From: Gammaproteobacteria bacterium
GTDB lineage: Bacteria > Pseudomonadota > Gammaproteobacteria > G965209235
Assembly: GCA_965209235.1 (NCBI GenBank)
Contig: OZ242382.1
Span: forward strand, 490,403-554,402
Reading direction: 5' to 3'
DNA length: 64,000 nucleotides
Part shown: piece after piece, positions 1 through 64,000 of the stretch
How the letters are laid out: the number at the start of each line of letters is the position of its first letter
How positions within the stretch are numbered: the stretch's first letter is position 1
The notes under the pieces: generated by a model
Database searches by the model: none
The model's input: only the letters and a program-made list of their open reading frames with translations
Told to the model about the DNA's origin: nothing
Made by a program: the position numbers and the translations under genes

Positions 1-246
1 CCCCAGCGGCAAGGCATGCAGAAAGTCGATCGACATGATCCGCTGTTTACGGACGCCACACTGGCGGTCGTTTCCAAAAAGGATCTGCGCAGCGCATTGA
101 TCGACCCCAGCAAACTGGATACCGTGTTGAAGAAATTGGAAAAAGCCATGAATACCAAAGCGGAAAGCTTGGAATTTGAGAGCGCAGCAGCGCTACGCGA
201 CGCAGCCGATAACTTACGGGAGAGATCGCTCACAAGCGGCCAGTAA
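1..246 (+). CDS. uvrB: Excinuclease ABC subunit B, C-terminal fragment (5' end outside window)
   Basis: The ORF runs in frame from the window edge. The C-terminal UVR-domain-like motif (LEFESAAALRDAADNLRE) matches the UvrB C-terminus. Confidence 0.65.
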   Translation, partial: PQRQGMQKVDRHDPLFTDATLAVVSKKDLRSALIDPSKLDTVLKKLEKAMNTKAESLEFESAAALRDAADNLRERSLTSGQ

Positions 247-251
247 CCTTC

Positions 252-3200
252 ATGCATGTTGCTCTTTATGATTGGCCCGTAAGCCAGAGGATCCCCGGCT
301 CTTCACTTCACTATCTTCTGGCGGTGTCTGGTGAACAGAAGATGCTGGATGCTCGACATGACATGATCGTGAAGTTGCTAAAGGCGACTCGAATCGATGA
401 TGTCAATGTCGCGATGCTCGTCGGCCCGCGGGCCGCCATGCCCAGCGCGTGGTCGTCGCGCGCACAGTCCATTTTCTCCGCTTGCGGAGTCCCCGCAGAT
501 ACCGTAGAGCAGTTTCTCTTCACTGAGCAAGGCGCTCATGATCCTATTCCCTTTGACCCGATGCTTCAGTACGTCATTGGCACCAATGATCAGGTGCGCC
601 CGCTCATCGAAAGTTGGTTTTCGATCGCGCGATCCCCCGCACCACGCCGATCGACAGAGAAGGCACTCCCGATCGCAACGCTTCTTGAACGTGAAGGTGT
701 TGCTCGCGATGACCCCGATGCCGCCGCGCTCATGGCAATCGCCCAAGCTGCCAAGCGAGACCTCACCACAGCAGAAGTCAAGCAATTTCTGCAAATGAAC
801 TCAGAGCACTGCCGCCATCACATCTTCCGTGCCTCGTGGGCGCATCACGAGAAGTCGCTATTTGACCGCGTGCGCACCACTTCATCATCGTCAGGATCCA
901 CGTCTCCCTCTGAGCGCTATCCCGATATTTGGTCCGCGTACAACGACAACGCAGCGGTCGTGAAGCTCGACCGCGACCCCACCTTTTTCACCACGAAAGA
1001 GCTCGACACAGGCGAACGCGTGATCACCCAGGAAGTCAGCCGCGGCGGCTATGTATGCAAAGCAGAAACCCATAACCATCCCACTGCCGTGTCTCCCAAC
1101 CCAGGAGCCGCTACCGGCAGCGGCGGCGAACTGAGGGACGAAGCTGCCACCGGTCTTGGAGCATCGCAACTGTGCGGCATGACGGCCTACGTCACCAGCC
1201 ACTTACGACTGCCTCACGCCACGCCCCATCCGTGGGAGACCACTCCAGCATTCATCGTGCCCGGTCTCGCCACCCCGGGCCAAATCATGCGCGATGCTCC
1301 CATCGGTGCAGCTGACTACAACAACGAGTTTGGTCGTCCGGGCATCAGCGGCATCTTTCGCACCTATGAACACAGCGGCGAGCAAGAGCGAGGCTTCATC
1401 AAGCCCATCATGCTCGCCGGCGGCGCTGGCATCATTCGCGCCAACCACGTCCGCAAACACACGGATTGGGTTGGTGCACTGGTCGTGGTCTTAGGCGGCC
1501 CCTCACTGCGGGTGGGAATCGGTGGCGCACGGGCGTCGTCGTCTGAACGCGGCACCGAAGGATCCGATCGCGACTATGCCTCGGTCCAGCGTGCCAACGC
1601 TGAAATGCAGCGCCGTTGCCAAGAAGTCATTGACGCGTGTAGTTCTCAAGGCGAGCATTCCCCCATCCTGTCCATTCACGATGTCGGTGCCGGCGGACTG
1701 GGGAATGCAGTCGCAGAACTCTTGCATGACGGGAACGTCGGCGCGACGATTCAGCTCGACAACGTCCCCTGCGGGCAGCGCGACTTATCTCCCATTGAGG
1801 TCTGGACCTGCGAAGCGCAAGAGCGGTACGTGATGGCGGTGAACGCTGATGCCGCTGACATGATTCGTGGTGTTGCCGCGCGGGAACGATGCCCGCTTGC
1901 CATCTTGGGCGTGGCCGATCAGTCGCAGCGCCTGACCGTGCTTGTCTCAGGGCTGACCCAGCCCCTCATTGACTTGCCGCTCGACCAACTTGTCTCCGGA
2001 CACCGCCGCGATCTCACGGCCGCATCACTTCCCACCTTTACCCCATCGATCAGGCCGTTCGATAACGCGGTTGCTGCACCGTCGCGGCTTGATGATGCCC
2101 TGAAGACCGTTTTGATGTTCCCTGCGGTGGGATGCAAAAGTTTTCTGGTCACAATCGCTGACCGAACTGTGACGGGACAAGTGTCCCGCGATCAGTGTGT
2201 CGGCCCTTGGCAAGTACCAGTCGCCGACTGCGGGGTGGCACGCACCGACATGAAGGGTTACGGCGGCGTCGCCATGGCCTGCGGCGAACGCATTCCTGTG
2301 GCGGCAATTGACCCGGCAGCAGCATCGCATTTAGCGCTCGCCGAGATGATGACCAATCTCCTCTCTGCGGCTCCACAACGCCAGCACATCCGTTGTTCAG
2401 CCAACTGGATGGCGGATGCGTCACATCCCGATGAATTGACGGCACTTGATACTGCCGTGACAGCATTGACAGACATGGCGCGCGCCCAGCAAATTGCGAT
2501 CCCTGTCGGCAAGGATTCGCTGTCGATGAAAACAACAGCCGCCGACCAAGATGGCGCCCAAACGACCGTTCGCTCGCCGGTGTCCGTCGTTCTGACCGGG
2601 TTCGCTCAGGTTGACGATGTGCGCACTGTGATTACGCCGGTACTAGAGCGTTGCAAAGATGCTCCTTTATTTCTGATTGAACCTGCGGGGGTCTCACAAG
2701 GACTGGCAGGGAGCGCGCTTGATCAAGTGCTGACATCTGACAAGCCCGTTCCGCCGAGCGCGGACTTCACCCGCGTCCCTGACATCGGGTCCTTTGATGC
2801 CATCACTGACTTCTATGACGCCGTTCGTGACTTGCACAGCCGTGGAGCGATCGTCAGCATGCACGACCGGTCTGATGGCGGGCTGGCGGCGACGCTGTGT
2901 GAGATGGCTTTTGCAGGACGCTGTGGGTTGCACATCGAACTTCCACCTGCGATTGCCGCCGATCCGATGACCGCTCTGTTCCATGAAGCACCGGGTGTCG
3001 TCGTGCAAATCGCGCCGGGACGCGAACCCGATTTGATGGAACTCGTCGCTGACCTCACGTCCGTCAATATTCACCAGATTGGACGGCCCAATGATGCGGA
3101 TCGCATCACGGTGTCGTCGGGCGGCGCGATTGTGATTGATCAGCCACGCGTGGCTTTAGAGCGCGCATGGCGCACAACGTCGACGAACCTGCAGTCTTTA

Positions 3201-4169
3201 CGGGATGGCGGAGGATCCAGCACATCAGATGAGGATTATTGGGTGTCAAACACCACCGCACCGATGGTCTCTCAACCACACCGCGCGGCCATGCCCGGAA
3301 AACGAACATCCACACCTCCGGTGGTCGGCATCTTGCGCGATCAAGGCACGAATGGACACCGCGAAATGTCCATGGCGTTCCTCGCCGTGGGGGCGCAAGT
3401 GCGCGATATCCATGTCAGCGAATTGATGCGCAATCCTCATGCGCTCGACGGGTTGAAAGCCCTCGTCTTGCCGGGTGGATTTTCCTTCGGTGACACGCTG
3501 GGGGCAGGACGCGGCACGGCGCTCTCCATCCTGAATCACCCCACAGCGCGGGACCAATTGACGGGGTTTCTGGCGCAACCGAACAGTCTTTTACTCGGCA
3601 TCTGCAACGGATGTCAGATCCTATCAAACCTGACATCACTGTTCCCGAAGCAGATCTCGTGGCCGTCTTTCCTTCCCAACGCATCGCGGCAATATGAGGC
3701 GAGGCTCGTTCAGGTTTCGCTGGCCCAAGGTGGCGGTTGGCTCAAAGGTGTGGGCGGGATGACGTTGTCTGTCCCTTCATCCCATGGTGAAGGCCGTGCT
3801 TTTGTGCTGCCGGAATTCGATTCCTCGTCAACAGCCGCGACTTACCGCAGCCCAGATGGCACGCTGGCGCATGCTTCATCCAGCTACCCCTACAACCCCA
3901 ACGGAAGCATAGATGGCATTGCGGGCGTGCAAGCCCTTGACGGACGTGTGTTAGCGCTCATGCCACATCCCGAACGTGCCGTCTTCACGACACAGCTCTC
4001 ACACGCACCCAGAGAATGGCGCGAATCTGACCCCACGATCAGAGGTCAAGACACGTGGGACCGACAAATAGCGTTTCAGTCGGCGCACACTTGGCACCCC
4101 AACCGGTCGGGCACTTGGCGAGACCACACGCCATGGCTCGCCCTGTTCGAAGCCGTGTGGCGCGACTAG
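252..4169 (+). CDS. purL: Phosphoribosylformylglycinamidine synthase, large single-chain form
   Basis: 1305 aa and collinear with E. coli PurL. It has HNHPTAVSPNPGAATGSGGELRDEAATG, a C-terminal glutamine amidotransferase domain (LGICNGCQ) and MPHPER. The start may be a few codons downstream. Confidence 0.95.
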   Translation: MHVALYDWPVSQRIPGSSLHYLLAVSGEQKMLDARHDMIVKLLKATRIDDVNVAMLVGPRAAMPSAWSSRAQSIFSACGVPADTVEQFLFTEQGAHDPIPFDPMLQYVIGTNDQVRPLIESWFSIARSPAPRRSTEKALPIATLLEREGVARDDPDAAALMAIAQAAKRDLTTAEVKQFLQMNSEHCRHHIFRASWAHHEKSLFDRVRTTSSSSGSTSPSERYPDIWSAYNDNAAVVKLDRDPTFFTTKELDTGERVITQEVSRGGYVCKAETHNHPTAVSPNPGAATGSGGELRDEAATGLGASQLCGMTAYVTSHLRLPHATPHPWETTPAFIVPGLATPGQIMRDAPIGAADYNNEFGRPGISGIFRTYEHSGEQERGFIKPIMLAGGAGIIRANHVRKHTDWVGALVVVLGGPSLRVGIGGARASSSERGTEGSDRDYASVQRANAEMQRRCQEVIDACSSQGEHSPILSIHDVGAGGLGNAVAELLHDGNVGATIQLDNVPCGQRDLSPIEVWTCEAQERYVMAVNADAADMIRGVAARERCPLAILGVADQSQRLTVLVSGLTQPLIDLPLDQLVSGHRRDLTAASLPTFTPSIRPFDNAVAAPSRLDDALKTVLMFPAVGCKSFLVTIADRTVTGQVSRDQCVGPWQVPVADCGVARTDMKGYGGVAMACGERIPVAAIDPAAASHLALAEMMTNLLSAAPQRQHIRCSANWMADASHPDELTALDTAVTALTDMARAQQIAIPVGKDSLSMKTTAADQDGAQTTVRSPVSVVLTGFAQVDDVRTVITPVLERCKDAPLFLIEPAGVSQGLAGSALDQVLTSDKPVPPSADFTRVPDIGSFDAITDFYDAVRDLHSRGAIVSMHDRSDGGLAATLCEMAFAGRCGLHIELPPAIAADPMTALFHEAPGVVVQIAPGREPDLMELVADLTSVNIHQIGRPNDADRITVSSGGAIVIDQPRVALERAWRTTSTNLQSLRDGGGSSTSDEDYWVSNTTAPMVSQPHRAAMPGKRTSTPPVVGILRDQGTNGHREMSMAFLAVGAQVRDIHVSELMRNPHALDGLKALVLPGGFSFGDTLGAGRGTALSILNHPTARDQLTGFLAQPNSLLLGICNGCQILSNLTSLFPKQISWPSFLPNASRQYEARLVQVSLAQGGGWLKGVGGMTLSVPSSHGEGRAFVLPEFDSSSTAATYRSPDGTLAHASSSYPYNPNGSIDGIAGVQALDGRVLALMPHPERAVFTTQLSHAPREWRESDPTIRGQDTWDRQIAFQSAHTWHPNRSGTWRDHTPWLALFEAVWRD

Positions 4170-4179
4170 CCGCCTCGGG

Positions 4180-4683
4180 CTAGCGGGCCGCTGGCGTCTC
4201 AGTCATTGGGACTGGGCCTAGTATTTGCACGACTTGCGCGAAGAACGCAGCGAGTTGGTCATCCGTGAGTGATCGCGCCCGAGCGAGTTGACGCCCTTTG
4301 GTGATGAACAGCAGTCGCCCGTCAGGATCCAACACCGCAATCGAGGGAATCCCGTTAGATGCGGCATTCTCGTACTCAGCAGCGAAATCCATGTTGTTAT
4401 CCCACCGGCCGATATCGACTTTGTGGTACACGAAGTTCTGTTTCATCACGCCGCTGAGCGGTTGCGTCGTCAAGCTATCCGCAAGCTTGCGGCAGTCTGG
4501 GCACCAATCGGCACCGAAAATGAGCAACGCGCGCACGCCCTTCTGTCGGGCGTCTTGCAACAACACGTCACGCGCTTCACGCGCGTCCACGGCTGGATCA
4601 TAGATCGGGGTTGATTGAAGTTCGTTGGCGGTTGCAGCAGCACTGAGGCATGCCAAAATCACGCCGAAAGCGGTTCCCCGCAT
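4180..4683 (-). CDS. Secreted thioredoxin-fold protein (CxxC motif WCPDC)
   Basis: It has an N-terminal signal peptide and the thioredoxin active-site-like ADWCPDC; it is 167 aa. Confidence 0.7.
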   Translation of the reverse strand: MRGTAFGVILACLSAAATANELQSTPIYDPAVDAREARDVLLQDARQKGVRALLIFGADWCPDCRKLADSLTTQPLSGVMKQNFVYHKVDIGRWDNNMDFAAEYENAASNGIPSIAVLDPDGRLLFITKGRQLARARSLTDDQLAAFFAQVVQILGPVPMTETPAAR

Positions 4684-4711
4684 GGCACAAGATCGTTCTT
4701 GACGGACGGCA

Positions 4712-5269
4712 TTATGTACTAGCCGTGGTTTTGGTGCTCCGTTTCCACACTAGATCAGTTTCAAATGCGGGTGCATCACGTCCATGTTCCACCAGTCGCT
4801 CTAGCGACATACGCATGACGGGAAACGCGAGTTCGGACCACGGAATCGAATCGTAATCCACAGCTTTCGTATCCAGAGATTCCGGCCCGGGTGCGTGCAC
4901 ATCGTTTTCAACGTCACCGATGAATATGTGATAAATCTGATTGATCTGAGGAAGCGAGACGGAAGTGAACATCCGTAGCTCCGTCACCTTGGCTTTGGCC
5001 TCTTCCCACGTTTCCCGCGCAGCACCTTCTCTCAAGGTTTCGCCGTTTTCCATAAAGCCTGCAGGCAACGTCCACAGTCCATACCGCGGCTCGATGGCTC
5101 GTTTACAAAGCAAAATGCGGCCGTCTGCAAAAAGTGGCAGCGTGCCGACCACGACCTTGGGATTTTCGTAGTGAATTTCCTCGCAAGAGGTACAGCAAGC
5201 GCGTTTGCGGTCATCTCCCTCAGGCACTCGATAGGTCGCCGGAGCACCGCATGATGGGCAAAAACGCAC
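4712..5269 (-). CDS. NUDIX hydrolase with N-terminal zinc ribbon
   Basis: It carries a CPSCG...CTSC zinc ribbon and a Nudix box (GETLREGAARETWEEA). Confidence 0.75.
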   Translation of the reverse strand: MRFCPSCGAPATYRVPEGDDRKRACCTSCEEIHYENPKVVVGTLPLFADGRILLCKRAIEPRYGLWTLPAGFMENGETLREGAARETWEEAKAKVTELRMFTSVSLPQINQIYHIFIGDVENDVHAPGPESLDTKAVDYDSIPWSELAFPVMRMSLERLVEHGRDAPAFETDLVWKRSTKTTAST

Positions 5270-5317
5270 GCGTCAGCCTAACTGATGAAGAGGGCGCGAT
5301 TGTAGCGCGGCACTTTG

Positions 5318-7861
5318 TCAGCCAGAATCGACATGGAGGTGATGCGCGGGCAATGGCGGCAACTTCAGGCGCCGCAAATTGGCTGCAGTTAAATCCGGCT
5401 CACAGTCTCGTGCGAAACGCTGCAAAATGGGAGCCAGCTTCAAGTCATCAATCACTGAGATTTCCTGCACCGAATAAGGATGGTTCAGCATGGATCGCTG
5501 ACGCTTGGGACTCACGCCAAACGCCAACCCTTGATCCCACATCGTGCGCGCCCTGTCTTGCGCTTCTTTATAGACTTGCTCAGCAGCGGGGTGGCTGGCA
5601 CCATGTACCCCGCCCTTTCGATTGGTGCTGTGATACTTCAACATGCCGTATTCAGTCATCCGCCGCGGCGCCCGGGACATAGCCAAGATGGCACCGAGGC
5701 CAGTCGTTTGCTTAGCGCTCACCACATGGCGTGGCCACTCCGTGCGGATGATATTTCCCCAAATCCACACGTCATCCGCAGACGGAGAAACGCGCGTAAA
5801 GCGATCCTTGTCCGTGAGAATCTTGTCGCGCAAGAACGCTTCTGGCAAGCGAACCCCCGCTCCACCGGCTGGGATCTCCAAAAAACCCCATACACGTGAA
5901 TCTGCCTTTGGCCATGCTTGATCGATGGCACCTCGCGCAGCAGCCCAAGGCCCCAGTTTGACTTGCTTCGCTATTTCATGATTCCCATGAAGCGCAATAT
6001 GTAATCCCCAGCATGAGACGTCAAGGCAAGACGTGACCATCTCGCCCGCGTTGCCATCCAAGCAACGCGGCATCCATCGCTGTTCATACAAGACGTCATC
6101 ATCGGCCAAGAGAACATCCATGCCGTTGAGATCAATATCACGAGCGGTGTAGTACCACTTACGGTGCGGCCCAATCTCTTCAACAAATCGAATCTCGAGT
6201 CCGCGCGCTTTCTGTGCCACGAGTTCCGCTGGAAGCGTGTCATGCTTGACCGACAGCGGCAACCACAGCAAGATCTTTGCCGGCTTGGGGTCGAGATTCA
6301 TCAGCGACTCAACGACGAGCCAGACATTGCGAAGCCGGTTCGGCATAGCGGCCATCGACACCACGTACGGCGCGCTGGACTCGGATGGATCAGGCAATCG
6401 TTCTCCGCGCTGCGCACTCACAACTAGCCGATCCGACAATCTGGCAGCCGCCCCTTCATGCCACGCATTCATGAACAGCATGTTGCTCTGCCACCACCGC
6501 TTCGGGATGGCCGGCAAAACGAAGCGCGCGCTTCGTGCCAACGTCTCACGCCCAAGCATCCCAGCGCGTCGTGCTGCCATCGCGCGTGGGAGCGGCAGAC
6601 TGTCGACTGCATTCATGTGATGCGCGGGGAGCGGCGGCAGATTGAGACTGCGCAAGTTTGCTCCTGTCAACGACGGGTTGGCGTCGCGCGCAAGGCGCTG
6701 CAACATGGGAGCCAGCTTCAAGTCATTGATGACCGAAATTTCCTGAATCTGATAGGGATGATTCAGCATGGATGCCTGGCGTTTGGGGCTCACCCCAAAC
6801 GCCAAACCCTGATCCCACATCTCTTTTGCCCGCACGATCGACGCCTCATACGTTTGAGAGGCTGCATGTTGATCGCGTCGGAATTGCAAGCCGCTGCGAC
6901 TCATGGGTTGGTATCCCGTCGCATCGTACTGTGTGATGCGACGCGGAAACCGTGCCATCGCGAGCATGGCATCGATCCCATGCGTCACTGCACCGCCCAC
7001 AATGTGGCGTGTCCATTCCGTTTGGATGATGTTGCCCCAGAGCCAGACGTCATCAGCAGACGGCGCGACACGCGCAAAGTGATCCTTATCTGTTAACGTC
7101 TTCTCACCCAAGAATGCCGCAGGCAAGCGCGTCCCCGCGCACCCTGTCGGAATTTCTAAAAATCCCCACGGACGGCCATCTCGCTGAGGCCACGCGTTAT
7201 CGATCGCGGTCCGCAGGTCATCCCAAGGACCAACCTTGACTTGCTTCGCCTCTTCGTGATTCCCATGCAGCGCGATATGAAGCCCCCACAAAGAGATGTC
7301 ATAGCACGACGTCACCATCTCACCAGCTTGCGCCTGAAAACAGGGAGACAAAACACGCTGTTCGTACACCATGTCATCATCGACCAAAAGAACATCCATA
7401 CCGTTGAGATCAATATCACGCGCAGTGTAGTACCACTTGCGGTATGGTCCAATCTCTTCGACGAACCGTATCTCAAGACCACGCGCCTGTTGCGCCACGA
7501 GTTCGGGTGGCAGAGCGTCATGTTTCAACGATAACGGCAACCACAACAAAATGCGCGCTGGCTTCGGGTCTAGGTTCATCAACGATTCAATGGTTAGCCA
7601 AACGTTGCGAAGCCGACTTGGCATTGCGGCCATCGATACCACATACGGCGCGTTGGTCTCTGACGGATCTGGCAGGCGCTCGCCGCGCTGCGCGTTCATG
7701 AACAGTCGATCCGCCAATCGCGCAGCATTGCCTTCGTTCCACGCATTGACGCACAGCAAGTTGTTCGTCCACAACGCAGTTGGAACAGCTGGCAAGAGAG
7801 AGCGCGCGCTTCGCGCCGTCATCTCGCGGACAACCCTGCGAACGTGTTGGATGTTCATCAC
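5318..7861 (-). CDS. Putative GT-A-like (DXD/DDD) glycosyltransferase-family protein; in-frame head-to-tail fusion of two ~420-aa paralogous units
   Basis: The two halves are ~80% identical. Each has YVVSMAAMP.RLRNVWL..ESLMNLDPKPA.ILLWLPLS, EIRFVEEIGP.RKWYY and DVLL.DDD. Residues 428-847 begin with an internal Met (MAARRAGM; ATG at 6580 on the minus strand). A 4-bp ATGA overlap joins it to the upstream gene. Confidence 0.6.
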   Translation of the reverse strand: MMNIQHVRRVVREMTARSARSLLPAVPTALWTNNLLCVNAWNEGNAARLADRLFMNAQRGERLPDPSETNAPYVVSMAAMPSRLRNVWLTIESLMNLDPKPARILLWLPLSLKHDALPPELVAQQARGLEIRFVEEIGPYRKWYYTARDIDLNGMDVLLVDDDMVYEQRVLSPCFQAQAGEMVTSCYDISLWGLHIALHGNHEEAKQVKVGPWDDLRTAIDNAWPQRDGRPWGFLEIPTGCAGTRLPAAFLGEKTLTDKDHFARVAPSADDVWLWGNIIQTEWTRHIVGGAVTHGIDAMLAMARFPRRITQYDATGYQPMSRSGLQFRRDQHAASQTYEASIVRAKEMWDQGLAFGVSPKRQASMLNHPYQIQEISVINDLKLAPMLQRLARDANPSLTGANLRSLNLPPLPAHHMNAVDSLPLPRAMAARRAGMLGRETLARSARFVLPAIPKRWWQSNMLFMNAWHEGAAARLSDRLVVSAQRGERLPDPSESSAPYVVSMAAMPNRLRNVWLVVESLMNLDPKPAKILLWLPLSVKHDTLPAELVAQKARGLEIRFVEEIGPHRKWYYTARDIDLNGMDVLLADDDVLYEQRWMPRCLDGNAGEMVTSCLDVSCWGLHIALHGNHEIAKQVKLGPWAAARGAIDQAWPKADSRVWGFLEIPAGGAGVRLPEAFLRDKILTDKDRFTRVSPSADDVWIWGNIIRTEWPRHVVSAKQTTGLGAILAMSRAPRRMTEYGMLKYHSTNRKGGVHGASHPAAEQVYKEAQDRARTMWDQGLAFGVSPKRQRSMLNHPYSVQEISVIDDLKLAPILQRFARDCEPDLTAANLRRLKLPPLPAHHLHVDSG

Positions 7862-9057
7862 GTATGAAGTCGGTTGATAGCGTGTTGGTCCATTATCGTA
7901 GGGTCGCTTTGCGCAAGCTTTCCTAGGATTTCAGTCAATTGGAAGTGTTGAATGACGCGCCACTCAAACAATTGATAGGGGCGGTCAAGAAGATATTCCA
8001 ATCGTTCGTCCGACAGGCGAAGCGCTTGTTGGTCCACGAGATACATCCGCGCGGTGCTTGCCGTCTCTTTGAGATCCACCCCCGCCATGAGCTCTCTGCG
8101 CTCGAATTCTTCGCGTGTCTGCATCCCCATCGGAGCCGCAAAGGCAGCCTTGGCATACTGTGCGATCCGAGGGAGCCACCGCACATGCGCCATGGCATGC
8201 TGGCCAGGGATCTGAGGCTTCGGCAGCGTCACCCGCTCGACACCCAGCGCCGTCAAAGCGCCCCACATCCACACGTCAGCGCCATACGGCGTGGTGCGCA
8301 AAAACGCGTCCCTATCGCAGGTGTGCGGGTCACGCAAAAATGGCATGGGATACCGCGGACACAAGCCACCCACCGGAAGATGTAAAAACGACAACGGCTG
8401 CGTCCCCCACCGTTCCTTCAGAATGGCGCCCAAATTAATGCCGTGCATGCGACCGCCTACCGAAGGCGTCACGTCCATCGCATTTGCTGCAACAGTGAAA
8501 GCGTAGCTGCCATAGTCATGGTAGAAAAAGGCGCACTTCCCAGCTTCGGCGCCAATCATGGGCTGCATGGCTTGCGAGCAGTACAACAAGTCGTCATCAG
8601 CGGTGACGACATCAAGGTCACCCCATTCTTGATCGCGTGTCAAGTAGTACCACTTGCGATGCGGGCCGATCTCTGGCACATACCGGATGATGAGGCCTTG
8701 TTTTGTGCACGCGTCCATCTCCGCTGGGAGACGAATATCTTTGTAGCGTTCGTCCAACCAAAGCACCACCGCTTCGGGACGAGGCGTCAAACGCAGGAGC
8801 GAATGAATCACAAGCGGCAATGCTGCGTATTTTTCTGGCAACGCAGCAATCGATACGAAATACCGATTGCCAGCAGCCGCCGTCTGGGATGTGACATCGG
8901 GCTGACGGCTTTGCCGCTCGTGATGCGCCGCGACGCCTTCTTCGTACACATTGCGCACCATGCGCCATCGCCGCGCGGGGGTGCCGAGCATCGCTTCCAA
9001 CGCCGGACGCATACCTAAGGCCATCAGGGCACGCAACCGGCCCACGGTATCGTTCAT
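7858..9057 (-). CDS. Paralog of the GT-A-like DXD family (single unit, ~35% identical to the 5318..7861 units)
   Basis: The motifs YFVSIAALPEKY...VVLWLDE...IIRYVPEIGPHRKWYY...DVVTADDD are present, and the C-terminal region is conserved. It is translationally coupled to both neighbours by 4-bp overlaps. Confidence 0.6.
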   Translation of the reverse strand: MNDTVGRLRALMALGMRPALEAMLGTPARRWRMVRNVYEEGVAAHHERQSRQPDVTSQTAAAGNRYFVSIAALPEKYAALPLVIHSLLRLTPRPEAVVLWLDERYKDIRLPAEMDACTKQGLIIRYVPEIGPHRKWYYLTRDQEWGDLDVVTADDDLLYCSQAMQPMIGAEAGKCAFFYHDYGSYAFTVAANAMDVTPSVGGRMHGINLGAILKERWGTQPLSFLHLPVGGLCPRYPMPFLRDPHTCDRDAFLRTTPYGADVWMWGALTALGVERVTLPKPQIPGQHAMAHVRWLPRIAQYAKAAFAAPMGMQTREEFERRELMAGVDLKETASTARMYLVDQQALRLSDERLEYLLDRPYQLFEWRVIQHFQLTEILGKLAQSDPTIMDQHAINRLHT

Positions 9058-11270
9058 ACGGCAGTATCCAATAGCGAAACAGTCTCGGCTGAGAGAGGCA
9101 CCGAAGACTCGGCAAACAATTGTGATAGTGTGCGCGCCAACCCAAAGTGCTTGATCACCGCGAGTTCTTGGAGTTGGTAGAGATGCCCCAACATATCGTC
9201 TCGCAGGCCGCCGCTAACAACAGTGTCAGTCCATGATTGGAGAGCGTCCTCCCTCTGCACCTGATCGAAACCCGGAATGGTGCGCAGCTTCTGACGCTCT
9301 TGCGGCGCCACCGCCGATGCACTGGCATGCAACGACTGTTGTGACCGAATCCTGTGCGCCGTGCCCAACGCTGGCAGTCGCTCGAGACTGTGCTCCTCCA
9401 ACGACAGCATCCGGTCTTGGTTGCAGCCTAGCCACGTCGAGTTCGCGCCAGTCGCGAGCCGCGCTCCCCACATCCATCCATCATCGTGGAGCGGTGCCAC
9501 GCGCCGGATCGCCTCGATATCACAGACGGCTCGGTCTCTCAAAAAGCTCATGGGATACATCACGCCGTGGTTATGCGTTTGACGAATCAGCCACGGCCAC
9601 GGGAGCCCTGTTCGGTCTGGACCGAACGATGACGAGGCATATTGCAGCCAGTGCGGCCGGGATGGTCGTTGATCCGGTGAGAGCGTCACCCCTCGTTCTG
9701 CGCAGGCCAAGTGAAGGGCCCACGGCACCCAATTGCCACTGGCAAATCGCATCTCATCAGGCTCACCACTCAGAAGAGGCGCCAAATCTTGCGGCTCATA
9801 CAACACGTCATCGTCGACCACCAAGACGTCCATATCGCGCAGTGCCGGATCACCGGTGACGCTGTACCACTTGGTGTGAGGCCCAACGTCCGGGACGTAG
9901 CGTACCACCACGCCATGCGAGGACAACGTGCGAATTCCGGCTGGCAACGGTTCGTGCCTCATGCGCTCATCCAACCAAATGAATACACCCGCGGGGGCCG
10001 GATCTAAGTCACACAGCGCCATCGCGATGGCGTCCAACATCCCGTATCGTGAGGGCACGCTCGTCAGCGAAACCACGTACGGTCTTGCGCGCGTTCGCGT
10101 CGGTGCCGTTGGGGTCGGTCGCCGTATCTGGCGAGCGCGAATGTTCATCAGATGCTTTGCGCAAGACCGCCCGGCCCATGGACGCGCCAACCGCTCGCGC
10201 TGAGGTGACCCCGCAGGACATGCGGCCGCAGCTAACCGAAGTGGTGCCGCTGCCAATCGCGATGCACCAAACAGCACGATGTCTGAGAGGTGTTGCGCTG
10301 GCGTTGTGTTTGGGCCGGTGGGTTGGTCGGCCGGCCGCATCATGAATGCTGAAAACAGCTCGACGACGTTTGCACCGCAAGCCATCCGCCACTCTTCAAT
10401 CACAGTCGGAACACCCAAGGTGTCCATCGCGATCCGGCCCGCGATATTGACGGGGCGGGATAACAAGTCATGAGCGAGGGCGGACGAAACCCACGGATAC
10501 ACCTCACTGTCCCAGGCCAGATCAGATGCCGTGATAGCGGCTACGGGCGGGGCCTGATCACCGGCCACCAACTCCGGAGTCACAGGAATGCCTTGCGAGA
10601 CGACAGTTGCCCACAGCCACGCGTGCATCTCGTCGTCTGTGGCATCACCTGCGTGATCCGCCAAAGCCGTCGCCATAAGCCCGCAGACCTGATGCGGCAC
10701 TCGCACCCCCTGCGTGCAAGACGGAAACGTCATCCATCCCCAGTGAGGATCGTTGTCATCCAAGGCGGCCGCTGACCGCCGCAGATGTTTCGCATCCACA
10801 TCGGGCTGCAGTTGCCGGCCACTGCTCAACTGTGCTGTTTGAGTCGCCAACACGACACCCCACAGCGACACATCACTCGTGCGAAACCCAGCATGGCCAT
10901 CAGGCATGCTCATCAGTGCGGCGAGCGCACCTGCGATATCTAAGGGTTGGTCGGTCAGTTGCACCAAGACCAGATCACCCTCGTGACCCTGCGTCCGTTC
11001 GCTCAGATGCCGCCATGTATCGACCCAACGATCGCTGGCACCGTCGATCCACTCAACACCCGCACGGCCAGTGCGGTCCTCGGGAGGGCTACGCGAACCG
11101 CCCTCTGTTTGAGTCATGGCGATCACACGATCTGGGAAAGAAACCGCAGCATCTCGACGCCACGCATCGAGTGATTGTCGAATGGCCGTGTCGCGGCCGC
11201 GTAGAACAAGAACGGGTGGCGACACGATGCGGCAGAGCCTCTGAAAGCTCGCCACTTGGGGCGATTGCAC
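9054..11270 (-). CDS. Paralog of the GT-A-like DXD family with ~380-aa N-terminal extension of unknown function
   Basis: The C-terminal half carries YVVSLTSVPSRY...VFIWLDE...VVRYVPDVGPHTKWY...DVLVVDDD. The N-terminal extension has no recognisable motifs, and the true start is uncertain because only 47 bp separate it from the divergent gene. Confidence 0.55.
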   Translation of the reverse strand: MQSPQVASFQRLCRIVSPPVLVLRGRDTAIRQSLDAWRRDAAVSFPDRVIAMTQTEGGSRSPPEDRTGRAGVEWIDGASDRWVDTWRHLSERTQGHEGDLVLVQLTDQPLDIAGALAALMSMPDGHAGFRTSDVSLWGVVLATQTAQLSSGRQLQPDVDAKHLRRSAAALDDNDPHWGWMTFPSCTQGVRVPHQVCGLMATALADHAGDATDDEMHAWLWATVVSQGIPVTPELVAGDQAPPVAAITASDLAWDSEVYPWVSSALAHDLLSRPVNIAGRIAMDTLGVPTVIEEWRMACGANVVELFSAFMMRPADQPTGPNTTPAQHLSDIVLFGASRLAAAPLRLAAAACPAGSPQRERLARPWAGRSCAKHLMNIRARQIRRPTPTAPTRTRARPYVVSLTSVPSRYGMLDAIAMALCDLDPAPAGVFIWLDERMRHEPLPAGIRTLSSHGVVVRYVPDVGPHTKWYSVTGDPALRDMDVLVVDDDVLYEPQDLAPLLSGEPDEMRFASGNWVPWALHLACAERGVTLSPDQRPSRPHWLQYASSSFGPDRTGLPWPWLIRQTHNHGVMYPMSFLRDRAVCDIEAIRRVAPLHDDGWMWGARLATGANSTWLGCNQDRMLSLEEHSLERLPALGTAHRIRSQQSLHASASAVAPQERQKLRTIPGFDQVQREDALQSWTDTVVSGGLRDDMLGHLYQLQELAVIKHFGLARTLSQLFAESSVPLSAETVSLLDTAV

Positions 11271-11317
11271 TCATTGTAAAAACATAGAATCCCAAAGAAG
11301 TTTGTGGGGAATGAGCT

Positions 11318-11989
11318 GTGTCATATCCGTCGTCGTACGAAATCGCACACTACATACCGGCGACCGGCCGGCTGACGCTGAGACGGCCGCTCACGCCTGA
11401 CTTACTCCGAACCAATGTTCTGGCAGCCATTGATCAACCCGCAGCCCCCGATACGCTCCGCCGAGGCTCAGTCCTCGTCGGGTTGTATGAGTCCTCTCTG
11501 GGAACGGAAGTCGTATACGTGGAACGGTCCAAGGAACTCCCGCGGCACGGCGGTGAAGTCGCTTTTCCGGGCGGTCACTTTGAAGAAGGCGACCATGATC
11601 ACTGGGCGACGGCACTTCGCGAAGCGCACGAAGAAGTCGGCCTTGATCCGAAACATGTGGAGCCAATCGGCACGCTTCCGCCAATCGTCTCACGCTTTGG
11701 CACATCCGTTATCCCGTGCGTCGGTCGCTTGTCGAAAGACGCCTCATGGCATGTTGCCAGTGATGAGATCGCGTTTACGTTCTCCGCACCCCTTGATTGG
11801 CTGGCCTGCAACCTTGGCATCGAACACGATGAGTTTGAGGTCGAGGGCGAAACGTGGCGTGTCCCCGTTTGGCCGTGCGGAGGTCACCGCATTTGGGGAC
11901 TGACGGCCATGATCACCGTTGAACTATTACGTCTTGGGTACGGGATTGACCTCCCCTATCAATGGCGCCCACGCACCCTCGGAGGCTGA
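11318..11989 (+). CDS. CoA pyrophosphatase-type NUDIX hydrolase (NudL-like)
   Basis: It has the [16 protein letters not shown] signature (the NudL family HxGxVxFPGG motif) followed by a Nudix box (REAHEEVGL). Confidence 0.8.
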
Positions 11990-11991
11990 CC

Positions 11992-12522
11992 ATGCTGTAT
12001 TCACTGGATGGACGCGAAGTCAATATCGCAGGACCAAGAGTGTGGGTCGCGCCAGACGCGACCGTTCTTGGCAAAGTCACACTGCATGAAGGAGCCACGG
12101 TGTGGTTTGGCGCCGTGCTTCGCGGCGACACCGAAGAAATCACGATTGGACCGGACACCAACGTCCAAGACTTGTCAGTGGTGCATACGGACATCGGCTT
12201 CCCCACGACGCTGGGACGCGGAGTGACCGTGGGCCATCGCGTGGTGATTCATGGCTGCACAATCGGCGATTACAGCCTCATCGGCATTAACTCCGTTGTC
12301 CTCAACGGCGCCAAGATTGGCAACGAATGTCTCGTAGGAGCACACAGTTTGGTGACAGAAGGGAAATCTTTTCCGGACCGTTCGCTCATCATGGGGTCGC
12401 CTGCCAAGGTCGTTCGCCAGCTCACCGATGCCGAAGTCGAGAATATCCGCAATTCCGCTGCGCACTACTCGCAAAACGGGCAGCGATTCGCGGCAGGCCT
12501 GCATGAGACCGCAACTCCGTAG
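11992..12522 (+). CDS. Gamma-class carbonic anhydrase-like / hexapeptide-repeat protein (YrdA/PaaY family)
   Basis: It shows left-handed beta-helix hexapeptide repeats. A GGAGG RBS sits 8 bp before the ATG at 11992, and the ORF-track start at 11962 overlaps the previous gene. Confidence 0.8.
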
Positions 12523-12552
12523 AATCTGTGGCCAAATCCCCCGATTTCCCTC

Positions 12553-13272
12553 ATGATTAAACGCGTTCCTTACAAGCACGGCAACCTGCAGTGCACAGGA
12601 TATTTCGCCCCTTCTCCATACGGAGGCAAACAGCCCACAGTGATCTGCGTGCATGCGTGGAGTGGGCTTGACGATTTCGTCATTTCCAAAGCCGAACGCA
12701 TCGCGCGTGAATACGGCTACAACGCTTTCGCCATCGACATGTTTGGTGATGGCAAAAATCCGCAATCCGTCGAAGAAAAGATGTCGGTCCTCAAACCTTT
12801 CCTCGATGGGCGGAAGCTCACAAGAGACAGGGCGAAGGCTGGCATGGATGCCATGATCACACACGCAGGCGACCAGATCGATACCGACCGTATCGCTGTG
12901 ATGGGGTATTGTTTTGGTGGCATGGTGGCCCTCGAATTCGCACGCAGCGGCGCGGACATTCGCGCAGCCGTCGCCTTCCACGGATTAATCCAGCCTGGCG
13001 CTGACGTCCCCGCCGCCACAGACATCAAAGCATCCGTCCTCGCGCTCAACGGCGATGCCGACCCCATGGTGCCCGTCGAAAGCGTGATGAGCTTTATGGA
13101 AGAGATGAATGGTTGCAACGCAGATTGGACGTTGATCAACTACGGCAACGCTGCGCATTCCTTTACGTTCCCGACAAACTACGATCCTGAAAATGGTCAC
13201 GCCTATGACCCCGTGATCACCGAGCGTTCATGGAGAGCCATGGTGGACTTGTTTGAAGAACGCTTGAGCTAA
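12553..13272 (+). CDS. Dienelactone hydrolase family protein
   Basis: It has DLH-family architecture: ICVHAWSGLDDF, a nucleophile elbow (GYCFGG) and a C-terminal His. Confidence 0.8.
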   Translation: MIKRVPYKHGNLQCTGYFAPSPYGGKQPTVICVHAWSGLDDFVISKAERIAREYGYNAFAIDMFGDGKNPQSVEEKMSVLKPFLDGRKLTRDRAKAGMDAMITHAGDQIDTDRIAVMGYCFGGMVALEFARSGADIRAAVAFHGLIQPGADVPAATDIKASVLALNGDADPMVPVESVMSFMEEMNGCNADWTLINYGNAAHSFTFPTNYDPENGHAYDPVITERSWRAMVDLFEERLS

Positions 13273-13288
13273 CCCCCCTCTTCATCCC

Positions 13289-15910
13289 ATGAACAGCGCA
13301 GACATCCGCCGTGCGTTTCTCGCGCACTTCGAGCAACGCGACCACGAGGTGGTCGCGTCTGCGCCGTTGGTACCCAAAGGAGACGATACGCTCCTGTTCA
13401 CCAACGCCGGCATGGTGCCGTTCAAAGAGGTTTTCACTGGTGTGGAGCGGCGCCAACATCCTCGTGCCGTCAGTTCACAGCAGTGCGTGCGCGCGGGTGG
13501 CAAGCACAACGATCTTGACAACGTGGGATTCACGACACGTCATCACACGTTCTTCGAGATGCTCGGGAATTTCTCGTTTGGCGACTACGGCAAGCGCGAG
13601 GCCATTGAATGGTCATGGGAACTGCTGACTCAAACGTTTGGCATGGACGACAAGCGTCTGATCATCACCGTTCATAACACCGACGACGAGGCGGCGGCGA
13701 TTTGGCACACTCACATGGGTGTGCCGCGCGAACGCATCATTCGCTTAGGCGACAACTCGAACTTCTGGCAGATGGGACCGACTGGACCCTGTGGGCCCTG
13801 CAGTGAGATTTTTTTTGATCATGGTCATCAGGTCTCTGGCGGACCTCCAGGCCACCCAGATGAAGATGGCGATCGCTTCACCGAGATCTGGAATCTCGTC
13901 TTCATGCAATACGACCAGACCGAGACAAAACGCATCCCGTTGCCTAACCCGTGCATCGATACAGGCATGGGGCTGGAACGTATTAGCGCCGCCCTTCAAG
14001 GCACGCATGACAACTTCCGCACAGATCTCTTTATGCCGCTTCTCCAAGCGGCTCACGCTGAAACCGACAGCAAAGCGCCAGACTCCCCGCAGCTTCGCGT
14101 CATGGCTGATCATGCCCGCGCGGTGGTCTTTCTGTTGGCCGCGGGTGTGTCTTTTAATCCTGATGGCCGTGGGTACGTCCTGAGGCGAATCTTGAGGCGC
14201 GCGCTTCGCGCGGCTCACAAAGTAGGACGTGCTGAAGCATCCTTGATCCCCGTGATTCGTGAAGTGATTGCGCTGATGCAAGACGCCTATCCTGAGGTTC
14301 AGAAGCTCGCGCCGACGATTGAACAAGCTGTCACGCAGGAAGAAGACCTGGCCCGCGAGACTCTCGCTCGGGCGGCGCACGCCTTTCAAAAGGAGCGCGC
14401 CGATATGTCATCAGATGTGATGTCAGGCGACAGGCTCTTTTACTTGTACGACACGCTGGGCATGCCGCTGGATCTCGCACAAGACCTCGCACAAGAACAC
14501 GATATTCGCCTCGATATGGCGCAGTTTGATAGTGAGCTTGCTCAACAGCGAGCTCGCGCGAAAAGCGACCGTGCAGAAGCTGGCAGCCGCACTGCCACCG
14601 CGCAACAAGCACTGACCGGCGAACAACCCACCGAATTTATGGGATACGATGCCACATCATGGAACGCGCGTGTGACTCGGCTTCTGACACGTGGCATGGT
14701 TGACGTGAAAGAGCTCCCCCAAGGCGCACTGGGATGTGCGATCTTGGATCAGACGCCGTTTTACGCCGAAGGCGGCGGTCAAGCCGGCGATCATGGCATC
14801 CTGCGCACCGGTGACGGGGTGCGGGTGGAAGTGTCGGACTGCCGTAAGGTGGGAGACGTCTATGTGCACGACATCACCACACAAGAAGGCGTGCTCACGC
14901 ACGGTCGTGATGTCTTTGCGCAAGTCGATCCGGCGGCTCGCCGTGAAGCCGCCAGCCACCACAGTGCAACGCACCTGCTGTACTCGTCATTGCGAGAACT
15001 CTTCCCAGAGCACGACATTCAGCAACGTGGATCCTCTGTCTCTAGCGAGGGCCTGCGTTTCGACTTTACGGCTCCTCAGCAAATCACCGCCGAACAGCTC
15101 ATTTGGCTCGAAGACCGGGTCAACGAACATATTCGTGCAGCGGTTGACGTCACCACCGATGTGATGAATATTCAAGCAGCGCGCGCCAGCGGCGCTCATG
15201 CGCAGTTCGATGAAAAGTACGGCGATACCGTGCGCGTCCTCACCATGGGGATCAAAGGGATTTCGAAAGAGTTCTGCGGGGGGACGCATGTTGCCAATAC
15301 GCGCGACTGCCTCGCGTTTGTGATTACGGAAGAGAGTGCCATCGCGTCGGGCGTCCGGCGTATCACTGCCTTGGCCGGTGATGCTGCGATCGCTCACCTA
15401 CGTCGTTCAAATCACGAATACACAGCAACCCTCAAGGCACTGAGTGCCAAACCGGGCACGCTCGAAGAGCGCGTGACAGAGCTCAGGATGTCTCTTAAGA
15501 AGGCCCGGGCGCAAGCGAAAAAAGAGGCGATGAAGCCCGTGGCGCCGGCCTCCTCCGTGGAACGTGAGCAAGTCGCGGGCGTTTGGTTCGAGCATGCCAT
15601 CGTCCCGGATGCGGATGGCGCCGCGCTACGCGCGATGGCGGATCAGATCCGCTCGAAAGACAACACCGTGGGGGTGTTAATCGGAACATTCGAGAGCAAG
15701 GCTGTGGCCACAATCAGCGTCGCCTCTTCATTACTTGGCAGAATCTCTGCCAAAGATCTCTCTCTCCCCGTGTTTTCAGCATTGGGCGGGAAAGGCGGCG
15801 GTCGACCAGATTTGGTGCAAGGCGGCGGGACTCAGCCTCAAGGCGCTGAGCAAGCCGTGGCAGCAGCTCGAACCTGGCTCGCTGCCCAAAGCGACCTCTC
15901 ACCATCATGA
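13289..15910 (+). CDS. alaS: Alanine--tRNA ligase
   Basis: 873 aa with the class II aaRS motifs FTNAGMVPFK and the editing/C-Ala domains; it is collinear with AlaS. Confidence 0.97.
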   Translation: MNSADIRRAFLAHFEQRDHEVVASAPLVPKGDDTLLFTNAGMVPFKEVFTGVERRQHPRAVSSQQCVRAGGKHNDLDNVGFTTRHHTFFEMLGNFSFGDYGKREAIEWSWELLTQTFGMDDKRLIITVHNTDDEAAAIWHTHMGVPRERIIRLGDNSNFWQMGPTGPCGPCSEIFFDHGHQVSGGPPGHPDEDGDRFTEIWNLVFMQYDQTETKRIPLPNPCIDTGMGLERISAALQGTHDNFRTDLFMPLLQAAHAETDSKAPDSPQLRVMADHARAVVFLLAAGVSFNPDGRGYVLRRILRRALRAAHKVGRAEASLIPVIREVIALMQDAYPEVQKLAPTIEQAVTQEEDLARETLARAAHAFQKERADMSSDVMSGDRLFYLYDTLGMPLDLAQDLAQEHDIRLDMAQFDSELAQQRARAKSDRAEAGSRTATAQQALTGEQPTEFMGYDATSWNARVTRLLTRGMVDVKELPQGALGCAILDQTPFYAEGGGQAGDHGILRTGDGVRVEVSDCRKVGDVYVHDITTQEGVLTHGRDVFAQVDPAARREAASHHSATHLLYSSLRELFPEHDIQQRGSSVSSEGLRFDFTAPQQITAEQLIWLEDRVNEHIRAAVDVTTDVMNIQAARASGAHAQFDEKYGDTVRVLTMGIKGISKEFCGGTHVANTRDCLAFVITEESAIASGVRRITALAGDAAIAHLRRSNHEYTATLKALSAKPGTLEERVTELRMSLKKARAQAKKEAMKPVAPASSVEREQVAGVWFEHAIVPDADGAALRAMADQIRSKDNTVGVLIGTFESKAVATISVASSLLGRISAKDLSLPVFSALGGKGGGRPDLVQGGGTQPQGAEQAVAAARTWLAAQSDLSPS

Positions 15911-17211
15911 AACACAGCACCAAGCCGTTGCTGATCGCAAAGTTCGGCGGCACCTCCATCGCTTCGCAGCGCAAAATGCGCCGCGCAGCGGACGTCATCC
16001 ATGACCTCAAACATGATCATGAAGTCATCGTGGTGGCATCCGCGATGGGTAAGCGAACGGACCGTCTCATGGCCTTGGCGCAGACGATCCACCCTGATGC
16101 GCCATTGCGTGAAGTTGACAGATTGCTGTCGACGGGGGAGCTCGAAAGTTGCCCCCTCCTCACGATGGCGCTGTGCCGCATTGGCGTGAACGCCCAATCA
16201 CTCAGTGGCGCCGAAGCTGGCATCGTCACGAGTAGTGATCACGGGGCTGCGGTCATCTCATATCTCGAAGGCGAAGGCCTGAAGCGCGTGCAAGTCCTCT
16301 TGCAATCAGGCATCACACCGGTCATCGCGGGATTTCAAGGTCGGAGCGAAGACGGAAATGTGACCACACTGGGCCGCGGCGGGTCCGATATCACCGCGGT
16401 CATGCTGGGACACGCTTTCAAAGCTGATGAAGTTCGCATCTACACCGATGTGGATGGCGTCATGTCAGCCGACCCACGGATGATCAAAGACGCGCAAGTC
16501 AAGCCATCCTTGACGACCCTGGATATGCGCACCATGGCGGATGCCGGCGCACAGGTTCTTCACCCGCGTGCTGCCAGCCTGACCGAGCGGCAGAAATTGC
16601 GGGTCCGCATTCAGCCGGTGAACAAAGATGCCAAAGGCACGGTACTGGTGAGCGATGTCTTAGGCGAGCCTCAACCTGGGCGCGCAACCGCCGTGGTCAG
16701 CGACATGTCACATGTCCTTTTGACTGCGAAAGACTTGGCGCATCACCCGACCACCAATCATGTGCTCCTAGATGCACTTGCGTGCATAGACGTGACGCCT
16801 ACGATGTTTGAATGTCAAGGCCATGCCAACAGTGACCTCGCGACTGCGACGTTTCTCATCAAACGGGATGATGAACGCAAAGCGATGTCGATCCTCAACG
16901 AGATGGCCGCGCAGGAGCCAGGCAAGCTAGGGACACCTGCATTCCAAACGGAACACAGCGTGGCCACCGTTACGGTCGTCGGTGACATGACGAATGGAGG
17001 AGGGCAAGCACTGCGCACCGCAACCTCCGCGCTGGCATCAGAGCACGTGTTACCGCGCCTGATGACGAGCACTCACCGTCAACTGACCATCGTGGTTGAT
17101 GATGCGATCGTCAATCGAGTCGTGACCGCGCTGCATCAGGCCTTCGGGTTGTCTGAACGTGAATCAGACAAACAAAGTAGACTAGTACTGACGTCAGGAT
17201 CTCGCGCCTGA
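15907..17211 (+). CDS. lysC: Aspartate kinase
   Basis: It has KFGGTS, GRGGSD and C-terminal ACT domains, and overlaps alaS by 4 bp. Confidence 0.93.
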   Translation: MKHSTKPLLIAKFGGTSIASQRKMRRAADVIHDLKHDHEVIVVASAMGKRTDRLMALAQTIHPDAPLREVDRLLSTGELESCPLLTMALCRIGVNAQSLSGAEAGIVTSSDHGAAVISYLEGEGLKRVQVLLQSGITPVIAGFQGRSEDGNVTTLGRGGSDITAVMLGHAFKADEVRIYTDVDGVMSADPRMIKDAQVKPSLTTLDMRTMADAGAQVLHPRAASLTERQKLRVRIQPVNKDAKGTVLVSDVLGEPQPGRATAVVSDMSHVLLTAKDLAHHPTTNHVLLDALACIDVTPTMFECQGHANSDLATATFLIKRDDERKAMSILNEMAAQEPGKLGTPAFQTEHSVATVTVVGDMTNGGGQALRTATSALASEHVLPRLMTSTHRQLTIVVDDAIVNRVVTALHQAFGLSERESDKQSRLVLTSGSRA

Positions 17212-17214
17212 CAC

Positions 17215-17304
<90 letters not shown>

Positions 17305-17420
17305 AGTGATCACATATTCAACAACCACACCCCCTCGCTGACACGCTCGATGGTAGCGCGCACGTACCCTTGCACACTGCGAGATAAACTTGCGGTTACG
17401 CCATCAGATGCACGGTCGCC

Positions 17421-18323
17421 TTGGAGCACTTCGTCGCCAGAATCTCACTGGAATCTCTCGAACGATTTCTTGAAACGATTGAAGGTAACTTTCTCATATA
17501 CCTCACCGCGGCTCTCTTCTTGCTCGAACTCGTGCGTTATGGAGTCAAGAAACGACTGAGCGCCAGCCTGATTGGTGATAGCTTGGCCAACGGTGTGACC
17601 TTTATGGTTTTTGGCGTGATCACGTATTTCGTGATCGGAGCGTTTTATGTCTCAGGTTACTACTGGGCGTGGTCCATTGCCCCCTATTGGCTTGACATCA
17701 CCCCTCTCTCTATCATTGCATGCGTAGTGCTTGCTGACCTTTGCTACTACTGCGAACACCGATTTACCCATCGCGTGAATGTCGCTTGGGCAACTCATAG
17801 TGTCCACCACTCTTCACCACACTTCAATCTCTCGGTGGCGTACAGATTTGGACCGATGGATGCCTTCTGGCCGTTCTTTTTTCATGTACCGCTGGTACTG
17901 ATGGGATTTGACCCTATCTTGGTCCTCGTCTCCGAAGCTGTCGTGCAGGCCTATCAGACATGGCTTCATACCGAGGCCATCGGAAAGTTACCGCGGCCGG
18001 TGGAGTTAGTGATGAACACGCCGTCGCATCATCGCGTGCATCACGCGCGGAATCCGCAGTACATCGATAAAAACTATGGTGGTATCTTCATCATCTGGGA
18101 CAGACTCTTCGGCTCTTTCGCGAAAGAGGGAACTGAGGTTGACTATGGGCTTGTGAAGTCCATTCATAGCATCAATCCCGTGAAAATCATGTCTCATGGA
18201 TTTTCTCAGCTAGCTTATGCGTTCGTACGTGCGCAGGGCATTCGAAAACTGAGGTTGCTAATTGGCCCTCCAAGGATGATCACCGACGTGCCTGATCGGC
18301 AGGATTCCATATCAACACAGTGA
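17421..18323 (+). CDS. Fatty acid hydroxylase superfamily / sterol desaturase family integral membrane protein
   Basis: The His boxes HRFTH, HSVHHSS and HHRVHH sit within TM segments. GC is lower (~50%) than the core genes. Confidence 0.8.
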   Translation: MEHFVARISLESLERFLETIEGNFLIYLTAALFLLELVRYGVKKRLSASLIGDSLANGVTFMVFGVITYFVIGAFYVSGYYWAWSIAPYWLDITPLSIIACVVLADLCYYCEHRFTHRVNVAWATHSVHHSSPHFNLSVAYRFGPMDAFWPFFFHVPLVLMGFDPILVLVSEAVVQAYQTWLHTEAIGKLPRPVELVMNTPSHHRVHHARNPQYIDKNYGGIFIIWDRLFGSFAKEGTEVDYGLVKSIHSINPVKIMSHGFSQLAYAFVRAQGIRKLRLLIGPPRMITDVPDRQDSISTQ

Positions 18324-19214
18324 CTTGTGTTCGGGATGCACTCCTGCCTTGAGACGTCGGTGATCCGGTTACAAATCTGTAAGGGAAACGCATAAATGTA
18401 TCGAGATAGTGTGCATCTGCTCACTCCCGGTGCCACCAATTGACTGAAATTAACGCTTGTGCCAGTTATTGGATGTGACCACCAAGTCAGAGCGTGAAGC
18501 GGGTTGTGAATCCCCAAGTTGAATGACTTCCACGCCAAAACCAAAATACGATGTCGAGGCATCCGTGCGGGCATTGCGCCACTCTCAGGCTTGACGAAGT
18601 TCGTCATGTATCTGCTTGTCCACCCAAACCACAACGGATGCATTGAATCCAATGTGTCCGTCAACAGTTTTCCGAGGTGATCATGATCCGTCCGCTCAAG
18701 TTGATGCTCGATGATGACAACGTGTTCCATACCCGCTGCTCTGGCGAAAATGGCCAAAGAGATATCATCGACCGGCTGCTCTGTTTCGATGAGTTCGAGA
18801 TCCACCCCAAAACTACGGGGTGCAGTCAAAGGCCAAGTTTGCCCAGATCGCCCGAAGGTCAACTTTGGCGATCGTTCCAAGCTCGCTCACACTCAAGTCA
18901 GCATACTTGGCATGCGGTTATCGACAAACTCCTCACCCGGTGAAGATATCGACACGATCTCCTTGAGCTATAGCACTCTCGGGTATTGCTCGCTCAGGAC
19001 AGTGCAGCAGGCTCCCGCTGTCTTGCCGGCCAAAGTACAAACGCGAGTGCTCCAGCAAATTCAGCATCTCCTGATGGAGACTCTGCCTTCGTTGAGTGTG
19101 TCATGCGCGAGAGTCCGCAGCTGATGTTTCTCAGATGTACCTATGACGGGAGTGGCGGAAGAGCCTCACAATGGGTCGGTCTTATGAACGCCAAACAAGC
19201 ACCTACCAGACCTC

Positions 19215-20756
19215 GTGCGGCCGATCGCATGTACAGGACATACTCGACCACCGCATATGACTATGGGATTCTCATATTCCCAATTATTGATCTATATACC
19301 CGACAAGATAATGTGTCGGAATCCAATTCACGCTACCGTGATGGAGATGTTGCGCACACGCATCCGTGCGTGTGTCTGTAGGCTGCAGTTACGAGTATGG
19401 TCGGGTTCGCCGATAACAGCAGCCGCGCGCGTCATTATTGCGACATTCGTTGCGGCAGCAGCGCTTCTTGTGTTATTAGAGCCAGTACATACCAATCGCT
19501 CGACCCATGTCACATCGCTAACCGCTGAACAATCCCCAAGGACATTGATGGCCTATCCTCCAGTGTCTGCAGTTCATGCCAAGATGATCCATGGCGTCAG
19601 CCGAATCCTACAGATCAAAGCGTCGTTCTCCGCCAAGCTCCTCGTGATCGCCTCAATGGGCCTAGCTATAGTCACTCTGCTGGTTGCGGCCGGGCCATCG
19701 GGACATTGGCTCTCACTCCTTTGCATTTGGCCAGCAACAGCGGTCGTCGTTGGTGTCGACAGGGCAGAAGGCATTGAAACGAGCTTCATCATATCAGTCA
19801 CGACAATCGCAGTCCTCACAGCGAATGGTCACGCATCTCGCAGTTGGCGGTTGCCCATCGCTTTGGGAGTAGTCTCTTTCGTTGCGGCGCTGATTTCCGG
19901 CAACGTTCTATTTGTGGTCGCGGCATTCACATATCCTTGCGTAGTACTCCTCACCCACCGACATATCCAAGCAGCCGGCCGCGTGGCTGTCTTAGCCGGT
20001 CTAACAGGCATGGCCCTCGCGGCCGTCGACGTGCTCCTCTCGCTCGGGCACTTCTCCTTACTCACAGGCAGACTGGCCTCTGAAAGCCCGCTGGCTTCGG
20101 TTCTCTTTCAAGAGCTCACGGTGACGGGGGTACTGTCTTTCGTGATCTTCCTAGCCGTCGTCCATCTAACACGTGGCCTTTCGCACCAACCGTTGTATCA
20201 AGTCGGATTCGCATTGCTAGCAGTTGGCGGCGCTGACATGCTGGCCTCACCACAACTTCCCTTCACCTTCGTTTTCTCGCTTGGGTGGTTCCTAGTAGCC
20301 GCAGGTGTACTAACCATCATTGCCGCTTCCTCGCGGATGGGCCTTTGGATCGCCAGTCTCGCCTCTGCCGCTATCGCGTTCACGTCCCTCACACTCAACG
20401 CACGCGACTCTCTGTACGCTCGATTCCAAGCCGGACCCGAACAGAGCTTCCGTCTGGTCAAACATCTCTACCGAAACATTCCCACCGGATCCGTCACATT
20501 TTCCTGTGCGGAGTCAACCCCATACGTAAGACCAGACATACAGCGATGGCTCGTGACAGATGTTCTGTCCTTCGAAGAACAGCTTCAGAGCATACAAGCT
20601 GATCGTTCAATCTACATCTGCGCTTCCATGGGACAGAAACTTCACTATGTTAAATGCTCTTACGACGGTGGAGTCGAACCTGCAGTCCTACCTGCAGATA
20701 CCTTAGCGCGTCTCGAAGACAAAGCCGGTTCGTGCCTACCCATCAAGTTGAGATGA
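19215..20756 (+). CDS. Polytopic (~10 TM) membrane protein with ~130-aa C-terminal soluble domain; function unknown (Wzy/ligase-like topology possible)
   Basis: A long ORF with many hydrophobic helices. The likely true start is an internal Met near 19341 (MEMLRTRI...). Confidence 0.5.
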   Translation: MRPIACTGHTRPPHMTMGFSYSQLLIYIPDKIMCRNPIHATVMEMLRTRIRACVCRLQLRVWSGSPITAAARVIIATFVAAAALLVLLEPVHTNRSTHVTSLTAEQSPRTLMAYPPVSAVHAKMIHGVSRILQIKASFSAKLLVIASMGLAIVTLLVAAGPSGHWLSLLCIWPATAVVVGVDRAEGIETSFIISVTTIAVLTANGHASRSWRLPIALGVVSFVAALISGNVLFVVAAFTYPCVVLLTHRHIQAAGRVAVLAGLTGMALAAVDVLLSLGHFSLLTGRLASESPLASVLFQELTVTGVLSFVIFLAVVHLTRGLSHQPLYQVGFALLAVGGADMLASPQLPFTFVFSLGWFLVAAGVLTIIAASSRMGLWIASLASAAIAFTSLTLNARDSLYARFQAGPEQSFRLVKHLYRNIPTGSVTFSCAESTPYVRPDIQRWLVTDVLSFEEQLQSIQADRSIYICASMGQKLHYVKCSYDGGVEPAVLPADTLARLEDKAGSCLPIKLR

Positions 20757-20821
20757 AAGCGCACTCCCGGCCGTATAGCAGCATGCTGGCGCTCGCTGAT
20801 CCAGTCAAGGAAACTCTTTAG

Positions 20822-22060
20822 ATGTGGCTTAAACGCAAGTTAGACCAGTTACGCCACCAGCGACCGGCTGACATTGGATATCGGTTGTGCGTATGTGGCA
20901 TTCTGGTACTTGGATCTTTAACCATGACCATCCATAGTTCAACACAGCCGTCTCTTGCGAGCCAAGCTCACGCAGACGGGTTCCTATATCTCTCGATTGC
21001 GACCAATATCCTTGAAGGTCATGGCGCGACAGCCTCCGGCAATGGCTCGACAGATACTTCTCTCCGCCATCTCAACCGTTGGCCGGTTGGATACCCGTTA
21101 CTCGTCGCTGCGATCGCGGGAGCCACAGGCACGTCTACACTGGCTGCAGCCAAGATCCTTGGTGCCGTTGCGCTGTGCCTCGCCGGCGGTATATTGATTT
21201 TCGCGCTCGGACGCACAACACCTTGGGTTGCGCTGACGTTACTGATGTACTCCAGTGTGTTTGCATTCTCCAAGGCCGGTACCGAAGGCGTACTTGTGAC
21301 CGCGCTGATTCTTGTAGCCTTCTTGACCTGTAAGACACTGCATAGATCGGGACGCCAACTTCATTTTGCGCTCGCGATGCTTGGCGTATCCATTTATATC
21401 GCATTCCTACTGCGGTATCACGGTGCGTTCGCACTGTGCACTCTGTTGTTCCCATTCATCGAGGCACTGCGAGATCGACGGCACATCGACGCCATTGCCA
21501 CCGTCGCCGTTGGGTTCGTTGTCCTCTTGGCAATGGTTAGTTATTGGGCTGTTGCATCCTTGTTCGGCAGCTCTACCGGTCACCCTGAACAGACAGCCGT
21601 CTTGATTGATGTGGATTTTCAATACATCCCCCAAATGTCTCAACAGGTCATCAACATTATTCGCCAGCAGACGATGATCCTCCCATGGCAGCCCTGGGCA
21701 AGAGCTCAATGGCTGACCTTGGCTATTCCACTCTTTGGCCTCTCACTTTCCAGCATATGGCAATGGAAACGCGGCGAGACGCCGACAGCATTCTTCCCTT
21801 TGACCAATCTTGGAAACATCTTGGTTTTTCTGGCAGGCTGCTATATCGTGAGCATAGTGTTCGCAAGTTCCGTTCTGCACTTCGACGCACTCAATTACCG
21901 CTTAATGATGCCAGCATCCTGTCTGCTGATGCTCGGCGTCTTGACTTGGTGCGCACGCAGTTCGCGATGGTTAGCTATCTTCGCTGGATGGCTCGCCGTC
22001 TCCATGGCTGGCCTGACATCTTACTGGGCCGCTGTGGAGTCAATTGCCTTTACTGGCTAA
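20822..22060 (+). CDS. GT-C fold glycosyltransferase (ArnT/PMT family 39/83-like)
   Basis: The N-terminal first-loop motif DGFLYLSIATNILEGHG matches the D..Y...A...G pattern of PMT_2/ArnT-like enzymes. It is followed by multiple TM helices. Confidence 0.6.
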   Translation: MWLKRKLDQLRHQRPADIGYRLCVCGILVLGSLTMTIHSSTQPSLASQAHADGFLYLSIATNILEGHGATASGNGSTDTSLRHLNRWPVGYPLLVAAIAGATGTSTLAAAKILGAVALCLAGGILIFALGRTTPWVALTLLMYSSVFAFSKAGTEGVLVTALILVAFLTCKTLHRSGRQLHFALAMLGVSIYIAFLLRYHGAFALCTLLFPFIEALRDRRHIDAIATVAVGFVVLLAMVSYWAVASLFGSSTGHPEQTAVLIDVDFQYIPQMSQQVINIIRQQTMILPWQPWARAQWLTLAIPLFGLSLSSIWQWKRGETPTAFFPLTNLGNILVFLAGCYIVSIVFASSVLHFDALNYRLMMPASCLLMLGVLTWCARSSRWLAIFAGWLAVSMAGLTSYWAAVESIAFTG

Positions 22061-22379
22061 CTTGATGATGACGCTGACTAACCAGAGGAACCGGCGGGTC
22101 TGTTGACGCATGAATGCGCACGGGAAGCAAGAGTAGTGACTCGAAAGCCTCCTAGAGTTGAAACGGCTCACTTAGACAGGTAGGCGTCTTTCATCCATGT
22201 GTAGAAGGAGTTTGGATGAATTGCCACTGCCTGACTTGCTTCTCTTCTTGCAAACGAATCATCGTGGCCCACAAAAGAACGGTATCGCTCCCGGAGAGTT
22301 CCTTAAGCATGTCGTCAGCTGAGCGAGGGAAAATGTCCGGAAATCGCCGATGACGTATCGGGAAGAATGTCGATACAGG

Positions 22380-22721
22380 AAGTGTGTGGCTTTGGAGCCA
22401 CTGGGGAGCGGTTTACTGCACCATCCGTGTGATTCCTTTCAGGTCCGATATATCCCCAATACCTTTGCGGAACTATCCATCGAAATCAATCAGAAAACGG
22501 GACATACCCTCGTGTTCGCGTTCGAAAAATATCGGTTGATGGCAAGATCTGGATCGCATCCTTCACCTCAACCCCATCTGGCACGTTACCAATCTGTCCG
22601 TACGAACATAAGTGGTACGGCTGCCTATAAGCAAGGAATGATCACATGCAAATAATCTCGGATCACCCAGTGATTGGCCCGCCCACAGTGCCTGAACAGG
22701 AGCATATTGGCGCTCGGTCAT
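22380..22721 (-). pseudogene. Degenerate remnant of a GT32 (DXD) glycosyltransferase paralog
   Basis: The minus-strand translation gives MTERQYAPVQALWAGQSLGD, then after a frameshift EIICM*SFLAYRQPYHLCSYGQIGNVPDGVEVKDAIQILPSTDIFRTRTRGYVPFSD*FRW. This is collinear with the N-terminal 150 aa of the intact paralogs at 23784..24716 and 24769..25680, but carries two in-frame TGA codons and at least one frameshift. Confidence 0.7.
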
Positions 22722-22760
22722 AGCCATACCAATCACCGGCGATGATGTCGCAAACGGACA

Positions 22761-23771
22761 TTACTGAATAAACTCAGCCACACGCTGATTGAGATCGCGC
22801 TTCAATTGGTTCACCATATCTCGATCGACTGTGCGATATTGCATCGCAATGTCACTGCCCGGCTCTCCCCCGTCATATCCACCTAGATAAGGACGAAGTC
22901 CCGCAAATCGAGGGTCCCTCTCGTACGCCGCATTGATGAACACCATATCGGTATTGAATGCTCGGCAAGGAAGCCCGCAATGTAAGCGGGTGGTCAACAC
23001 CAACTCCGCACGCCTGTACTGATCCAGGACCTGTTGCGCAAACTTCAATCGGACCTGAGGCTGGAATCGCATCGGATCACCTTCATCAAACTCGTGCGCG
23101 ACCTTCGTTGAAGATGCCCACGGTTTCAGATTGTTCCCGTGGTACTCAAGGTAATCAACACCTGGAGGCATGTCAACGAGATAAGTCCCTTCGCGAGGCT
23201 CGACGCTCTCATCAAACGTCAATGTCAAGCATCCGCTGAAGTACGCGTCTATTCCTGCAGCCTTGAAATGCTCCACGGTGGCTTCATCCCGGCACCCGAT
23301 TGGTGCGTGCTTCTGGAAGTACTCTTTGTAACGCGAGATTAACCGAAGGTCGTTGACGTGAAAACTGATAAACGTCGGATAGATATTGGCAGGAGGCTCA
23401 AACATATTCAAATTGTGCGAGTACCAGCCGTTCATGATTACACGGACGGGCGGGCCGTCGTACAGGGATAACCGTTCCCGGTCAATCAGCACGATCTCCT
23501 CCTCTGATACACCCTGCTTCTTCAGGAGATTGATAGCCGCCAAAGTCTGCACATCATCACCAATGTTATGTGTACTCGCCCATATCACACCAAATCGTTG
23601 AGGCGTTTGCCGCACGAGCGCCTTCGCTCGTTGCCGCAGGAGATTCCCGCGAATACGGTCGTTTTCATTGGTCCGTCCTCGGATCACTCGACTGAGCCAC
23701 TTGGTGCCGCGCATCATCCTTGATCGCACATGGACACAGCCACTTGCCGCCGGTGCTGCGCAACGGCCCAT
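22761..23771 (-). CDS. Polysaccharide pyruvyl transferase family protein (WcaK/CsaB-like)
   Basis: It has the N-terminal NIGDDVQTLAAINLL (the GN.GD motif) and the C-terminal TTRLHCGLPCRAFNTDMVFI (the RLH motif). It is a paralog of 29363..30463 and 30535..31707. Confidence 0.6.
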   Translation of the reverse strand: MGRCAAPAASGCVHVRSRMMRGTKWLSRVIRGRTNENDRIRGNLLRQRAKALVRQTPQRFGVIWASTHNIGDDVQTLAAINLLKKQGVSEEEIVLIDRERLSLYDGPPVRVIMNGWYSHNLNMFEPPANIYPTFISFHVNDLRLISRYKEYFQKHAPIGCRDEATVEHFKAAGIDAYFSGCLTLTFDESVEPREGTYLVDMPPGVDYLEYHGNNLKPWASSTKVAHEFDEGDPMRFQPQVRLKFAQQVLDQYRRAELVLTTRLHCGLPCRAFNTDMVFINAAYERDPRFAGLRPYLGGYDGGEPGSDIAMQYRTVDRDMVNQLKRDLNQRVAEFIQ

Positions 23772-23783
23772 GTGAACACTATC

Positions 23784-24716
23784 TCATTGGATTTCATAAC
23801 TTGACCCTTCTGCAGCCCGGTCCTTCGTAAAACGATTGAGTATCTGAGCATAAAACGACTGGGAGTGCATTCCCGTCGCATGATGGCTCGTATTTTGTGC
23901 CCAAGACACCATATTGGCCCAAAAATGCACCGTGTAGCTGGATGCCAGACGATCGACAACCGCTTCGGCCGGTCGGTCGAAAATCTCGTGAAACCGATGC
24001 GGCGGGATAGGGAAAAAGGCCGAGGGTGAAAGCGCACTCTCCTCTAACAAACGTGGCCAATATCTCCTCAGATGCTCGGTGACGCTCGTGGGGCCAATGA
24101 CATCTTCCAGCGACGCAAGCGCGTGCACCTTGTACGCGTCCCAGGGCGCTTGACGTCTCATGCGCAGGAGTCCTCGGATCTCTTTCCACGGCAACGGGCG
24201 CTTGCGAACCATGGCACCAAAAAGAGCGCTTCGGATGCGCCGATTGGCATGTCGATCGATTTGCGCAAGGATTTCTCCCGCGATAGGGTGTCCTTTGGGT
24301 AGACGTAAGCACGCCAGACATACGACTGCGTTATTCAAATTAACGAAGTGTTCATATCCAAAGACAACCTCATTCGTGAAGTCGAGAGGCTTCAGGCAAA
24401 AAACGTCAGTATCGACGTAGTAACCACCACGTTGGTCCATGAGTGCAAATCGAAACCAGTCAGAAAACGGGGCGTACCCACGTGATTTCGTGCGGTAGAC
24501 ACTCGTCTTGGGCAAGATCTCGGTTGCGTCCTTGCACAGAACGCCAGACGGCAGATTCTGAACCGGCGCGTAGGTGTACAAGTGGTAAGGATGTCCCATC
24601 TCGAGAAACGAACGCGCGCAGAGAGCGGACAGTTCTGAAAACGTGTCCCCAATCCAAAGAGCCTGCACTGGTTCGAACTGCTGAACTTTTTCGGAATCTG
24701 CGGACATATGTATCAA
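23784..24716 (-). CDS. GT32-like glycosyltransferase (sugar-binding region with DXD motif, OCH1/Gly_transf_sug family)
   Basis: The motifs PVQALWIGD and YAPFSDWFRFALMDQRGGYYVDTDVFCLKPL give the GT32 SD..R...L...GG.Y.D.D pattern. Confidence 0.7.
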   Translation of the reverse strand: MIHMSADSEKVQQFEPVQALWIGDTFSELSALCARSFLEMGHPYHLYTYAPVQNLPSGVLCKDATEILPKTSVYRTKSRGYAPFSDWFRFALMDQRGGYYVDTDVFCLKPLDFTNEVVFGYEHFVNLNNAVVCLACLRLPKGHPIAGEILAQIDRHANRRIRSALFGAMVRKRPLPWKEIRGLLRMRRQAPWDAYKVHALASLEDVIGPTSVTEHLRRYWPRLLEESALSPSAFFPIPPHRFHEIFDRPAEAVVDRLASSYTVHFWANMVSWAQNTSHHATGMHSQSFYAQILNRFTKDRAAEGSSYEIQ

Positions 24717-24768
24717 TTGTCACGCACGGGGCTGCGATTGCATTTGGGCAGATTCTGACGCTTGCATG

Positions 24769-25680
24769 TTAGCTAGATAGATACCGATCCTTCATCCACT
24801 CATAGAACGAGTTTGGGCGCACGACGATATCGTGCCCTTGCTTCTGTTCATGCGCTCGGATCATCGTCGCCCAGATGTGCAGGGTATAGCTCTCTGAAAT
24901 CTCATCCAGCACGTCTTCGGCTGCGCGAGTAAAGATGTCTTCGAATCTCTGTGGTGTCAGCGGAAAGAAAGATTTCGTGGGCTGGGTGTGACTCGCTAGT
25001 AACTCCGGTGCATCCCGCTGTATTGCCACAGTCACTCCATCGGGGCCGATCATATCTTCGACTGATTTCAACACTTTCAACCTGTACTTTGAATAGTCGC
25101 AAGACACGAATGTCTTCGCAAGGTCGATAATCTGATTCCGATGTACGCTGCGCCACTTTCTCAGTTTCTGCATCGTGAGACTGCCTAGACGGCGTTTGAC
25201 GAATTTGTCAACTTCTTGCAGCATGGTACTGCACAGAACGTGTCCGGCTTGCATCCGAATAACCGCTGTACCGAGCCTCGTTTCAACGGGAGGATCGAAG
25301 ACTTCCCACCCAAAGACGATGTCTTCAGAAAAGTCTAGCGGTCTCAAGCACAACACATCCGTATCAACCCAATAACCGCCGCGTTCCTGAAAAAGGGCCC
25401 ATCGAAACCAGTCAGAGAAAGGCGCGTAGCCACGGTAATTGGTTGCGTACACACACGACGCGGGCAAAACCGCATTAGCGTCCTTCAGTTCAACGCCGCT
25501 TGGGAGGTTGTCAATATCGTTGTATGTGTACAGGTGGTACGGGTGCCCATGCTCGAGAAAGGACCGCATGCACATGACTTCTGTCGCGCCTAGCTTGTTT
25601 CCGACCCACAATGCCTGAACGGGTGGTAATTGTCCGGTTTGTGCAGTTGGTTGGCTCGTGTGCGCCATAACCGAGAGCAT
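24769..25680 (-). CDS. GT32-like glycosyltransferase paralog
   Basis: It has PVQALWVGN and YAPFSDWFRWALFQERGGYWVDTDVLCLRPL, and is ~55% identical to 23784..24716. Confidence 0.7.
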   Translation of the reverse strand: MLSVMAHTSQPTAQTGQLPPVQALWVGNKLGATEVMCMRSFLEHGHPYHLYTYNDIDNLPSGVELKDANAVLPASCVYATNYRGYAPFSDWFRWALFQERGGYWVDTDVLCLRPLDFSEDIVFGWEVFDPPVETRLGTAVIRMQAGHVLCSTMLQEVDKFVKRRLGSLTMQKLRKWRSVHRNQIIDLAKTFVSCDYSKYRLKVLKSVEDMIGPDGVTVAIQRDAPELLASHTQPTKSFFPLTPQRFEDIFTRAAEDVLDEISESYTLHIWATMIRAHEQKQGHDIVVRPNSFYEWMKDRYLSS

Positions 25681-25919
25681 CTGGTCACAGGTCTTAACGT
25701 GTGATTATGGCATAGCCCTGCGACCTCATGAAACCCTCTAGGCAAATAACTTCCCATCTCGCTAGTCAGCCGTGTCGCCCGCATCATTCAAGAGCACCCT
25801 CAATGCCAGTGATTGGGTCGTAATCCACCCGCAAGTCACGGAAATCTGAATCGTATGCGCCGCTTCCAAGAGTCGACATAAGAAAATAGTAGGCATCCAC
25901 TACTTGAGGACGACGTCAC

Positions 25920-27149
25920 GTGTCAGCCTTTGGCATTCCGGTTCCGCCAGCCCGCCCTGGTGAACAGCCCGACTTTTCTTCTTTGAACTTGTCCGACCTT
26001 GTGAATCCTCACGTCCCAGCGATCGACTGTTCTGCTCATGACACCCAAGATGCGTCAACAGGCCTGATCCGCGTGTTGCGCGATTCTGCAACGCTGAGTG
26101 GCCCATGGTACAACGCGGATGAACCCGCGTTTTCTGACGATGCACTACTGACCACACTGAAGAAGATGTTTGCGTTGCGCCACTATGACGACGTCATGAT
26201 GCGGGCACAGCGACAAGGGAAAACGACGTTCTGTGTTCAGAACAAAGGAGAGGAAGCAGTCGCCTTAGGGGTGCAAGCCGCTACTCAGAAGGGTGACATG
26301 CACTTTCCGACCTATCGGGGACACGGCATCCTCTTTGGACTGGACTATCCCATTGTTGACCTCATGTGCCAATGCTATGCCAACACCAAAGACCCTCTCG
26401 GTGGCCGGCAACTACCAGCCTTGGTGTCGTCGAGAGCACATGGCTACTTCACCATCTCCGGAAACCTTGCGACCCAATACTCCAACGCTGTTGGCTGGGC
26501 GATGGCCTCTGCGATCAAGGGCGAGACATCAGCCACCATTGGTTGGATCGGAGAAGGATCAACCGCCGAAAATGACTTCCATGCGGCCACGGTTTTCGCG
26601 TCCACGTACCGCCCGCCGATTGTGCTGGTGGTTGTGAACAACCAGTGGGCCATTTCCACGTTTCAAGGCGTGGCTGCTGGTGGGCGAACGACTTTTGCCC
26701 AACACTTCATTGGGGCTGGCATTCCAGCGTTGAGAGTGGATGGCAATGACTTTTTCGCTGTTGTCGCAGCCGCCCGCTATTCCCTTAACCGCGTACGCGC
26801 TGGCCACGGCCCCATCGGGATAGAGATCGTGACCTATCGCGCGGGACCTCACTCATCATCCGATGATCCCTCGCTATACCGCCCTGCCGAAGAAGCCAGT
26901 CAGTGGCCCCTTGGAGATCCCGTCGATCGCTTATCGACATTCCTCATTGAGCAGGGCACGGTCACCCGCGAACACCTTGAAGAGGTCAAAATGGATGCCC
27001 ATCGTGAGATCGATGAAGCCCAAAAAGTTGCTGAGTCGCACGGCACCTTTCGCGACGGTCGACTAGCACCAACAGAACGGATGTTTGACGACGTGTATGC
27101 ATCCATGCCGGATCATATTCGGCGCCAGAAAGAGGAGGCCACATCCTGA
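25920..27149 (+). CDS. bkdA1: Branched-chain 2-oxoacid dehydrogenase E1 alpha subunit
   Basis: It aligns along its full length with Pseudomonas BkdA1 (PARPGEQPDFS, YRGHG, ISGNLATQ, the TPP-binding region). Confidence 0.9.
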   Translation: MSAFGIPVPPARPGEQPDFSSLNLSDLVNPHVPAIDCSAHDTQDASTGLIRVLRDSATLSGPWYNADEPAFSDDALLTTLKKMFALRHYDDVMMRAQRQGKTTFCVQNKGEEAVALGVQAATQKGDMHFPTYRGHGILFGLDYPIVDLMCQCYANTKDPLGGRQLPALVSSRAHGYFTISGNLATQYSNAVGWAMASAIKGETSATIGWIGEGSTAENDFHAATVFASTYRPPIVLVVVNNQWAISTFQGVAAGGRTTFAQHFIGAGIPALRVDGNDFFAVVAAARYSLNRVRAGHGPIGIEIVTYRAGPHSSSDDPSLYRPAEEASQWPLGDPVDRLSTFLIEQGTVTREHLEEVKMDAHREIDEAQKVAESHGTFRDGRLAPTERMFDDVYASMPDHIRRQKEEATS

Positions 27150-28162
27150 TGAAAGCGACGTCCATGATTGAAGCCATTCGCGATGCACATGCATGTGAAA
27201 TGGAACGTGACCCCACAGTCATTGTGTTTGGGCAAGATAGCGGCTACTTCGGCGGCGTGTTTCGCGCAACCGCCGGGCTGCAAAAGCGATTCGGCCTCCA
27301 GCGGTGCTTTGATGCCCCCATCAGTGAGTGCGGCATCATCGGAGTGGGCGTTGGCATGGCTGCCAACGGACTCAGGCCTGTTGTTGAAATCCAATTTGCT
27401 GACTACGTCTACCCTGGATACGACCAAATTGTCTCCGAAGCCGCAAAGATTCGGCACCGTTCTGGGGGAGACTTTTCCTGCCCCATGGTAATCCGAATGC
27501 CTTACGGCGGTGGCATCTATGGAGGCCAAACACATAGTCAAAGTCCTGAGGCCCTGTTTACCCATATTGCGGGCATCAAGACAGTGATCCCTTCTACGCC
27601 TTACGATGCCAAAGGACTCCTTATTGCGGCAATCCGAGACCCGGACCCGGTGGTGTTTATGGAACCTAAGCGCCTGTACCGAGGCCCATTTTCTGGACAT
27701 CACAACCAACCAGCACAGAATTGGTCCACGCACGAGGCGTCTGATGTCCCCATGGGCAGCTACGAAGTTCCCATTGGAAAAGCCGCAATCGCTCGACCAG
27801 GCAATGCCATCACGGTTCTGTGTTATGGAACGATGGTCCATGTCGTCATGACTGCCGCAAGCGAAGCGCAGATTGATGCCGAAGTCATTGATATACGCAC
27901 ACTAGTGCCACTTGATCTCGACACGATCACAACTTCTGTGAAAAAAACAGGACGATGCATAGTGGTCCATGAAGCCCCCCGCACGAGTGGCTTTGGAGCC
28001 GAACTGGTGGCTGCCGTCCAAGATGAAGTGTTTTTCCATCTTGAAGCACCGATTGCCAGAGTGACCGGTTGGGATACGCCGTATCCCCACGCCCAGGAGT
28101 GGGATTACTTCCCTTCGCCTGCGCGCATCGCGCGTAGCATGCAGCAGACTTTGGAGGCGTAA
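27149..28162 (+). CDS. bkdA2: Branched-chain 2-oxoacid dehydrogenase E1 beta subunit
   Basis: It has transketolase-like pyrimidine-binding and C-terminal domains. Its start codon overlaps the bkdA1 stop. Confidence 0.9.
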   Translation: MKATSMIEAIRDAHACEMERDPTVIVFGQDSGYFGGVFRATAGLQKRFGLQRCFDAPISECGIIGVGVGMAANGLRPVVEIQFADYVYPGYDQIVSEAAKIRHRSGGDFSCPMVIRMPYGGGIYGGQTHSQSPEALFTHIAGIKTVIPSTPYDAKGLLIAAIRDPDPVVFMEPKRLYRGPFSGHHNQPAQNWSTHEASDVPMGSYEVPIGKAAIARPGNAITVLCYGTMVHVVMTAASEAQIDAEVIDIRTLVPLDLDTITTSVKKTGRCIVVHEAPRTSGFGAELVAAVQDEVFFHLEAPIARVTGWDTPYPHAQEWDYFPSPARIARSMQQTLEA

Positions 28163-28164
28163 GG

Positions 28165-29355
28165 ATGTTCGCTTTTAACTTACCTGATGTCGGTGAAGGA
28201 ATTGCCGAAGCGGAACTCATTGAATGGCACGTCGAGGTGGGAGATGCAGTCGCAGAACACGCGCTGATCGCCACCGTGATGACAGAAAAAGTCACAGTCG
28301 AGGTTCCTTCGCCGTTTGCCGGGAAGGTTATGTGGCGCTGCGGTGATGTGGGTGACATTCTGGCTGTCGGCGCCCCTCTCGTGAAATTTGATGGTGCGAC
28401 GCCTCTTGTGACAGATGTCAAACAGGCTGATCCCACACCGCCACATCCAGCGAATGAGCTGCATGATGGATCGCCCCGGCAAACCACGCAGGCCGCGCCA
28501 GCCGTACGGCGGTACGCCCGAGAACTAGGTATTGATCTGAGCACCATCACGGGGACCGGGCCAAAGGGGCGGGTACTGCGCGGCGATATCGATCGCCATC
28601 AGGCCCAAGGACCATCGTCGTTGCACCCAGCGCCGACATTAGCCTCACCTCAAAACCCAACTGACGCCCCAGACACGGTCGTGCCCGTCCGCGGATTGAG
28701 ACGCACGATTGCGAAACGTCTGTCTGCCGTCAATAGTGACGTCCCCCACATCACGTATGTGGAAGAGGTGGACATGACGCAAACACTAGCGCTTCGCGAT
28801 CAGTTCCAGCGCAGCCAATCTCTCTCCCTCAGCCCGCTGCCGTTCATCGCTCGCGCCGCATGTCAAGCATGTCGCGACTTCCCGCAAATCAACGCGACCT
28901 ATGACGCCGAAGCTCAGTCAGTCGTTCAGCACTCATCTGTGCATCTCGGCATTGCGACCCAAACCGAGCGCGGCTTGGTTGTCGGCGTCGTGAAGCATGC
29001 GGACAAAAGGCTGGTTCCAGATCTGGCCAGTGAAATCACGCGCGTCTCCGGTGCTGCCAAGCAGGGACGCGCCACTCGTGAAGAACTCAGCGGCTCGACG
29101 CTCACCATTACCTCATTGGGAAAACTCGGCGGCATCGTCGTCACCCCCTTAATCAATCCGCCCGAAGTGGCCATTTTGGGAATCAATCGCATTCGGACCC
29201 AGCCGGTCTGGAGCAACGGAACGTGGCTACCACGCGAAATGATGAATATCTCGTGTAGTGTTGATCATCGTTTCGTGGATGGCTACGACATCGCTGCGTA
29301 TATCCAGCGCCTCAAAGAAATACTCGAGCATCCGGGCTTGACGACTCTATCGTAA
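28165..29355 (+). CDS. bkdB: Dihydrolipoamide branched-chain acyltransferase E2
   Basis: It has an N-terminal lipoyl domain (MTEKVTVEVPSPFAGKV), an E3-binding domain and the catalytic DHRFVDG motif. Confidence 0.9.
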   Translation: MFAFNLPDVGEGIAEAELIEWHVEVGDAVAEHALIATVMTEKVTVEVPSPFAGKVMWRCGDVGDILAVGAPLVKFDGATPLVTDVKQADPTPPHPANELHDGSPRQTTQAAPAVRRYARELGIDLSTITGTGPKGRVLRGDIDRHQAQGPSSLHPAPTLASPQNPTDAPDTVVPVRGLRRTIAKRLSAVNSDVPHITYVEEVDMTQTLALRDQFQRSQSLSLSPLPFIARAACQACRDFPQINATYDAEAQSVVQHSSVHLGIATQTERGLVVGVVKHADKRLVPDLASEITRVSGAAKQGRATREELSGSTLTITSLGKLGGIVVTPLINPPEVAILGINRIRTQPVWSNGTWLPREMMNISCSVDHRFVDGYDIAAYIQRLKEILEHPGLTTLS

Positions 29356-29362
29356 CGCCAAG

Positions 29363-30463
29363 CTATCCTGCCTTGCGCACGTCATCCACAATCGCTTGTA
29401 CGCGACTTAAAAGCTCGGCCTTTTTCTCATCAACAAACTCGGGATTCCCCTTCCGGTAGCTGACATCAATCTTGCTGCCTTTCTCACCCCCGTCGTAGCC
29501 ATGCAGATAGGGCAGCAAGCCTCCAAAACGCGGGTCCGACGTGATGTGCTTGTGCAGAAAGACGACATCTGTGTTGAACGCGCGACAAGGAAGCGCGCAA
29601 TGCAGGCGGCTAGTCACGACTAATTCAGCATTTCGATACTTGGCTAACAGCTCCTGAGCCACTTGGAGACGCCGACGCGGCCGACTAAACAGCGCACGAT
29701 TACCGCCCTGAAATGCATCGTGGGAGATGACATGAAGTCGCTGCAAGTCCGTAAGGTCGTTGCCGCGGCATGCACCTTGGTTGCATTTCGGATTGAGATC
29801 AACAGAATACCCACCGTTTCTTGGAGCAGAGCTCTTATCGAACGTCAGCGTCAGGCACCCAGTGAAGTACGCATCAATTCCGCGTTTTTGTAAGCAATCA
29901 ACGGTCCACTGATCACGGCAGCCTATAGGACCTTGAGCTTTGAAGAAATCGATGTAACGATCGATCAGCCGGTCATCCTGGAGATGGAAGCTGATCATCG
30001 CGGGAGACACGTGCGCAGGCGGCACAAACATCTCCTTATTCGTGGTATACCACCCATTCATGATTAACTTGACCGGCGGGCCGTTGTAAGCTGACAGTCT
30101 CTCGCGATCAATCAGGATAATCTCAGATTCGTCCACGCCGCAGTGTTTCAGTGCATTGATCGCGGCAAGAGCCTGAATGTCATCCCCGATATTGACGCCA
30201 CTAACCCATATGACCCCAAACTTCGTCGGCCGAGCCTCTTTTCTCTGAGGGGCCCGGCCTTCAGTTGGGTTCCCAACGAACTGCTGCCGCACGCCATTGG
30301 CCACGGCGCGCTGGCTGTACGTCCCGACCCTGAGATCGAGGTGACGCACGAAATAGTCAGACGGAGTCCCGTCATCCCGCGAAAACCACATGCGGTCCTT
30401 GGTGCGTTTGAGGTAGTCGCCAAAGGGACCTAACCTCACCTCGTTCATCAACCGCTTAAGCAT
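29363..30463 (-). CDS. Polysaccharide pyruvyl transferase family protein (paralog 2)
   Basis: It has NIGDDIQALAAINAL and TSRLHCALPCRAFNTDVVFL. It converges on the bkdB stop, leaving only a 7-bp gap. Confidence 0.6.
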   Translation of the reverse strand: MLKRLMNEVRLGPFGDYLKRTKDRMWFSRDDGTPSDYFVRHLDLRVGTYSQRAVANGVRQQFVGNPTEGRAPQRKEARPTKFGVIWVSGVNIGDDIQALAAINALKHCGVDESEIILIDRERLSAYNGPPVKLIMNGWYTTNKEMFVPPAHVSPAMISFHLQDDRLIDRYIDFFKAQGPIGCRDQWTVDCLQKRGIDAYFTGCLTLTFDKSSAPRNGGYSVDLNPKCNQGACRGNDLTDLQRLHVISHDAFQGGNRALFSRPRRRLQVAQELLAKYRNAELVVTSRLHCALPCRAFNTDVVFLHKHITSDPRFGGLLPYLHGYDGGEKGSKIDVSYRKGNPEFVDEKKAELLSRVQAIVDDVRKAG

Positions 30464-30534
30464 GCGCTCTAAAGATCAACACCCAGTCATCGCCGATTCT
30501 ATGTCTGGATAAAGCCAGCCTTTATCCTCGGCAA

Positions 30535-31707
30535 TTATCCAGATTTTGTTTTGTCAACAATGACTTTGATACGATCGCTCAACTCCGCCTTGATTTGATT
30601 GATGCCGGCTCGATCAACCGTCCGATAGCTGAGATCAACCAGACTGTCCGTCTGGCCGCCGTCGTACCCATTCAGGTAGGGGCGCAACCCACCAAAACGC
30701 GGATCCTCTTCTATCTTGCTGTGGAGAAAGATGACATCTGTGTTCATTGCCCGGCACGGTAACGCGCAATGTAAGCGCGTCGTCACAACGAGCTCTGCGG
30801 TGCGAAATTTGTGCAATAGGTCCTGAGCCATCATGAGCCGCCTACGCGGCAGAAAACGCACGGGGTTGCTCGGGACAAAGGCATCATGCCGGATCGAGAT
30901 CGGATTCTGTAAATTCGACAGATCATTCCCTCGATAAAAGCTCGGGATCGGATCATCCCATAGATCTGACGCATACGTACCAGACCGGGGGGCATCACTC
31001 TCATCAAAGGTTAACGTCAAGCAACCAGAAAAATACGCGTCAATTCCGCGTTTCTTCATCATCTCGACGGTCGCTAGGTCTCGACATCCAACCGGTCCAT
31101 GCTCTTTCAAGAATGCCTGATAGCGGTCAATCAACTCTTCGCGAGCGATATGCATGCTGACGATGAGCGGCGAAACATGCGGCGGCGGTTCAAACATCTC
31201 CTGATTGTGCGTGAACCACCCATTCATAATCAACGTCACCGGCGGACCGTCGTATAGCGACAGGCGTTCTCGATCGATGAGCACTATCTCTGACTCAGTC
31301 ACCCCGTGCTTCTTCAGCAGGTTGATGGCAGCGAGAGTCTGAACGTCATCGCCGATATTCACTGTGCTGGCCCAAAGAACGCCGAATTTCTTTGAGGATG
31401 TGCTGGCAGCCCCTGCTTGCTGTCGCGCATTCCACACCGGTTTTGTCTTCTGCGGCGCCCGACCGGTCAAAGCGGTGACTGATGCCGATGGCCCTTGATT
31501 AGCGATTTGGAGGGTTTGGGGATTCACGAAGTACCGTGTCGCATCGTCCTCATTGTCGTCACGACTCAACCGTTTTTGTATGGCCCTGTAGGTATCTCCC
31601 ACTCTACCGTGCCAACCATAAGTTGCCAACCGGCGTACCAACCCGAAGGCAGGACGGGGGGTTGCTGCCATGTTATCTCTCCAATTGCTTAAACAAAACG
31701 TCTGCAC
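30535..31707 (-). CDS. Polysaccharide pyruvyl transferase family protein (paralog 3)
   Basis: It has NIGDDVQTLAAINLLKKHG and TTRLHCALPCRAMNTDVIFL. Confidence 0.6.
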   Translation of the reverse strand: MQTFCLSNWRDNMAATPRPAFGLVRRLATYGWHGRVGDTYRAIQKRLSRDDNEDDATRYFVNPQTLQIANQGPSASVTALTGRAPQKTKPVWNARQQAGAASTSSKKFGVLWASTVNIGDDVQTLAAINLLKKHGVTESEIVLIDRERLSLYDGPPVTLIMNGWFTHNQEMFEPPPHVSPLIVSMHIAREELIDRYQAFLKEHGPVGCRDLATVEMMKKRGIDAYFSGCLTLTFDESDAPRSGTYASDLWDDPIPSFYRGNDLSNLQNPISIRHDAFVPSNPVRFLPRRRLMMAQDLLHKFRTAELVVTTRLHCALPCRAMNTDVIFLHSKIEEDPRFGGLRPYLNGYDGGQTDSLVDLSYRTVDRAGINQIKAELSDRIKVIVDKTKSG

Positions 31708-31775
31708 GTACAGACGGGGATATCTCCCTGTTTAGCACTCTCTGCCAAACCGAGTGGGGGAACCCGACGATTGAC

Positions 31776-34457
31776 TTACTTCGCTGAAACACGCCGACGC
31801 ACCGTTCGTACTTTAACGCGTTGCCAATCTCCCCAAGATTGTCCCTGCGCGCGAACTTCCCAAATAAGATTATCGTCTCCGTGAGCCGCACCCCCGCGAA
31901 CATACTGAAGGTGCTGTCGCGAGTCATACATGAGAGTCGCATCGCCACCATCCGGATCCGATGCTGGCGCACGAGCAAGCCATTGCAGTTTCTCTGGCAA
32001 GAATGCCTCCACCGGCTGAAGCTCGCGGATCAGAGGTGATCGCGAGTCTCGACGCTTGGGGAAGTCGCTGGCCATCAGAAACAAGCCACGGGCTCCTTCT
32101 CTGAGCACAAAGTGCGCTTCACCGTCGTCGGTCTTACACTCCGGCAATGGCACGGGATCCATACGAGTCGGTGCCACGGTGCCATCTCGCCCGATCTTTC
32201 GCGTGGCTTCGCAATTGCTATTCGTGCATTGAAAGTACGGGCCAAAACGACCGACACGACGATGGGACTCTCCGCCGCATCGATCGCATTCCAAAATGTC
32301 CTTCATGCCGGCGGGAGATTCGAAACTTCCGTCCCGCCAAACCGCCCAACTGCAAGACAGCGTTGGGCAAGTCAGCAACCGACGGCCTGGCCGGATGTGA
32401 TGCTCCTCTGCCATCGCAGAGCAGACTTGACAGACCTGCGGTTCTGTGTCGGACACAGGCTCGGTCACCTGAGAAAAGGCACAAGCGTCGTCTCCGCGCT
32501 CAGCGCGTTCCGCCCGCGGATGAGCCACCAATAACCCTTCTTTGACGATTTTCATGCTCAACGCATGCGCGCAAGAAGGGCAGGCAATATCGCTACCACG
32601 CATCCAGTCGTTGGATGGCATGAGGTCGGGTGTCTTTTCCACCAGCTTCAGGTCATGATCCAGCCGATCGTGAGCATCTGTCAAGAAAGTGCGCCAATCA
32701 CGCGAACCATGAGCAATCTCGTCTAACCGTTCCTCCATGGCGCCGGTAAAACCATAGTCCAGCCAATCCGCAAACCCGCGCACAAGGCTGTCCGTGACCA
32801 GTTCACCGACGGGCGTTGGCATCAGACGTCGCCCACTCATCTTGCGCACATAACCGCGCTCCTGCACGGTGTTGATGATAGTGGCGTACGTAGATGGCCG
32901 GCCGATGCCTTTCACCTCCAACGCTTTCACCAACGTCGGCTCGGAATACCGCGGCGGCGGTTCAGACGCATGCTGGCTTGTCGTCGACTCAAGATGCGTG
33001 AGGGCATCTCCGACATCGAGCGCGGGGAGCTGCGTGGATGTAACATCATTTTCCAGCCCAGCCTTCAGCCACCCATCGAAGGTTTGCACCCGGCCTTGCA
33101 CGCGCATGAACAATTCGTCGTCCGACTGGACCGACGTCTCACTGCCGCATTTGGCGGTGATCGTCGTGACGTCGAAGGTGGCCGCTGACATACAGCTCGC
33201 CACACTGCGGCGCCAAATGACCTCATATAGCCTCGCGCAGTAGGCGGATTGACGTGAATCAACTTTTCGCACCGATAAGGTTTGGGCAATATCTCGTGGG
33301 GTCACATGGATATCCGTTGGCCTGACGGCCTCGTGCGCTTCTTGCGCATGAGCCGATGCCTTTTTGCGCGTGACTTTCGATCGGCTCAGGTACTGAGCGC
33401 CGAATGATTGTGAAATCATGTCCCGAATCTGTTCCACAGCTTCTTTGGCGATGCGGTTTGAATCCGTCCGCATGTAAGTGATGAGTCCGGCTTCATACAG
33501 CGCTTGCGCCGCTGACATGGTGCGCTTGACAGGGAATCTCAGAACCGTTCCGGCCACTTGTTGTAGGGTGGATGTCGTAAATGGAGGGCGTGGCTGAGAC
33601 ACGGTGTGGCGCACGCGGCGATCAACAATCGTCGCTGATCCAGCAGCCGTTAAACGATCCTTGGCATCCGTCGCGTCCTGTTCAGTCTCAAATTTTTGCG
33701 ACTTTGTACCGGGACGCAATACGGAGAACTCCATCGCCTTGCCGTCGTGACTGAGCTTGGAAGACACTTCGTGCCACGTCTCGGGGACAAAAGCCCGGAT
33801 GTCGCGCTCGCGCTCCACAATCAACCGCACCGCTACGGATTGCACCCGACCAGCAGAGAGGCCGCGTCCGATGCGCCTGATGATGAGCGGCGACAACCCC
33901 CAACCGACAAAGCGATCCAAGAAACGGCGCGCTTGCTGTGCATTGACCTGGTTTTCGTCCACATCGGATGGATGCGAGAAAGCAGTCTGGATCGCATCTT
34001 TCGTAATTTCATTGAACACAACACGCCGGAACTTGTCTTTCGGCACGCGCAGACGCTCGCGGAGGTGCCATGCAATGGCCTCTCCCTCACGATCGCGGTC
34101 AGTTGCGAGATAGACCATATCGGCATCTTTCGCAGCATCTGTCAACGCTTTGGCATAGCGCTCCCGATCGGGAATGAGTTGATAGTCAGCATCCCACGTT
34201 TTGGTATTGATGCCAAGAGAGCCGTACTTACGCTTTTTGGCCGCAGCCGCTTTGGTTCCAGCGACGCGCGCGGCTGCCCGTTGCCCCGTTCCTGGGAGAT
34301 CCCAGATGTGCCCGGCACTCGACAAGACCTTGTAGTCTTTCCCGAGATACGATTGAATCGTCCGTGCTTTGGCAGGCGATTCCACCACCACTAAATGCAC
34401 CGCTTTTGCTCCTAAGACCTTCGGCCGTACTGCTGTGATCCGTTCACGATTGACCAA
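31776..34457 (-). CDS. topA: DNA topoisomerase I
   Basis: It has the TOPRIM domain (VVVESPAKARTIQSYLG), the catalytic core, and C-terminal Zn-finger/Cys-rich repeats. The annotated start overlaps the upstream gene, so the true start may be an internal GTG. Confidence 0.95.
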   Translation of the reverse strand: MVNRERITAVRPKVLGAKAVHLVVVESPAKARTIQSYLGKDYKVLSSAGHIWDLPGTGQRAAARVAGTKAAAAKKRKYGSLGINTKTWDADYQLIPDRERYAKALTDAAKDADMVYLATDRDREGEAIAWHLRERLRVPKDKFRRVVFNEITKDAIQTAFSHPSDVDENQVNAQQARRFLDRFVGWGLSPLIIRRIGRGLSAGRVQSVAVRLIVERERDIRAFVPETWHEVSSKLSHDGKAMEFSVLRPGTKSQKFETEQDATDAKDRLTAAGSATIVDRRVRHTVSQPRPPFTTSTLQQVAGTVLRFPVKRTMSAAQALYEAGLITYMRTDSNRIAKEAVEQIRDMISQSFGAQYLSRSKVTRKKASAHAQEAHEAVRPTDIHVTPRDIAQTLSVRKVDSRQSAYCARLYEVIWRRSVASCMSAATFDVTTITAKCGSETSVQSDDELFMRVQGRVQTFDGWLKAGLENDVTSTQLPALDVGDALTHLESTTSQHASEPPPRYSEPTLVKALEVKGIGRPSTYATIINTVQERGYVRKMSGRRLMPTPVGELVTDSLVRGFADWLDYGFTGAMEERLDEIAHGSRDWRTFLTDAHDRLDHDLKLVEKTPDLMPSNDWMRGSDIACPSCAHALSMKIVKEGLLVAHPRAERAERGDDACAFSQVTEPVSDTEPQVCQVCSAMAEEHHIRPGRRLLTCPTLSCSWAVWRDGSFESPAGMKDILECDRCGGESHRRVGRFGPYFQCTNSNCEATRKIGRDGTVAPTRMDPVPLPECKTDDGEAHFVLREGARGLFLMASDFPKRRDSRSPLIRELQPVEAFLPEKLQWLARAPASDPDGGDATLMYDSRQHLQYVRGGAAHGDDNLIWEVRAQGQSWGDWQRVKVRTVRRRVSAK

Positions 34458-35733
34458 TCACCTCTCGCGACTCATTGGCAGTCGTGCCGTAGATTCCCTT
34501 AGACATGAGCGAGAGTTCCGTATCACGCAAGCGCTGATAGACCGCTGCCCGCATCTCGTGTGCTTTGAAATCTTTTGGATTTGCCTGCACGGCCCACTCC
34601 ACAAGCTGCGCAGCCAGACGGAGATCACGATCCCCTTCTAACGCATTTGCGGCCTGCGCCAGCAACGTGTCGCGCCCTGCCATAGCGACAACCGCTTGCG
34701 CGATCGTCGAATCATGAGGTGGTTTGAGTCGAGCCGGGTTACCGTCCCACCAGCCACCATACAAACGCCACAAATTGCGGACCACAAACTCCGGCTCGTC
34801 ATATCTTGGAACCAACCAAGGCTTCTCAAGTTCCGCTTGCGGCACTTTGACGGTATGCACGATGTCATCCAAGCTTGCGCCGGAGTTCATCATCTGAAGA
34901 ACGTCAGCGCTCAATCGCTCCAGCACCGTTGCCACATCATTGAGGACCATCGCAATGCGGTCCTTCCCGCGAATGGGCAACCCGTGTGCTGGCAAGAACC
35001 ACTCAGGCTCCTTCGCAAGCATCGCTCGCAATGACTGCGCCCATTCCACTGGATAGCGCTGAACTTTCTGGGGATTCCCAGCATTTGGGAAATTCCAGAT
35101 AAAGAAATCACCAGCACAGATAGCCTTATGGCTCTCAATCCACGCCCATGTGTGGTCATCTGTTTCGCCCTTGCCATGAATGAGCTGGACTCTGAGATCA
35201 CCGATACGCTCTTCGACCCGGTCGTTGTATGAGACAACAGGTTCTAAGACCCCTTTCGGCACAAACTGCGCATCCGGGCCGCCAATGCCATACCCGTGCC
35301 CAAGAAAGCCTTTGAACTGACGAGCGTTGATATGGAGGTTGTAGCCGTTTGTCGTCCTGTAGCGTGCAATCCGCTCGGACACCTTCGTGTGAGCAATGAC
35401 GCGCGGCAATTCGTGGCCTTGTTGCTCCGCATCGTGACGAAACGCCCCACTGCCTCCAATGTGATCGACATGCCCGTGGGTGTAGACGATCGCGGCAATC
35501 CGCTCTTTGCTCCAACTGCGAATGGCTTCAACGACGCGCGTGCCACTGGCAGCACCGCTGGCGTCAAACGCCAGTAGCCCGGCTTCCGTGCGGAATAGGA
35601 CGCAGTGGCTGAACGCCTCCACCATGGCCACGTCGTCCGACAACGTCGACAGTTCATGGTTGATGCGGTTGAGCGGTCCTGAGACCTCTTTTCCGGAGAT
35701 GGCGTCCTCCGCTAACTGAAAGAGGTCAGCCAT
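34444..35733 (-). CDS. MBL-fold metallo-hydrolase with alkyl-sulfatase-type dimerization domain (SdsA1-like, lacking SCP2 domain)
   Basis: It has the THGHVDHIGG metal-binding motif and a C-terminal alkyl-sulfatase dimerization-like helical region. Confidence 0.7.
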   Translation of the reverse strand: MADLFQLAEDAISGKEVSGPLNRINHELSTLSDDVAMVEAFSHCVLFRTEAGLLAFDASGAASGTRVVEAIRSWSKERIAAIVYTHGHVDHIGGSGAFRHDAEQQGHELPRVIAHTKVSERIARYRTTNGYNLHINARQFKGFLGHGYGIGGPDAQFVPKGVLEPVVSYNDRVEERIGDLRVQLIHGKGETDDHTWAWIESHKAICAGDFFIWNFPNAGNPQKVQRYPVEWAQSLRAMLAKEPEWFLPAHGLPIRGKDRIAMVLNDVATVLERLSADVLQMMNSGASLDDIVHTVKVPQAELEKPWLVPRYDEPEFVVRNLWRLYGGWWDGNPARLKPPHDSTIAQAVVAMAGRDTLLAQAANALEGDRDLRLAAQLVEWAVQANPKDFKAHEMRAAVYQRLRDTELSLMSKGIYGTTANESREVIGQS

Positions 35734-37670
35734 CAGTGCTTCTCAACCAGCGATGCTTGTGCTGATGAGCCATTCCATCCGCATGCTCTGCCGCGGTTTT
35801 GCTGCTTCAACCAGCGTTGCAAAGGCGCAAAGTAATCCAAGATTGCCGAAGCATCCATGCGATCTTCGCCGATGCCTTCTTGCAGCGTTTTCTGCCACGG
35901 TTGGCTGTTGCCCTTACCCAGCACGTCGCGCAACTGCTTGCCCGCTTTTTCGCTTCCGTAGATCGTGCAACGATTCAGCGGTCCCTTATGACCGGCTGTT
36001 TCGCACAACGCACGGTGGAATTGGAATTGCAGAATGAACGAGAGGAAGTACCGCGTGTATGGGGTATTCCCCGGAATGTGGTACTTAGCACCGGGATCAA
36101 AGTGCTCTTCGGTTCTTTGCAGTGGTGCTTTGACGCCTTGGTATTTCTCGCGCAAGCTCCACCATCCTTCGTTTACGGAATCTTGAGGAATATCACCCGA
36201 GAAAACCCCCCAGCGCCAGCGATCGATCATCAAGCCGAACGGCAGGAAAGCGATCTTCTCAAGTGCCAGACGCATCAAGAGGTTCAGATCAGCAGCCGCT
36301 GGCGGCTCACGCCGAATGAACCCGATCTGCTTCAAGTATGCAGGCGTAATGGAGAGCGAAAGGACATCACCCACGGCTTCGTGAAAACCATCATGCGCTC
36401 CGCCTTGCAACAGAATCGGGAGGTGGTTGTATTCGCGGTCGTAGTAGACGTGACCGAGTTCGTGGTGGATCGTTGTGAAGTCTTCTGCGGAATGCCGATC
36501 AATGCACATCTTGATGCGCAGGTCGTCTTTCGTGTCGAGAGTCCAGGCGCTGGCATGACAGACAACTTGACGGTCGCGCGGTTGCACAAACAGCGAACGG
36601 TCCCAAAACGTATCCGGCATGGGAGCAAAACCCAGTGACGAGAAGAATTTCTCACCAATGCGGACCAATTCCAACTCGTCGTAGTCACGCTCTACCAAGA
36701 TTTCTCTCAGATCGTAGCCAGGGTCGCCGGCTGGCATTTCCACGATGTCTTGAACGTTATCCCAGGTTTGGGCCCACATGTTGCCGAGAAGATGTGCGGG
36801 AATCGGGCCGTCGGTATCCACCAGATCTTTGCCGTAGTACTCTGCCAATCCAGCCCGGACGTGACAATGCAGCTCCTCATACAGCGGCTGCACTTGACCC
36901 CACAAGCGGTCTAACTCATCGGCAAACGCATCGGGATCCATATCGTAACCGGATCGCCAAGCGTCAGCCAAATTGGCATAGCCCAGAGACTGCGCACCTT
37001 CCGTCGCAATCCCGATCATCTCAAGGTAGTCATCACGCATCGCGGGCGACACGGTGCGCCATCCCTGCCACGCATCCAACAACTCGTGATAGTCACGCGA
37101 TGAGGCCATGGTTTTGGTGAGGACTTGAAGATCTTTGCACTCGCCGTTCGATGGGCAGTATTGGCCAGCACCGTATTGCGCTTCGAGGCTCTGTGCGATC
37201 GCTGCTAAACGTGCCGCCTTAATCTCATCAAGCGGTGCTGGCAAGGTCTGGCGACGAAGTTCATCAAGTTGGCGACGTTCAGCAGGACTGAGGTCGACAT
37301 CATTGAACTGCGCAGCTTCACGCGCTAGTCGCGCTGCCAGTAATGCGCTCTTTTTGCCGGCGTCAGCCGCGAGCTGTTGCGTGTCAGACGTGATGAAGTT
37401 TGATGCCAACCACTGCGCACGCGCAGCCTCAACCCAGTTTTCACGGATTGCGGCATCGGTAGTTTTGAGGAACTCTCGCGCTTCACTGGCCGAAGGCGGC
37501 ATAGGGTCGTCATCGCTTGAGAGAGCGAGCACCGCATGGGGGTACATCGCCACAGCAATGACTGTCGCCAGCGCTGCATTTTTGAGTGAATAAAACATGG
37601 TCCCTGCCGCTGGCAAGCTCCAGATGAGAGCGTGAGTATATAGGTGACGCCGTTTGACTGGCACGCGCAC
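35733..37670 (-). CDS. Peptidase family M2 (angiotensin-converting-enzyme-like peptidyl-dipeptidase)
   Basis: The HHELGHVYY zincin motif and the downstream FHEAVGD match the ACE HHEMGH...HEAIGD. A signal peptide is likely if translation starts at the internal Met (MFYSLKNAALATVIAVAM). Confidence 0.85.
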   Translation of the reverse strand: MRVPVKRRHLYTHALIWSLPAAGTMFYSLKNAALATVIAVAMYPHAVLALSSDDDPMPPSASEAREFLKTTDAAIRENWVEAARAQWLASNFITSDTQQLAADAGKKSALLAARLAREAAQFNDVDLSPAERRQLDELRRQTLPAPLDEIKAARLAAIAQSLEAQYGAGQYCPSNGECKDLQVLTKTMASSRDYHELLDAWQGWRTVSPAMRDDYLEMIGIATEGAQSLGYANLADAWRSGYDMDPDAFADELDRLWGQVQPLYEELHCHVRAGLAEYYGKDLVDTDGPIPAHLLGNMWAQTWDNVQDIVEMPAGDPGYDLREILVERDYDELELVRIGEKFFSSLGFAPMPDTFWDRSLFVQPRDRQVVCHASAWTLDTKDDLRIKMCIDRHSAEDFTTIHHELGHVYYDREYNHLPILLQGGAHDGFHEAVGDVLSLSITPAYLKQIGFIRREPPAAADLNLLMRLALEKIAFLPFGLMIDRWRWGVFSGDIPQDSVNEGWWSLREKYQGVKAPLQRTEEHFDPGAKYHIPGNTPYTRYFLSFILQFQFHRALCETAGHKGPLNRCTIYGSEKAGKQLRDVLGKGNSQPWQKTLQEGIGEDRMDASAILDYFAPLQRWLKQQNRGRACGWNGSSAQASLVEKH

Positions 37671-37995
37671 CGAGCTTTGCTTGGAGCACGATAACGGGCG
37701 CCTTCTGAACGCAATGAGAACGCGCCCCGCGACGCTCAGCGTTCCGCTACGCGCACAGACGCCACCGCTTACTCAACAGCCGACGACCTTGCTGCGCAGG
37801 ATGAATTTCGGAAATATCTCCAGCGTATTCACGCTCCGTTTTACCCATAGATTTCACTCTACTGAACCGGCTGATCAGCCGACGATTACATCGTTTCAGC
37901 GCACTAAGTACGCAGGCGAATCGTTGCCGCCGTAGAATTTGACTATCCACGCGCCTTGGAACTCGGGGTGCGCATGTCTGATATTGAGATTTCTT

Positions 37996-40011
37996 ATGTT
38001 TTCTGACCTCGCCGGATCAACAACCGGGATCATTTCCATCGTTCTTGGTCTGATTGGTATCGGACTCGCAATTGCGCTGCACTTCTCACTCAAACGCCTA
38101 CCGGGTGGCGAGGGCGAAGTTGCCAAAGTTGCGCGCCTCATTGAAAAAGGTGCCATGGCGTTTATGGCAAGCGAGTTTAAGCTTTTGGGCGCCTTTCTCG
38201 TTGTCTTGCTCATCGCAATTTTCTTTGGACCAGGCATCGAAACAGGCGTGTCATTCTTGGTTGGAGCTGCAGCGTCTGCAACGGCGGGATTCATCGGCAT
38301 GCGCGCGGCGACAACTGCAAACGTCCGCACAGCGGTAGCAGCACGTGACCAAGGGGCCGCTGCTGCGTTGGCCACGGCCGTCTCGGGCGGTAGCGTCATG
38401 GGGCTGTGCGTTGCGTCGTTAGGACTCTTCGGACTTGGTTTCTTGTTTTATCTCTACGGCGCGGACCCTGAAACGGTACATGCCATCCACGGCTTCGGCA
38501 TGGGTGCATCGGTTGTTGCCCTCTTCTCACGTGTTGGTGGTGGCATCTTCACGAAGAGTGCTGACGTTGGTGCTGACTTGGTTGGAAAAATCGAGCAAGG
38601 CATTCCCGAAGATGACCCGCGCAACCCAGGTGTGATCGCTGACAACGTCGGTGACAACGTTGGTGATGTGGCCGGCATGGGATCGGACATCTTCGAATCG
38701 TACTGCGGCGCCATGATCGCTTCCATCGCGATTGCTGCCACTCTTGCCGTCTCGGACGAGATTCGCATCAAACTGCAATCACTGCCACTCTTGATGGCCG
38801 CCATTGGCTTGGTGAGCTCGATCATTGCCATCGGCGTGGTGCGATTCCGCGCAAGCGCTGCGCCCGAAGCTGCACTGCGCACCGGCATGATGGTGGCTCC
38901 GGCCCTCTTCCTGGCTGGTGCCTGGGGCTTGCTCGTCGCGCTCGATCTCGATACCGCGTTGTTAATCCCCATCATTGCAGGTGCTGTTGGCGGCGCCGTT
39001 GTTGGCCTGATCACTGAGTACTACACCAGTGCTGCGCCTGTGCGCCGCGTCGCGAAGTCCTCCGAAACCGGAGCAGCGACAGTCATGATTACCGGACTGG
39101 CAGTTGGTATGCAGTCCGTGGTGCTGCCGGTCTTGGTTCTGGCGGGCATCATCATCGTCTCGTATCAAGCCACCGATTACGGCATCTACGGCGTCGGCAT
39201 TGCCGCCGCGGGCATGTTGGCAACTGTGGGCGTCACCATGGCCGTGGATGCCTACGGTCCTGTCGCTGACAACGCAGGCGGTATTGCCGAAATGAGCGGT
39301 ATGGATCCCAAAGTGCGGGAAATTACCGATCGACTGGACAGCTTGGGTAACACCACCGCAGCCATCGGGAAAGGCTTTGCCATTGGTGCAGCAGCACTGG
39401 CGGCACTGGCCATCATTGCAGCATTTGTCGAGACAGTCACCGTCCACAATCCAGAGTTTGAGCTTCTGCTTTCAGACCCCGCTGTGTTGTCGGGCATGTT
39501 CATTGGTGGCACACTGCCGTTCCTCATCGCTGCCATGACCATGACAGCCGTTGGTGACGCCGCTGCCGAAATGATTGAAGAAATTCGCCGTCAGTTCCGC
39601 GAAATCAAAGGGCTGATGGAAGGCAAGGCCGAACCGGATGCCGAACGTTGCGTCACGATCGCCACATACGCTGCCCTGAAGAAAATGATTCCACCCGGGA
39701 TCATTGCTGTGACAGTACCGCCACTGGTGGGTTTCGTCTTGGGACCTGAAGCTTTGGGTGGCGTTTTGGGCGGAGCCCTGATCTGTTGCGTCATGATGGC
39801 ACTCATGATGGCGAATGCAGGTGGCGCTTGGGATAACGCGAAGAAGTTCATCGAGAAAGGCAACTTCGGCGGAAAAGGATCTGACAACCACACAGCTGCT
39901 GTTGTGGGTGACACCGTTGGCGACCCGTTCAAAGACACCTCGGGACCCGCGATGAACATTCTGATCAACGTGATGGCCATTGTCAGCTTGGTGATTGCGC
40001 CGCTGCTGTAA
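37996..40011 (+). CDS. hppA: Membrane-bound proton/sodium-translocating pyrophosphatase
   Basis: It has the [11 protein letters not shown] and DNVGDNVGD signatures and ~16 TM helices. The ORF-track start at 37939 extends upstream, and the Met at 37996 aligns better with known N-termini. Confidence 0.9.
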
Positions 40012-40406
40012 TCACGGCGCCCTCGCCTGAGGGCCTCATCGTCGCACCAGCCTCACGCATGTGGGGCTGGTGCGTAGACCACTGCGTCTCGCAGTGACCC
40101 CACCGTTCTGGTCTGGCTCTACCCTTTTCGCTTACCCGCGTGTCTCACAGCCCGTATCTTCGTCGATCGATCACTGGCGCGAGGTCACAATGGCACCACG
40201 AATGGGGCGCGCCTCACGCGCGCATGCCCTACTTGGCAACACACGGCTATTACCTGCCGGCTGATGCTCGATTCAGGCACCCCTGCGTATCCGCTGTGAA
40301 ACACAACAGGCGAGCATTAGACGCCGGTTGATAGGTTGCGATCTTGCGTTGATCAAGTCTCGCACAAGACCGGATGAGTGCCTACGCTAGGAAGCCGCTC
40401 CGCGCT

Positions 40407-41882
40407 CTAGACTTCTTTGCTGTGGCGTAGAGCGCGTTGTTCCCGAATGTCTGCTGCCCAAGCGTAGGCGATACCAAACAGTGGGCTGAGTAGATTCAGG
40501 AAGGCGAACGGCAGATAGGCCAGCGTCGGCACACCTAAGGTTGCCGCCATGTACGCACCGCAGTTGTTCCAAGGGATCAAAGGCGATGTCATGGTGGCTG
40601 AGTCTTCCACGGCGCGAGACAGAATCTGCGGCTCGATGCCACGCGCAGCGTACTCGTCTTTCATCAAACGCGAAGTCATGATGACCCCAATGTACTGTTC
40701 AGCTGTCACGCAATTCGAAACCAATCCGGTACCGATGGTCGCAGTCACAAGGTGGCGTCGTCGTGAGATTCGCTCGATTGTCGCTTGAATCATCGGTTGG
40801 AGAATGCGCGCTTTTTCGACAATACTCCCCATCGTTACTGCGGCCAAAATCAGAAAGACCGTGCTGAGCATGCTGAGGGTTCCGCCGCGCGAGAGCAGTT
40901 CATCAACGCGCTCGTTACCCGTGGAAATCGTGAAACCGGCATACACCGACAAAAACGCACCTCGTAGTTGATCGGAAATCCCTTCACCACCGCCGAGACT
41001 GGACATCAGCGCCGGATTGAAAAAAAGTCCCAAGACCAATGCCAGCGCCGTCCCGGCGAGAATCGCCAGCGGAGCCGGAACCTTCCAGACTGCTAATCCC
41101 ACGATGAGCAAGATGGGCAGCAACAAGGCGATATGCGGATTCACGTACTCTTCGAGCGTTGCAATCATGCGCTCGACACCTTCGATGTTCGCATCCGCTG
41201 CCTGTGACCCAAGCACGCTGAACAGGATGATCGCGATGACAAACGCCGGAATCGTTGTGCGCGCCATGGAGCGAATATGCGAGTACAAATCCGCGCGGCA
41301 CATGGCAGCAGCAAGGTTCGTGGTATCTGAAAGCGGCGACAGCTTGTCGCCGAAGTAGGCTCCTGAAATCACGGCGCCGGCGGTAATTGGCAATGAGAGA
41401 TCGAGGCCAAGGGCGATCCCCATCAACGCAACTCCCACTGTCCCGGCCGTGGTCCAAGAGCTACCAATCGCCATGGATGTCAATGCGGAAAGAACGGCAG
41501 CCACGGGGAAAAACCAAGAGGGATCGACGATCTTCAGTCCGAAGTAAATAAGAGTAGGAACCGATCCTGACGCCATTCCGGCGCCAATAAAAGCCCCCAC
41601 AGACATCAAGATCAGAATGGGCATGATGACCTGACCGGCCCCATCTTTGAGAGCTTCTTCGGCAGCCTCCCAATTGAGGCCGCGACGCTTGGCAGCGAAG
41701 CCAGCAGCCACTGCGGTTAACAGCAGCACCGTTTGGATTGGACCGCCAGTGGCGTCATCACCAAACAGTACAACCGTACCGATCAGCGCGAGGGACAATC
41801 CCACGAGGAAGGCGATTCCCTCTATAATCGGGGGAGCCACAATTGATGATCCCAGTTTCTGGGCTTTGTCTGTGTCTTGCAA
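40407..41882 (-). CDS. nhaC: Na+/H+ antiporter NhaC family
   Basis: A 491-aa polytopic membrane protein with the NhaC-family pattern. Confidence 0.8.
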   Translation of the reverse strand: MQDTDKAQKLGSSIVAPPIIEGIAFLVGLSLALIGTVVLFGDDATGGPIQTVLLLTAVAAGFAAKRRGLNWEAAEEALKDGAGQVIMPILILMSVGAFIGAGMASGSVPTLIYFGLKIVDPSWFFPVAAVLSALTSMAIGSSWTTAGTVGVALMGIALGLDLSLPITAGAVISGAYFGDKLSPLSDTTNLAAAMCRADLYSHIRSMARTTIPAFVIAIILFSVLGSQAADANIEGVERMIATLEEYVNPHIALLLPILLIVGLAVWKVPAPLAILAGTALALVLGLFFNPALMSSLGGGEGISDQLRGAFLSVYAGFTISTGNERVDELLSRGGTLSMLSTVFLILAAVTMGSIVEKARILQPMIQATIERISRRRHLVTATIGTGLVSNCVTAEQYIGVIMTSRLMKDEYAARGIEPQILSRAVEDSATMTSPLIPWNNCGAYMAATLGVPTLAYLPFAFLNLLSPLFGIAYAWAADIREQRALRHSKEV

Positions 41883-41952
41883 GGGTGGCTAGTTGCACGC
41901 GGACGACATTGTAAATGTGCCCGCTTATGCTACGTAAGAGACCCGAGGCCCG

Positions 41953-42867
41953 GTGAAGTTCCCGCGCCACCTCGTCACCATTGACGATCTGAGCCGTCAA
42001 GACATCATGACCCTTATTACCCGTGCGGAATCGCTTTGGACGGGTGCAGAAATCCACCCCGACTTACGTGGAAGAGCGGTTCTCCAGTACTACGCAGAAC
42101 CTAGCACACGAACCGCCGGCAGTTTCTTTGTTGCATGCGCTCATCTGGGCGTGCAAAGTCAACTTTTTCAAGATGTGACGATGTCGACCGTCAAAGGGGA
42201 ACCCGTTGACGCGACACTCATCACATTTGCGTCCATGGGACCCGACGTCGTCATCGTGCGCCACCCCGACGACAAGGCAGCGCATCGGATGGTGGGCATG
42301 GTGGAAGATCGGACCGCCGTGGTGAGCGCGGGATGTGGCCAGAGTCACCACCCGACTCAAGCGCTCGGCGACTTATTCCTTTTGTTTCATGAGTTTCACC
42401 GAATCGAAGGCTTGGAAGTGGCGATCTTGGGTGACATTGAGCACTCACGTGTTGCGCGGTCGCTCACATCAGGGCTCCTGACATGCGGGGCGCATGTCCG
42501 CATCGCACCTCATAACAGGCGTACACCTAACGACTGGCCCTACAAGACGCCGACATTTGATTCCGTGCACGAAGCGGTACGTGGAGCGCACGCCGTCGTC
42601 ACGCTGCGGGTGCAGAAAGAACGCATCGTGGGCGATGCCGAGGCGATTTCCCGAGAGGTTAGCCGGCGCCTAAGACTCCAGCCCGAGCACCTTGAACTGA
42701 TGCACCCCGAAGGAATCATCATGCACCCTGGACCTATGAATATCGGCGTGGAAATCTCGCGAGAAGTGATTGGTCCGCGTTTTCGGATGTTCCGTCAGGT
42801 GGCTCACGGCCAGTGGATGAGGACGGCTGTTTTGGAAACTGTCTTACTCGCTCACAACGCGAAATAA
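41953..42867 (+). CDS. pyrB: Aspartate carbamoyltransferase catalytic chain-like protein
   Basis: It is collinear with E. coli PyrB (STRT, HPTQALGDL, RVQKER). The STRTR motif reads STRTA here, and there is no adjacent pyrI or pyrC'. Confidence 0.7.
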   Translation: MKFPRHLVTIDDLSRQDIMTLITRAESLWTGAEIHPDLRGRAVLQYYAEPSTRTAGSFFVACAHLGVQSQLFQDVTMSTVKGEPVDATLITFASMGPDVVIVRHPDDKAAHRMVGMVEDRTAVVSAGCGQSHHPTQALGDLFLLFHEFHRIEGLEVAILGDIEHSRVARSLTSGLLTCGAHVRIAPHNRRTPNDWPYKTPTFDSVHEAVRGAHAVVTLRVQKERIVGDAEAISREVSRRLRLQPEHLELMHPEGIIMHPGPMNIGVEISREVIGPRFRMFRQVAHGQWMRTAVLETVLLAHNAK

Positions 42868-42876
42868 CCGATAAAC

Positions 42877-43509
42877 CTAGCGACGTGACGAGGGGTTGAG
42901 CCTCTGCATGACGGTCTCTACGCGCTTCACCACCGCCACCGTCATCGGGTCAAATTCGAGATTCACGCGCGCGCCCACCTGCCACTCTTCAGCATTGGTC
43001 GCAGCTCGCGTTTCGGGAATTAAGTGAAGCCCGAAGACCGAGCCACCGGCATCGGTCTCTGCCGCATCGTCCAGTGTCAAACTCACGCCGTCCACGGCGA
43101 CAAAGCCTTTCGGAATCGCATATTTCCCCCACGGAGCGGGCGCCTGAACTTCAATGTCTCCATCATGTCGCATCACGATCTCGCCTTGGCACTGAACGTG
43201 ACCCGCCACGATATGCCCGCCCAGCTCGTCACCTGCGCACATGGCTCGTTCGAGGTTCACTCTGATCCCAACAGCCCATGTTGCGGCAGTTGTCACGCTC
43301 AGGGTATGTTTAATCACATCAAATGACGCTTCATTGCCGTCATGCGAAGACTCAACCACCGTGAGACACACACCGTTCACGCACACGCTCGCGCCATGCG
43401 TGATATCGCTGAAGTAACCGTCAGAAGCGCTGATGCGGAGCCTCACTCCCGACGACGTCTCCGTGACCGATGCCACCTGACCCGCGGATGAGACGATGCC
43501 GGTGAACAT
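42877..43509 (-). CDS. ribE: Riboflavin synthase (alpha chain)
   Basis: It starts MFTGIV and shows the two-lumazine-binding-repeat architecture; it is 210 aa. Confidence 0.85.
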   Translation of the reverse strand: MFTGIVSSAGQVASVTETSSGVRLRISASDGYFSDITHGASVCVNGVCLTVVESSHDGNEASFDVIKHTLSVTTAATWAVGIRVNLERAMCAGDELGGHIVAGHVQCQGEIVMRHDGDIEVQAPAPWGKYAIPKGFVAVDGVSLTLDDAAETDAGGSVFGLHLIPETRAATNAEEWQVGARVNLEFDPMTVAVVKRVETVMQRLNPSSRR

Positions 43510-43515
43510 GGGAAA

Positions 43516-43986
43516 CTAGCGAACGAGCGTCAAAAAGTTTGGCAGTCCCACGTCTTTGAGGACAGCGAGATGCGTCTCAAGCGCGTCAATGTGCTTTTCC
43601 TCGTCCGCGAGGATGTTGCGCATGAGATCCCGCGAGATGTAGTCACGAGCCTCCTCGCACACGGCCACGCCTTCGCGGAGTTCATCAATGCCATCCTTCT
43701 CAAGATGGAGATCACCTGCGAGCACGCCGGGCACATCTTTGCCGATGTGAAGCTGCTCAACCGCATCCATCGAAGGGGCACCGCCAAGGTGCAAAATGCG
43801 GTCCATCAAACTGTCCGCATGATGCATCTCAGTCATCGCGAAAGCACGGACTTCGGCGGCCAGCTTGGCGTATCCCCAATGCTCTAACATCCGCGAATGC
43901 AGCATGTATTGGTTGATCGCCGGTAGCTCGCCCCCAAGGGCCTTGTTGAGTACCGCAATGACGTCGGCGTTCGTTGCACTAGGCAT
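43516..43986 (-). CDS. bfr: Bacterioferritin
   Basis: 156 aa with ferritin-like diiron ligands (E..H pairs) and the heme-ligand Met in INQYMLHSRM. Confidence 0.85.
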   Translation of the reverse strand: MPSATNADVIAVLNKALGGELPAINQYMLHSRMLEHWGYAKLAAEVRAFAMTEMHHADSLMDRILHLGGAPSMDAVEQLHIGKDVPGVLAGDLHLEKDGIDELREGVAVCEEARDYISRDLMRNILADEEKHIDALETHLAVLKDVGLPNFLTLVR

Positions 43987-44030
43987 AAATCAAAACTGAA
44001 GCTGAAAGACGGTGCGATTGTATGCCAAAA

Positions 44031-45176
44031 CTAGGATGTCCCTGCAAAGAATTCGCGCACGTCGGCGGCCAGCAGTTCCGGCTCCTCTGCTGCCGCAAAA
44101 TGGCCCCCCTTTTCAAAGTTTGTCCAGCGCTGAACATTGAGATGGACCTCGGCCCAGGCGCGCGGCGGGACAACGATGTCTTTCGGGAATATCGCGCAGG
44201 CCACTGGGACCTCTTGACACGTCAAAGGGGCGGGATTGTGCTCTTGCTCCCAGTACAGACGTGATGCTGATGTGACGTTACCCGTCAACCAGTACAGACT
44301 GATGGATGTCAGCAGCCAATCACGATCAAACGTCGTCTCCACCTCACCATCGCAATCAGACCAGTCGCGGAATTTTTCAATCATCCAGGCGGCCAGACCC
44401 ACGGGCGAGTCCATCAACCCATACCCGAGCGTTTGCGGCTTTGTGGACTGTTGTCTGAAGTACCCATTGCCTTCGGTCTGCCAAATCACGCTGTGCTGTA
44501 AGTTGACTAGCTCCTGCGGCGTGAGCGCGCTCATATCCGCATCTTGAGGCGGAGGCACAGGCACCATGTTGACGTGAACTCCCATCACTCGCTTGGGAAA
44601 TAACCGGCCAATGGCGAGGCTAATCGGCGATCCCCAGTCCCCGCCCTGAGCACCGTATCGGTCATAGCCCAACCCGTCCATCAGCGTATCGATGGACTTT
44701 GCGATCCGTTCTAGCCCCCAGCCACGGACGGTGGGCGTGGATGAAAACCCATATCCCGGCAAGGATGGAGCGACCACATGAAAGGCATCGTCCGGCGAAC
44801 CGCCAAACTTCTCTGGCTGCGTCAACATCGGAATCAGTCGGTGAAACTCCATGAACGAGCCCGGCCAGCCATGCACCAAAACCAGCGGCTTTGCGCTTTC
44901 ATGGGTGGATCGCGCATGCACAAAGTGCATGCGTACGTCATCGATCAGGGTCTCAAACTGAGGCAAGCGCGCCATCACCCGCTCTTGTTCATTCCAGGAA
45001 AACCCATCGACCCAATACGCACACAAGTCGCGTAGATACGACAGCTCTGTTCCTTGCGACCAGTCGTGATTTTCGACTTGATCGGGCCATCGGGCGTTTT
45101 CGACGCGCAGCAACATATCACGAACCCGGCTCTGGGGAATATCAATGCTGTAACGACGGATTTGTAGAGAAGTCAC
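44031..45176 (-). CDS. Epoxide hydrolase (microsomal EH-like alpha/beta hydrolase with EH N-terminal domain)
   Basis: It has VLVHGWPGSFMEF (the HGWP motif) and an alpha/beta-hydrolase core. Confidence 0.8.
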   Translation of the reverse strand: MTSLQIRRYSIDIPQSRVRDMLLRVENARWPDQVENHDWSQGTELSYLRDLCAYWVDGFSWNEQERVMARLPQFETLIDDVRMHFVHARSTHESAKPLVLVHGWPGSFMEFHRLIPMLTQPEKFGGSPDDAFHVVAPSLPGYGFSSTPTVRGWGLERIAKSIDTLMDGLGYDRYGAQGGDWGSPISLAIGRLFPKRVMGVHVNMVPVPPPQDADMSALTPQELVNLQHSVIWQTEGNGYFRQQSTKPQTLGYGLMDSPVGLAAWMIEKFRDWSDCDGEVETTFDRDWLLTSISLYWLTGNVTSASRLYWEQEHNPAPLTCQEVPVACAIFPKDIVVPPRAWAEVHLNVQRWTNFEKGGHFAAAEEPELLAADVREFFAGTS

Positions 45177-45179
45177 GTT

Positions 45180-45896
45180 TTGGGTATCTGGTACTATGTG
45201 CCTCTCAATTTTGCCACCAGCGCCATGACGTTTGACAGTCTTGTCTCCGCGCGCCGATCCATCCGAGCATTCACCGCTCAGTCGATCCCCCGCGATGTCA
45301 TAGAAAAGCTGCTAGGCACGGCTGCTCGCTCGCCGTCTGGCGGGAACGTGCAACCTTGGCACGTGTATGTCGTGACAGACGAAGCACGCAACAAACTTGT
45401 CGCAGACGTGATGGAGCAGTTGCCGAACAATCCGGCCGGTGAAGGCACGGAGTACAACATCTACCCACCCGGCGAGGTTGAGCCCTATATGGCCCGCCGC
45501 CGAAAAGTGGCCTACGACATGTACCAGCTACTGAACATCGAACGTGGCGATCGGATGGGGCGTGCGGTGGCGATGGCCAAGAACTTTGATTTTTTTGGCG
45601 CTCCCGTGGGCCTCTTTTTCACGGTGGATCGCATCATGGACAAAGATCAATGGGCCGATGTGGGAGGGTTCATCCAAACGTTCATGTTGGCGGCGGTCGA
45701 TGCCGGCCTGGCGACTTGTCCTCAAGAAGCCTGGGCTACTTGGCATAAAACCGTTGGCCGCCACATCGGTATTCCCCAGGAGCAAATGCTGTTTTGCGGC
45801 ATGGCACTGGGTTACGAAGACACGAGCGCCGCCGTCAATCAGCTCCATACCGAACGCGCCGCCGTGTCTGAGTTTGCTACCTTCCTGAACTCATAA
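45180..45896 (+). CDS. Nitroreductase family protein
   Basis: It has RRSIRAF...P and the NfsA/NfsB-like fold pattern. The start is probably the Met at ~45225. Confidence 0.8.
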   Translation: MGIWYYVPLNFATSAMTFDSLVSARRSIRAFTAQSIPRDVIEKLLGTAARSPSGGNVQPWHVYVVTDEARNKLVADVMEQLPNNPAGEGTEYNIYPPGEVEPYMARRRKVAYDMYQLLNIERGDRMGRAVAMAKNFDFFGAPVGLFFTVDRIMDKDQWADVGGFIQTFMLAAVDAGLATCPQEAWATWHKTVGRHIGIPQEQMLFCGMALGYEDTSAAVNQLHTERAAVSEFATFLNS

Positions 45897-45901
45897 CGAC
45901 T

Positions 45902-46735
45902 GTGGGCGCGTCTCCAGTACACACTCGACTATCGGTCAATCTCAACAAGGTCTGCTTGCTGCGTAACTCGCGCGACACGGGTTCTCCAGACGTCTTGGCA
46001 TTCGCCAAGCAGTCGATTGCTTGCGGCGCCACGGGGATTACCCTCCACCCGCGCCCCGATCGGCGCCACGCCACCCAAGAAGACTGCCTGCGCATCGCGA
46101 CATGGCTTCGCCGCGAGCACCCTCAGGTGCATTTCAACATTGAGGGCAACCCCCTTTGCAGCCCGAGGCGCGGTTACATGGGTCTCATTCCGCTGGTTGA
46201 ACAATGTCGCCCCAATCACGTGACGTTCGTGCCTGACGGCGATGGTCAACTGACGTCAGATCATGGATGGGATACGGGCAATCTCCCTCAGCGTCTCAAG
46301 AGCGGTATCGAACGGTGTCATGCTGCAGGCGCGCGCGCGTTCCTCTTTCTGGATCCCGAACCTGAACTTATGGACGGCGCCGCGTCTGTGGGTGCGGATG
46401 GCATCGAACTCCATACGGCCATGTGGGCCTCAGCCGTCCATGCGTGGAAACAGCATCATCCCGCGCACCTCCCGATGCCTGAGGATGTCTCTTCTCTCTT
46501 GTCTCGCTATGCCAAAACCGCCGCAGCGGCTACGGCTGCAGGTTTGGCAGTGAACGCTGGGCATGACCTTTCACCCGTCAATATTCCCATGTTCGACATT
46601 GGGCCTATCGAAGAAATGTCGATCGGCCATGAACTCACGGTCGATGGATTGTTTCGCGGATGGAAGGCCGCCATAGAATCACTGATTGATGCCTTCTCCC
46701 AGAGAGAAGCGCTTCCTGCATCCCACGGATCATGA
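45902..46735 (+). CDS. pdxJ: Pyridoxine 5'-phosphate synthase
   Basis: LSVNLNKVCLLRNSRD...GITLHPRPDRRH matches the PdxJ LGVNIDHIATLRNAR...GITVHLREDRRH. Confidence 0.85.
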   Translation: MGASPVHTRLSVNLNKVCLLRNSRDTGSPDVLAFAKQSIACGATGITLHPRPDRRHATQEDCLRIATWLRREHPQVHFNIEGNPLCSPRRGYMGLIPLVEQCRPNHVTFVPDGDGQLTSDHGWDTGNLPQRLKSGIERCHAAGARAFLFLDPEPELMDGAASVGADGIELHTAMWASAVHAWKQHHPAHLPMPEDVSSLLSRYAKTAAAATAAGLAVNAGHDLSPVNIPMFDIGPIEEMSIGHELTVDGLFRGWKAAIESLIDAFSQREALPASHGS

Positions 46736-47076
46736 CCACAAAAACGGATCAAGAGATCAAAGCTGATCTCCAAGAGCAGATCACAAGCCACCGCATTGTT
46801 CTTTTTATGAAAGGCGATCCGGATCGTCCTCAGTGCGGGTTTTCCCAGCGCGCCTCTCAAATTCTGGACGCCATAGGTGAGCCGTGGGCGTGGGTCGACA
46901 TCCTCAGCGAACCCGACACGCGCCGCATGCTCCCGCAGGTCTCAGATTGGCCGACGTTTCCTCAGCTGTTTGTGGACGGCGAGCTCATCGGCGGCAGCGA
47001 CATCATGCTTGAGATGTACCAAAACGGTGAGCTCAAGGGCGTGATCGCGAAGCAAGACGAGGACACCACCGCCTGA
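46732..47076 (+). CDS. grxD: Grx4-family monothiol glutaredoxin
   Basis: It has the CGFS active site and is 114 aa. Confidence 0.9.
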   Translation: MTTKTDQEIKADLQEQITSHRIVLFMKGDPDRPQCGFSQRASQILDAIGEPWAWVDILSEPDTRRMLPQVSDWPTFPQLFVDGELIGGSDIMLEMYQNGELKGVIAKQDEDTTA

Positions 47077-47083
47077 CGAACTC

Positions 47084-47118
47084 GCGCGCACTGTTCGATG
47101 ACCAGTGCGCGCTTTTTG
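47084..47118 (+). terminator. Rho-independent terminator (bidirectional position between convergent grxD and amidase)
   Basis: A perfect 10-bp GC-rich stem (GCGCGCACTG / CAGTGCGCGC) with a 9-nt loop is followed by TTTTTG. Confidence 0.6.
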
Positions 47119-48558
47119 CTATGCACCGCGCGCCATCACTTTCGGCTCACGCTGCGCCCAAGGCACACTGCCTTCCAACTGATTAGCCACCTGAAGAAGC
47201 ACGTCTTCGCGTCCCGCGGATGCCACCATCATGACACCAATCGGACGGCCGTCGTCTGACATCCCCAGCGGCACCGACATGGCGGGTTGCCCGCTCATGT
47301 TGAACAACGCGGTATGTGGGCTATACGCACCGACCGCGGAAAACGCCTCAATGGGTGATCGGTCGGCGGTGGGAATAATGGTGCCCAATTCCGCTGGCGG
47401 CTGTGCCAAGACAGGAGACACGTAAACGTCGTACGTCTCGTGATATTTCGCCATATCTTGCCCAGCCGACACAAGGCGCCGGCGGGCCCTTGCGTAGTCA
47501 TCCGCGCCATAACGCCCGCCGAATTCATAAATGAATTTCGTCAATGGTTCGACGAATTCCAGAGCATCCCTGCCAACAGCCGCTCCCCATTCCGGTAAGA
47601 GCGAACGAATTTCACTCGTGATGATGACGAGGAACGCGCTTGCGCACTCTTCGGCATCGATATCCGGTGTCTGTTCTTCAACAATGTGCCCCAAACCTTC
47701 CAGCGTTTTGGCTGCACCCTCAACGGCGCGACGCACTTGCGGATCGGGTTCAACACCTCGGGGACCGGTCACAGACACACCGACGCGCAACTGCCCGGGT
47801 GGACGCTGTGCGGCCTGGAAGAACGACCCTGAAAATGGCACAGCAGCGTACGGCGCACCGGCTTCGGGCCCCGAAAGGACATCCAAAAAGAGCGCTGAGT
47901 CACGCACAGATCGCGACACGACGTGTGAAATCGAACATCCCGACCATCCTTCCAGAATCGCTGGACCCATAGGCGTGCGACCCCGCGAGGGCTTCAGGCC
48001 AAACAACCCATTGCAGGCTGCGGGAATGCGAATGGATCCGCCCCCATCGCTGGCGTGTGCAACGGGCACCACACGCGCGGCGACCACCGCTCCGGCGCCA
48101 CCGCTAGATCCCCCTGCGCTGTGCGCGGGGCTATATGGGTTGCGCGTGGCACCCCCGAGTTCAGGTTCTGTGGTCACGGTGAGACCAAACTCTGGGGTCG
48201 ATGTTTTTCCGAAAATCACGGCACCCGAATCTAGCAAACGCTGGACATATGCGGAATTTCGGGTTGCTTTTGTGCCTTCAAACAAACGCGATCCACCGTT
48301 GGTTTCGGTCCCCTCGTATTCAACACCGAGGTTTTTCAGTAGAAACGGAACGCCTTTCAGTGGGCCGTTGGGCAGCCCTTGAGCAATGTGCCGGCGCGCT
48401 GGCTCTTCATCCAGAATTGGCACCGCATTGATGATGGGTTCCACTTCATTGAGGGCGCCAACGGCGAGATCTAAAAGCTCTTCAGGTGTCACTTCGCCGG
48501 ACTTCACGAGGCCGGCAAGGGCCGTGGCATCGAGCTGCGTGTATTCACTCGTTCTCAT
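47119..48558 (-). CDS. Amidase signature family enzyme
   Basis: It has the GGSSGG...GGSIRIPA amidase signature. Confidence 0.85.
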   Translation of the reverse strand: MRTSEYTQLDATALAGLVKSGEVTPEELLDLAVGALNEVEPIINAVPILDEEPARRHIAQGLPNGPLKGVPFLLKNLGVEYEGTETNGGSRLFEGTKATRNSAYVQRLLDSGAVIFGKTSTPEFGLTVTTEPELGGATRNPYSPAHSAGGSSGGAGAVVAARVVPVAHASDGGGSIRIPAACNGLFGLKPSRGRTPMGPAILEGWSGCSISHVVSRSVRDSALFLDVLSGPEAGAPYAAVPFSGSFFQAAQRPPGQLRVGVSVTGPRGVEPDPQVRRAVEGAAKTLEGLGHIVEEQTPDIDAEECASAFLVIITSEIRSLLPEWGAAVGRDALEFVEPLTKFIYEFGGRYGADDYARARRRLVSAGQDMAKYHETYDVYVSPVLAQPPAELGTIIPTADRSPIEAFSAVGAYSPHTALFNMSGQPAMSVPLGMSDDGRPIGVMMVASAGREDVLLQVANQLEGSVPWAQREPKVMARGA

Positions 48559-48604
48559 GATGAAAACTGGTTGATCGTGCGGGGCTAGTCTACCAATACC
48601 TCTT

Positions 48605-49945
48605 CTAAGATCGCCACACCCGCTGACAAAACTGAAGCACGTCTTCCATCGCGTTTTCGAGTTGCTTCAGGCTCCCGCACGAGTAGGTGGCGTCGGTTTC
48701 TGCTTCATACGTTGGCATCGCGGAATCACCGCTCCCCCACTGGGTGCGCGCTTCTGGGTTCAGCCAGACCACGCGCCCGCCCAACTGCCGAAGTTCGCGC
48801 AGATGCTCGATACCTGGACTGCCATAGTTGTTGCGGCCATCACCCAGGATCACAATCGCCGCCTTGTTGCTGATGCCGGATCGAATGGAATCCAAGAACT
48901 GTTCCATCGACGTCGCATAGTCCGTGCTACCGCCGCCGTAGGCTTGCAGTGCCTTTTCCATCGCCACGAGCGGCGCAGCTTCCCGGAAGTCAGCCGTGAC
49001 CTCGCCGGTGCGGCTAGAGAACACAAAAGCCCGAATATCTCCCACCACTTCCACAAGGGCGTACAGAAATGTCAGGAAGAACCGCGAATAAGACTGCATC
49101 GATCCCGAGACGTCGCAAAAGGCATACACCATCGGTTTGCGCCGCATGCGCCTGCGCCACAAGATTTCGACAGGCACCCCGCCGGTTGCCGAGGCGCGCC
49201 GCATGATGGCTGGGATATTGGGCCTGATCTTATTGCCGCTCTTACTCGGTCCGTAGCGCCTCGCCATCTGCTTGGCAATGCGTCTGACTAACCGAAGCAC
49301 ATCATCAAAATACATCCGATCAATCGCATCCATGCGTGATTTCGCGAGCATTTCCTCGCGCAGCTTCTGACCGTGCTTATCACCATACAGTTCAAACGCA
49401 CGCTGTGCGCGCGCTTTGGCCTGCCCCTCCATGATGGACAGGCGCGCCTTGAGCCGCATGGCCTCAAAGCCGTCCCCGTCTCCCTCAGCTTCCAGTTGCC
49501 TTAGACGTGCGCGCAGGTCGGGTTCGCCCAAGGCATCGGTGAGCCGCCGCGCTGCGACAGATTTTTGCGTGAAATAACGCAGTTCTTCTGCGCCACCGCT
49601 TGGAGCAGCCTCCGCCATCTGCACGGCGATATCAGCTTCGCTATCGCCTAGGCCTCCGCCGCCCGCGGATGGTGGCGTGTGCGAAGCACTGTCCTCGGAT
49701 TCGTGCTCAGACGAATCGGGGGTTTGGCTCGTCGCAATTGAGAAAAACGCATCGAATACGCGGTGAAATGTCTCGGCATCATCGGCGCGCCTTGTGAGTG
49801 TTGCTTGCAGCCCGGTCCGAACATGATGTTGGGCATCCCAACCGGTCTTATGCAGCGCAGCGGTGGCATCTAAGACGTCACCAGGTGCCACCTCGATCCC
49901 TTGCGCACGCAATGCAGCTGCAAACGCAGCCAGCGTTCTATGCAT
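48605..49945 (-). CDS. VWA domain protein, CoxE-like
   Basis: It shows CoxE-family conservation and a C-terminal VWA domain with a MIDAS DxSxS motif (CDVSGSM). It overlaps moxR by 8 bp. Confidence 0.8.
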   Translation of the reverse strand: MHRTLAAFAAALRAQGIEVAPGDVLDATAALHKTGWDAQHHVRTGLQATLTRRADDAETFHRVFDAFFSIATSQTPDSSEHESEDSASHTPPSAGGGGLGDSEADIAVQMAEAAPSGGAEELRYFTQKSVAARRLTDALGEPDLRARLRQLEAEGDGDGFEAMRLKARLSIMEGQAKARAQRAFELYGDKHGQKLREEMLAKSRMDAIDRMYFDDVLRLVRRIAKQMARRYGPSKSGNKIRPNIPAIMRRASATGGVPVEILWRRRMRRKPMVYAFCDVSGSMQSYSRFFLTFLYALVEVVGDIRAFVFSSRTGEVTADFREAAPLVAMEKALQAYGGGSTDYATSMEQFLDSIRSGISNKAAIVILGDGRNNYGSPGIEHLRELRQLGGRVVWLNPEARTQWGSGDSAMPTYEAETDATYSCGSLKQLENAMEDVLQFCQRVWRS

Positions 49946-50879
49946 GGACGGCTTTCAGAAGCTCCGGTATTTGTTTCTCGACTTCGTGCGTGTCTCTGCG
50001 GTACTTCATGAGAACCGACAAGGTTTTGCGCACCACGTCTGATCCCAGCACATCCACATGCAGCAATGCCAGTGCCCGCGCCCATTCCACCGTTTCACTG
50101 ACTGCAGGCTTCTTGCGAATATCCAGCGCGCGCACGGCATGCACAAACGCCACCAGTTGCGACCGCAGTCCCTCTAGCACTTCCGGAACGCGCGTAGCGA
50201 CGATCAACTCCTCGCGCGCACGATCGGGGTAGTCAATGAACAGGTGCAGACACCGGCGACGCAACGCATCCCCAATATCCCGGGTGGCATTACTGGTAAG
50301 GATCGTCAATGGCGGATGCTTGGCTTCCCGCAATCCCAATTCGGGAACCGTGATCGACCAACCACTGAGGATCTCTAGCAGTAGTGCTTCAAACTCCCCG
50401 TCTGCCTTGTCGATCTCATCGACGAGCAGCACCACCGGCTCGGGCGACTCAATGGCTTGTAGCAGTGGCCGGGGCAGCAAGAAGCGCTCGGAGTAAAAGA
50501 GATCATCGGTTTGATCTAACACTTCAATGGCCGCGTTGAGATCTCGCCCGGTTGACATCGAGTCGAGTTGCGAGCGGAGCAACTGCGTGTACAGCAATTG
50601 TTTGCCGTATTGCCACTCATACAACGCCTTAGCATCGTCAATGCCTTCGTAACACTGCAAGCGCAGCAACGGCCTGTTCAGCGATTTACTGAGCGCCAAA
50701 GCCAGCTCCGTTTTGCCAACGCCGGGGTCTCCTTCGATCAGCATCGGCTTATCCAAGGCGCCGGCAAGCCATGCGGTTAGCACGGTCTGCTCATCGGCGA
50801 TGTAACGCTCGCTTGAGAGTTTTTCGGTGAGTTCAGCGACGCGCTGTTCAGACGTCCCGCGGAAGATCTCGTTTGACAT
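49938..50879 (-). CDS. MoxR-family AAA+ ATPase (CoxD-like)
   Basis: It has a Walker A (GDPGVGKT) and the MoxR pattern; it is 313 aa. Confidence 0.9.
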   Translation of the reverse strand: MSNEIFRGTSEQRVAELTEKLSSERYIADEQTVLTAWLAGALDKPMLIEGDPGVGKTELALALSKSLNRPLLRLQCYEGIDDAKALYEWQYGKQLLYTQLLRSQLDSMSTGRDLNAAIEVLDQTDDLFYSERFLLPRPLLQAIESPEPVVLLVDEIDKADGEFEALLLEILSGWSITVPELGLREAKHPPLTILTSNATRDIGDALRRRCLHLFIDYPDRAREELIVATRVPEVLEGLRSQLVAFVHAVRALDIRKKPAVSETVEWARALALLHVDVLGSDVVRKTLSVLMKYRRDTHEVEKQIPELLKAVHA

Positions 50880-50885
50880 ACTGAC

Positions 50886-52703
50886 TCAGTGCCCCGCTGT
50901 GGCGCCAGCCTCGGGACCCACCAGTTCTTTCGCAACAAAATCGTTGATCCGTGACTCCAAGATATCGAGCGGCAAAGCACCACCTTCCAGCAAGGCATCG
51001 TGGAAACGACGAATGTTGAACTTGGCGCCGAGTTGATTGGAGGCACTGTCGCGAAGCTCAATGATCTTGCGCTGGCCAATCATGTAGGCCAATGCCTGCC
51101 CTGGCATCACGATGTAGCGATCAATCTCGTTTTCGATGTCATTGATGGGACGTGGGGCGTTATCCGCAAAGAATGCGATCGCTTGCTCGCGCGACCAGTT
51201 CTTGTAGTGCATTCCGGTATCCACGACTAAGCGCACGGCACGCCACATTTGGTAGCTAAGCTGCCCAATCTTGGACGACGGCTCTTCATACAACCCAAGA
51301 TCGTAGCCAAGAGTTTCCGAGTACAAGCCCCATCCTTCGACAAATGCGTTATATCCGCTGGTGCGGCGGAACAACGGGAGGTCCAACCCTGTTTGAAGCG
51401 CGATCTGCAGGTGGTGTCCCGGCATCGCTTCGTGGACCGTCAACACTTCGATCTCAAACTTGGGCCGCGTTTCCGGCTGATACAGATTCACGTAGTACCA
51501 GCCAGGCGTCGAGCCATCGGCTGACGGACGGACGTAAAAAGCGGTCGTTGTATCCGGGGCGCTCTCCGCTGGAATCGGCCGCACGCCATACGGAATCGGC
51601 GGCAATCGACCGAAGAGTTTCGGCAAATACGGGTCGATCTTCTTGGCGGTTGCACGATAGCGTTCGAGTAACGCGTCTGCGTCCTTGAAGTAAAACTCGG
51701 GGTTGGTACGGAGATACCGCAGTAAGTCGGCGTAACTGCCTCGGAAATTCATCTCATCACGCGCGATCGCACTGATTTGCGCCCGCAGATCTTGCACCAA
51801 TTCATGACCGAGTGCGTGGATGTCATCCGGTGTCATATCGGTGGTGGTGTGATGTTTCGCCATCGCGACATACCAATCAGCGCCATCGGGTTGATTCACC
51901 AAGCCGACTTGATCGGATGAGTTGGGGAGGTAGACGGTGTCGAGGAAATGGGCCATGCGTTCAAAAGCTGGCACGATCCCGTTCATAATGACGTCACGGG
52001 CCCGTGAACGAATGCTCACCCGATCCGCTCCGCCAACGCTGTCAGACATCGCTTTGGCTGTAAACACATTCCAAAAAGGGCTGTCTTCCGCTTTGCTGAC
52101 AATTTGGGTGGCCACCTGACGGCGGACCCGCGAGATCACGGGACGCGGCGGAACAAACCCGGCGTCAAGTCCGACGGTCGCGTTACTGATATCTTGATCA
52201 ATGACATCCTTGAGCGTCTCCATGCGAGACACCCAATCGTAGTATTGTTTGGCTGTAGTGAGGGGCACACGCTCGGCAAACTCGTGAAATAACTGGACCC
52301 CGTTGCGGTGTTCAAATGGAAGCAGCTCGTCGCGATACTGATCGACAGCTTCGCGCCCCACGTAGCGCCGTTCGAATAGCTCTCGATTGAGGCGCTCGTC
52401 GGCAGACAGTGCCGAAGGATCGACCTTGGACAACTTCGTGATCATGTCCCGGTTGGACTGGCGCCGCGCTTGCACGATGTCCGGAGACGGCACGGTGAGT
52501 TGGTCGTTGTAGCGCAAGTCACCTAAGACAGTCGCCCACAACGGGTTCTCGCGCATATCGCGTTGCCAACCCTCGTCAATAAGCTGCGCTAAGCGAATGC
52601 TGTCCTTTGACCTGTTATCCGCGTCGGCTGCGGCATCAGGATCTGACCCACAAGCAGAGACCGCAAAAACGGCCGATAGCGCCCATCCAAATTTCTGATT
52701 CAT
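50886..52703 (-). CDS. DUF885-family lipoprotein (putative metallohydrolase, HE..PGHH motif)
   Basis: It has a signal peptide with a lipobox (AVSAC) and the HEAMPGHHLQ motif characteristic of DUF885; it is 605 aa. Confidence 0.75.
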   Translation of the reverse strand: MNQKFGWALSAVFAVSACGSDPDAAADADNRSKDSIRLAQLIDEGWQRDMRENPLWATVLGDLRYNDQLTVPSPDIVQARRQSNRDMITKLSKVDPSALSADERLNRELFERRYVGREAVDQYRDELLPFEHRNGVQLFHEFAERVPLTTAKQYYDWVSRMETLKDVIDQDISNATVGLDAGFVPPRPVISRVRRQVATQIVSKAEDSPFWNVFTAKAMSDSVGGADRVSIRSRARDVIMNGIVPAFERMAHFLDTVYLPNSSDQVGLVNQPDGADWYVAMAKHHTTTDMTPDDIHALGHELVQDLRAQISAIARDEMNFRGSYADLLRYLRTNPEFYFKDADALLERYRATAKKIDPYLPKLFGRLPPIPYGVRPIPAESAPDTTTAFYVRPSADGSTPGWYYVNLYQPETRPKFEIEVLTVHEAMPGHHLQIALQTGLDLPLFRRTSGYNAFVEGWGLYSETLGYDLGLYEEPSSKIGQLSYQMWRAVRLVVDTGMHYKNWSREQAIAFFADNAPRPINDIENEIDRYIVMPGQALAYMIGQRKIIELRDSASNQLGAKFNIRRFHDALLEGGALPLDILESRINDFVAKELVGPEAGATAGH

Positions 52704-52720
52704 GACCTGTATTCCTGTGT

Positions 52721-52748
52721 CATCTGTTGGTATTGTCTCACTCTCGCG
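52721..52748. promoter_or_regulatory. Pho-box-like repeat (CTGTGTCAT-N-TTGTCTCAC) in the 45-bp phoU/DUF885 spacer
   Basis: TGTCAT- and TGTCTCAC-type half sites resemble the E. coli Pho box CTGTCAT. Their spacing and orientation are not canonical. Confidence 0.25.
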
Positions 52749-53474
52749 TCACCAAACATCTACGTCGCCGTGACGAATGTCCTTCCCTTTGACTTCCCAC
52801 ACCAAGTGCTCTAGCACATTTTTGATGTGATCGCCCACGCGCTCAAAGCACCGTGCGATACGAAACATGGAGAAGTTGCCATTGTCTGTGGTACTGCCTT
52901 CGGCGCGTAAACCTTGCGAAACCGGGATCAGCATCGCCTCGAATAAGCGATCAATTTCCTTGTCCGCTTTGTACACCTCGGCAGCCAGTCGCATATCGCG
53001 ATCCCGCCATGCCACGATGCAGTTGGTGAGTTGGCGCTCGATTCCCGACACCATCGCCCACAGATCCGCAGGCACCTGGCTGGATTCCACACCGCGCTCG
53101 TGCATCTTGGCCGCTTCTTCAATGGCGTTGCTAATCTCATCCCCGATGCGTTCGAGATCCGGCACCATTTCAATGATAGAAATGGCCAAGCGGAAATCAG
53201 TTGCACTCGGCGTGTACATCACCAAATAACGCACGCATCGCGAGCGCATAGCGTTGTCGGCAGCATTAATGTCTCTTTCTGCAGTCCGGCTGGCTTCGAT
53301 ATCTCCGGCAGTATCAGGAGTCGTCGCCGCAATCACACGCCGCAAACGTTTGATCTGTTCGCTGAGTGAATCGCCGAGCGCCAACACGCCATCAACAAGT
53401 TCACGCAGGACCGATGCGCCTGCGCTCCCTTGGACGCGCCGCGGCCCAAGCGCCGTGTTTTTTGCATCATCCAT
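52749..53474 (-). CDS. phoU: Phosphate signalling complex protein PhoU
   Basis: It has two PhoU repeats and is 241 aa; it lies immediately downstream of pstB. Confidence 0.9.
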   Translation of the reverse strand: MDDAKNTALGPRRVQGSAGASVLRELVDGVLALGDSLSEQIKRLRRVIAATTPDTAGDIEASRTAERDINAADNAMRSRCVRYLVMYTPSATDFRLAISIIEMVPDLERIGDEISNAIEEAAKMHERGVESSQVPADLWAMVSGIERQLTNCIVAWRDRDMRLAAEVYKADKEIDRLFEAMLIPVSQGLRAEGSTTDNGNFSMFRIARCFERVGDHIKNVLEHLVWEVKGKDIRHGDVDVW

Positions 53475-53501
53475 GTGTGTCTCCCGCTTTCTCCAAAAAT
53501 C

Positions 53502-54323
53502 CTAACCAAAACGTCCGGTGACGTAATGTTCTGTTCGTTGATCAATGGGACGCGTAAACACGTCCTCTGTACGTCCGAATTCGACCAATTGACCCACATA
53601 CATAAACGCCGTATACCGCGAGACGCGCGTGGCTTGCTGCATGTTATGGGTGACGATAGCAATCGTATACGCTGATGACAATTCCGTGATGAGTTCTTCG
53701 ATACGGCGCGTTGAGCGCGGATCGAGCGCGGATGCTGGTTCATCGAGTAACAAGACTTCTGGCTCGACGGCCACAGCGCGGGCAATCACCAACCTTTGCT
53801 GCTGGCCACCAGAGAGAGCCAGCGCGTTATCGTTCAAACGATCTTTGACTTCATCCCACAAAGCTGCTTGTTTGAGAGCGACTTCAACGCGGCCTTCGAG
53901 CTCTTTGCGCCGCGCGCGTCCTTGAATGCGCAGCCCATACGCCACGTTCTCAAAAATGGATTTGGGAAATGGCGCGGGACGCTGGAATACCATGCCCACG
54001 CGCCGGCGCAAGGACATCACCTCCAGCGACTTGTCGTACAGATCGACTTCTGTGCCTGCCGACTCTCGAAGGAACAACTGTCCCTCGACGCGACACCCAT
54101 GCACGAGATCATTCATCCGGTTAAAGCAACGCAGCAAGGTTGACTTACCGCAGCCACTTGGTCCGATGATGGCCGTCACCGCTCGCCGCGGGATATGCAC
54201 GGTGACATCATGCAGCGCGCGGGTCTGTTCGTAAAACAGGTTGAGGTTGCGCGAACCCATCACACTCTCTTCGAGGGGCGCGAGTTTGACGGCCCCAGGG
54301 GCCGGAGCGCGGTGATCACTCAT
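53502..54323 (-). CDS. pstB: Phosphate ABC transporter ATP-binding protein
   Basis: It has Walker A, the LSGGQQQRL signature and Walker B. Confidence 0.95.
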
Positions 54324-55993
54324 CCGTCGTATCTCCGCTGACGTTCACGCATCGCATTACGCAGCACGATGGCCGCGAGGTTCAACACCACCACGATCAA
54401 GACTAACAGCAGCGCTGTGGCAAACGCATGACCGCGCGCCGCATCGACGTCGGGGCTTTGAAAGCCCAAATCGAACACATGAAAACCCAAGTGCATGAAC
54501 TTTCTCTCGGGGTGAATGAATGGAGATTCCAAATCAACGGGCAAGTCTGGTGCCAATTTCACCACACCGACCAACATCAAAGGCGCAACTTCACCCGCAG
54601 CCCGCGCAACCGCGAGGATTAATCCCGTCATGATGGCCGGCATCGCCGATGGGACCACCACCTTCCATAACATCTCCGCTTTGGTCGAGCCCAGCGCGTA
54701 CGACGCCTCACGAAGCGTCTGCGGAACACGGGCGAGACCTTCTGCGGTCGACAAGATCACAACCGGCAACGTGAGGAGGGCTAACGTCAACGCAGCCCAC
54801 AACAATCCGCCAGTCCCGAGGGTGGGATCCGGCAATCTCTCGGGGAAAACCGCTTGGTCAATGGCGCCACCAAACAGATACACAAAGCATCCAAAGGCAA
54901 AGATTCCAAACACGATGCTCGGGACACCCGCGAGGTTGGCAACCGACACCCGAATGGTGCGAATGATCCAGCCGTCTGACGAGTATTCGTGTAGATACAC
55001 TGCGGCGAGCACCCCGATGGGCATGACAAAAATCGTCATCACCAGCACCATCATGACCGTGCCATAAATCGCAGGAAAGACGCCCCCTTCGGTGTTGGCT
55101 TCTCGCGGATCTGCACTGAGGAATTCCCAGACTCGCGAGAGCCAGACGCCAGCCTTTCCTAGCCACCCGAGCCGGTTGGGTTGGACGATCCTCACCACCT
55201 CACCGAGCGGCATTTCAATCCGCTGTCCGGTCGCGGTTCGCACAATCACCTGAATCTCATCAACGACCGCATCAGCGTCACGAATCGCTTCCGTCACCAA
55301 TGCAAAGCGCTCATCCAGTGCCGCACGGCGTTGCATGAGCACGTCTTGCGCGTCTGCGGTCAGTTCACCGTCGAGTTCGAGTTTCCGCCGCTCAATCGCC
55401 AGTGCCGTCAGCGCTTTCCCGATATCGCCGGCATCATCATCACGCACCCGGTGAAGCTCACGTACCGCGGCCTGAGCTTCAGAAAGATGTTCATCTGCAA
55501 GCGCCCGGGGGTCACCGCGAAGCTCTTCGACACCCCTGGTGACGGACTCAATCCATCCGATCGCGGCCCCATCGCGTAGTCGTTCAATGAACGCGACATC
55601 CTTGGGATACGTCACCGGGCTCTTAAACCACGCGCCATACAGCGTGCGCGACGTCCCCGCCCCAAATTCTTTGTTGCCCTCGGCGATCACCATACCCACG
55701 TCATCTGCGGGGCCGCCGGCGAGCTCAATCTCAAGGTCAGCGGCTGTCACTGCGTCAACATGAAAGGTCTCGCGGACTTGTCCCGCCAGCGTTTCTACAT
55801 AGCCCTCGTGGTATTCATCGTATTCAATCATCACGATGGGTTTAGGCCAAAACGCCCCCAGCCCTTGCACCGCCACGTATCCGATCAGAGTCGCCGTGGC
55901 GAGCAACATCAACGCCAATCCGGCACCGGAGAACCACACCATGGCGACGCCATCCCGGCGCCACTCGCGAAAGCGCCCTGACATGCCTTTCAT
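54320..55993 (-). CDS. pstA: Phosphate ABC transporter permease PstA (long form)
   Basis: It has an ABC TM permease domain, is 557 aa as in Pseudomonas, and overlaps its neighbour by 4 bp. Confidence 0.9.
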
Positions 55994-58161
55994 GCGCCGC
56001 CTCCATAGCGCCGGCGCAACCTGACTCGGAGATGCTCGGCCACCAAGTTAATGATGAAAGTCAGCGTCAGCAACAGAGTCGCGGAGAGAAACAACAGCCG
56101 GTAATGCGTGCTGCCGACTTCTGATTCCGGCATCTCAACCGCGAGGTTGGCAGAAAACGTGCGCAGCCCAGAAAACGGTGAGAAGTCCAGCAACGGTGTA
56201 TTCCCGCTCGCCATTAAGACGATCATCGTCTCTCCAACCGCCCGACCCAGACCGACCATGCAGGCCGCGAACAGTCCCGGCGCCGCTGAAAGCGCCACCA
56301 CACGCCAAAGCGTCTGCCAATGAGAGGCGCCAATGGCCAGCGATGCTTGGACCAGTCGCCTCGGCACGGCAAAAAAAGCGTCCTCAGCAATCGAGAAGAT
56401 GACAGGGGTGACAGCGAAACCCAAAATCAATCCCAACACCACGGCATTGCGCTGGTCGTACGTCAATCCAAGCTCATCCAGCATCCACTGGACGGTCGAC
56501 ATCCCAATCGCTGTTTCCTCCAGCGACCGCCCGAACATGATCAGTAGCACCAACGCGCTGAGCAAAACAGGCACCACCAACATGGCTTCCCGTCCCTCGG
56601 TGAATTGGCGCCATTTCCAAGGAGCGGCAACCAAGAACAACGTCAGCACAATCAAGACGATGGGCATTCCAAAAAGCAATAGCCCCACGGTGAGCAAGTG
56701 GTCTTCCACCAACGGCGAAAGCACGATGCCTCCAATCAACCCCAAAATCACCGTCGGCAACGCTTCGGCCATCTCAATCGCTGGTTTGATCACGGCTCGC
56801 GCACGAGACGACAAATATTCGGCGGTATACAGGGCGGCAAAAAGGGCCAGCGGCACGGCGAGGAACAAGGCATACAGCGCCGCCTTCAGCGTCCCCGCAA
56901 TCAGCGGCACGAACGAATACTTGGGTTCATAGCTCGCATGACCCGCCGATGACTGCCAGACATAGGATGCCTCGGTGTAACCGTCGTACCACACCGCGCC
57001 AACCAGACTGTGGATGGATACCTCAGGATGATGGTTGTCCACCTCATACACGGCCAAGCCATCTGGACGTTGCACAAGAAGCCGTGCGCCGCTGTCATCA
57101 AAACGGATGGGATCGCCAACTTCGCTGGGGAGATACAACACTCTCTCGCCTGTGGTGGCAGACCACAGTGAAAGGCCGTCCAGAGCAGCGGCGGCAACGA
57201 TCTTGCGGCCGCGCTCTGTAATCACACTCGACACGCCCACGATATTCCCGTACTGCGTGGTAATGACGGGGACATTGGCAGATCCAGCCGGCTGCACCCG
57301 CGCCAGTTCACCCCCTGCAAGCGAGACCACCAAAGAGGATCCGCCTGACAACCCAGCCACATGTTGCACCGGCCTAGTCAGTTTGCCTTTGATCACGCGC
57401 TGTGGCCCCTTGATCGGCAACAGATCCACTTCAGATGAGCCAAGGCAGACCACAGAGACGCGCCGTAGGGTTTCTCCGATCACACCTCGCACATTGTTGG
57501 AGGCGCACTGATGCTCAAACGAGCGAGTCCGAGGCGCACTCGCAGCATCAGACCACGTCCACGTGCGAATCAACTCATGACCAGCCACCACGAGAACCCA
57601 ATCGGACTGATCCGATCGCATGACCGCTTCGCCGCCGGCACCAGCAATCCACGCCGCATCGTCATCCGTCAGGCGGGGACCATCCTCCATCCGGCCACTG
57701 AAAGTGATGGACAGGTCGTCTTCAATGTGCGCGTCAACGCGGGACTTCCAAAGCCGCACTTCGTCGTGACCACGCTGAATCAAATACTCCCCGTGGGTCT
57801 GTAACACGACACCAGAAGGAATGGACGCCACGCGCCCCTCTTCAATCGTGTCTCCCGTGTCAAGCATGCGCAGTGACCACTGGCCAGTCTCATTTGTCCA
57901 CATCGCAGCGCGCAAGCCGGAATCCACGGACGATAACGTCAACCCTTGGGGAACCGGCGCGACAGACACCTGCGTGGCAGAGGCCGGAATCAGCAATGGC
58001 ACCGCCACCGAGAACAGATAGCCGAACATCAAGATCAAGGCGCCGACAACAAACCAGCCGCCCAAACGCGCTAAAACTGCCGCCGATCGATCGATCACCA
58101 ACCGCTTGGTTTCTGCCTTGAGGCGGCCGACCAACGGCGGCGTCTCTCTTACGTCAGTCAT
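55990..58161 (-). CDS. pstC: Phosphate ABC transporter permease PstC (long form)
   Basis: It is 723 aa with a large periplasmic N-terminal region followed by a permease domain. Confidence 0.9.
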   Translation of the reverse strand: MTDVRETPPLVGRLKAETKRLVIDRSAAVLARLGGWFVVGALILMFGYLFSVAVPLLIPASATQVSVAPVPQGLTLSSVDSGLRAAMWTNETGQWSLRMLDTGDTIEEGRVASIPSGVVLQTHGEYLIQRGHDEVRLWKSRVDAHIEDDLSITFSGRMEDGPRLTDDDAAWIAGAGGEAVMRSDQSDWVLVVAGHELIRTWTWSDAASAPRTRSFEHQCASNNVRGVIGETLRRVSVVCLGSSEVDLLPIKGPQRVIKGKLTRPVQHVAGLSGGSSLVVSLAGGELARVQPAGSANVPVITTQYGNIVGVSSVITERGRKIVAAAALDGLSLWSATTGERVLYLPSEVGDPIRFDDSGARLLVQRPDGLAVYEVDNHHPEVSIHSLVGAVWYDGYTEASYVWQSSAGHASYEPKYSFVPLIAGTLKAALYALFLAVPLALFAALYTAEYLSSRARAVIKPAIEMAEALPTVILGLIGGIVLSPLVEDHLLTVGLLLFGMPIVLIVLTLFLVAAPWKWRQFTEGREAMLVVPVLLSALVLLIMFGRSLEETAIGMSTVQWMLDELGLTYDQRNAVVLGLILGFAVTPVIFSIAEDAFFAVPRRLVQASLAIGASHWQTLWRVVALSAAPGLFAACMVGLGRAVGETMIVLMASGNTPLLDFSPFSGLRTFSANLAVEMPESEVGSTHYRLLFLSATLLLTLTFIINLVAEHLRVRLRRRYGGGA

Positions 58162-58198
58162 CGGGTGATGTGCGCGAGCTTACAGCAGTGCGGAGCGG

Positions 58199-59200
58199 TC
58201 ACTCAAGAACAGTCAGCATTTGCGTACGGACCGACGGCGGCAGCGGGACGTAGCCATCTTTGGCAACAATCGCTTGGCCTTCATCCGACAGCACAAACGT
58301 GAGAAAGGCACTTTGCAGCGCGCCTAGCTTCTGGCCGGGACGTTGGTTAACGTAGATATACAGGTGACGTGCCAGCGGGTAGTCGCCAGATGCCGCGCTT
58401 TGCGCAGTCGGAGCCACCACAGGTTGCCCCGGCTCTTCGCTCACGGGCACAGCCACGACCCCTGCCGTCACATAGCCGAGCCCGGAGTAACCGACGGCAT
58501 TGCGAGATGATGCGACTGATTGCACCACGGACGCCGATCCTGGCTGTTCATTCACTTGACTCTTGAAGTCACCTTTGCACAGTGCGACCTTCTTGAAGTA
58601 CCCGTAGGTCCCTGACACAGAGTTTCGGCCAAAGAGCTGGATCGAACGACCACGCCAGCGCCGGTTCTTCTCCAGTGAGTCAATCTGGCCCCACCGAAGC
58701 ACGTCTTCGTTCGCGCCGCAGGAACGCGTGCGTGAGAAGATCGCATCAACCTCCTGCAAGCTCATGCCGGTTTTCGCTACGGGATTGCTGCGATGCACAA
58801 AAACGGCCAGCGCATCAATCGCAACGGAAATGCGGGTAGGTTCATAGCCAAAGCGCTCGCGAAACGCCCTGATCTCGCCTTCCTTCATCGCGCGGCTCAT
58901 GGGGCCAAAGTTGGACGCACCTTCCACCAACGCGGGGGGTGCCGTCGAGGAGCCGGCCGCTTGAATTTGCACAGACACTGCGGGATGCTGCTCGCGAAAA
59001 GCCTCAGCCCATAGCGTCATCAGGTTGGCGAGTGTGTCTGACCCGACCGAACTCAGTTTTCCCGCCACATTCGCGGGGGGTTCATACGGTTTCGCCGCCG
59101 CAGACATAACCGCGGCAGAACAGACACTCAGAATCGCCCAAGAGATAGACAGAACGATGCGCGGGCGCAGTGAATACATGGGTCCATCTCGCAGAGGCAC
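58199..59200 (-). CDS. pstS: Phosphate-binding protein PstS
   Basis: It has the periplasmic PBP-2 fold and sits in pst operon context. The signal peptide starts at the internal Met (MYSLRPRIVLSISWAILSVCSA). Confidence 0.85.
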   Translation of the reverse strand: MPLRDGPMYSLRPRIVLSISWAILSVCSAAVMSAAAKPYEPPANVAGKLSSVGSDTLANLMTLWAEAFREQHPAVSVQIQAAGSSTAPPALVEGASNFGPMSRAMKEGEIRAFRERFGYEPTRISVAIDALAVFVHRSNPVAKTGMSLQEVDAIFSRTRSCGANEDVLRWGQIDSLEKNRRWRGRSIQLFGRNSVSGTYGYFKKVALCKGDFKSQVNEQPGSASVVQSVASSRNAVGYSGLGYVTAGVVAVPVSEEPGQPVVAPTAQSAASGDYPLARHLYIYVNQRPGQKLGALQSAFLTFVLSDEGQAIVAKDGYVPLPPSVRTQMLTVLE

Positions 59201-59203
59201 CGG

Positions 59204-60241
59204 CTACTTGCCGAGCCCGATGGTGAATTTATACCGCACGCCCACTCCAATCGTTGAACTCGACTCAGAGGGCTCATCTGATTCGTGACGGTTGCAGTGC
59301 GCGTACCAGTTTCCTTTCTTGGTGATGTTGTGGGTGTAGACGACCGAAACAGACGTGCCATCGCGACTTTGCATCACGCTTCCGTCTTGGTTTAGCAGGG
59401 CATCGCGATTCACTGTGAGGTATTGACCACCAATGCTGTGCGCGCCCCAGTTGTACTTCACACTCACGCCGTAGCCGGTTTCGTCATCGCCTGACACTTC
59501 GGCATCCTGTGTCGCGTGCAAGATCACGCCAACCGTGACCGGCGACTTAAATGAGAAAAAGACTCGCTGCCCATCGCGACCAAAGACGTTGCTGTTGAGG
59601 GAGCCTGCGAGTTCAAACCTATCAGTCGACCAACTCACGCTGGATGACACACCTTCTGTCAAAGAGCCTTCCGCTGCAATGATCTGAACGACGTACTTGA
59701 CACCGTACACGCGCGGCGACCGGTAGGAAATCATGCTGTCGGCGCGATTCTCACCTGTCCACACTTGTTTGACGTCCCCTGCCAGACTGCTTGCAACATC
59801 AAACTTGCCTTGTGATTTTTTAAACGGCGTGTCATATTTCCCAATGCGTACCGTTCCCCATGCGCCCGCAATGCCGACAAAACTGTTGCGCAACGAGCGG
59901 AAAACCTCAGGGTTGCTTTCTCCCGTCTGGTCAATTTGCGCTTCGAATTGGTATTCAAACCTCAGGCCACCCGCACCCCTTTCTGAATGACCTCGCAGCC
60001 CCAGGCGAGAGGAATTGGAGCGTAACGCAAACGCCGAGTCGTCGGCAACCAGTGTGGTGCCGCTAGGTAACGTCCTAACGTTCTCACTGGTATGACGCTG
60101 CGCTTCAAGCCACAGCCGGCCGTACAGCTCTTGAGCGGACACCGGCAGTGCTGCCGCCATGGCCAAGAGAAGGGCTACACAGGGCAGTCGCCGTAGGAAC
60201 GAGAGAGGCATCGTGCCAGCAAAGGTCTTTTCTGATAGCAA
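59204..60241 (-). CDS. Gram-negative porin (Porin_4 family) fused to head of pst operon
   Basis: It has a signal peptide (MPLSFLRRLPCVALLLAMAAALPVSA) and a mature N-terminus QELYGRLWLE typical of the Porin_4 family. Only 3 bp separate it from pstS. The probable start is the ATG at 60211. Confidence 0.7.
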   Translation of the reverse strand: MLSEKTFAGTMPLSFLRRLPCVALLLAMAAALPVSAQELYGRLWLEAQRHTSENVRTLPSGTTLVADDSAFALRSNSSRLGLRGHSERGAGGLRFEYQFEAQIDQTGESNPEVFRSLRNSFVGIAGAWGTVRIGKYDTPFKKSQGKFDVASSLAGDVKQVWTGENRADSMISYRSPRVYGVKYVVQIIAAEGSLTEGVSSSVSWSTDRFELAGSLNSNVFGRDGQRVFFSFKSPVTVGVILHATQDAEVSGDDETGYGVSVKYNWGAHSIGGQYLTVNRDALLNQDGSVMQSRDGTSVSVVYTHNITKKGNWYAHCNRHESDEPSESSSTIGVGVRYKFTIGLGK

Positions 60242-60278
60242 ATTCTCCCACGATTCGGGAGCTGTTTGAGCGACAAAA

Positions 60279-60296
60279 GGTTACGAATTGGTTACC
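60279..60296 (-). promoter_or_regulatory. Direct repeat GTAACC-N5-GTAACC (11-bp periodicity) upstream of porin-pst operon; candidate PhoB site
   Basis: This is the only obvious direct repeat in the 88-bp region between the phoR stop and the porin start. The sequence differs from the E. coli Pho box. Confidence 0.2.
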
Positions 60297-60299
60297 GCT

Positions 60300-61685
60300 T
60301 TACGGTCGCTGCGTCCTCACCCAAAACTCCGATCCACCGTCAATCTTGGCTTCACCACCGACGTCCATGCCAGCGGTTGCGGCGATGGACGAGGCAATCG
60401 GCAATCCCATCCCAGACATCGATCGAGCCGTGAGCACATCATCACCTCCTCTCCACACACCCTCAGCCAATCCCGGTCCGTCATCCCGAACGATCACAAC
60501 CACATGCGCCTGCGTCAACTGCACCGCCACCACCACGTGAGGAGACGGCCCCGCGTGTTTGACGGCATTGGACAGATAGACGCTCAAAATGCGCTTGAGG
60601 GCGATAGCAGGCGCCTCCACCGTCGTAGGCGAAGGCTGTATGTCCAACGTCCCGCCGGCCTCTTCCACATCACCCCGCCATTCGTCGTCGACGGCATGAA
60701 GAATGTCACTCACGTCCGCCATCTCATGCGACGCTGCGCCTTCTTGCAGTTCCAGCAACTCAGAGGCAATCCGTTCGACGCGCATCGTGGCGCGTTGGAG
60801 TCGCGTCACGACAACGCCTGAAGGAAGCCGACCAGTCTCCGCCAATGCGACAGCACTGAGCGTCGCCATGAGCGTGGCTAGCGGCGTTTTGACTTCATGT
60901 GCGATGCGCGCTCGCATGAGATCATCTTGGCGTCGAACGCGCGACTGCGCAGACATGTCCTGAACGATCACCAGGGACTCCTCACCCAGATCCAGCGGCG
61001 TAAACCGCAACTGGCGAGCACCAATATCCACCGTGACCGGCGTCTTCGCTGATGTCACCCGCGCTAACTCCAAACTCCGGCTCAATTCGGTCAGCCGCCG
61101 ATGGCGCCATGGACGACGTACGCCCAGCATCCGGCGCCCTACAGCGTTAATCGATCGCACGACATCATCATGCAGCCGAATCAGCCCCACATCGACGAGC
61201 GCAGCAGCGCGACCAGCCGTCTTGCCAAACGCCTCGCTGCTCGATCGCACGACAGGTGCGGCGCGGCGACGCTGTTGATAGTGCTGACGCCACTGAGCAA
61301 CGATCCCCGGCACCAACCCGAAGAGCGCAAATGCCGCGACCCAAAGCCAACGAACCGCAGCCTCAGGCCGGTGCCCCTGACCGTACAACACGCTGTCCCC
61401 GGCGCCAATCCACACTTCCACCGTGTCTCCACGCCGCAACAACCGCGGCAACACCATCGAGCCCCGATCGTTTGGCACCTCGACCAGCGGCAGCTCTGTC
61501 ACCTGTTCAATAATCGCCACTTCCACGCCGGTGGGAACGCGACTGATATCGACCACGCGCTGAACCGCATGCAATTGCTCCAACCACGCGGCATCCGCTC
61601 GATCGGTGCGATCTTCCGCCCCCACCAGTGCCACAGCGAGCCCAACCACGACAGCTAACCCAAGCCACCCCATGTGTGGATTCAC
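60300..61685 (-). CDS. phoR: Phosphate regulon sensor histidine kinase
   Basis: It has an N-terminal TM helix, an H-box (HEVKTPLATL) and an HATPase domain, and overlaps phoB by 4 bp. Confidence 0.85.
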   Translation of the reverse strand: MNPHMGWLGLAVVVGLAVALVGAEDRTDRADAAWLEQLHAVQRVVDISRVPTGVEVAIIEQVTELPLVEVPNDRGSMVLPRLLRRGDTVEVWIGAGDSVLYGQGHRPEAAVRWLWVAAFALFGLVPGIVAQWRQHYQQRRRAAPVVRSSSEAFGKTAGRAAALVDVGLIRLHDDVVRSINAVGRRMLGVRRPWRHRRLTELSRSLELARVTSAKTPVTVDIGARQLRFTPLDLGEESLVIVQDMSAQSRVRRQDDLMRARIAHEVKTPLATLMATLSAVALAETGRLPSGVVVTRLQRATMRVERIASELLELQEGAASHEMADVSDILHAVDDEWRGDVEEAGGTLDIQPSPTTVEAPAIALKRILSVYLSNAVKHAGPSPHVVVAVQLTQAHVVVIVRDDGPGLAEGVWRGGDDVLTARSMSGMGLPIASSIAATAGMDVGGEAKIDGGSEFWVRTQRP

Positions 61686-62374
61686 GCGTCGGGACGTCTC
61701 AATCTCAAACCACGGCCTGGCACCGTCTCCACAGCATTGCGGTGTACGAGGAGTTTGGCACGTAACCGCGATACGTGAACTTTCAATGCGTTTAGCCCGC
61801 GGATGTCATCGCTACCGAAGAGCTCTTTGGCGAGTTTGTCACGCGGCACGATCCCTGACTGGGCATGCCACAGTGCGCGCATGATGCGCGCCTCAACGCG
61901 CGTCAGAAAGATGTCTTGCTCCCCAATACGCAGTTCACCGGTCTCAGGATTCCATTTCATGTCCTGAAGCACCCACGCCGGAGCAACGCGTTTCAACAGG
62001 CGGCGGCATCGCAAGATGAGCTCTTCCACGTCGTACGGCTTACACATGTAGTCGTCAGCGCCTGCGCGCAAGCCAGCATTCACGTCTTCTTGGCGGGTCA
62101 TCGTGGTTAAGACAATCATCGGCAGATGCTTGGTCACCAAATCACCTCGGATGCGCCGGCACAGGTCCAACCCACTTTGACGCGGCAGCATCACGTCAAT
62201 CAGCATCAAATCTGGCGGCCGGGTGCGCGCCAGCGCCCACCCCATTTCGGCATCGCCCGCACCATCAACCACCCATCCTTCTGCCTCAAGGCAAAGGGCT
62301 GTGATGTCTCGCAGATCATCATCGTCTTCGACCATGATGATGCGCACGGAGTCCCGATGCGAGGGGTCAGCCAC
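61682..62374 (-). CDS. phoB: Phosphate regulon response regulator (OmpR family)
   Basis: It has a receiver domain (IIMVEDDDD...D) and a winged-helix C-terminus. Confidence 0.9.
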   Translation of the reverse strand: MADPSHRDSVRIIMVEDDDDLRDITALCLEAEGWVVDGAGDAEMGWALARTRPPDLMLIDVMLPRQSGLDLCRRIRGDLVTKHLPMIVLTTMTRQEDVNAGLRAGADDYMCKPYDVEELILRCRRLLKRVAPAWVLQDMKWNPETGELRIGEQDIFLTRVEARIMRALWHAQSGIVPRDKLAKELFGSDDIRGLNALKVHVSRLRAKLLVHRNAVETVPGRGLRLRRPDA

Positions 62375-62483
62375 AACGCCATCATCTCACGAACTGACAT
62401 CATTGTCTGCCACCGTCGCCAGAAATGATTGGCCACGCTCGTGACGTGTTTGTAAGATTCCCGGACCCAAAACTGAACAAACC

Positions 62484-63647
62484 GTGTCAAACCATCTCAG
62501 CGAATTCCGCGCAGAAGTGAGGGAGTGGCTCGAAGCCAACGTCCCGCATTCGGTGCGCGGCCCTGCCCCCCATGACTGGGTCATTTGGGGCGGCCGAAAC
62601 CCAACGTGGCCGTCTGAAGACGCCAAAACGTACTTCCACAACATGGCATCACGGGGATACACCGTTCCCGAATGGCCGCGCCAATACGGCGGCGGCGGGC
62701 TCACGCCTGAAGAAGCCGATGTGCTTAACACCGAAATGAGGCGCCTTGGATGCCGTCAAGTGCTACAAAGCTTCGGCGTCTCCATGCTTGGTCCGGTGCT
62801 TCTTGAGTACGGCACGGAAGAGCAAAAAATGGAACACCTCCCGAAAATCGCTCGCGGTGAAATTCGATGGTGCCAAGGTTACAGCGAACCAGGTGCAGGC
62901 TCTGACCTCGCCAGCCTCGCCACCAAGTGCGAAGACAAAGGTGACCACTGGCTCGTCAACGGCCAAAAGATCTGGACCAGCTACGCCGACCAAGCGGACT
63001 GGATTTTCGCGCTGGTGCGTACCGGGCCCATCGAACCCAAGCACCAAGGCATCAGTTTCCTTCTGATGGATATGAAGTCTGAAGGTGTATCCACCAGGCC
63101 GATTCACATGATCAGCGGGTATTCACCGTTTTGCGAAACTTTCTTTGACGACGTCAAGGCTCCGAAAGACAACCTGCTCGGCGATATCGGACAAGGCTGG
63201 ACGATTGCCAAGCGACTGCTGCAATTCGAACGCAACATGATTTCAGGCATGGGTCGAAGCGACATGGGACCCAAGGTCATCGACTTCGCAACGCGATACG
63301 GCGCCAGTCAAGATCCCACGCTTCGTCAAGATTTGGTCAACCATCTCATGCGTGGTGAGGCGTTTGCCAATACCTTGAAGCGGGCGCGCGAAGAGCGCCA
63401 AGGCGCCAGCGCGTTGAGCTCGATGTTCAAGTACGTCGGTACCGAACTCAACAAAGACAAGTACGAACTTCTGATTCGAATCATGGGGATCCGCGCTTTG
63501 GCGTGGGACGGCGAATCCTTTACGGATGACGAGAAACAGCTCACGCGTGCGTGGTTGCGCACGAAGGCGAATAGCATTGAGGGAGGGACCAGTGAAGTCC
63601 AGCTCAATGTGATCGCCAAACGCGTCTTACAACTCCCGACGTCATAA
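62484..63647 (+). CDS. Acyl-CoA dehydrogenase family protein
   Basis: It has the ACAD N-terminal, middle (CQGYSEPGAGSD) and C-terminal domains. Confidence 0.85.
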   Translation: MSNHLSEFRAEVREWLEANVPHSVRGPAPHDWVIWGGRNPTWPSEDAKTYFHNMASRGYTVPEWPRQYGGGGLTPEEADVLNTEMRRLGCRQVLQSFGVSMLGPVLLEYGTEEQKMEHLPKIARGEIRWCQGYSEPGAGSDLASLATKCEDKGDHWLVNGQKIWTSYADQADWIFALVRTGPIEPKHQGISFLLMDMKSEGVSTRPIHMISGYSPFCETFFDDVKAPKDNLLGDIGQGWTIAKRLLQFERNMISGMGRSDMGPKVIDFATRYGASQDPTLRQDLVNHLMRGEAFANTLKRAREERQGASALSSMFKYVGTELNKDKYELLIRIMGIRALAWDGESFTDDEKQLTRAWLRTKANSIEGGTSEVQLNVIAKRVLQLPTS

Positions 63648-63649
63648 CC

Positions 63650-64000
63650 ATGTCGTACTGGAATGAGGATCGGCGGCTCCTACAAGAATCCGCCAAAGCA
63701 CTTCTTCGCGAGAAGGCTCCTGTGAATGCTTTTCGCGCACTGCGTGATGCCGATCAGCCCATGTCTTGGGACCCATCCCTCTGGCGAGAAATGGTCGCTA
63801 TGGGATGGTCCGGCGTGCTCGCATCGGAAGATGCGGGTGGAGCAGGTCTGGCTCCTGCTGATGTGGCCGTGTTGGCGACAGAATGTGGCCGAACTCTTGC
63901 CACATCGCCGCTGATCGCGACGGCCGGTGTGGGCATGGCTGTGGCCAATGCCATGAACCCCAGCGTCTCAGGACGCATCGCCTTGGGTGAGATCACAGTG
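63650..64000 (+). CDS. Acyl-CoA dehydrogenase family protein, N-terminal part (3' end outside window)
   Basis: The ATG at 63650 lies 2 bp after the previous stop. The ACAD N-terminal domain pattern (WREMVAMGWSG) is present. Confidence 0.7.
   Translation, partial: MSYWNEDRRLLQESAKALLREKAPVNAFRALRDADQPMSWDPSLWREMVAMGWSGVLASEDAGGAGLAPADVAVLATECGRTLATSPLIATAGVGMAVANAMNPSVSGRIALGEITV

Follow-up and report, generated by a model that had tools for sequence, protein, structure and literature searches.

Three consecutive genes were present on the minus strand of the 64,000-nucleotide stretch of gammaproteobacterial DNA analyzed here (hereafter the window), as the earlier note had described: gene 1 (5318-7861, 847 aa), gene 2 (7858-9057, 399 aa), and gene 3 (9054-11270, 738 aa when read from the GTG at 11270), all taken from the list of open reading frames. 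The gene 2 product is identical to the database protein P0001. Gene 3 was identified with P0003, and its start is uncertain, as the database version begins at 11225 and comprises 723 aa. The ATGA overlap claimed for each junction was observed between gene 3 and gene 2, where it spans 4 nt, but the gene 2/gene 1 junction reads GTGA or, with the database start ATG at 7858, becomes a 1-nt TGATG overlap. The three genes are translationally coupled and have the layout of an operon. A NUDIX hydrolase gene with an N-terminal Zn ribbon (4712-5269, minus strand; Pfam/NCBIfam) lies 48 nt downstream of gene 1; the terminator scan found no terminator-like site between the two, and no signal in the promoter/terminator scan exceeded the shuffle expectation. 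This gene may be co-transcribed with gene 1.

The three overlapping genes hold five copies of one unit, four intact and one degenerate. The four intact units are homologous, are ~400 aa long, and each carry the YVVS..P.R, WL, GP..KWY, and DDD motifs that had been noticed previously; units of different genes show 29-31% identity (BLASTP E 1e-29 to 1e-48). In gene 1, the first unit (6581-7861, minus strand, aa 1-427) has VVSMAA at 7625-7642, DDD at 7373-7381, DDVW at 7040-7054, and its tail at 6719-6733, and the second unit with the stop codon (5318-6580, minus strand, aa 428-847) has DDD at 6095-6103, DDVW at 5762-5776, and its tail at 5441-5455; the internal Met with which the second unit begins (MAARRAGM) is residue 428 and is encoded by the ATG at 6580, as reported. 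The single intact unit of gene 2, also on the minus strand, shows DDD at 8590-8598, A-D-V-W at 8263-8277, and the tail VIQHF at 7942-7956. The intact unit of gene 3, delimited by alignment (9057-10259, minus strand, aa 338-738), contains VVSLTS at 10059-10076, DDD at 9807-9815, DDGW at 9471-9485, and the C-terminal tail VIKHF at 9144-9158. The region preceding it, thought to be an N-terminal domain of ~380 aa with no recognizable motifs, is instead ~335 aa long and holds the fifth unit (10482-11015, minus strand, aa 86-263), which was detected with hhalign and hmmsearch and checked in a residue table. Against the unit profile, residues 86-263 scored 32.4 bits in hmmsearch, whereas none of 2,000 shuffles exceeded 10.3 bits, and the N-terminal region matched the unit in hhalign with an E value of 2.7e-4. 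The match starts with the DXD strand and ends with the D-D-x-W helix, with TDQ (10947-10955) replacing DDD and DEMHAW replacing ADDVW. This profile match, in which DDD is replaced by TDQ, identifies the fifth copy as degenerate, and it is presumably catalytically dead. No transmembrane segments were found in any unit, and the best explanation is that the window proteins are soluble or peripheral cytoplasmic.

The flanks of the operon are housekeeping in character (purL, Trx-like, NUDIX, CoA pyrophosphatase, gamma-CA-like, DLH, and alaS), and no flippase, polymerase, ABC exporter, or sugar-nucleotide genes adjoin it; two GT32-like genes, three pyruvyl transferase genes, and two polytopic membrane ORFs occur elsewhere in the window. 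The GC content of the region is 58.7%, compared with 58.7% and 58.0% in the flanks and 56.9% in the whole window, and its GC3 of 0.63-0.65 equals that of purL and alaS. Thus, the low GC content previously suggested (~56% against ~63% in the flanks) was not confirmed and no GC anomaly exists, and a hint of horizontal transfer was rejected. A secreted effector, an idea prompted by the small contig and the conserved C-terminal tail, was likewise discarded, as the window carries an ordinary free-living Gram-negative gene set in which no secretion genes were seen, and a genome may be larger than its contig.

The close relatives of these units are the six proteins P0001-P0006 (seven intact units), all encoded on one 1.47-Mb contig; five units lie in the window, and three more paralogs (P0004-P0006) lie elsewhere on the contig. 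No closer relatives turned up among 15 billion proteins, GTDB representatives, or JGI metagenomes. When gene 2 and the subfamily alignment were each compared with 5.8 billion clusters by a word-indexed search, the hits were limited to same-contig proteins and one weak 279-aa match, and scans of genome contigs and of metagenome contigs with the subfamily alignment returned nothing. All seven intact units share helical extensions at both ends, of ~60 aa at the N terminus and ~110 aa at the C terminus, which are confined to the six proteins of the contig and are of low to medium model confidence and without a known counterpart; a search of all window ORFs with them returned the glycosyltransferase units alone. 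The gene-family expansion is real and was seen in this one genome only. The view that four-fold amplification is itself unusual was overstated, as the identity of only ~30% between units of different genes is normal for a glycan locus with several glycosyltransferases of the same family. The unusual features here are the genome-restricted subfamily, the extra terminal segments, and the dead copy in gene 3.

An exhaustive HMMER search recovered 4,219 relatives at E<=1e-3, and at 50% identity the wider family forms over 4,000 clusters, consisting of uncurated proteins of ~290-310 aa with the consensus VSLTSxPxR ... ILWL ... GPHKKYY ... VTxDDDxxYP ... TGVxGVLYPP ... PxADDxWL. Their sources name these relatives glycosyltransferase family A/2 proteins, and fusions to GT2, GT4, GT8, methyltransferase, or acyltransferase domains occur among them. 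Homology with the window units extends over profile positions ~65-290, with E values down to 1e-36, and includes the invariant G, K, DDD, and D-x-W; G121, K135, D154-156, D261, and W263 are invariant or nearly so across the family and retained in all seven intact units, and DDD is invariant both in these seven and in the 114-sequence alignment. As in the window, some members have two units, and members are found in O-antigen or capsule loci; that of Aeromonas caviae lies inside an O-antigen/capsule cluster, directly upstream of a Wzx flippase. However, the window subfamily is only 20-30% identical to the members, lacks their occasional Pfam GT2 match, and has the two private terminal extensions.

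The assignment to a GT-A fold, proposed in the earlier note, was borne out by both structure and profile comparisons. With the 114-sequence alignment, the AlphaFold model of gene 2 reached a pLDDT of 74 overall and above 90 at residues 60-180 and 230-280 (a model from a 4-sequence alignment, with a pLDDT of 41, was discarded), and it shows a beta-alpha-beta topology in one Rossmann-like alpha/beta/alpha domain built around a central mixed beta-sheet, in which the DDD directly follows strand 4 (residues 149-153). The top Foldseek hits were GT-A glycosyltransferases throughout; at similar Z, the structural neighbors included the retaining enzymes KfiA, EXTL2, MGS, and GpgS and the inverting enzymes GlfT2, HAS, and SpsA, and other GT-A neighbors included the protein-directed UGGT. 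The family profile matched KfiA (5z8b) and PmHS2 (8vh7) with E ~7e-6, and the S..S.P.R, K, and DDD..YP motifs were aligned; the match to KfiA is limited to profile positions 53-160, the N-terminal, nucleotide-binding half. By contrast, a single window protein, gene 2, gave nothing but noise in phmmer against PDB sequences, with no hit better than E 0.3. KfiA of E. coli K5 and the GlcNAc-transferase domain of the Pasteurella heparosan synthase PmHS2 belong to CAZy family GT45. Of the GT2, GT8, and GT32 neighbors that had been expected, neither GT8 nor GT32 was the nearest solved relative, which was instead KfiA (GT45), and GT2 was touched through 52 of 114 distant relatives, which match Glycos_transf_2 (PF00535) at E<=0.01. 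The units could not be placed in a named family, as stated before: no unit of the three window proteins reached any threshold in Pfam or NCBIfam, and PF00535 (gathering cut-off 23.3 bits) gave no match even at E<=1. As PF00535 was found in the relatives and not in the window proteins, the link to Pfam GT2 is only transitive; compared with the GT2 enzymes SpsA, GlfT2, and hyaluronan synthase, the window units lack a transmembrane/channel domain and the QxxRW motif. They also differ from KfiA and the PmHS2 domain, with ~12-13% identity and similarity in the nucleotide-binding half only, in their additional N-terminal (~60 aa) and C-terminal (~110 aa) helical segments, and in the lack of a heparosan-type gene context around the operon. 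KfiA is an alpha-UDP-GlcNAc transferase, and PmHS2 is a DxD-containing, Mn2+/Mg2+-dependent GT-A enzyme (PMC2811250).

On this basis, we proposed that the genes probably encode soluble or peripheral GT-A glycosyltransferases that build an envelope glycan stepwise, and that these enzymes are very divergent, related to KfiA (GT45), and at the edge of Pfam GT2. The N-terminal Rossmann-like half would bind the nucleotide-sugar via S69, R/K76, and K135, and the invariant DDD would chelate the diphosphate and Mn2+ or Mg2+, a predicted metal dependence; the sugar would then be transferred to an acceptor bound in the C-terminal half, with its G233 loop and D261/W263 helix. The four intact units may successively add different sugars or linkages to the envelope glycan, for which lipopolysaccharide or an O-antigen-like, capsule, or exopolysaccharide repeat unit is a candidate, and the dead N-terminal unit of gene 3 may serve as a structural partner. 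Stepwise multi-specificity and an envelope-glycan target appear most likely, although the assignment of the acceptor is a guess, since the housekeeping flanks contain no flippase, polymerase, exporter, or sugar-nucleotide genes.

The acceptor might instead be a protein, a membrane lipid (ornithine lipid or glycolipid), or a small molecule, with the terminal extensions recognizing the target. The location of the operon outside any classical polysaccharide locus, the solubility of the proteins, the extensions unique to the seven units and found nowhere else in the window, and the presence of the small-molecule enzymes MGS and GpgS and of protein-directed UGGT among the structural neighbors are all consistent with this; however, distant relatives reside in O-antigen/capsule clusters and are fused to polysaccharide-type glycosyltransferases, the window contains further envelope-glycan genes close by, and no candidate acceptor gene is linked. 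We consider a non-polysaccharide acceptor unlikely. It is quite improbable that gene 1, possibly with genes 2 and 3, alternately adds two sugars to form a long polymer, in the manner of PmHS2, PmHAS, KfoC, or KfiA/KfiC. Two intact GT-A domains do occur in the single gene 1 chain, two-unit proteins recur in the wider family, and KfiA and the PmHS2 GlcNAc-transferase domain are the closest solved relatives, but known bifunctional synthases such as PmHS, PmHAS, and KfoC join domains of two different glycosyltransferase families, whereas the gene 1 domains are 70% identical paralogs and gene 3 pairs a dead and an intact unit of the same family. Nor was the capsule-locus context of such synthases found, as no UDP-sugar dehydrogenase, Kps-type ABC exporter, or KfiB/KfiC-like partner adjoins the operon.

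The two halves of gene 1 share 69-70% identity at the protein level and 72% at the DNA level, less than the ~80% that had been estimated, and their comparison gave a dS of 1.33 and a dN/dS of 0.17. These values show an old fusion, with purifying selection acting on both halves; the earlier suggestion of a very recent tandem duplication or an artefact was therefore not supported, the more so as the deposited annotation carries the same fusion (P0002, 846 aa) and two-unit proteins make up 12 of 269 sampled members of the wider family. A sequencing or assembly error, with two separate ~420-aa genes in the true genome, might be suspected from the Met retained by the second unit at 6580, from the spacing of only ~7 codons between it and the end of unit 1 homology, and from the fusion being known from one genome, without an independent copy for comparison. 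Such an error is nevertheless highly improbable, as a collapsed repeat is excluded by the difference of 28% of nucleotides between the halves, the 3' ends of the two units are separated by indels and several substitutions rather than one base, the frame is open throughout, the deposited annotation contains the fusion as well, and gene 3 is an independent second case of a two-unit protein, in addition to the two-unit relatives elsewhere. It is also highly unlikely that the units are not glycosyltransferases but GT-A-like nucleotidyltransferases of the IspD, GlmU, or RmlA type or another enzyme of the same fold; neither the N-terminal G-x-G-(T/S)-R nucleotide loop nor a best structural match to such enzymes was found.

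Beyond stepwise glycan building by the individual units, a decidedly speculative and doubtful extension is that the six-gene subfamily, with seven intact units and one dead unit, forms a hetero-oligomeric glycan-assembly machine, in which the tails would dock the paralogs and the dead domain would act as a scaffold, producing a glycan exclusive to one deep-branching Gram-negative lineage that is unsampled. The analogues would be the active/inactive GT-A pairs of the eukaryotic glycosaminoglycan polymerases EXT1-EXT2 and CHSY3-CHPF, for which the likeness is in architecture only and the bacterial context differs.

Taken together, neighboring "hypothetical" genes that escape both Pfam and NCBIfam encode a set of GT-A glycosyltransferases, and a large uncurated family thereby gains a concrete annotation, linked to KfiA/GT45 and to the edge of GT2. 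The enzyme type and its likely job in cell-surface glycan building are ordinary, and the general understanding of glycosyltransferases is unchanged; the fused active/active and dead/active pairs may be useful for studying the pairing and divergence of GT-A domains. For the source organism, the five units, the three further paralogs, and the nearby GT32-like and pyruvyl-transferase paralogs suggest that it invests heavily in a surface glycan specific to its lineage.

The ORF list bore out three consecutive minus-strand genes, transcribed in the order gene 3 (9054-11270, 738 aa), gene 2 (7858-9057, 399 aa) and gene 1 (5318-7861, 847 aa), and BLASTP between the units supported the core observation of the earlier note that all three genes share one unit, here delimited at ~400 aa. 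The units of different genes are 29-31% identical (E 1e-29 to 1e-48), and the four units have in common Y66, V68, S69, P74, W100, L101, G131, P132, K135, W136 and Y137, as well as D154-156, Y159, D261, W263 and a C-terminal Y..E..VI....L motif. The genes had been described as joined by 4-bp ATGA overlaps; this holds at the gene 3/gene 2 junction (GTATGAAC), where a genuine 4-nt ATGA overlap is present, but not at the gene 2/gene 1 junction (ACGTGATGAAC), where the overlap is GTGA if gene 1 starts at GTG, or 1 nt with the ATG at 7858, the start used in the deposited protein (P0002, 846 aa). The deposited gene 3 protein (P0003, 723 aa) likewise starts at 11225 and not at 11270. A scan of the operon revealed no promoter or terminator signals above shuffle expectation, and no transmembrane segments were found in any unit.

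The proteins of the three genes had zero matches in Pfam and NCBIfam, and a single-sequence PDB search returned only noise. An exhaustive HMMER search of 1.84 billion representatives with a four-unit profile retrieved 4,219 proteins at E<=1e-3, 2,014 at E<=1e-10 and 8 at E<=1e-30, most of them ~290-310 aa in length and aligning to profile positions ~65-290. The consensus of this broad family reads VSLTSxPxR ... ILWL ... LP..L ... GLEIR ... GPHKKYY ... VTxDDDxxYP ... TGVxGVLYPP ... PxADDxWL; in an alignment of 114 sequences, G121, K135 and D154-D156 were invariant, and S69, R76, P94, P111, Y159, D260, D261 and W263 were at least 90% conserved. Pfam Glycos_transf_2 matched 52 of these 114 members at E<=0.01 (best 2.5e-7) and none of the window's units. 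The relatives are named at source "glycosyltransferase family A protein", "family 2 protein", "glycosyltransferase" or "hypothetical", and in many of them the same chain also bears a GT2, GT4, GT8, methyltransferase or acyltransferase_3 domain. The 114-sequence profile also reached KfiA of Escherichia coli K5 (5z8b) and the Pasteurella heparosan synthase PmHS2 (8vh7, 8viw) at E ~7e-6, with S..S.P.R, the conserved Lys and DDD..YP aligned with KfiA.

AlphaFold modelling of gene 2 was unusable with a 4-sequence alignment (pLDDT 41); the 114-sequence alignment raised the model to pLDDT 74 and pTM 0.73, with ten-residue blocks over residues 60-180 and 230-280 at pLDDT 87-98. The model is laid out as beta-alpha-beta-alpha-beta-alpha-beta, with DDD directly past the strand 149-153. 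The predicted GT-A fold was supported by the Foldseek top list, which consisted almost entirely of GT-A glycosyltransferases (HAS, PcManGT, UGGT, RmlT, KfiA with a TM of 0.62 on target, GpgS, WrtF and TarP), and neither a non-glycosyltransferase fold nor an annotated non-glycosyltransferase family emerged. Retaining and inverting enzymes scored about equally in structure, favoring neither stereochemistry for the units.

The units are thus very probably GT-A glycosyltransferases. In the best-supported model, which as a whole we consider reasonably likely, each intact unit would be a soluble or peripheral, metal-dependent enzyme whose N-terminal half (S69, R/K76, K135) would bind the nucleotide, whereas the metal and diphosphate would be bound by DDD154-156, as in KfiA and PmHS2, and the acceptor would be held by the C-terminal half through the G233 loop and the D261/W263 helix. 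PmHS2 is a DxD, Mn2+/Mg2+-dependent GT-A enzyme, and KfiA is an alpha-UDP-GlcNAc transferase (PMC2811250). Less likely rival explanations are that the units form a co-polymerase like PmHS2/KfoC, that they are glycosyltransferases acting on a non-polysaccharide acceptor, that they are nucleotidyltransferases, or that the gene 1 fusion is an artefact. Under the preferred model of an envelope-glycan assembly line, the units would act in sequence on the glycan and tight gene coupling would ensure their stoichiometric co-production; because between-gene identity is only ~30%, they most likely differ in donor, acceptor or linkage specificity. The presence of four units, previously regarded as an unusual amplification, is unremarkable, since several glycosyltransferases of one family in a single locus are normal.

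The two halves of gene 1 had been taken to be ~80% identical and to reflect either a very recent tandem duplication whose stop was lost or an assembly artefact. The second unit does carry its own Met (aa 428, ATG at 6580), but identity between the halves is only 70% for the protein and 72% for the DNA (1,228 nt). Their codon alignment gave pS 0.62, dS 1.33, dN 0.23 and dN/dS 0.17, so the duplication is old and both halves have been under purifying selection. Every family-invariant residue is present in both halves, their 3' ends are set apart by indels and several substitutions instead of a single base, and two long unit matches occur in 12 of 269 sampled family proteins (e.g., P0009, P0011, P0014, P0140 and P0152). 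A collapsed repeat or a recent duplication is excluded; as for the artefact reading, a point error at the junction is conceivable but unlikely.

The ~380-aa N-terminal domain of gene 3, previously credited with no recognisable motifs, matches the unit profile. Residues 1-335 gave a weak ordered match to the unit alignment in hhalign (E 2.7e-4, aa 106-243 to unit positions 158-295), and an HMM built from the seven aligned subfamily sequences scored residues 86-263 at 32.4 bits, whereas 2,000 shuffled versions of that sequence gave at most 10.3 bits. The match spans the strand preceding DXD through the helix following D-D-x-W, with TDQ (10947-10955) in place of DDD and DEMHAW in place of ADDVW; the nucleotide-binding N-terminal half and the C-terminal tail were undetectable. 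This match, with its change of DDD to TDQ, indicates that gene 3 is a fusion of a predicted dead unit with an intact one, and hence that the operon holds five units.

The six best matches of the exhaustive search were the proteins of gene 2 (P0001), gene 1 (P0002) and gene 3 (P0003) and three single-unit paralogs encoded outside the window, P0004, P0005 and P0006 (405, 381 and 420 aa; E 1e-38 to 1e-49); all six are singleton clusters on one 1,473,301-bp contig (NCBI/ENA), and the next-best library protein had E 7e-36. Catalytic-type residues are kept in all seven intact units. Two helical segments are also common to these units: a basic one of ~60 aa at the N-terminus, and one of ~110 aa at the C-terminus whose end reads Y..QE..VI.HF.L...L..LA....P.LT (final ~40 residues at pLDDT 79-92 in the gene 2 model). 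Both segments are missing from the ~300-aa relatives and from all other ORFs of the window. The subfamily alignment retrieved nothing beyond known members from a word-indexed collection, and nothing further from 185,579 GTDB species representatives or 241 million JGI metagenome records. The GTDB representatives evidently do not include the window's genome, a scan of them with its AlaS found no close species, and housekeeping proteins scored far under NCBIfam equivalog cut-offs (aspartate kinase, 300 vs 402 bits; PDH E1alpha, 278 vs 411 bits). The source therefore appears to belong to a lineage that has been poorly sampled; a Porin_4 porin, the PstSCAB/PhoU/PhoR genes, PdxJ and a thioredoxin-like protein of periplasmic type point to a Gram-negative.

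The reported contrast of ~56% GC in the operon with ~63% in its flanks is absent: the region has 58.7%, as does the left flank, compared with 58.0% in the right flank and 56.9% over the whole window, and 5,953-bp windows range from 52.7% to 59.1%. GC3 is 0.63-0.65 in genes 1-3, vs 0.64 in purL and 0.63 in alaS; nothing in composition suggests a recent foreign origin. Housekeeping genes lie on both sides of the operon: downstream on the minus strand, a Zn-ribbon NUDIX hydrolase (4712-5269, 48 nt past gene 1), a thioredoxin-like protein (4180-4683) and, beyond it, purL; upstream and divergent, a CoA-pyrophosphatase-type NUDIX (11318-11989), a gamma-carbonic-anhydrase-like hexapeptide protein, a dienelactone hydrolase and alaS. 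Two GT32-like transferases (23784-24716, 24769-25680) lie within 10-20 kb, along with three polysaccharide pyruvyl-transferase (PF04230) paralogs (22761-23771, 29363-30463, 30535-31707) and two polytopic membrane ORFs without a family match (19215-20756, ~8 TM; 20822-22060, ~6 TM). The PF04230 genes fall within 9 kb, two adjacent and the first set apart by a 2-oxoacid dehydrogenase E1alpha/E1beta/E2 operon, and none of the three reached an NCBIfam model. At 17001-26000, with tRNA-Ser (17215-17304) at the left edge, a segment of lower GC (52.9% vs 56.9% for the whole window) starts directly after the tRNA gene and may be a glycan island; it contains an OlsE-like fatty-acid hydroxylase, the two membrane ORFs, a pyruvyl transferase and the two GT32-like genes. 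Elsewhere, a full-length bacterial angiotensin-converting enzyme homolog (Peptidase_M2, 710 bits; 35733-37670) adjoins an alkyl-sulfatase-like metallo-beta-lactamase and topoisomerase I.

One distant family member was viewed in its context outside the window, at 11824-12759 of an Aeromonas caviae record (L001). It lies in a classical O-antigen/capsule cluster, directly upstream of a Wzx-type flippase, together with an epimerase, two WecA-type genes, a WbpM-type dehydratase, UDP-glucose dehydrogenase and a GT2. The cluster has a ~9.8-kb duplicated segment (ORFs 8850-11206 again at 18670-20978) beside an IS-type integrase. The record (NZ_AP026896.1, PLSDB "plasmid pKAM479_3", 4.94 Mb, 18 annotated features) is almost certainly a mislabelled chromosome.

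Taken together, the units have a familiar type of fold and chemistry. The novelty lies in a deeply divergent branch undetected by any curated model, with private N- and C-terminal modules, in its growth to seven intact units within a single genome without a close relative elsewhere sampled, and in two fused pairs, one predicted to be active/active (70% identical) and the other dead/active. Clustered at 50% identity, the broad family numbers over 4,000 clusters but has no dedicated Pfam or NCBIfam model, and Pfam GT2, even at E 0.01, reaches less than half of the members sampled. A curated model for this family, tied to KfiA/GT45, would improve its annotation.

Follow-up and report, generated by a model that had tools for sequence, protein, structure and literature searches.

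An array of carbohydrate-modifying genes on the minus strand surrounds a plus-strand bkdA1-bkdA2-bkdB operon in the 64-kb window, the whole stretch of DNA analysed here. Open reading frames and Pfam profiles confirm three pyruvyltransferase genes (PvT1–3), two GT32-type glycosyltransferase genes and a dead GT32 copy on both sides of the operon. An earlier sequence-only reading had the minus-strand order right: GT32, GT32, PvT1 and the GT32 pseudogene on one side, PvT3 and PvT2 on the other. It was also correct that only 7 bp separate the stops of bkdB (29355) and PvT2 (29363). The Pfam/HMM run that it had suggested upholds its family assignments (PF04230 three times, GT32 twice plus the pseudogene, and the E1α, E1β and E2 subunits of BCKDH). 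The features, with scores over cutoffs where two values are given, are:

19215–20756 (+): polytopic membrane protein, 513 aa, divergent relative of its neighbour's GT-C-like family
20822–22060 (+): GT-C-fold membrane glycosyltransferase candidate, 412 aa
22174–22712 (−): GT32 pseudogene, at least three frameshifts; residues ~104–204, including the DXD motif, deleted
22761–23771 (−): PvT1, polysaccharide pyruvyltransferase paralog, 336 aa, PF04230 56.6 bits
23784–24716 (−): GT32b, GT32-type glycosyltransferase, DXD motif DTD, PF04488 30.2/23, PF04572 26.5/22.3
24769–25680 (−): GT32a, GT32-type glycosyltransferase, DXD motif DTD, PF04572 23.5/22.3
25920–29355 (+): bkdA1-bkdA2-bkdB, E1 alpha, E1 beta and E2 of branched-chain 2-oxoacid dehydrogenase
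29363–30463 (−): PvT2, pyruvyltransferase paralog, 366 aa, PF04230 62.5 bits
30535–31707 (−): PvT3, pyruvyltransferase paralog, PF04230 52.7 bits; start probably at 31671, giving 378 aa

Pyruvyltransferases, GT32 enzymes and their coupling

The PF04230 scores of PvT1–3 compare with a cutoff of 25.3 bits. The paralogs are 49–57% identical to one another, PvT1 being closer to PvT3 (57%) than to PvT2 (53%), and share 36–45% identity with bacterial homologs. PvT1 carries NIGDD, RDEAT and RLH motifs, and the corresponding NxGD, RxxxT and RLH patterns are invariant across the three paralogs and 32 subfamily members; these are conserved and PEP-binding residues of pyruvyltransferases (PMC10629545, PMC10435577). 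PvT2 is identical to a database protein (P0001) encoded on a 1.47-Mb contig. The revised start of PvT3 follows database gene calls (P0002), and beside this gene, downstream of topA, lies a terminator-like hairpin (31716–31699). No hydrophobic segment was found in PvT1–3, GT32a or GT32b (five of five enzymes), consistent with a cytoplasmic location.

GT32a and GT32b are 41–42% identical. The PF04488 score of GT32a falls just under the cutoff (21.7/23), and a search of 5.8 billion proteins returned only 20 homologs of it. Database gene calls place the start of GT32b probably at 24707 (P0124, 307 aa). Elsewhere, genes of this GT32 subfamily are orphans whose surroundings are not glycan-related, so that the substrates could be something other than polysaccharide. 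The pseudogene is real, but it falls outside the array as the sequence-only reading had delimited it, from 22761 onwards. Its tblastn fragments (22709–22665, 22680–22450, 22466–22236 and 22227–22174) alternate in frame and are 48–67% identical to GT32a; the pseudogene has the lowest GC content of the region (0.499).

The coupling of the two enzyme types recurs elsewhere. Fusions occur among the best 120 homologs of PvT2, with a GT32 domain in 9, GT8 in 7 and GT25 in 1. In 4 of 16 giant-virus loci, two of the four being of the same sequence, coding sequence for a GT32 domain precedes the PvT match, 0.9–1.3 kb upstream of it. Domain fusions and the upstream GT32 coding sequence on viral contigs independently support a predicted functional partnership between PvT and GT32 enzymes, with the viral GT32 domains fused to PvT belonging to a different GT32 subfamily (18–20% identity).

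The bkd operon and the surrounding genes

The operon comprises bkdA1 (25920–27149), bkdA2 (27149–28162) and bkdB (28165–29355), all on the plus strand. Junctions of 1-nt overlap (bkdA1/bkdA2) and 2-nt spacing (bkdA2/bkdB) suggest that the three genes are probably translationally coupled. Pfam domains are those of E1 alpha (E1_dh, OxoDH_E1alpha_N), E1 beta (Transket_pyr/Transketolase_C) and E2 (Biotin_lipoyl/E3_binding/2-oxoacid_dh), and BkdA1 finds its best PDB match, spanning the full length, in the alpha subunit of P. putida 2-oxoisovalerate dehydrogenase (E 6e-125). The reported absence of lpdV and bkdR-like genes holds for the 64 kb, with neither an E3 redox motif nor an E3 remnant anywhere in the window. 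It is less of a departure from the usual arrangement than had been proposed: E3 directly follows bkdB in ~50 of 80 related loci, but an adjacent E3 is also missing from ~11 of the ~60 comparable loci, those with enough downstream sequence.

The array had been thought to arise by segmental duplication around the operon or by insertion into it. Its paralogs are only 41–57% identical, and it has no repeats or IS elements at its flanks and no E3 remnant, leaving no trace of a recent event. Neither PvT nor GT32 genes occur within 10 kb of any of the 80 related bkd loci, and the same enzyme arrays elsewhere have quite different housekeeping genes as neighbours, lying for instance between coxB and coxA or beside lon. 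The association with bkd therefore appears incidental: there is no evidence for a functional link, and the array most likely came to lie there by chance, through genome rearrangement. The convergent 7-bp bkdB/PvT2 junction leaves no room for a terminator, and expression may thus suffer from transcriptional interference.

The GT-C-fold enzyme said to adjoin the array is indeed there. The 412-aa candidate has two first-loop residues, Asp52 and Tyr56, that are invariant across its family, although it lacks the C-terminal domain of its ~500-aa homologs and has no Pfam or NCBIfam assignment. The 513-aa protein shows the converse, retaining the family's C-terminal soluble domain without the conserved Asp/Tyr first loop. 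It matches the GT-C-like family profile A1 in hhalign (94.9% probability, E 4.5e-8), most strongly over the C-terminal domain, and has no Pfam, NCBIfam or PDB sequence match. Translation probably starts farther downstream than 19215, and C-termini of the GT-C-like family give weak tblastn matches at 20385–20732. Farther out, the "four-unit GT-A operon" of the earlier reading (5.3–11.3 kb) does contain four intact ~400-aa repeat units, plus a degenerate one, but the GT-A label finds no Pfam or NCBIfam match and the protein model is of low confidence. Its partnership with the array is conjecture, as housekeeping genes lie between. A Porin_4 porin encoded in the window implies a Gram-negative envelope.

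Pfam searches of all large ORFs in the 64 kb bear out the claim that export and polymerisation machinery is missing: no Wzx, Wzy, Wzc, Wza, glycan ABC exporter, priming phosphoglycosyltransferase or NDP-sugar enzyme was found. Nor was an acceptor glycan, LPS-core (waa) gene or exporter seen, as the genome measures at least 1.47 Mb and the window takes in just 64 kb of it.

A candidate glycan-tailoring module and its alternatives

The reading favoured here, at a probability of roughly 55%, is that the array forms an accessory module for glycan tailoring, one that can do without a dedicated exporter and has no functional relation to bkd. On the cytoplasmic side of the inner membrane, a lipid-linked glycan would receive terminal hexoses from the two GT32 enzymes, which are soluble, of the DXD type and dependent on nucleotide sugars. 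As acceptor, the outer core of a lipopolysaccharide or lipooligosaccharide is the most plausible; an O-chain or a capsule with its priming step encoded elsewhere would be the other option. The three diverged pyruvyltransferases would cap different terminal sugars with pyruvate ketals derived from phosphoenolpyruvate, adding negative charge, and the finished molecule would be exported by generic machinery encoded elsewhere (MsbA/Lpt, or a remote Wzx or ABC system). There may also be a periplasmic step, in which the GT-C-fold neighbour transfers one more sugar from a polyprenyl-phosphate donor. An old rearrangement would have placed bkd inside the array, its E3 subunit being supplied from a gene elsewhere. 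Family calls, absences and the GT-C neighbour of the sequence-only reading stand, whereas its "non-canonical" label, its duplication or insertion origin and its GT-A link are unsupported or overstated.

The genes might instead belong to a conventional pathway for EPS, CPS or O-antigen whose parts are scattered over the chromosome, building a polymer de novo from Und-PP-linked repeat units with a remote Wzx/Wzy or ABC system. Most characterised PF04230 enzymes (WcaK, GumL, ExoV, PssM, EpsO) act on such units (PMC6801904), inspection covered 64 kb only, and a tandem PvT array in another locus (L001) adjoins GT2 genes. This possibility is nevertheless doubtful: the 22 kb on one side and the 32 kb on the other contain no gene for priming, flipping, polymerisation or NDP-sugar synthesis, and the GT8, GT25 and GT32 domains fused to this PvT subfamily typify LPS-core/LOS enzymes instead of repeat-unit pathways. 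Glycosylation of surface proteins, with pyruvylated glycans as in giant-virus capsid fibrils, seems improbable. Some of the closest PvT homologs do lie on giant-virus contigs, one with four NCLDV capsid genes (L082) and another with RFC and an mRNA-capping enzyme (L086); 16 IMG/VR loci, many from GVMAG bins, carry homologs at 41–48% identity; the Mimivirus fibril glycan is pyruvylated, with L143 implicated (PMC10117803); and GT-C enzymes include protein O- and N-glycosyltransferases. However, no candidate acceptor protein or oligosaccharyltransferase partner was identified, and similarity to the viral homologs is not above that to bacterial ones.

Another reading takes the cluster for what is left of a horizontally acquired island that is decaying in a shrinking genome, with some or all of it non-functional and its layout produced by deletions. 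This would account for the GT32 pseudogene, the ~900-bp stretch without a convincing ORF (18324–19214), the GT-C candidate without the C-terminal domain and its relative without the catalytic loop, the missing lpdV, the 7-bp junction, and a GC content of 0.50–0.54 from the tRNA-Ser gene (17215) to 25.7 kb versus 0.57–0.60. Part of the proposed module may indeed be non-functional, given the pseudogene, the ORF-less stretch and the loop-less relative, but the decay reading as such is unlikely: all five enzyme ORFs are full length with every catalytic motif intact despite divergence to ~50% identity, which implies long-term purifying selection, and the GC3 differences are modest and shared by bkd itself. 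Least credible, and very unlikely, is a glycolipid whose branched-chain acyl group is primed by bkd products and whose head group is glycosylated and pyruvylated, with a fatty-acid hydroxylase contributing. The genes are physically interleaved with bkd, an FA_hydroxylase gene with weak similarity to OlsE lies at 17421–18323, and GT32 includes glycosphingolipid glycosyltransferases (the Pfam Gb3_synth region); yet bkd is on the opposite strand and not co-transcribed, the related bkd loci lack such neighbours (0 of 80), arrays in other genomes adjoin unrelated housekeeping genes, and no lipid-synthesis gene for a glycolipid anchor is present.

Comparison with known systems

The operon resembles P. 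putida bkdR-bkdA1A2B-lpdV in A1-A2-B order, tight spacing and the full-length E1 alpha match, and differs in that lpdV and bkdR are neither adjacent nor elsewhere in the 64 kb. The 412-aa candidate departs from GT-C glycosyltransferases (ArnT, PMT, ALG, Aft/Emb) in being shorter than its own homologs and unassigned in Pfam and NCBIfam. In giant viruses (Mimivirus L143, Megavirus Mg538; PMC10117803; marine NCLDV PvT-GT fusions), PvT is coupled to GT-A-type glycosyltransferases, as here. In Mimivirus, whose fibril glycans contain 4,6-pyruvylated GlcNAc, the pyruvyltransferase annotation falls on L143 (PMC10117803). PvTs on giant-virus contigs belong to the same PF04230 subfamily at 40–49% identity, whereas the viral enzymes decorate capsid-fibril glycans and use GT32 domains of the other subfamily. 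The lipooligosaccharide of P. stutzeri OX1, likewise a Gram-negative proteobacterium, has an outer core with two 4,6-pyruvate ketals (PMC6801904, citing Leone et al. 2004), several LPS-type terminal sugars thus being independently pyruvylated with no dedicated exporter needed. Such a pattern would explain multiple PvT specificities; the analogy is functional only, the responsible genes not being described in PMC6801904.

A close organisational parallel is wbbY-wbbZ of K. pneumoniae O1, a GT and PvT pair unlinked to the main O-antigen locus (rfb), which encodes the backbone and export of the O antigen that the pair modifies and caps (PMC10629545). It encodes one PvT and one GT, against three PvT paralogs, two GT32 paralogs and a GT32 pseudogene here; WbbY is a two-module polymerase, unlike the GT32 enzymes; wbbYZ is flanked by mobile elements, and none are seen around this array. 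WbbZ similarity was not detectable by phmmer against PDB sequences (E up to 10), and both systems have the NxGD, RxxxS/T and His motifs in common. Both are small loci of GT and PF04230-type PvT genes without export, priming or sugar-precursor genes. Stand-alone loci acting on a glycan made elsewhere are therefore already known, and the array, described earlier as non-canonical, looks like an ordinary accessory module for surface-sugar decoration.

Pyruvyltransferase and GT32 genes around the bkd operon

The sequence-only reading described three pyruvyltransferase (PvT) and two GT32-type glycosyltransferase paralogs on the minus strand, arranged around a plus-strand bkdA1-bkdA2-bkdB operon. ORF listing and Pfam scans bear out this map, down to the 7 bp that separate the stop codons of bkdB and PvT2.

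Features of the PvT/GT32 cluster and the enclosed bkd operon
24769-25680, minus strand: GT32a, first in transcription order (ORF and Pfam)
23784-24716, minus strand: GT32b, second in transcription order (ORF and Pfam)
22761-23771, minus strand: PvT1, third in transcription order (ORF and Pfam)
22174-22712, minus strand: GT32 pseudogene (tblastn), beyond the start assigned to the cluster in the sequence-only reading
30535-31707, minus strand: PvT3, on the far side of bkd (ORF and Pfam)
29363-30463, minus strand: PvT2, on the far side of bkd (ORF and Pfam)
25920-27149, plus strand: bkdA1, between the two enzyme groups (ORF and Pfam)
27149-28162, plus strand: bkdA2 (ORF and Pfam)
28165-29355, plus strand: bkdB (ORF and Pfam)

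GT32a, GT32b and PvT1 follow one another on the same strand with spacers of 52 and 12 bp. In tblastn the pseudogene breaks up into four pieces that alternate in reading frame, and residues ~104-204, the DXD motif included, are deleted. The PvT paralogs share 51-57% identity by BLAST (49-52% by global alignment) and the two GT32 proteins 42% (41%), levels of divergence that mark the duplications as ancient. Shorter gene calls exist in the database for PvT3 (378 aa) and GT32b (307 aa).

All three PvTs belong, as proposed, to PF04230, the Polysaccharide pyruvyltransferase family of CsaB/WcaK/Pvg1/WbbZ type: PvT1, PvT2 and PvT3 score 56.6, 62.5 and 52.7 bits against a gathering cutoff of 25.3 bits, with the whole model covered. 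Work on Klebsiella WbbZ describes NxGD, Rxxx(S/T) and a His as motifs common to glycan pyruvyltransferases (PMC10629545), and mutagenesis of CsaB identifies the Arg and His of an R-x-H element as PEP binders (PMC10435577); both Rxxx(S/T) and the His of R-L-H are counted as PEP-binding residues (PMC10629545; PMC10435577). Each of the three window paralogs carries NIGDD, RD(E/Q/L)(A/W)T and RLH. In an alignment of 32 members of the PvT subfamily, N91, G93, D94, R183, R286, L287 and H288 do not vary, and T187 comes close to this (at least 90%).

The GT32 assignment also stands, in that both intact proteins pass PF04572 (26.5 bits for GT32b and 23.5 for GT32a, cutoff 22.3), and only GT32b passes PF04488 (30.2 bits, cutoff 23), for which GT32a falls slightly short at 21.7. 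The DXD motif, a binding site for metal and nucleotide sugar, reads YYVDTDV in GT32b and YWVDTDV in GT32a. This GT32 subfamily is rare, with 20 matches among 5.8 billion proteins, and its other members are single genes in unrelated contexts. Searches of PDB sequences with phmmer return no match for GT32a or for PvT2. The retention of full motifs in proteins that have diverged to ~50% identity, beside a visibly decayed paralog, argues that the five enzyme genes are under selection.

The bkd operon and the origin of the layout

The first gene of the enclosed operon encodes an E1α subunit that carries an OxoDH_E1alpha_N domain (Pfam) and aligns from end to end with the alpha subunit of P. putida 2-oxoisovalerate dehydrogenase (E ~6e-125), its best PDB matches being 2bp7 and 1qs0 (E ~6e-125). 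The PDH- and OGDH-specific NCBIfam models all fall under their cutoffs. Together these results identify a genuine branched-chain 2-oxoacid dehydrogenase (BCKDH) E1α/E1β/E2 set, which is present in the P. putida bkd-type order. The lpdV and bkdR neighbours are missing, in agreement with the sequence-only reading: the disulfide motif of dihydrolipoamide dehydrogenase (E3) occurs nowhere in the 64 kb, queries with the E3 proteins of related loci recover no remnant in the window, and the position of the divergent bkdR regulator, absent at the locus, is occupied by GT32a. A comparison set was drawn from a bkdA2 search of named genomes as the best 80 loci listed (66-71% identity); most are alphaproteobacterial, some come from Granulosicoccaceae, and the source genome is not among them. 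E3 directly follows bkdB in approximately 50 of these 80 loci, and about eleven with full flanks have no adjacent E3, so that a missing lpdV is a minority but ordinary state.

In none of the 80 listed loci does a PvT or GT32 homolog lie within 10 kb of bkd, and none has any other gene in common with the window, synteny being confined to bkd itself. The proposal that the paralog array arose by segmental duplication around or into the operon is not supported as a recent event, since neither direct or inverted repeats, IS elements or their remnants, nor E3 fragments are found in the flanks of bkd, where paralogy itself is the only trace seen. The layout is consistent with a rearrangement long ago in a compact genome. 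The wrapping of PvT and GT32 genes around bkd is most likely incidental, and nothing in the data supports a functional link between the cluster and the operon.

Between the tRNA-Ser gene and topA, the bkd genes included, GC and GC3 are modestly reduced. We considered, and did not adopt, a genomic island with sharp limits at tRNA-Ser, because the GC3 differences are modest and common to bkd. The tRNA-Ser(GCT) gene itself (17215-17304, plus strand) lies directly 3′ of lysC, and is the only Rfam match in the window. GC falls from ~0.58 to 0.50-0.54 between this gene and 25.7 kb (17421-25680), a drop that an old island may have left behind; neither an integrase nor a repeat is seen within this low-GC stretch.

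The organism is a very deep-branching or fast-evolving lineage of Pseudomonadota. Its 1.47-Mb contig (GC ~57%) encodes window proteins that, wherever checked, form singleton clusters, and the best non-self match to its alanyl-tRNA synthetase (alaS, 13289-15910) among 5.8 billion proteins is 47% identical, with Gamma- and Alphaproteobacteria intermixed among the matches. The databases searched contain no closer relative. The condition named in the sequence-only reading as refuting, relatives with an intact bkdA1A2B-lpdV and the paralogs elsewhere, accordingly applies in a loose sense, in that none of the 80 listed bkd loci has such neighbours. The gene order alaS-lysC-tRNA-Ser, which we take to be that of Pseudomonas, suggests, with the P. 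putida-type bkd operon, a gammaproteobacterial affinity.

Neighbouring genes and homologs elsewhere

Pfam scans of all ORFs of at least 150 aa, apart from those mostly covered by a longer assigned ORF, agree with the sequence-only reading that export and polymerization genes are lacking: Wzx, Wzy, Wzc, Wza, a glycan ABC exporter, a priming phosphoglycosyltransferase and NDP-sugar enzymes are all absent from the 64 kb. The only ABC system is pstSCAB. Its two phosphate permeases (54320-58161, minus strand) are unusually long, at 557 and 723 aa, with BPD_transp_1 confined to the C-terminal part of each. Within the 64 kb, the locus is not a classical Wzx/Wzy-, ABC- or synthase-dependent polysaccharide locus. 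The remaining large ORFs are of housekeeping type, among them purL, alaS, lysC, topA, an M2 peptidase, an H+-pyrophosphatase, pstSCAB-phoU and phoBR. The envelope is evidently Gram-negative, given a Porin_4 porin in the window.

Two membrane proteins of 412 and 513 aa adjoin the pseudogene side of the cluster (19215-22060, plus strand), and neither has a match in Pfam, NCBIfam or, by phmmer, PDB sequences. The 412-aa protein displays the transmembrane fold of GT-C enzymes, and an exhaustive search recovers 199 distant homologs of ~500 aa. Asp52 and Tyr56 of its first loop are invariant in 40 family members, D52 corresponding to the acidic residue that GT-C enzymes conserve in their first extracytoplasmic loop. 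The 513-aa protein matches the profile of this family (hhalign 94.9%, E 4.5e-8), mainly via a C-terminal soluble domain that the 412-aa protein lacks; its own Asp/Tyr first loop is not recognizable, and a search of other frames found no N-terminal catalytic loop. The earlier description of a GT-C enzyme with a polytopic membrane partner is supported: both are relatives of one GT-C-like family, and neither looks like a flippase or polymerase. Upstream of the 513-aa protein, ~900 bp (18324-19214) hold no convincing ORF, an overlapping 221-aa minus-strand ORF having no family match; this stretch may be a degraded gene, and the N-terminus of the 513-aa protein also looks unreliable. Before it lies a membrane fatty-acid hydroxylase (PF04116; 17421-18323, plus strand), with weak similarity to OlsE, which hydroxylates ornithine lipids (E 1e-16, far under the family cutoff); it may point to hydroxylated membrane lipids.

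Farther away, and separated from the membrane-protein pair by nine housekeeping or unrelated ORFs and one tRNA gene, three co-directional genes (5318-11270, minus strand; 847, 399 and 738 aa), read as a four-unit GT-A operon from sequence alone, consist of repeated units of ~400 aa. Four units are intact and one is degenerate, with 28-33% mutual identity and shared motifs YVVS..P.R and DDD. Their products match no Pfam or NCBIfam model even at loose thresholds, and AlphaFold applied to the five-unit alignment gives a poor model (pLDDT 42.6). A beta-alpha-beta pattern ending in DDD is the sole hint of a GT-A-like half. These genes could belong to a new family of glycosyltransferases or polymerases with several domains.

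Outside the window, a search with PvT2 yields 663 homologs, the majority of them marine-metagenome proteins of ~270 aa. In the best 120 of these, fusions join the PvT domain to GT32 (9), GT8 (7), GT25 (1) and methyltransferase (5) domains. Clear giant-virus contigs carry some of the homologs, as on one contig where four NCLDV major-capsid genes lie beside the PvT gene (L082) and another that encodes RFC subunits and an mRNA-capping enzyme (L086). A scan of IMG/VR finds 16 PvT loci, many in giant-virus MAGs, with 41-48% identity; in 4 of the 16, two of which are the same sequence, a GT32-domain coding sequence lies upstream, at ~0.9-1.3 kb from the PvT match. The giant-virus homologs (L082, L086 and L089-L104) count among the closest to the window PvTs and are often fused to or adjoin GT32 or GT8 domains. 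L082 also has FA_hydroxylase and NUDIX genes, families likewise found near the window cluster. Mimivirus (L143) and Megavirus already have annotated pyruvyltransferases, and 4,6-pyruvylated GlcNAc is a constituent of the fibril glycan of Mimivirus (PMC10117803). A literature search for pyruvyltransferase together with GT32 found nothing.

Tandem arrays occur in small bacterial genomes, all from one ENA study. Three PvTs adjoin GT2 genes on a 2.18-Mb contig (L001, 6087-16882), four lie between a tauE-lgt-thyA group and lon-hupB on a 2.36-Mb contig (L083, 5844-12467), and five copies of the rare window-type GT32 interrupt a cytochrome c oxidase operon, with coxB on one side and coxA on the other, on a 1.16-Mb contig (L085, 6031-10999). 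The surroundings of both PvT arrays are of housekeeping type. Identity between paralogs of one genome is 49-52% for the window PvTs, 80-84% in L001, 53-82% in L083 and 79-96% in L085, and the paralogs group by genome, indicating that the tandem expansions are independent. One unannotated 388-aa gene lies next to the PvT array in each of L083 and L001, and L001 has, in addition, four paralogs of 377-390 aa (52-92% identical); none of these ~380-390-aa neighbours has a Pfam or NCBIfam match.

From these distributions one might propose that a PvT capping module, with GT32, GT8 or GT25, is a mobile cassette for surface-glycan diversification common to marine giant viruses and small-genome, deep-branching or fast-evolving Pseudomonadota, and that it was independently amplified to tandem arrays of three to five paralogs landing in core operons (bkd here, coxB/coxA in L085, beside lon in L083). 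We regard this proposal as speculative and rather unlikely. If correct, it would suggest that pyruvylated glycans serve in an arms race or in host mimicry, possibly in protist-associated bacteria that swap glyco-genes with giant viruses. Apart from this proposal, the occurrence of one PvT subfamily in marine giant viruses and in reduced bacterial genomes hints at gene exchange and at diversifying selection on pyruvylated glycans in the ocean. This sharing, with repeated expansion inside core operons, is a more intriguing lead than the locus itself.

A putative glycan-tailoring module and its precedents

None of the five PvT and GT32 proteins has a hydrophobic segment, and their action is expected to be cytoplasmic. 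In the mechanism we propose, the GT32 enzymes would attach terminal hexoses, and the three PvTs, with PEP as donor, would each form pyruvate ketals on a different terminal sugar. In both steps the substrate would be a lipid-linked glycan on the cytoplasmic side. The finished glycan would then be exported by machinery encoded elsewhere, and the GT-C protein might add a periplasmic substituent. GT8, GT25 and GT32 are families typical of LPS-core and LOS glycosyltransferases, and we infer from the preference of the PvT subfamily for fusion with them that an LPS-core or LOS acceptor is favoured.

Four less likely alternatives are kept, ranked here in order. In the first, the enzymes serve a conventional polysaccharide pathway whose genes are dispersed, a reading to be set beside the lack of export, priming and NDP-sugar genes throughout the 64 kb. 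The next is protein glycosylation, in which the pyruvylated glycans would be built on surface proteins. The cluster might also be a decaying island, and here the pseudogene and the GC drop stand against the intact motifs of the five enzyme genes and the modest GC3 differences that extend to bkd. Last, a glycolipid linked to bkd would give the interleaved layout a meaning, and it has against it the 80 listed bkd loci, in which no PvT or GT32 homolog is nearby.

The best-supported reading is that the locus is probably an accessory glycan-tailoring module of an already known sort. The sequence-only reading, which proposed a lineage-specific system decorating an existing surface glycan, is partly supported: the enzyme families and the absence of export genes stand, and a recent segmental duplication around bkd is unsupported. 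Under the tailoring model, the locus would be a further example of a stand-alone transferase-plus-pyruvyltransferase module that charges the bacterial surface negatively without an exporter of its own, a type easily overlooked by exporter-based searches for polysaccharide loci. To our knowledge, very few members of the ketal pyruvyltransferase class have been characterized; three diverged paralogs in one genome would offer handy material on acceptor specificity.

The system is of a known kind because of two precedents. In K. pneumoniae, wbbY-wbbZ is unlinked to the main O-antigen locus, and extends and pyruvate-caps the O antigen made there (PMC10629545). In the lipooligosaccharide of P. stutzeri OX1, two outer-core sugars are independently pyruvylated (PMC6801904). 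The cluster resembles an unlinked locus of the wbbYZ type in that a glycosyltransferase gene adjoins a pyruvyltransferase gene, with no export or precursor genes in the 64 kb.
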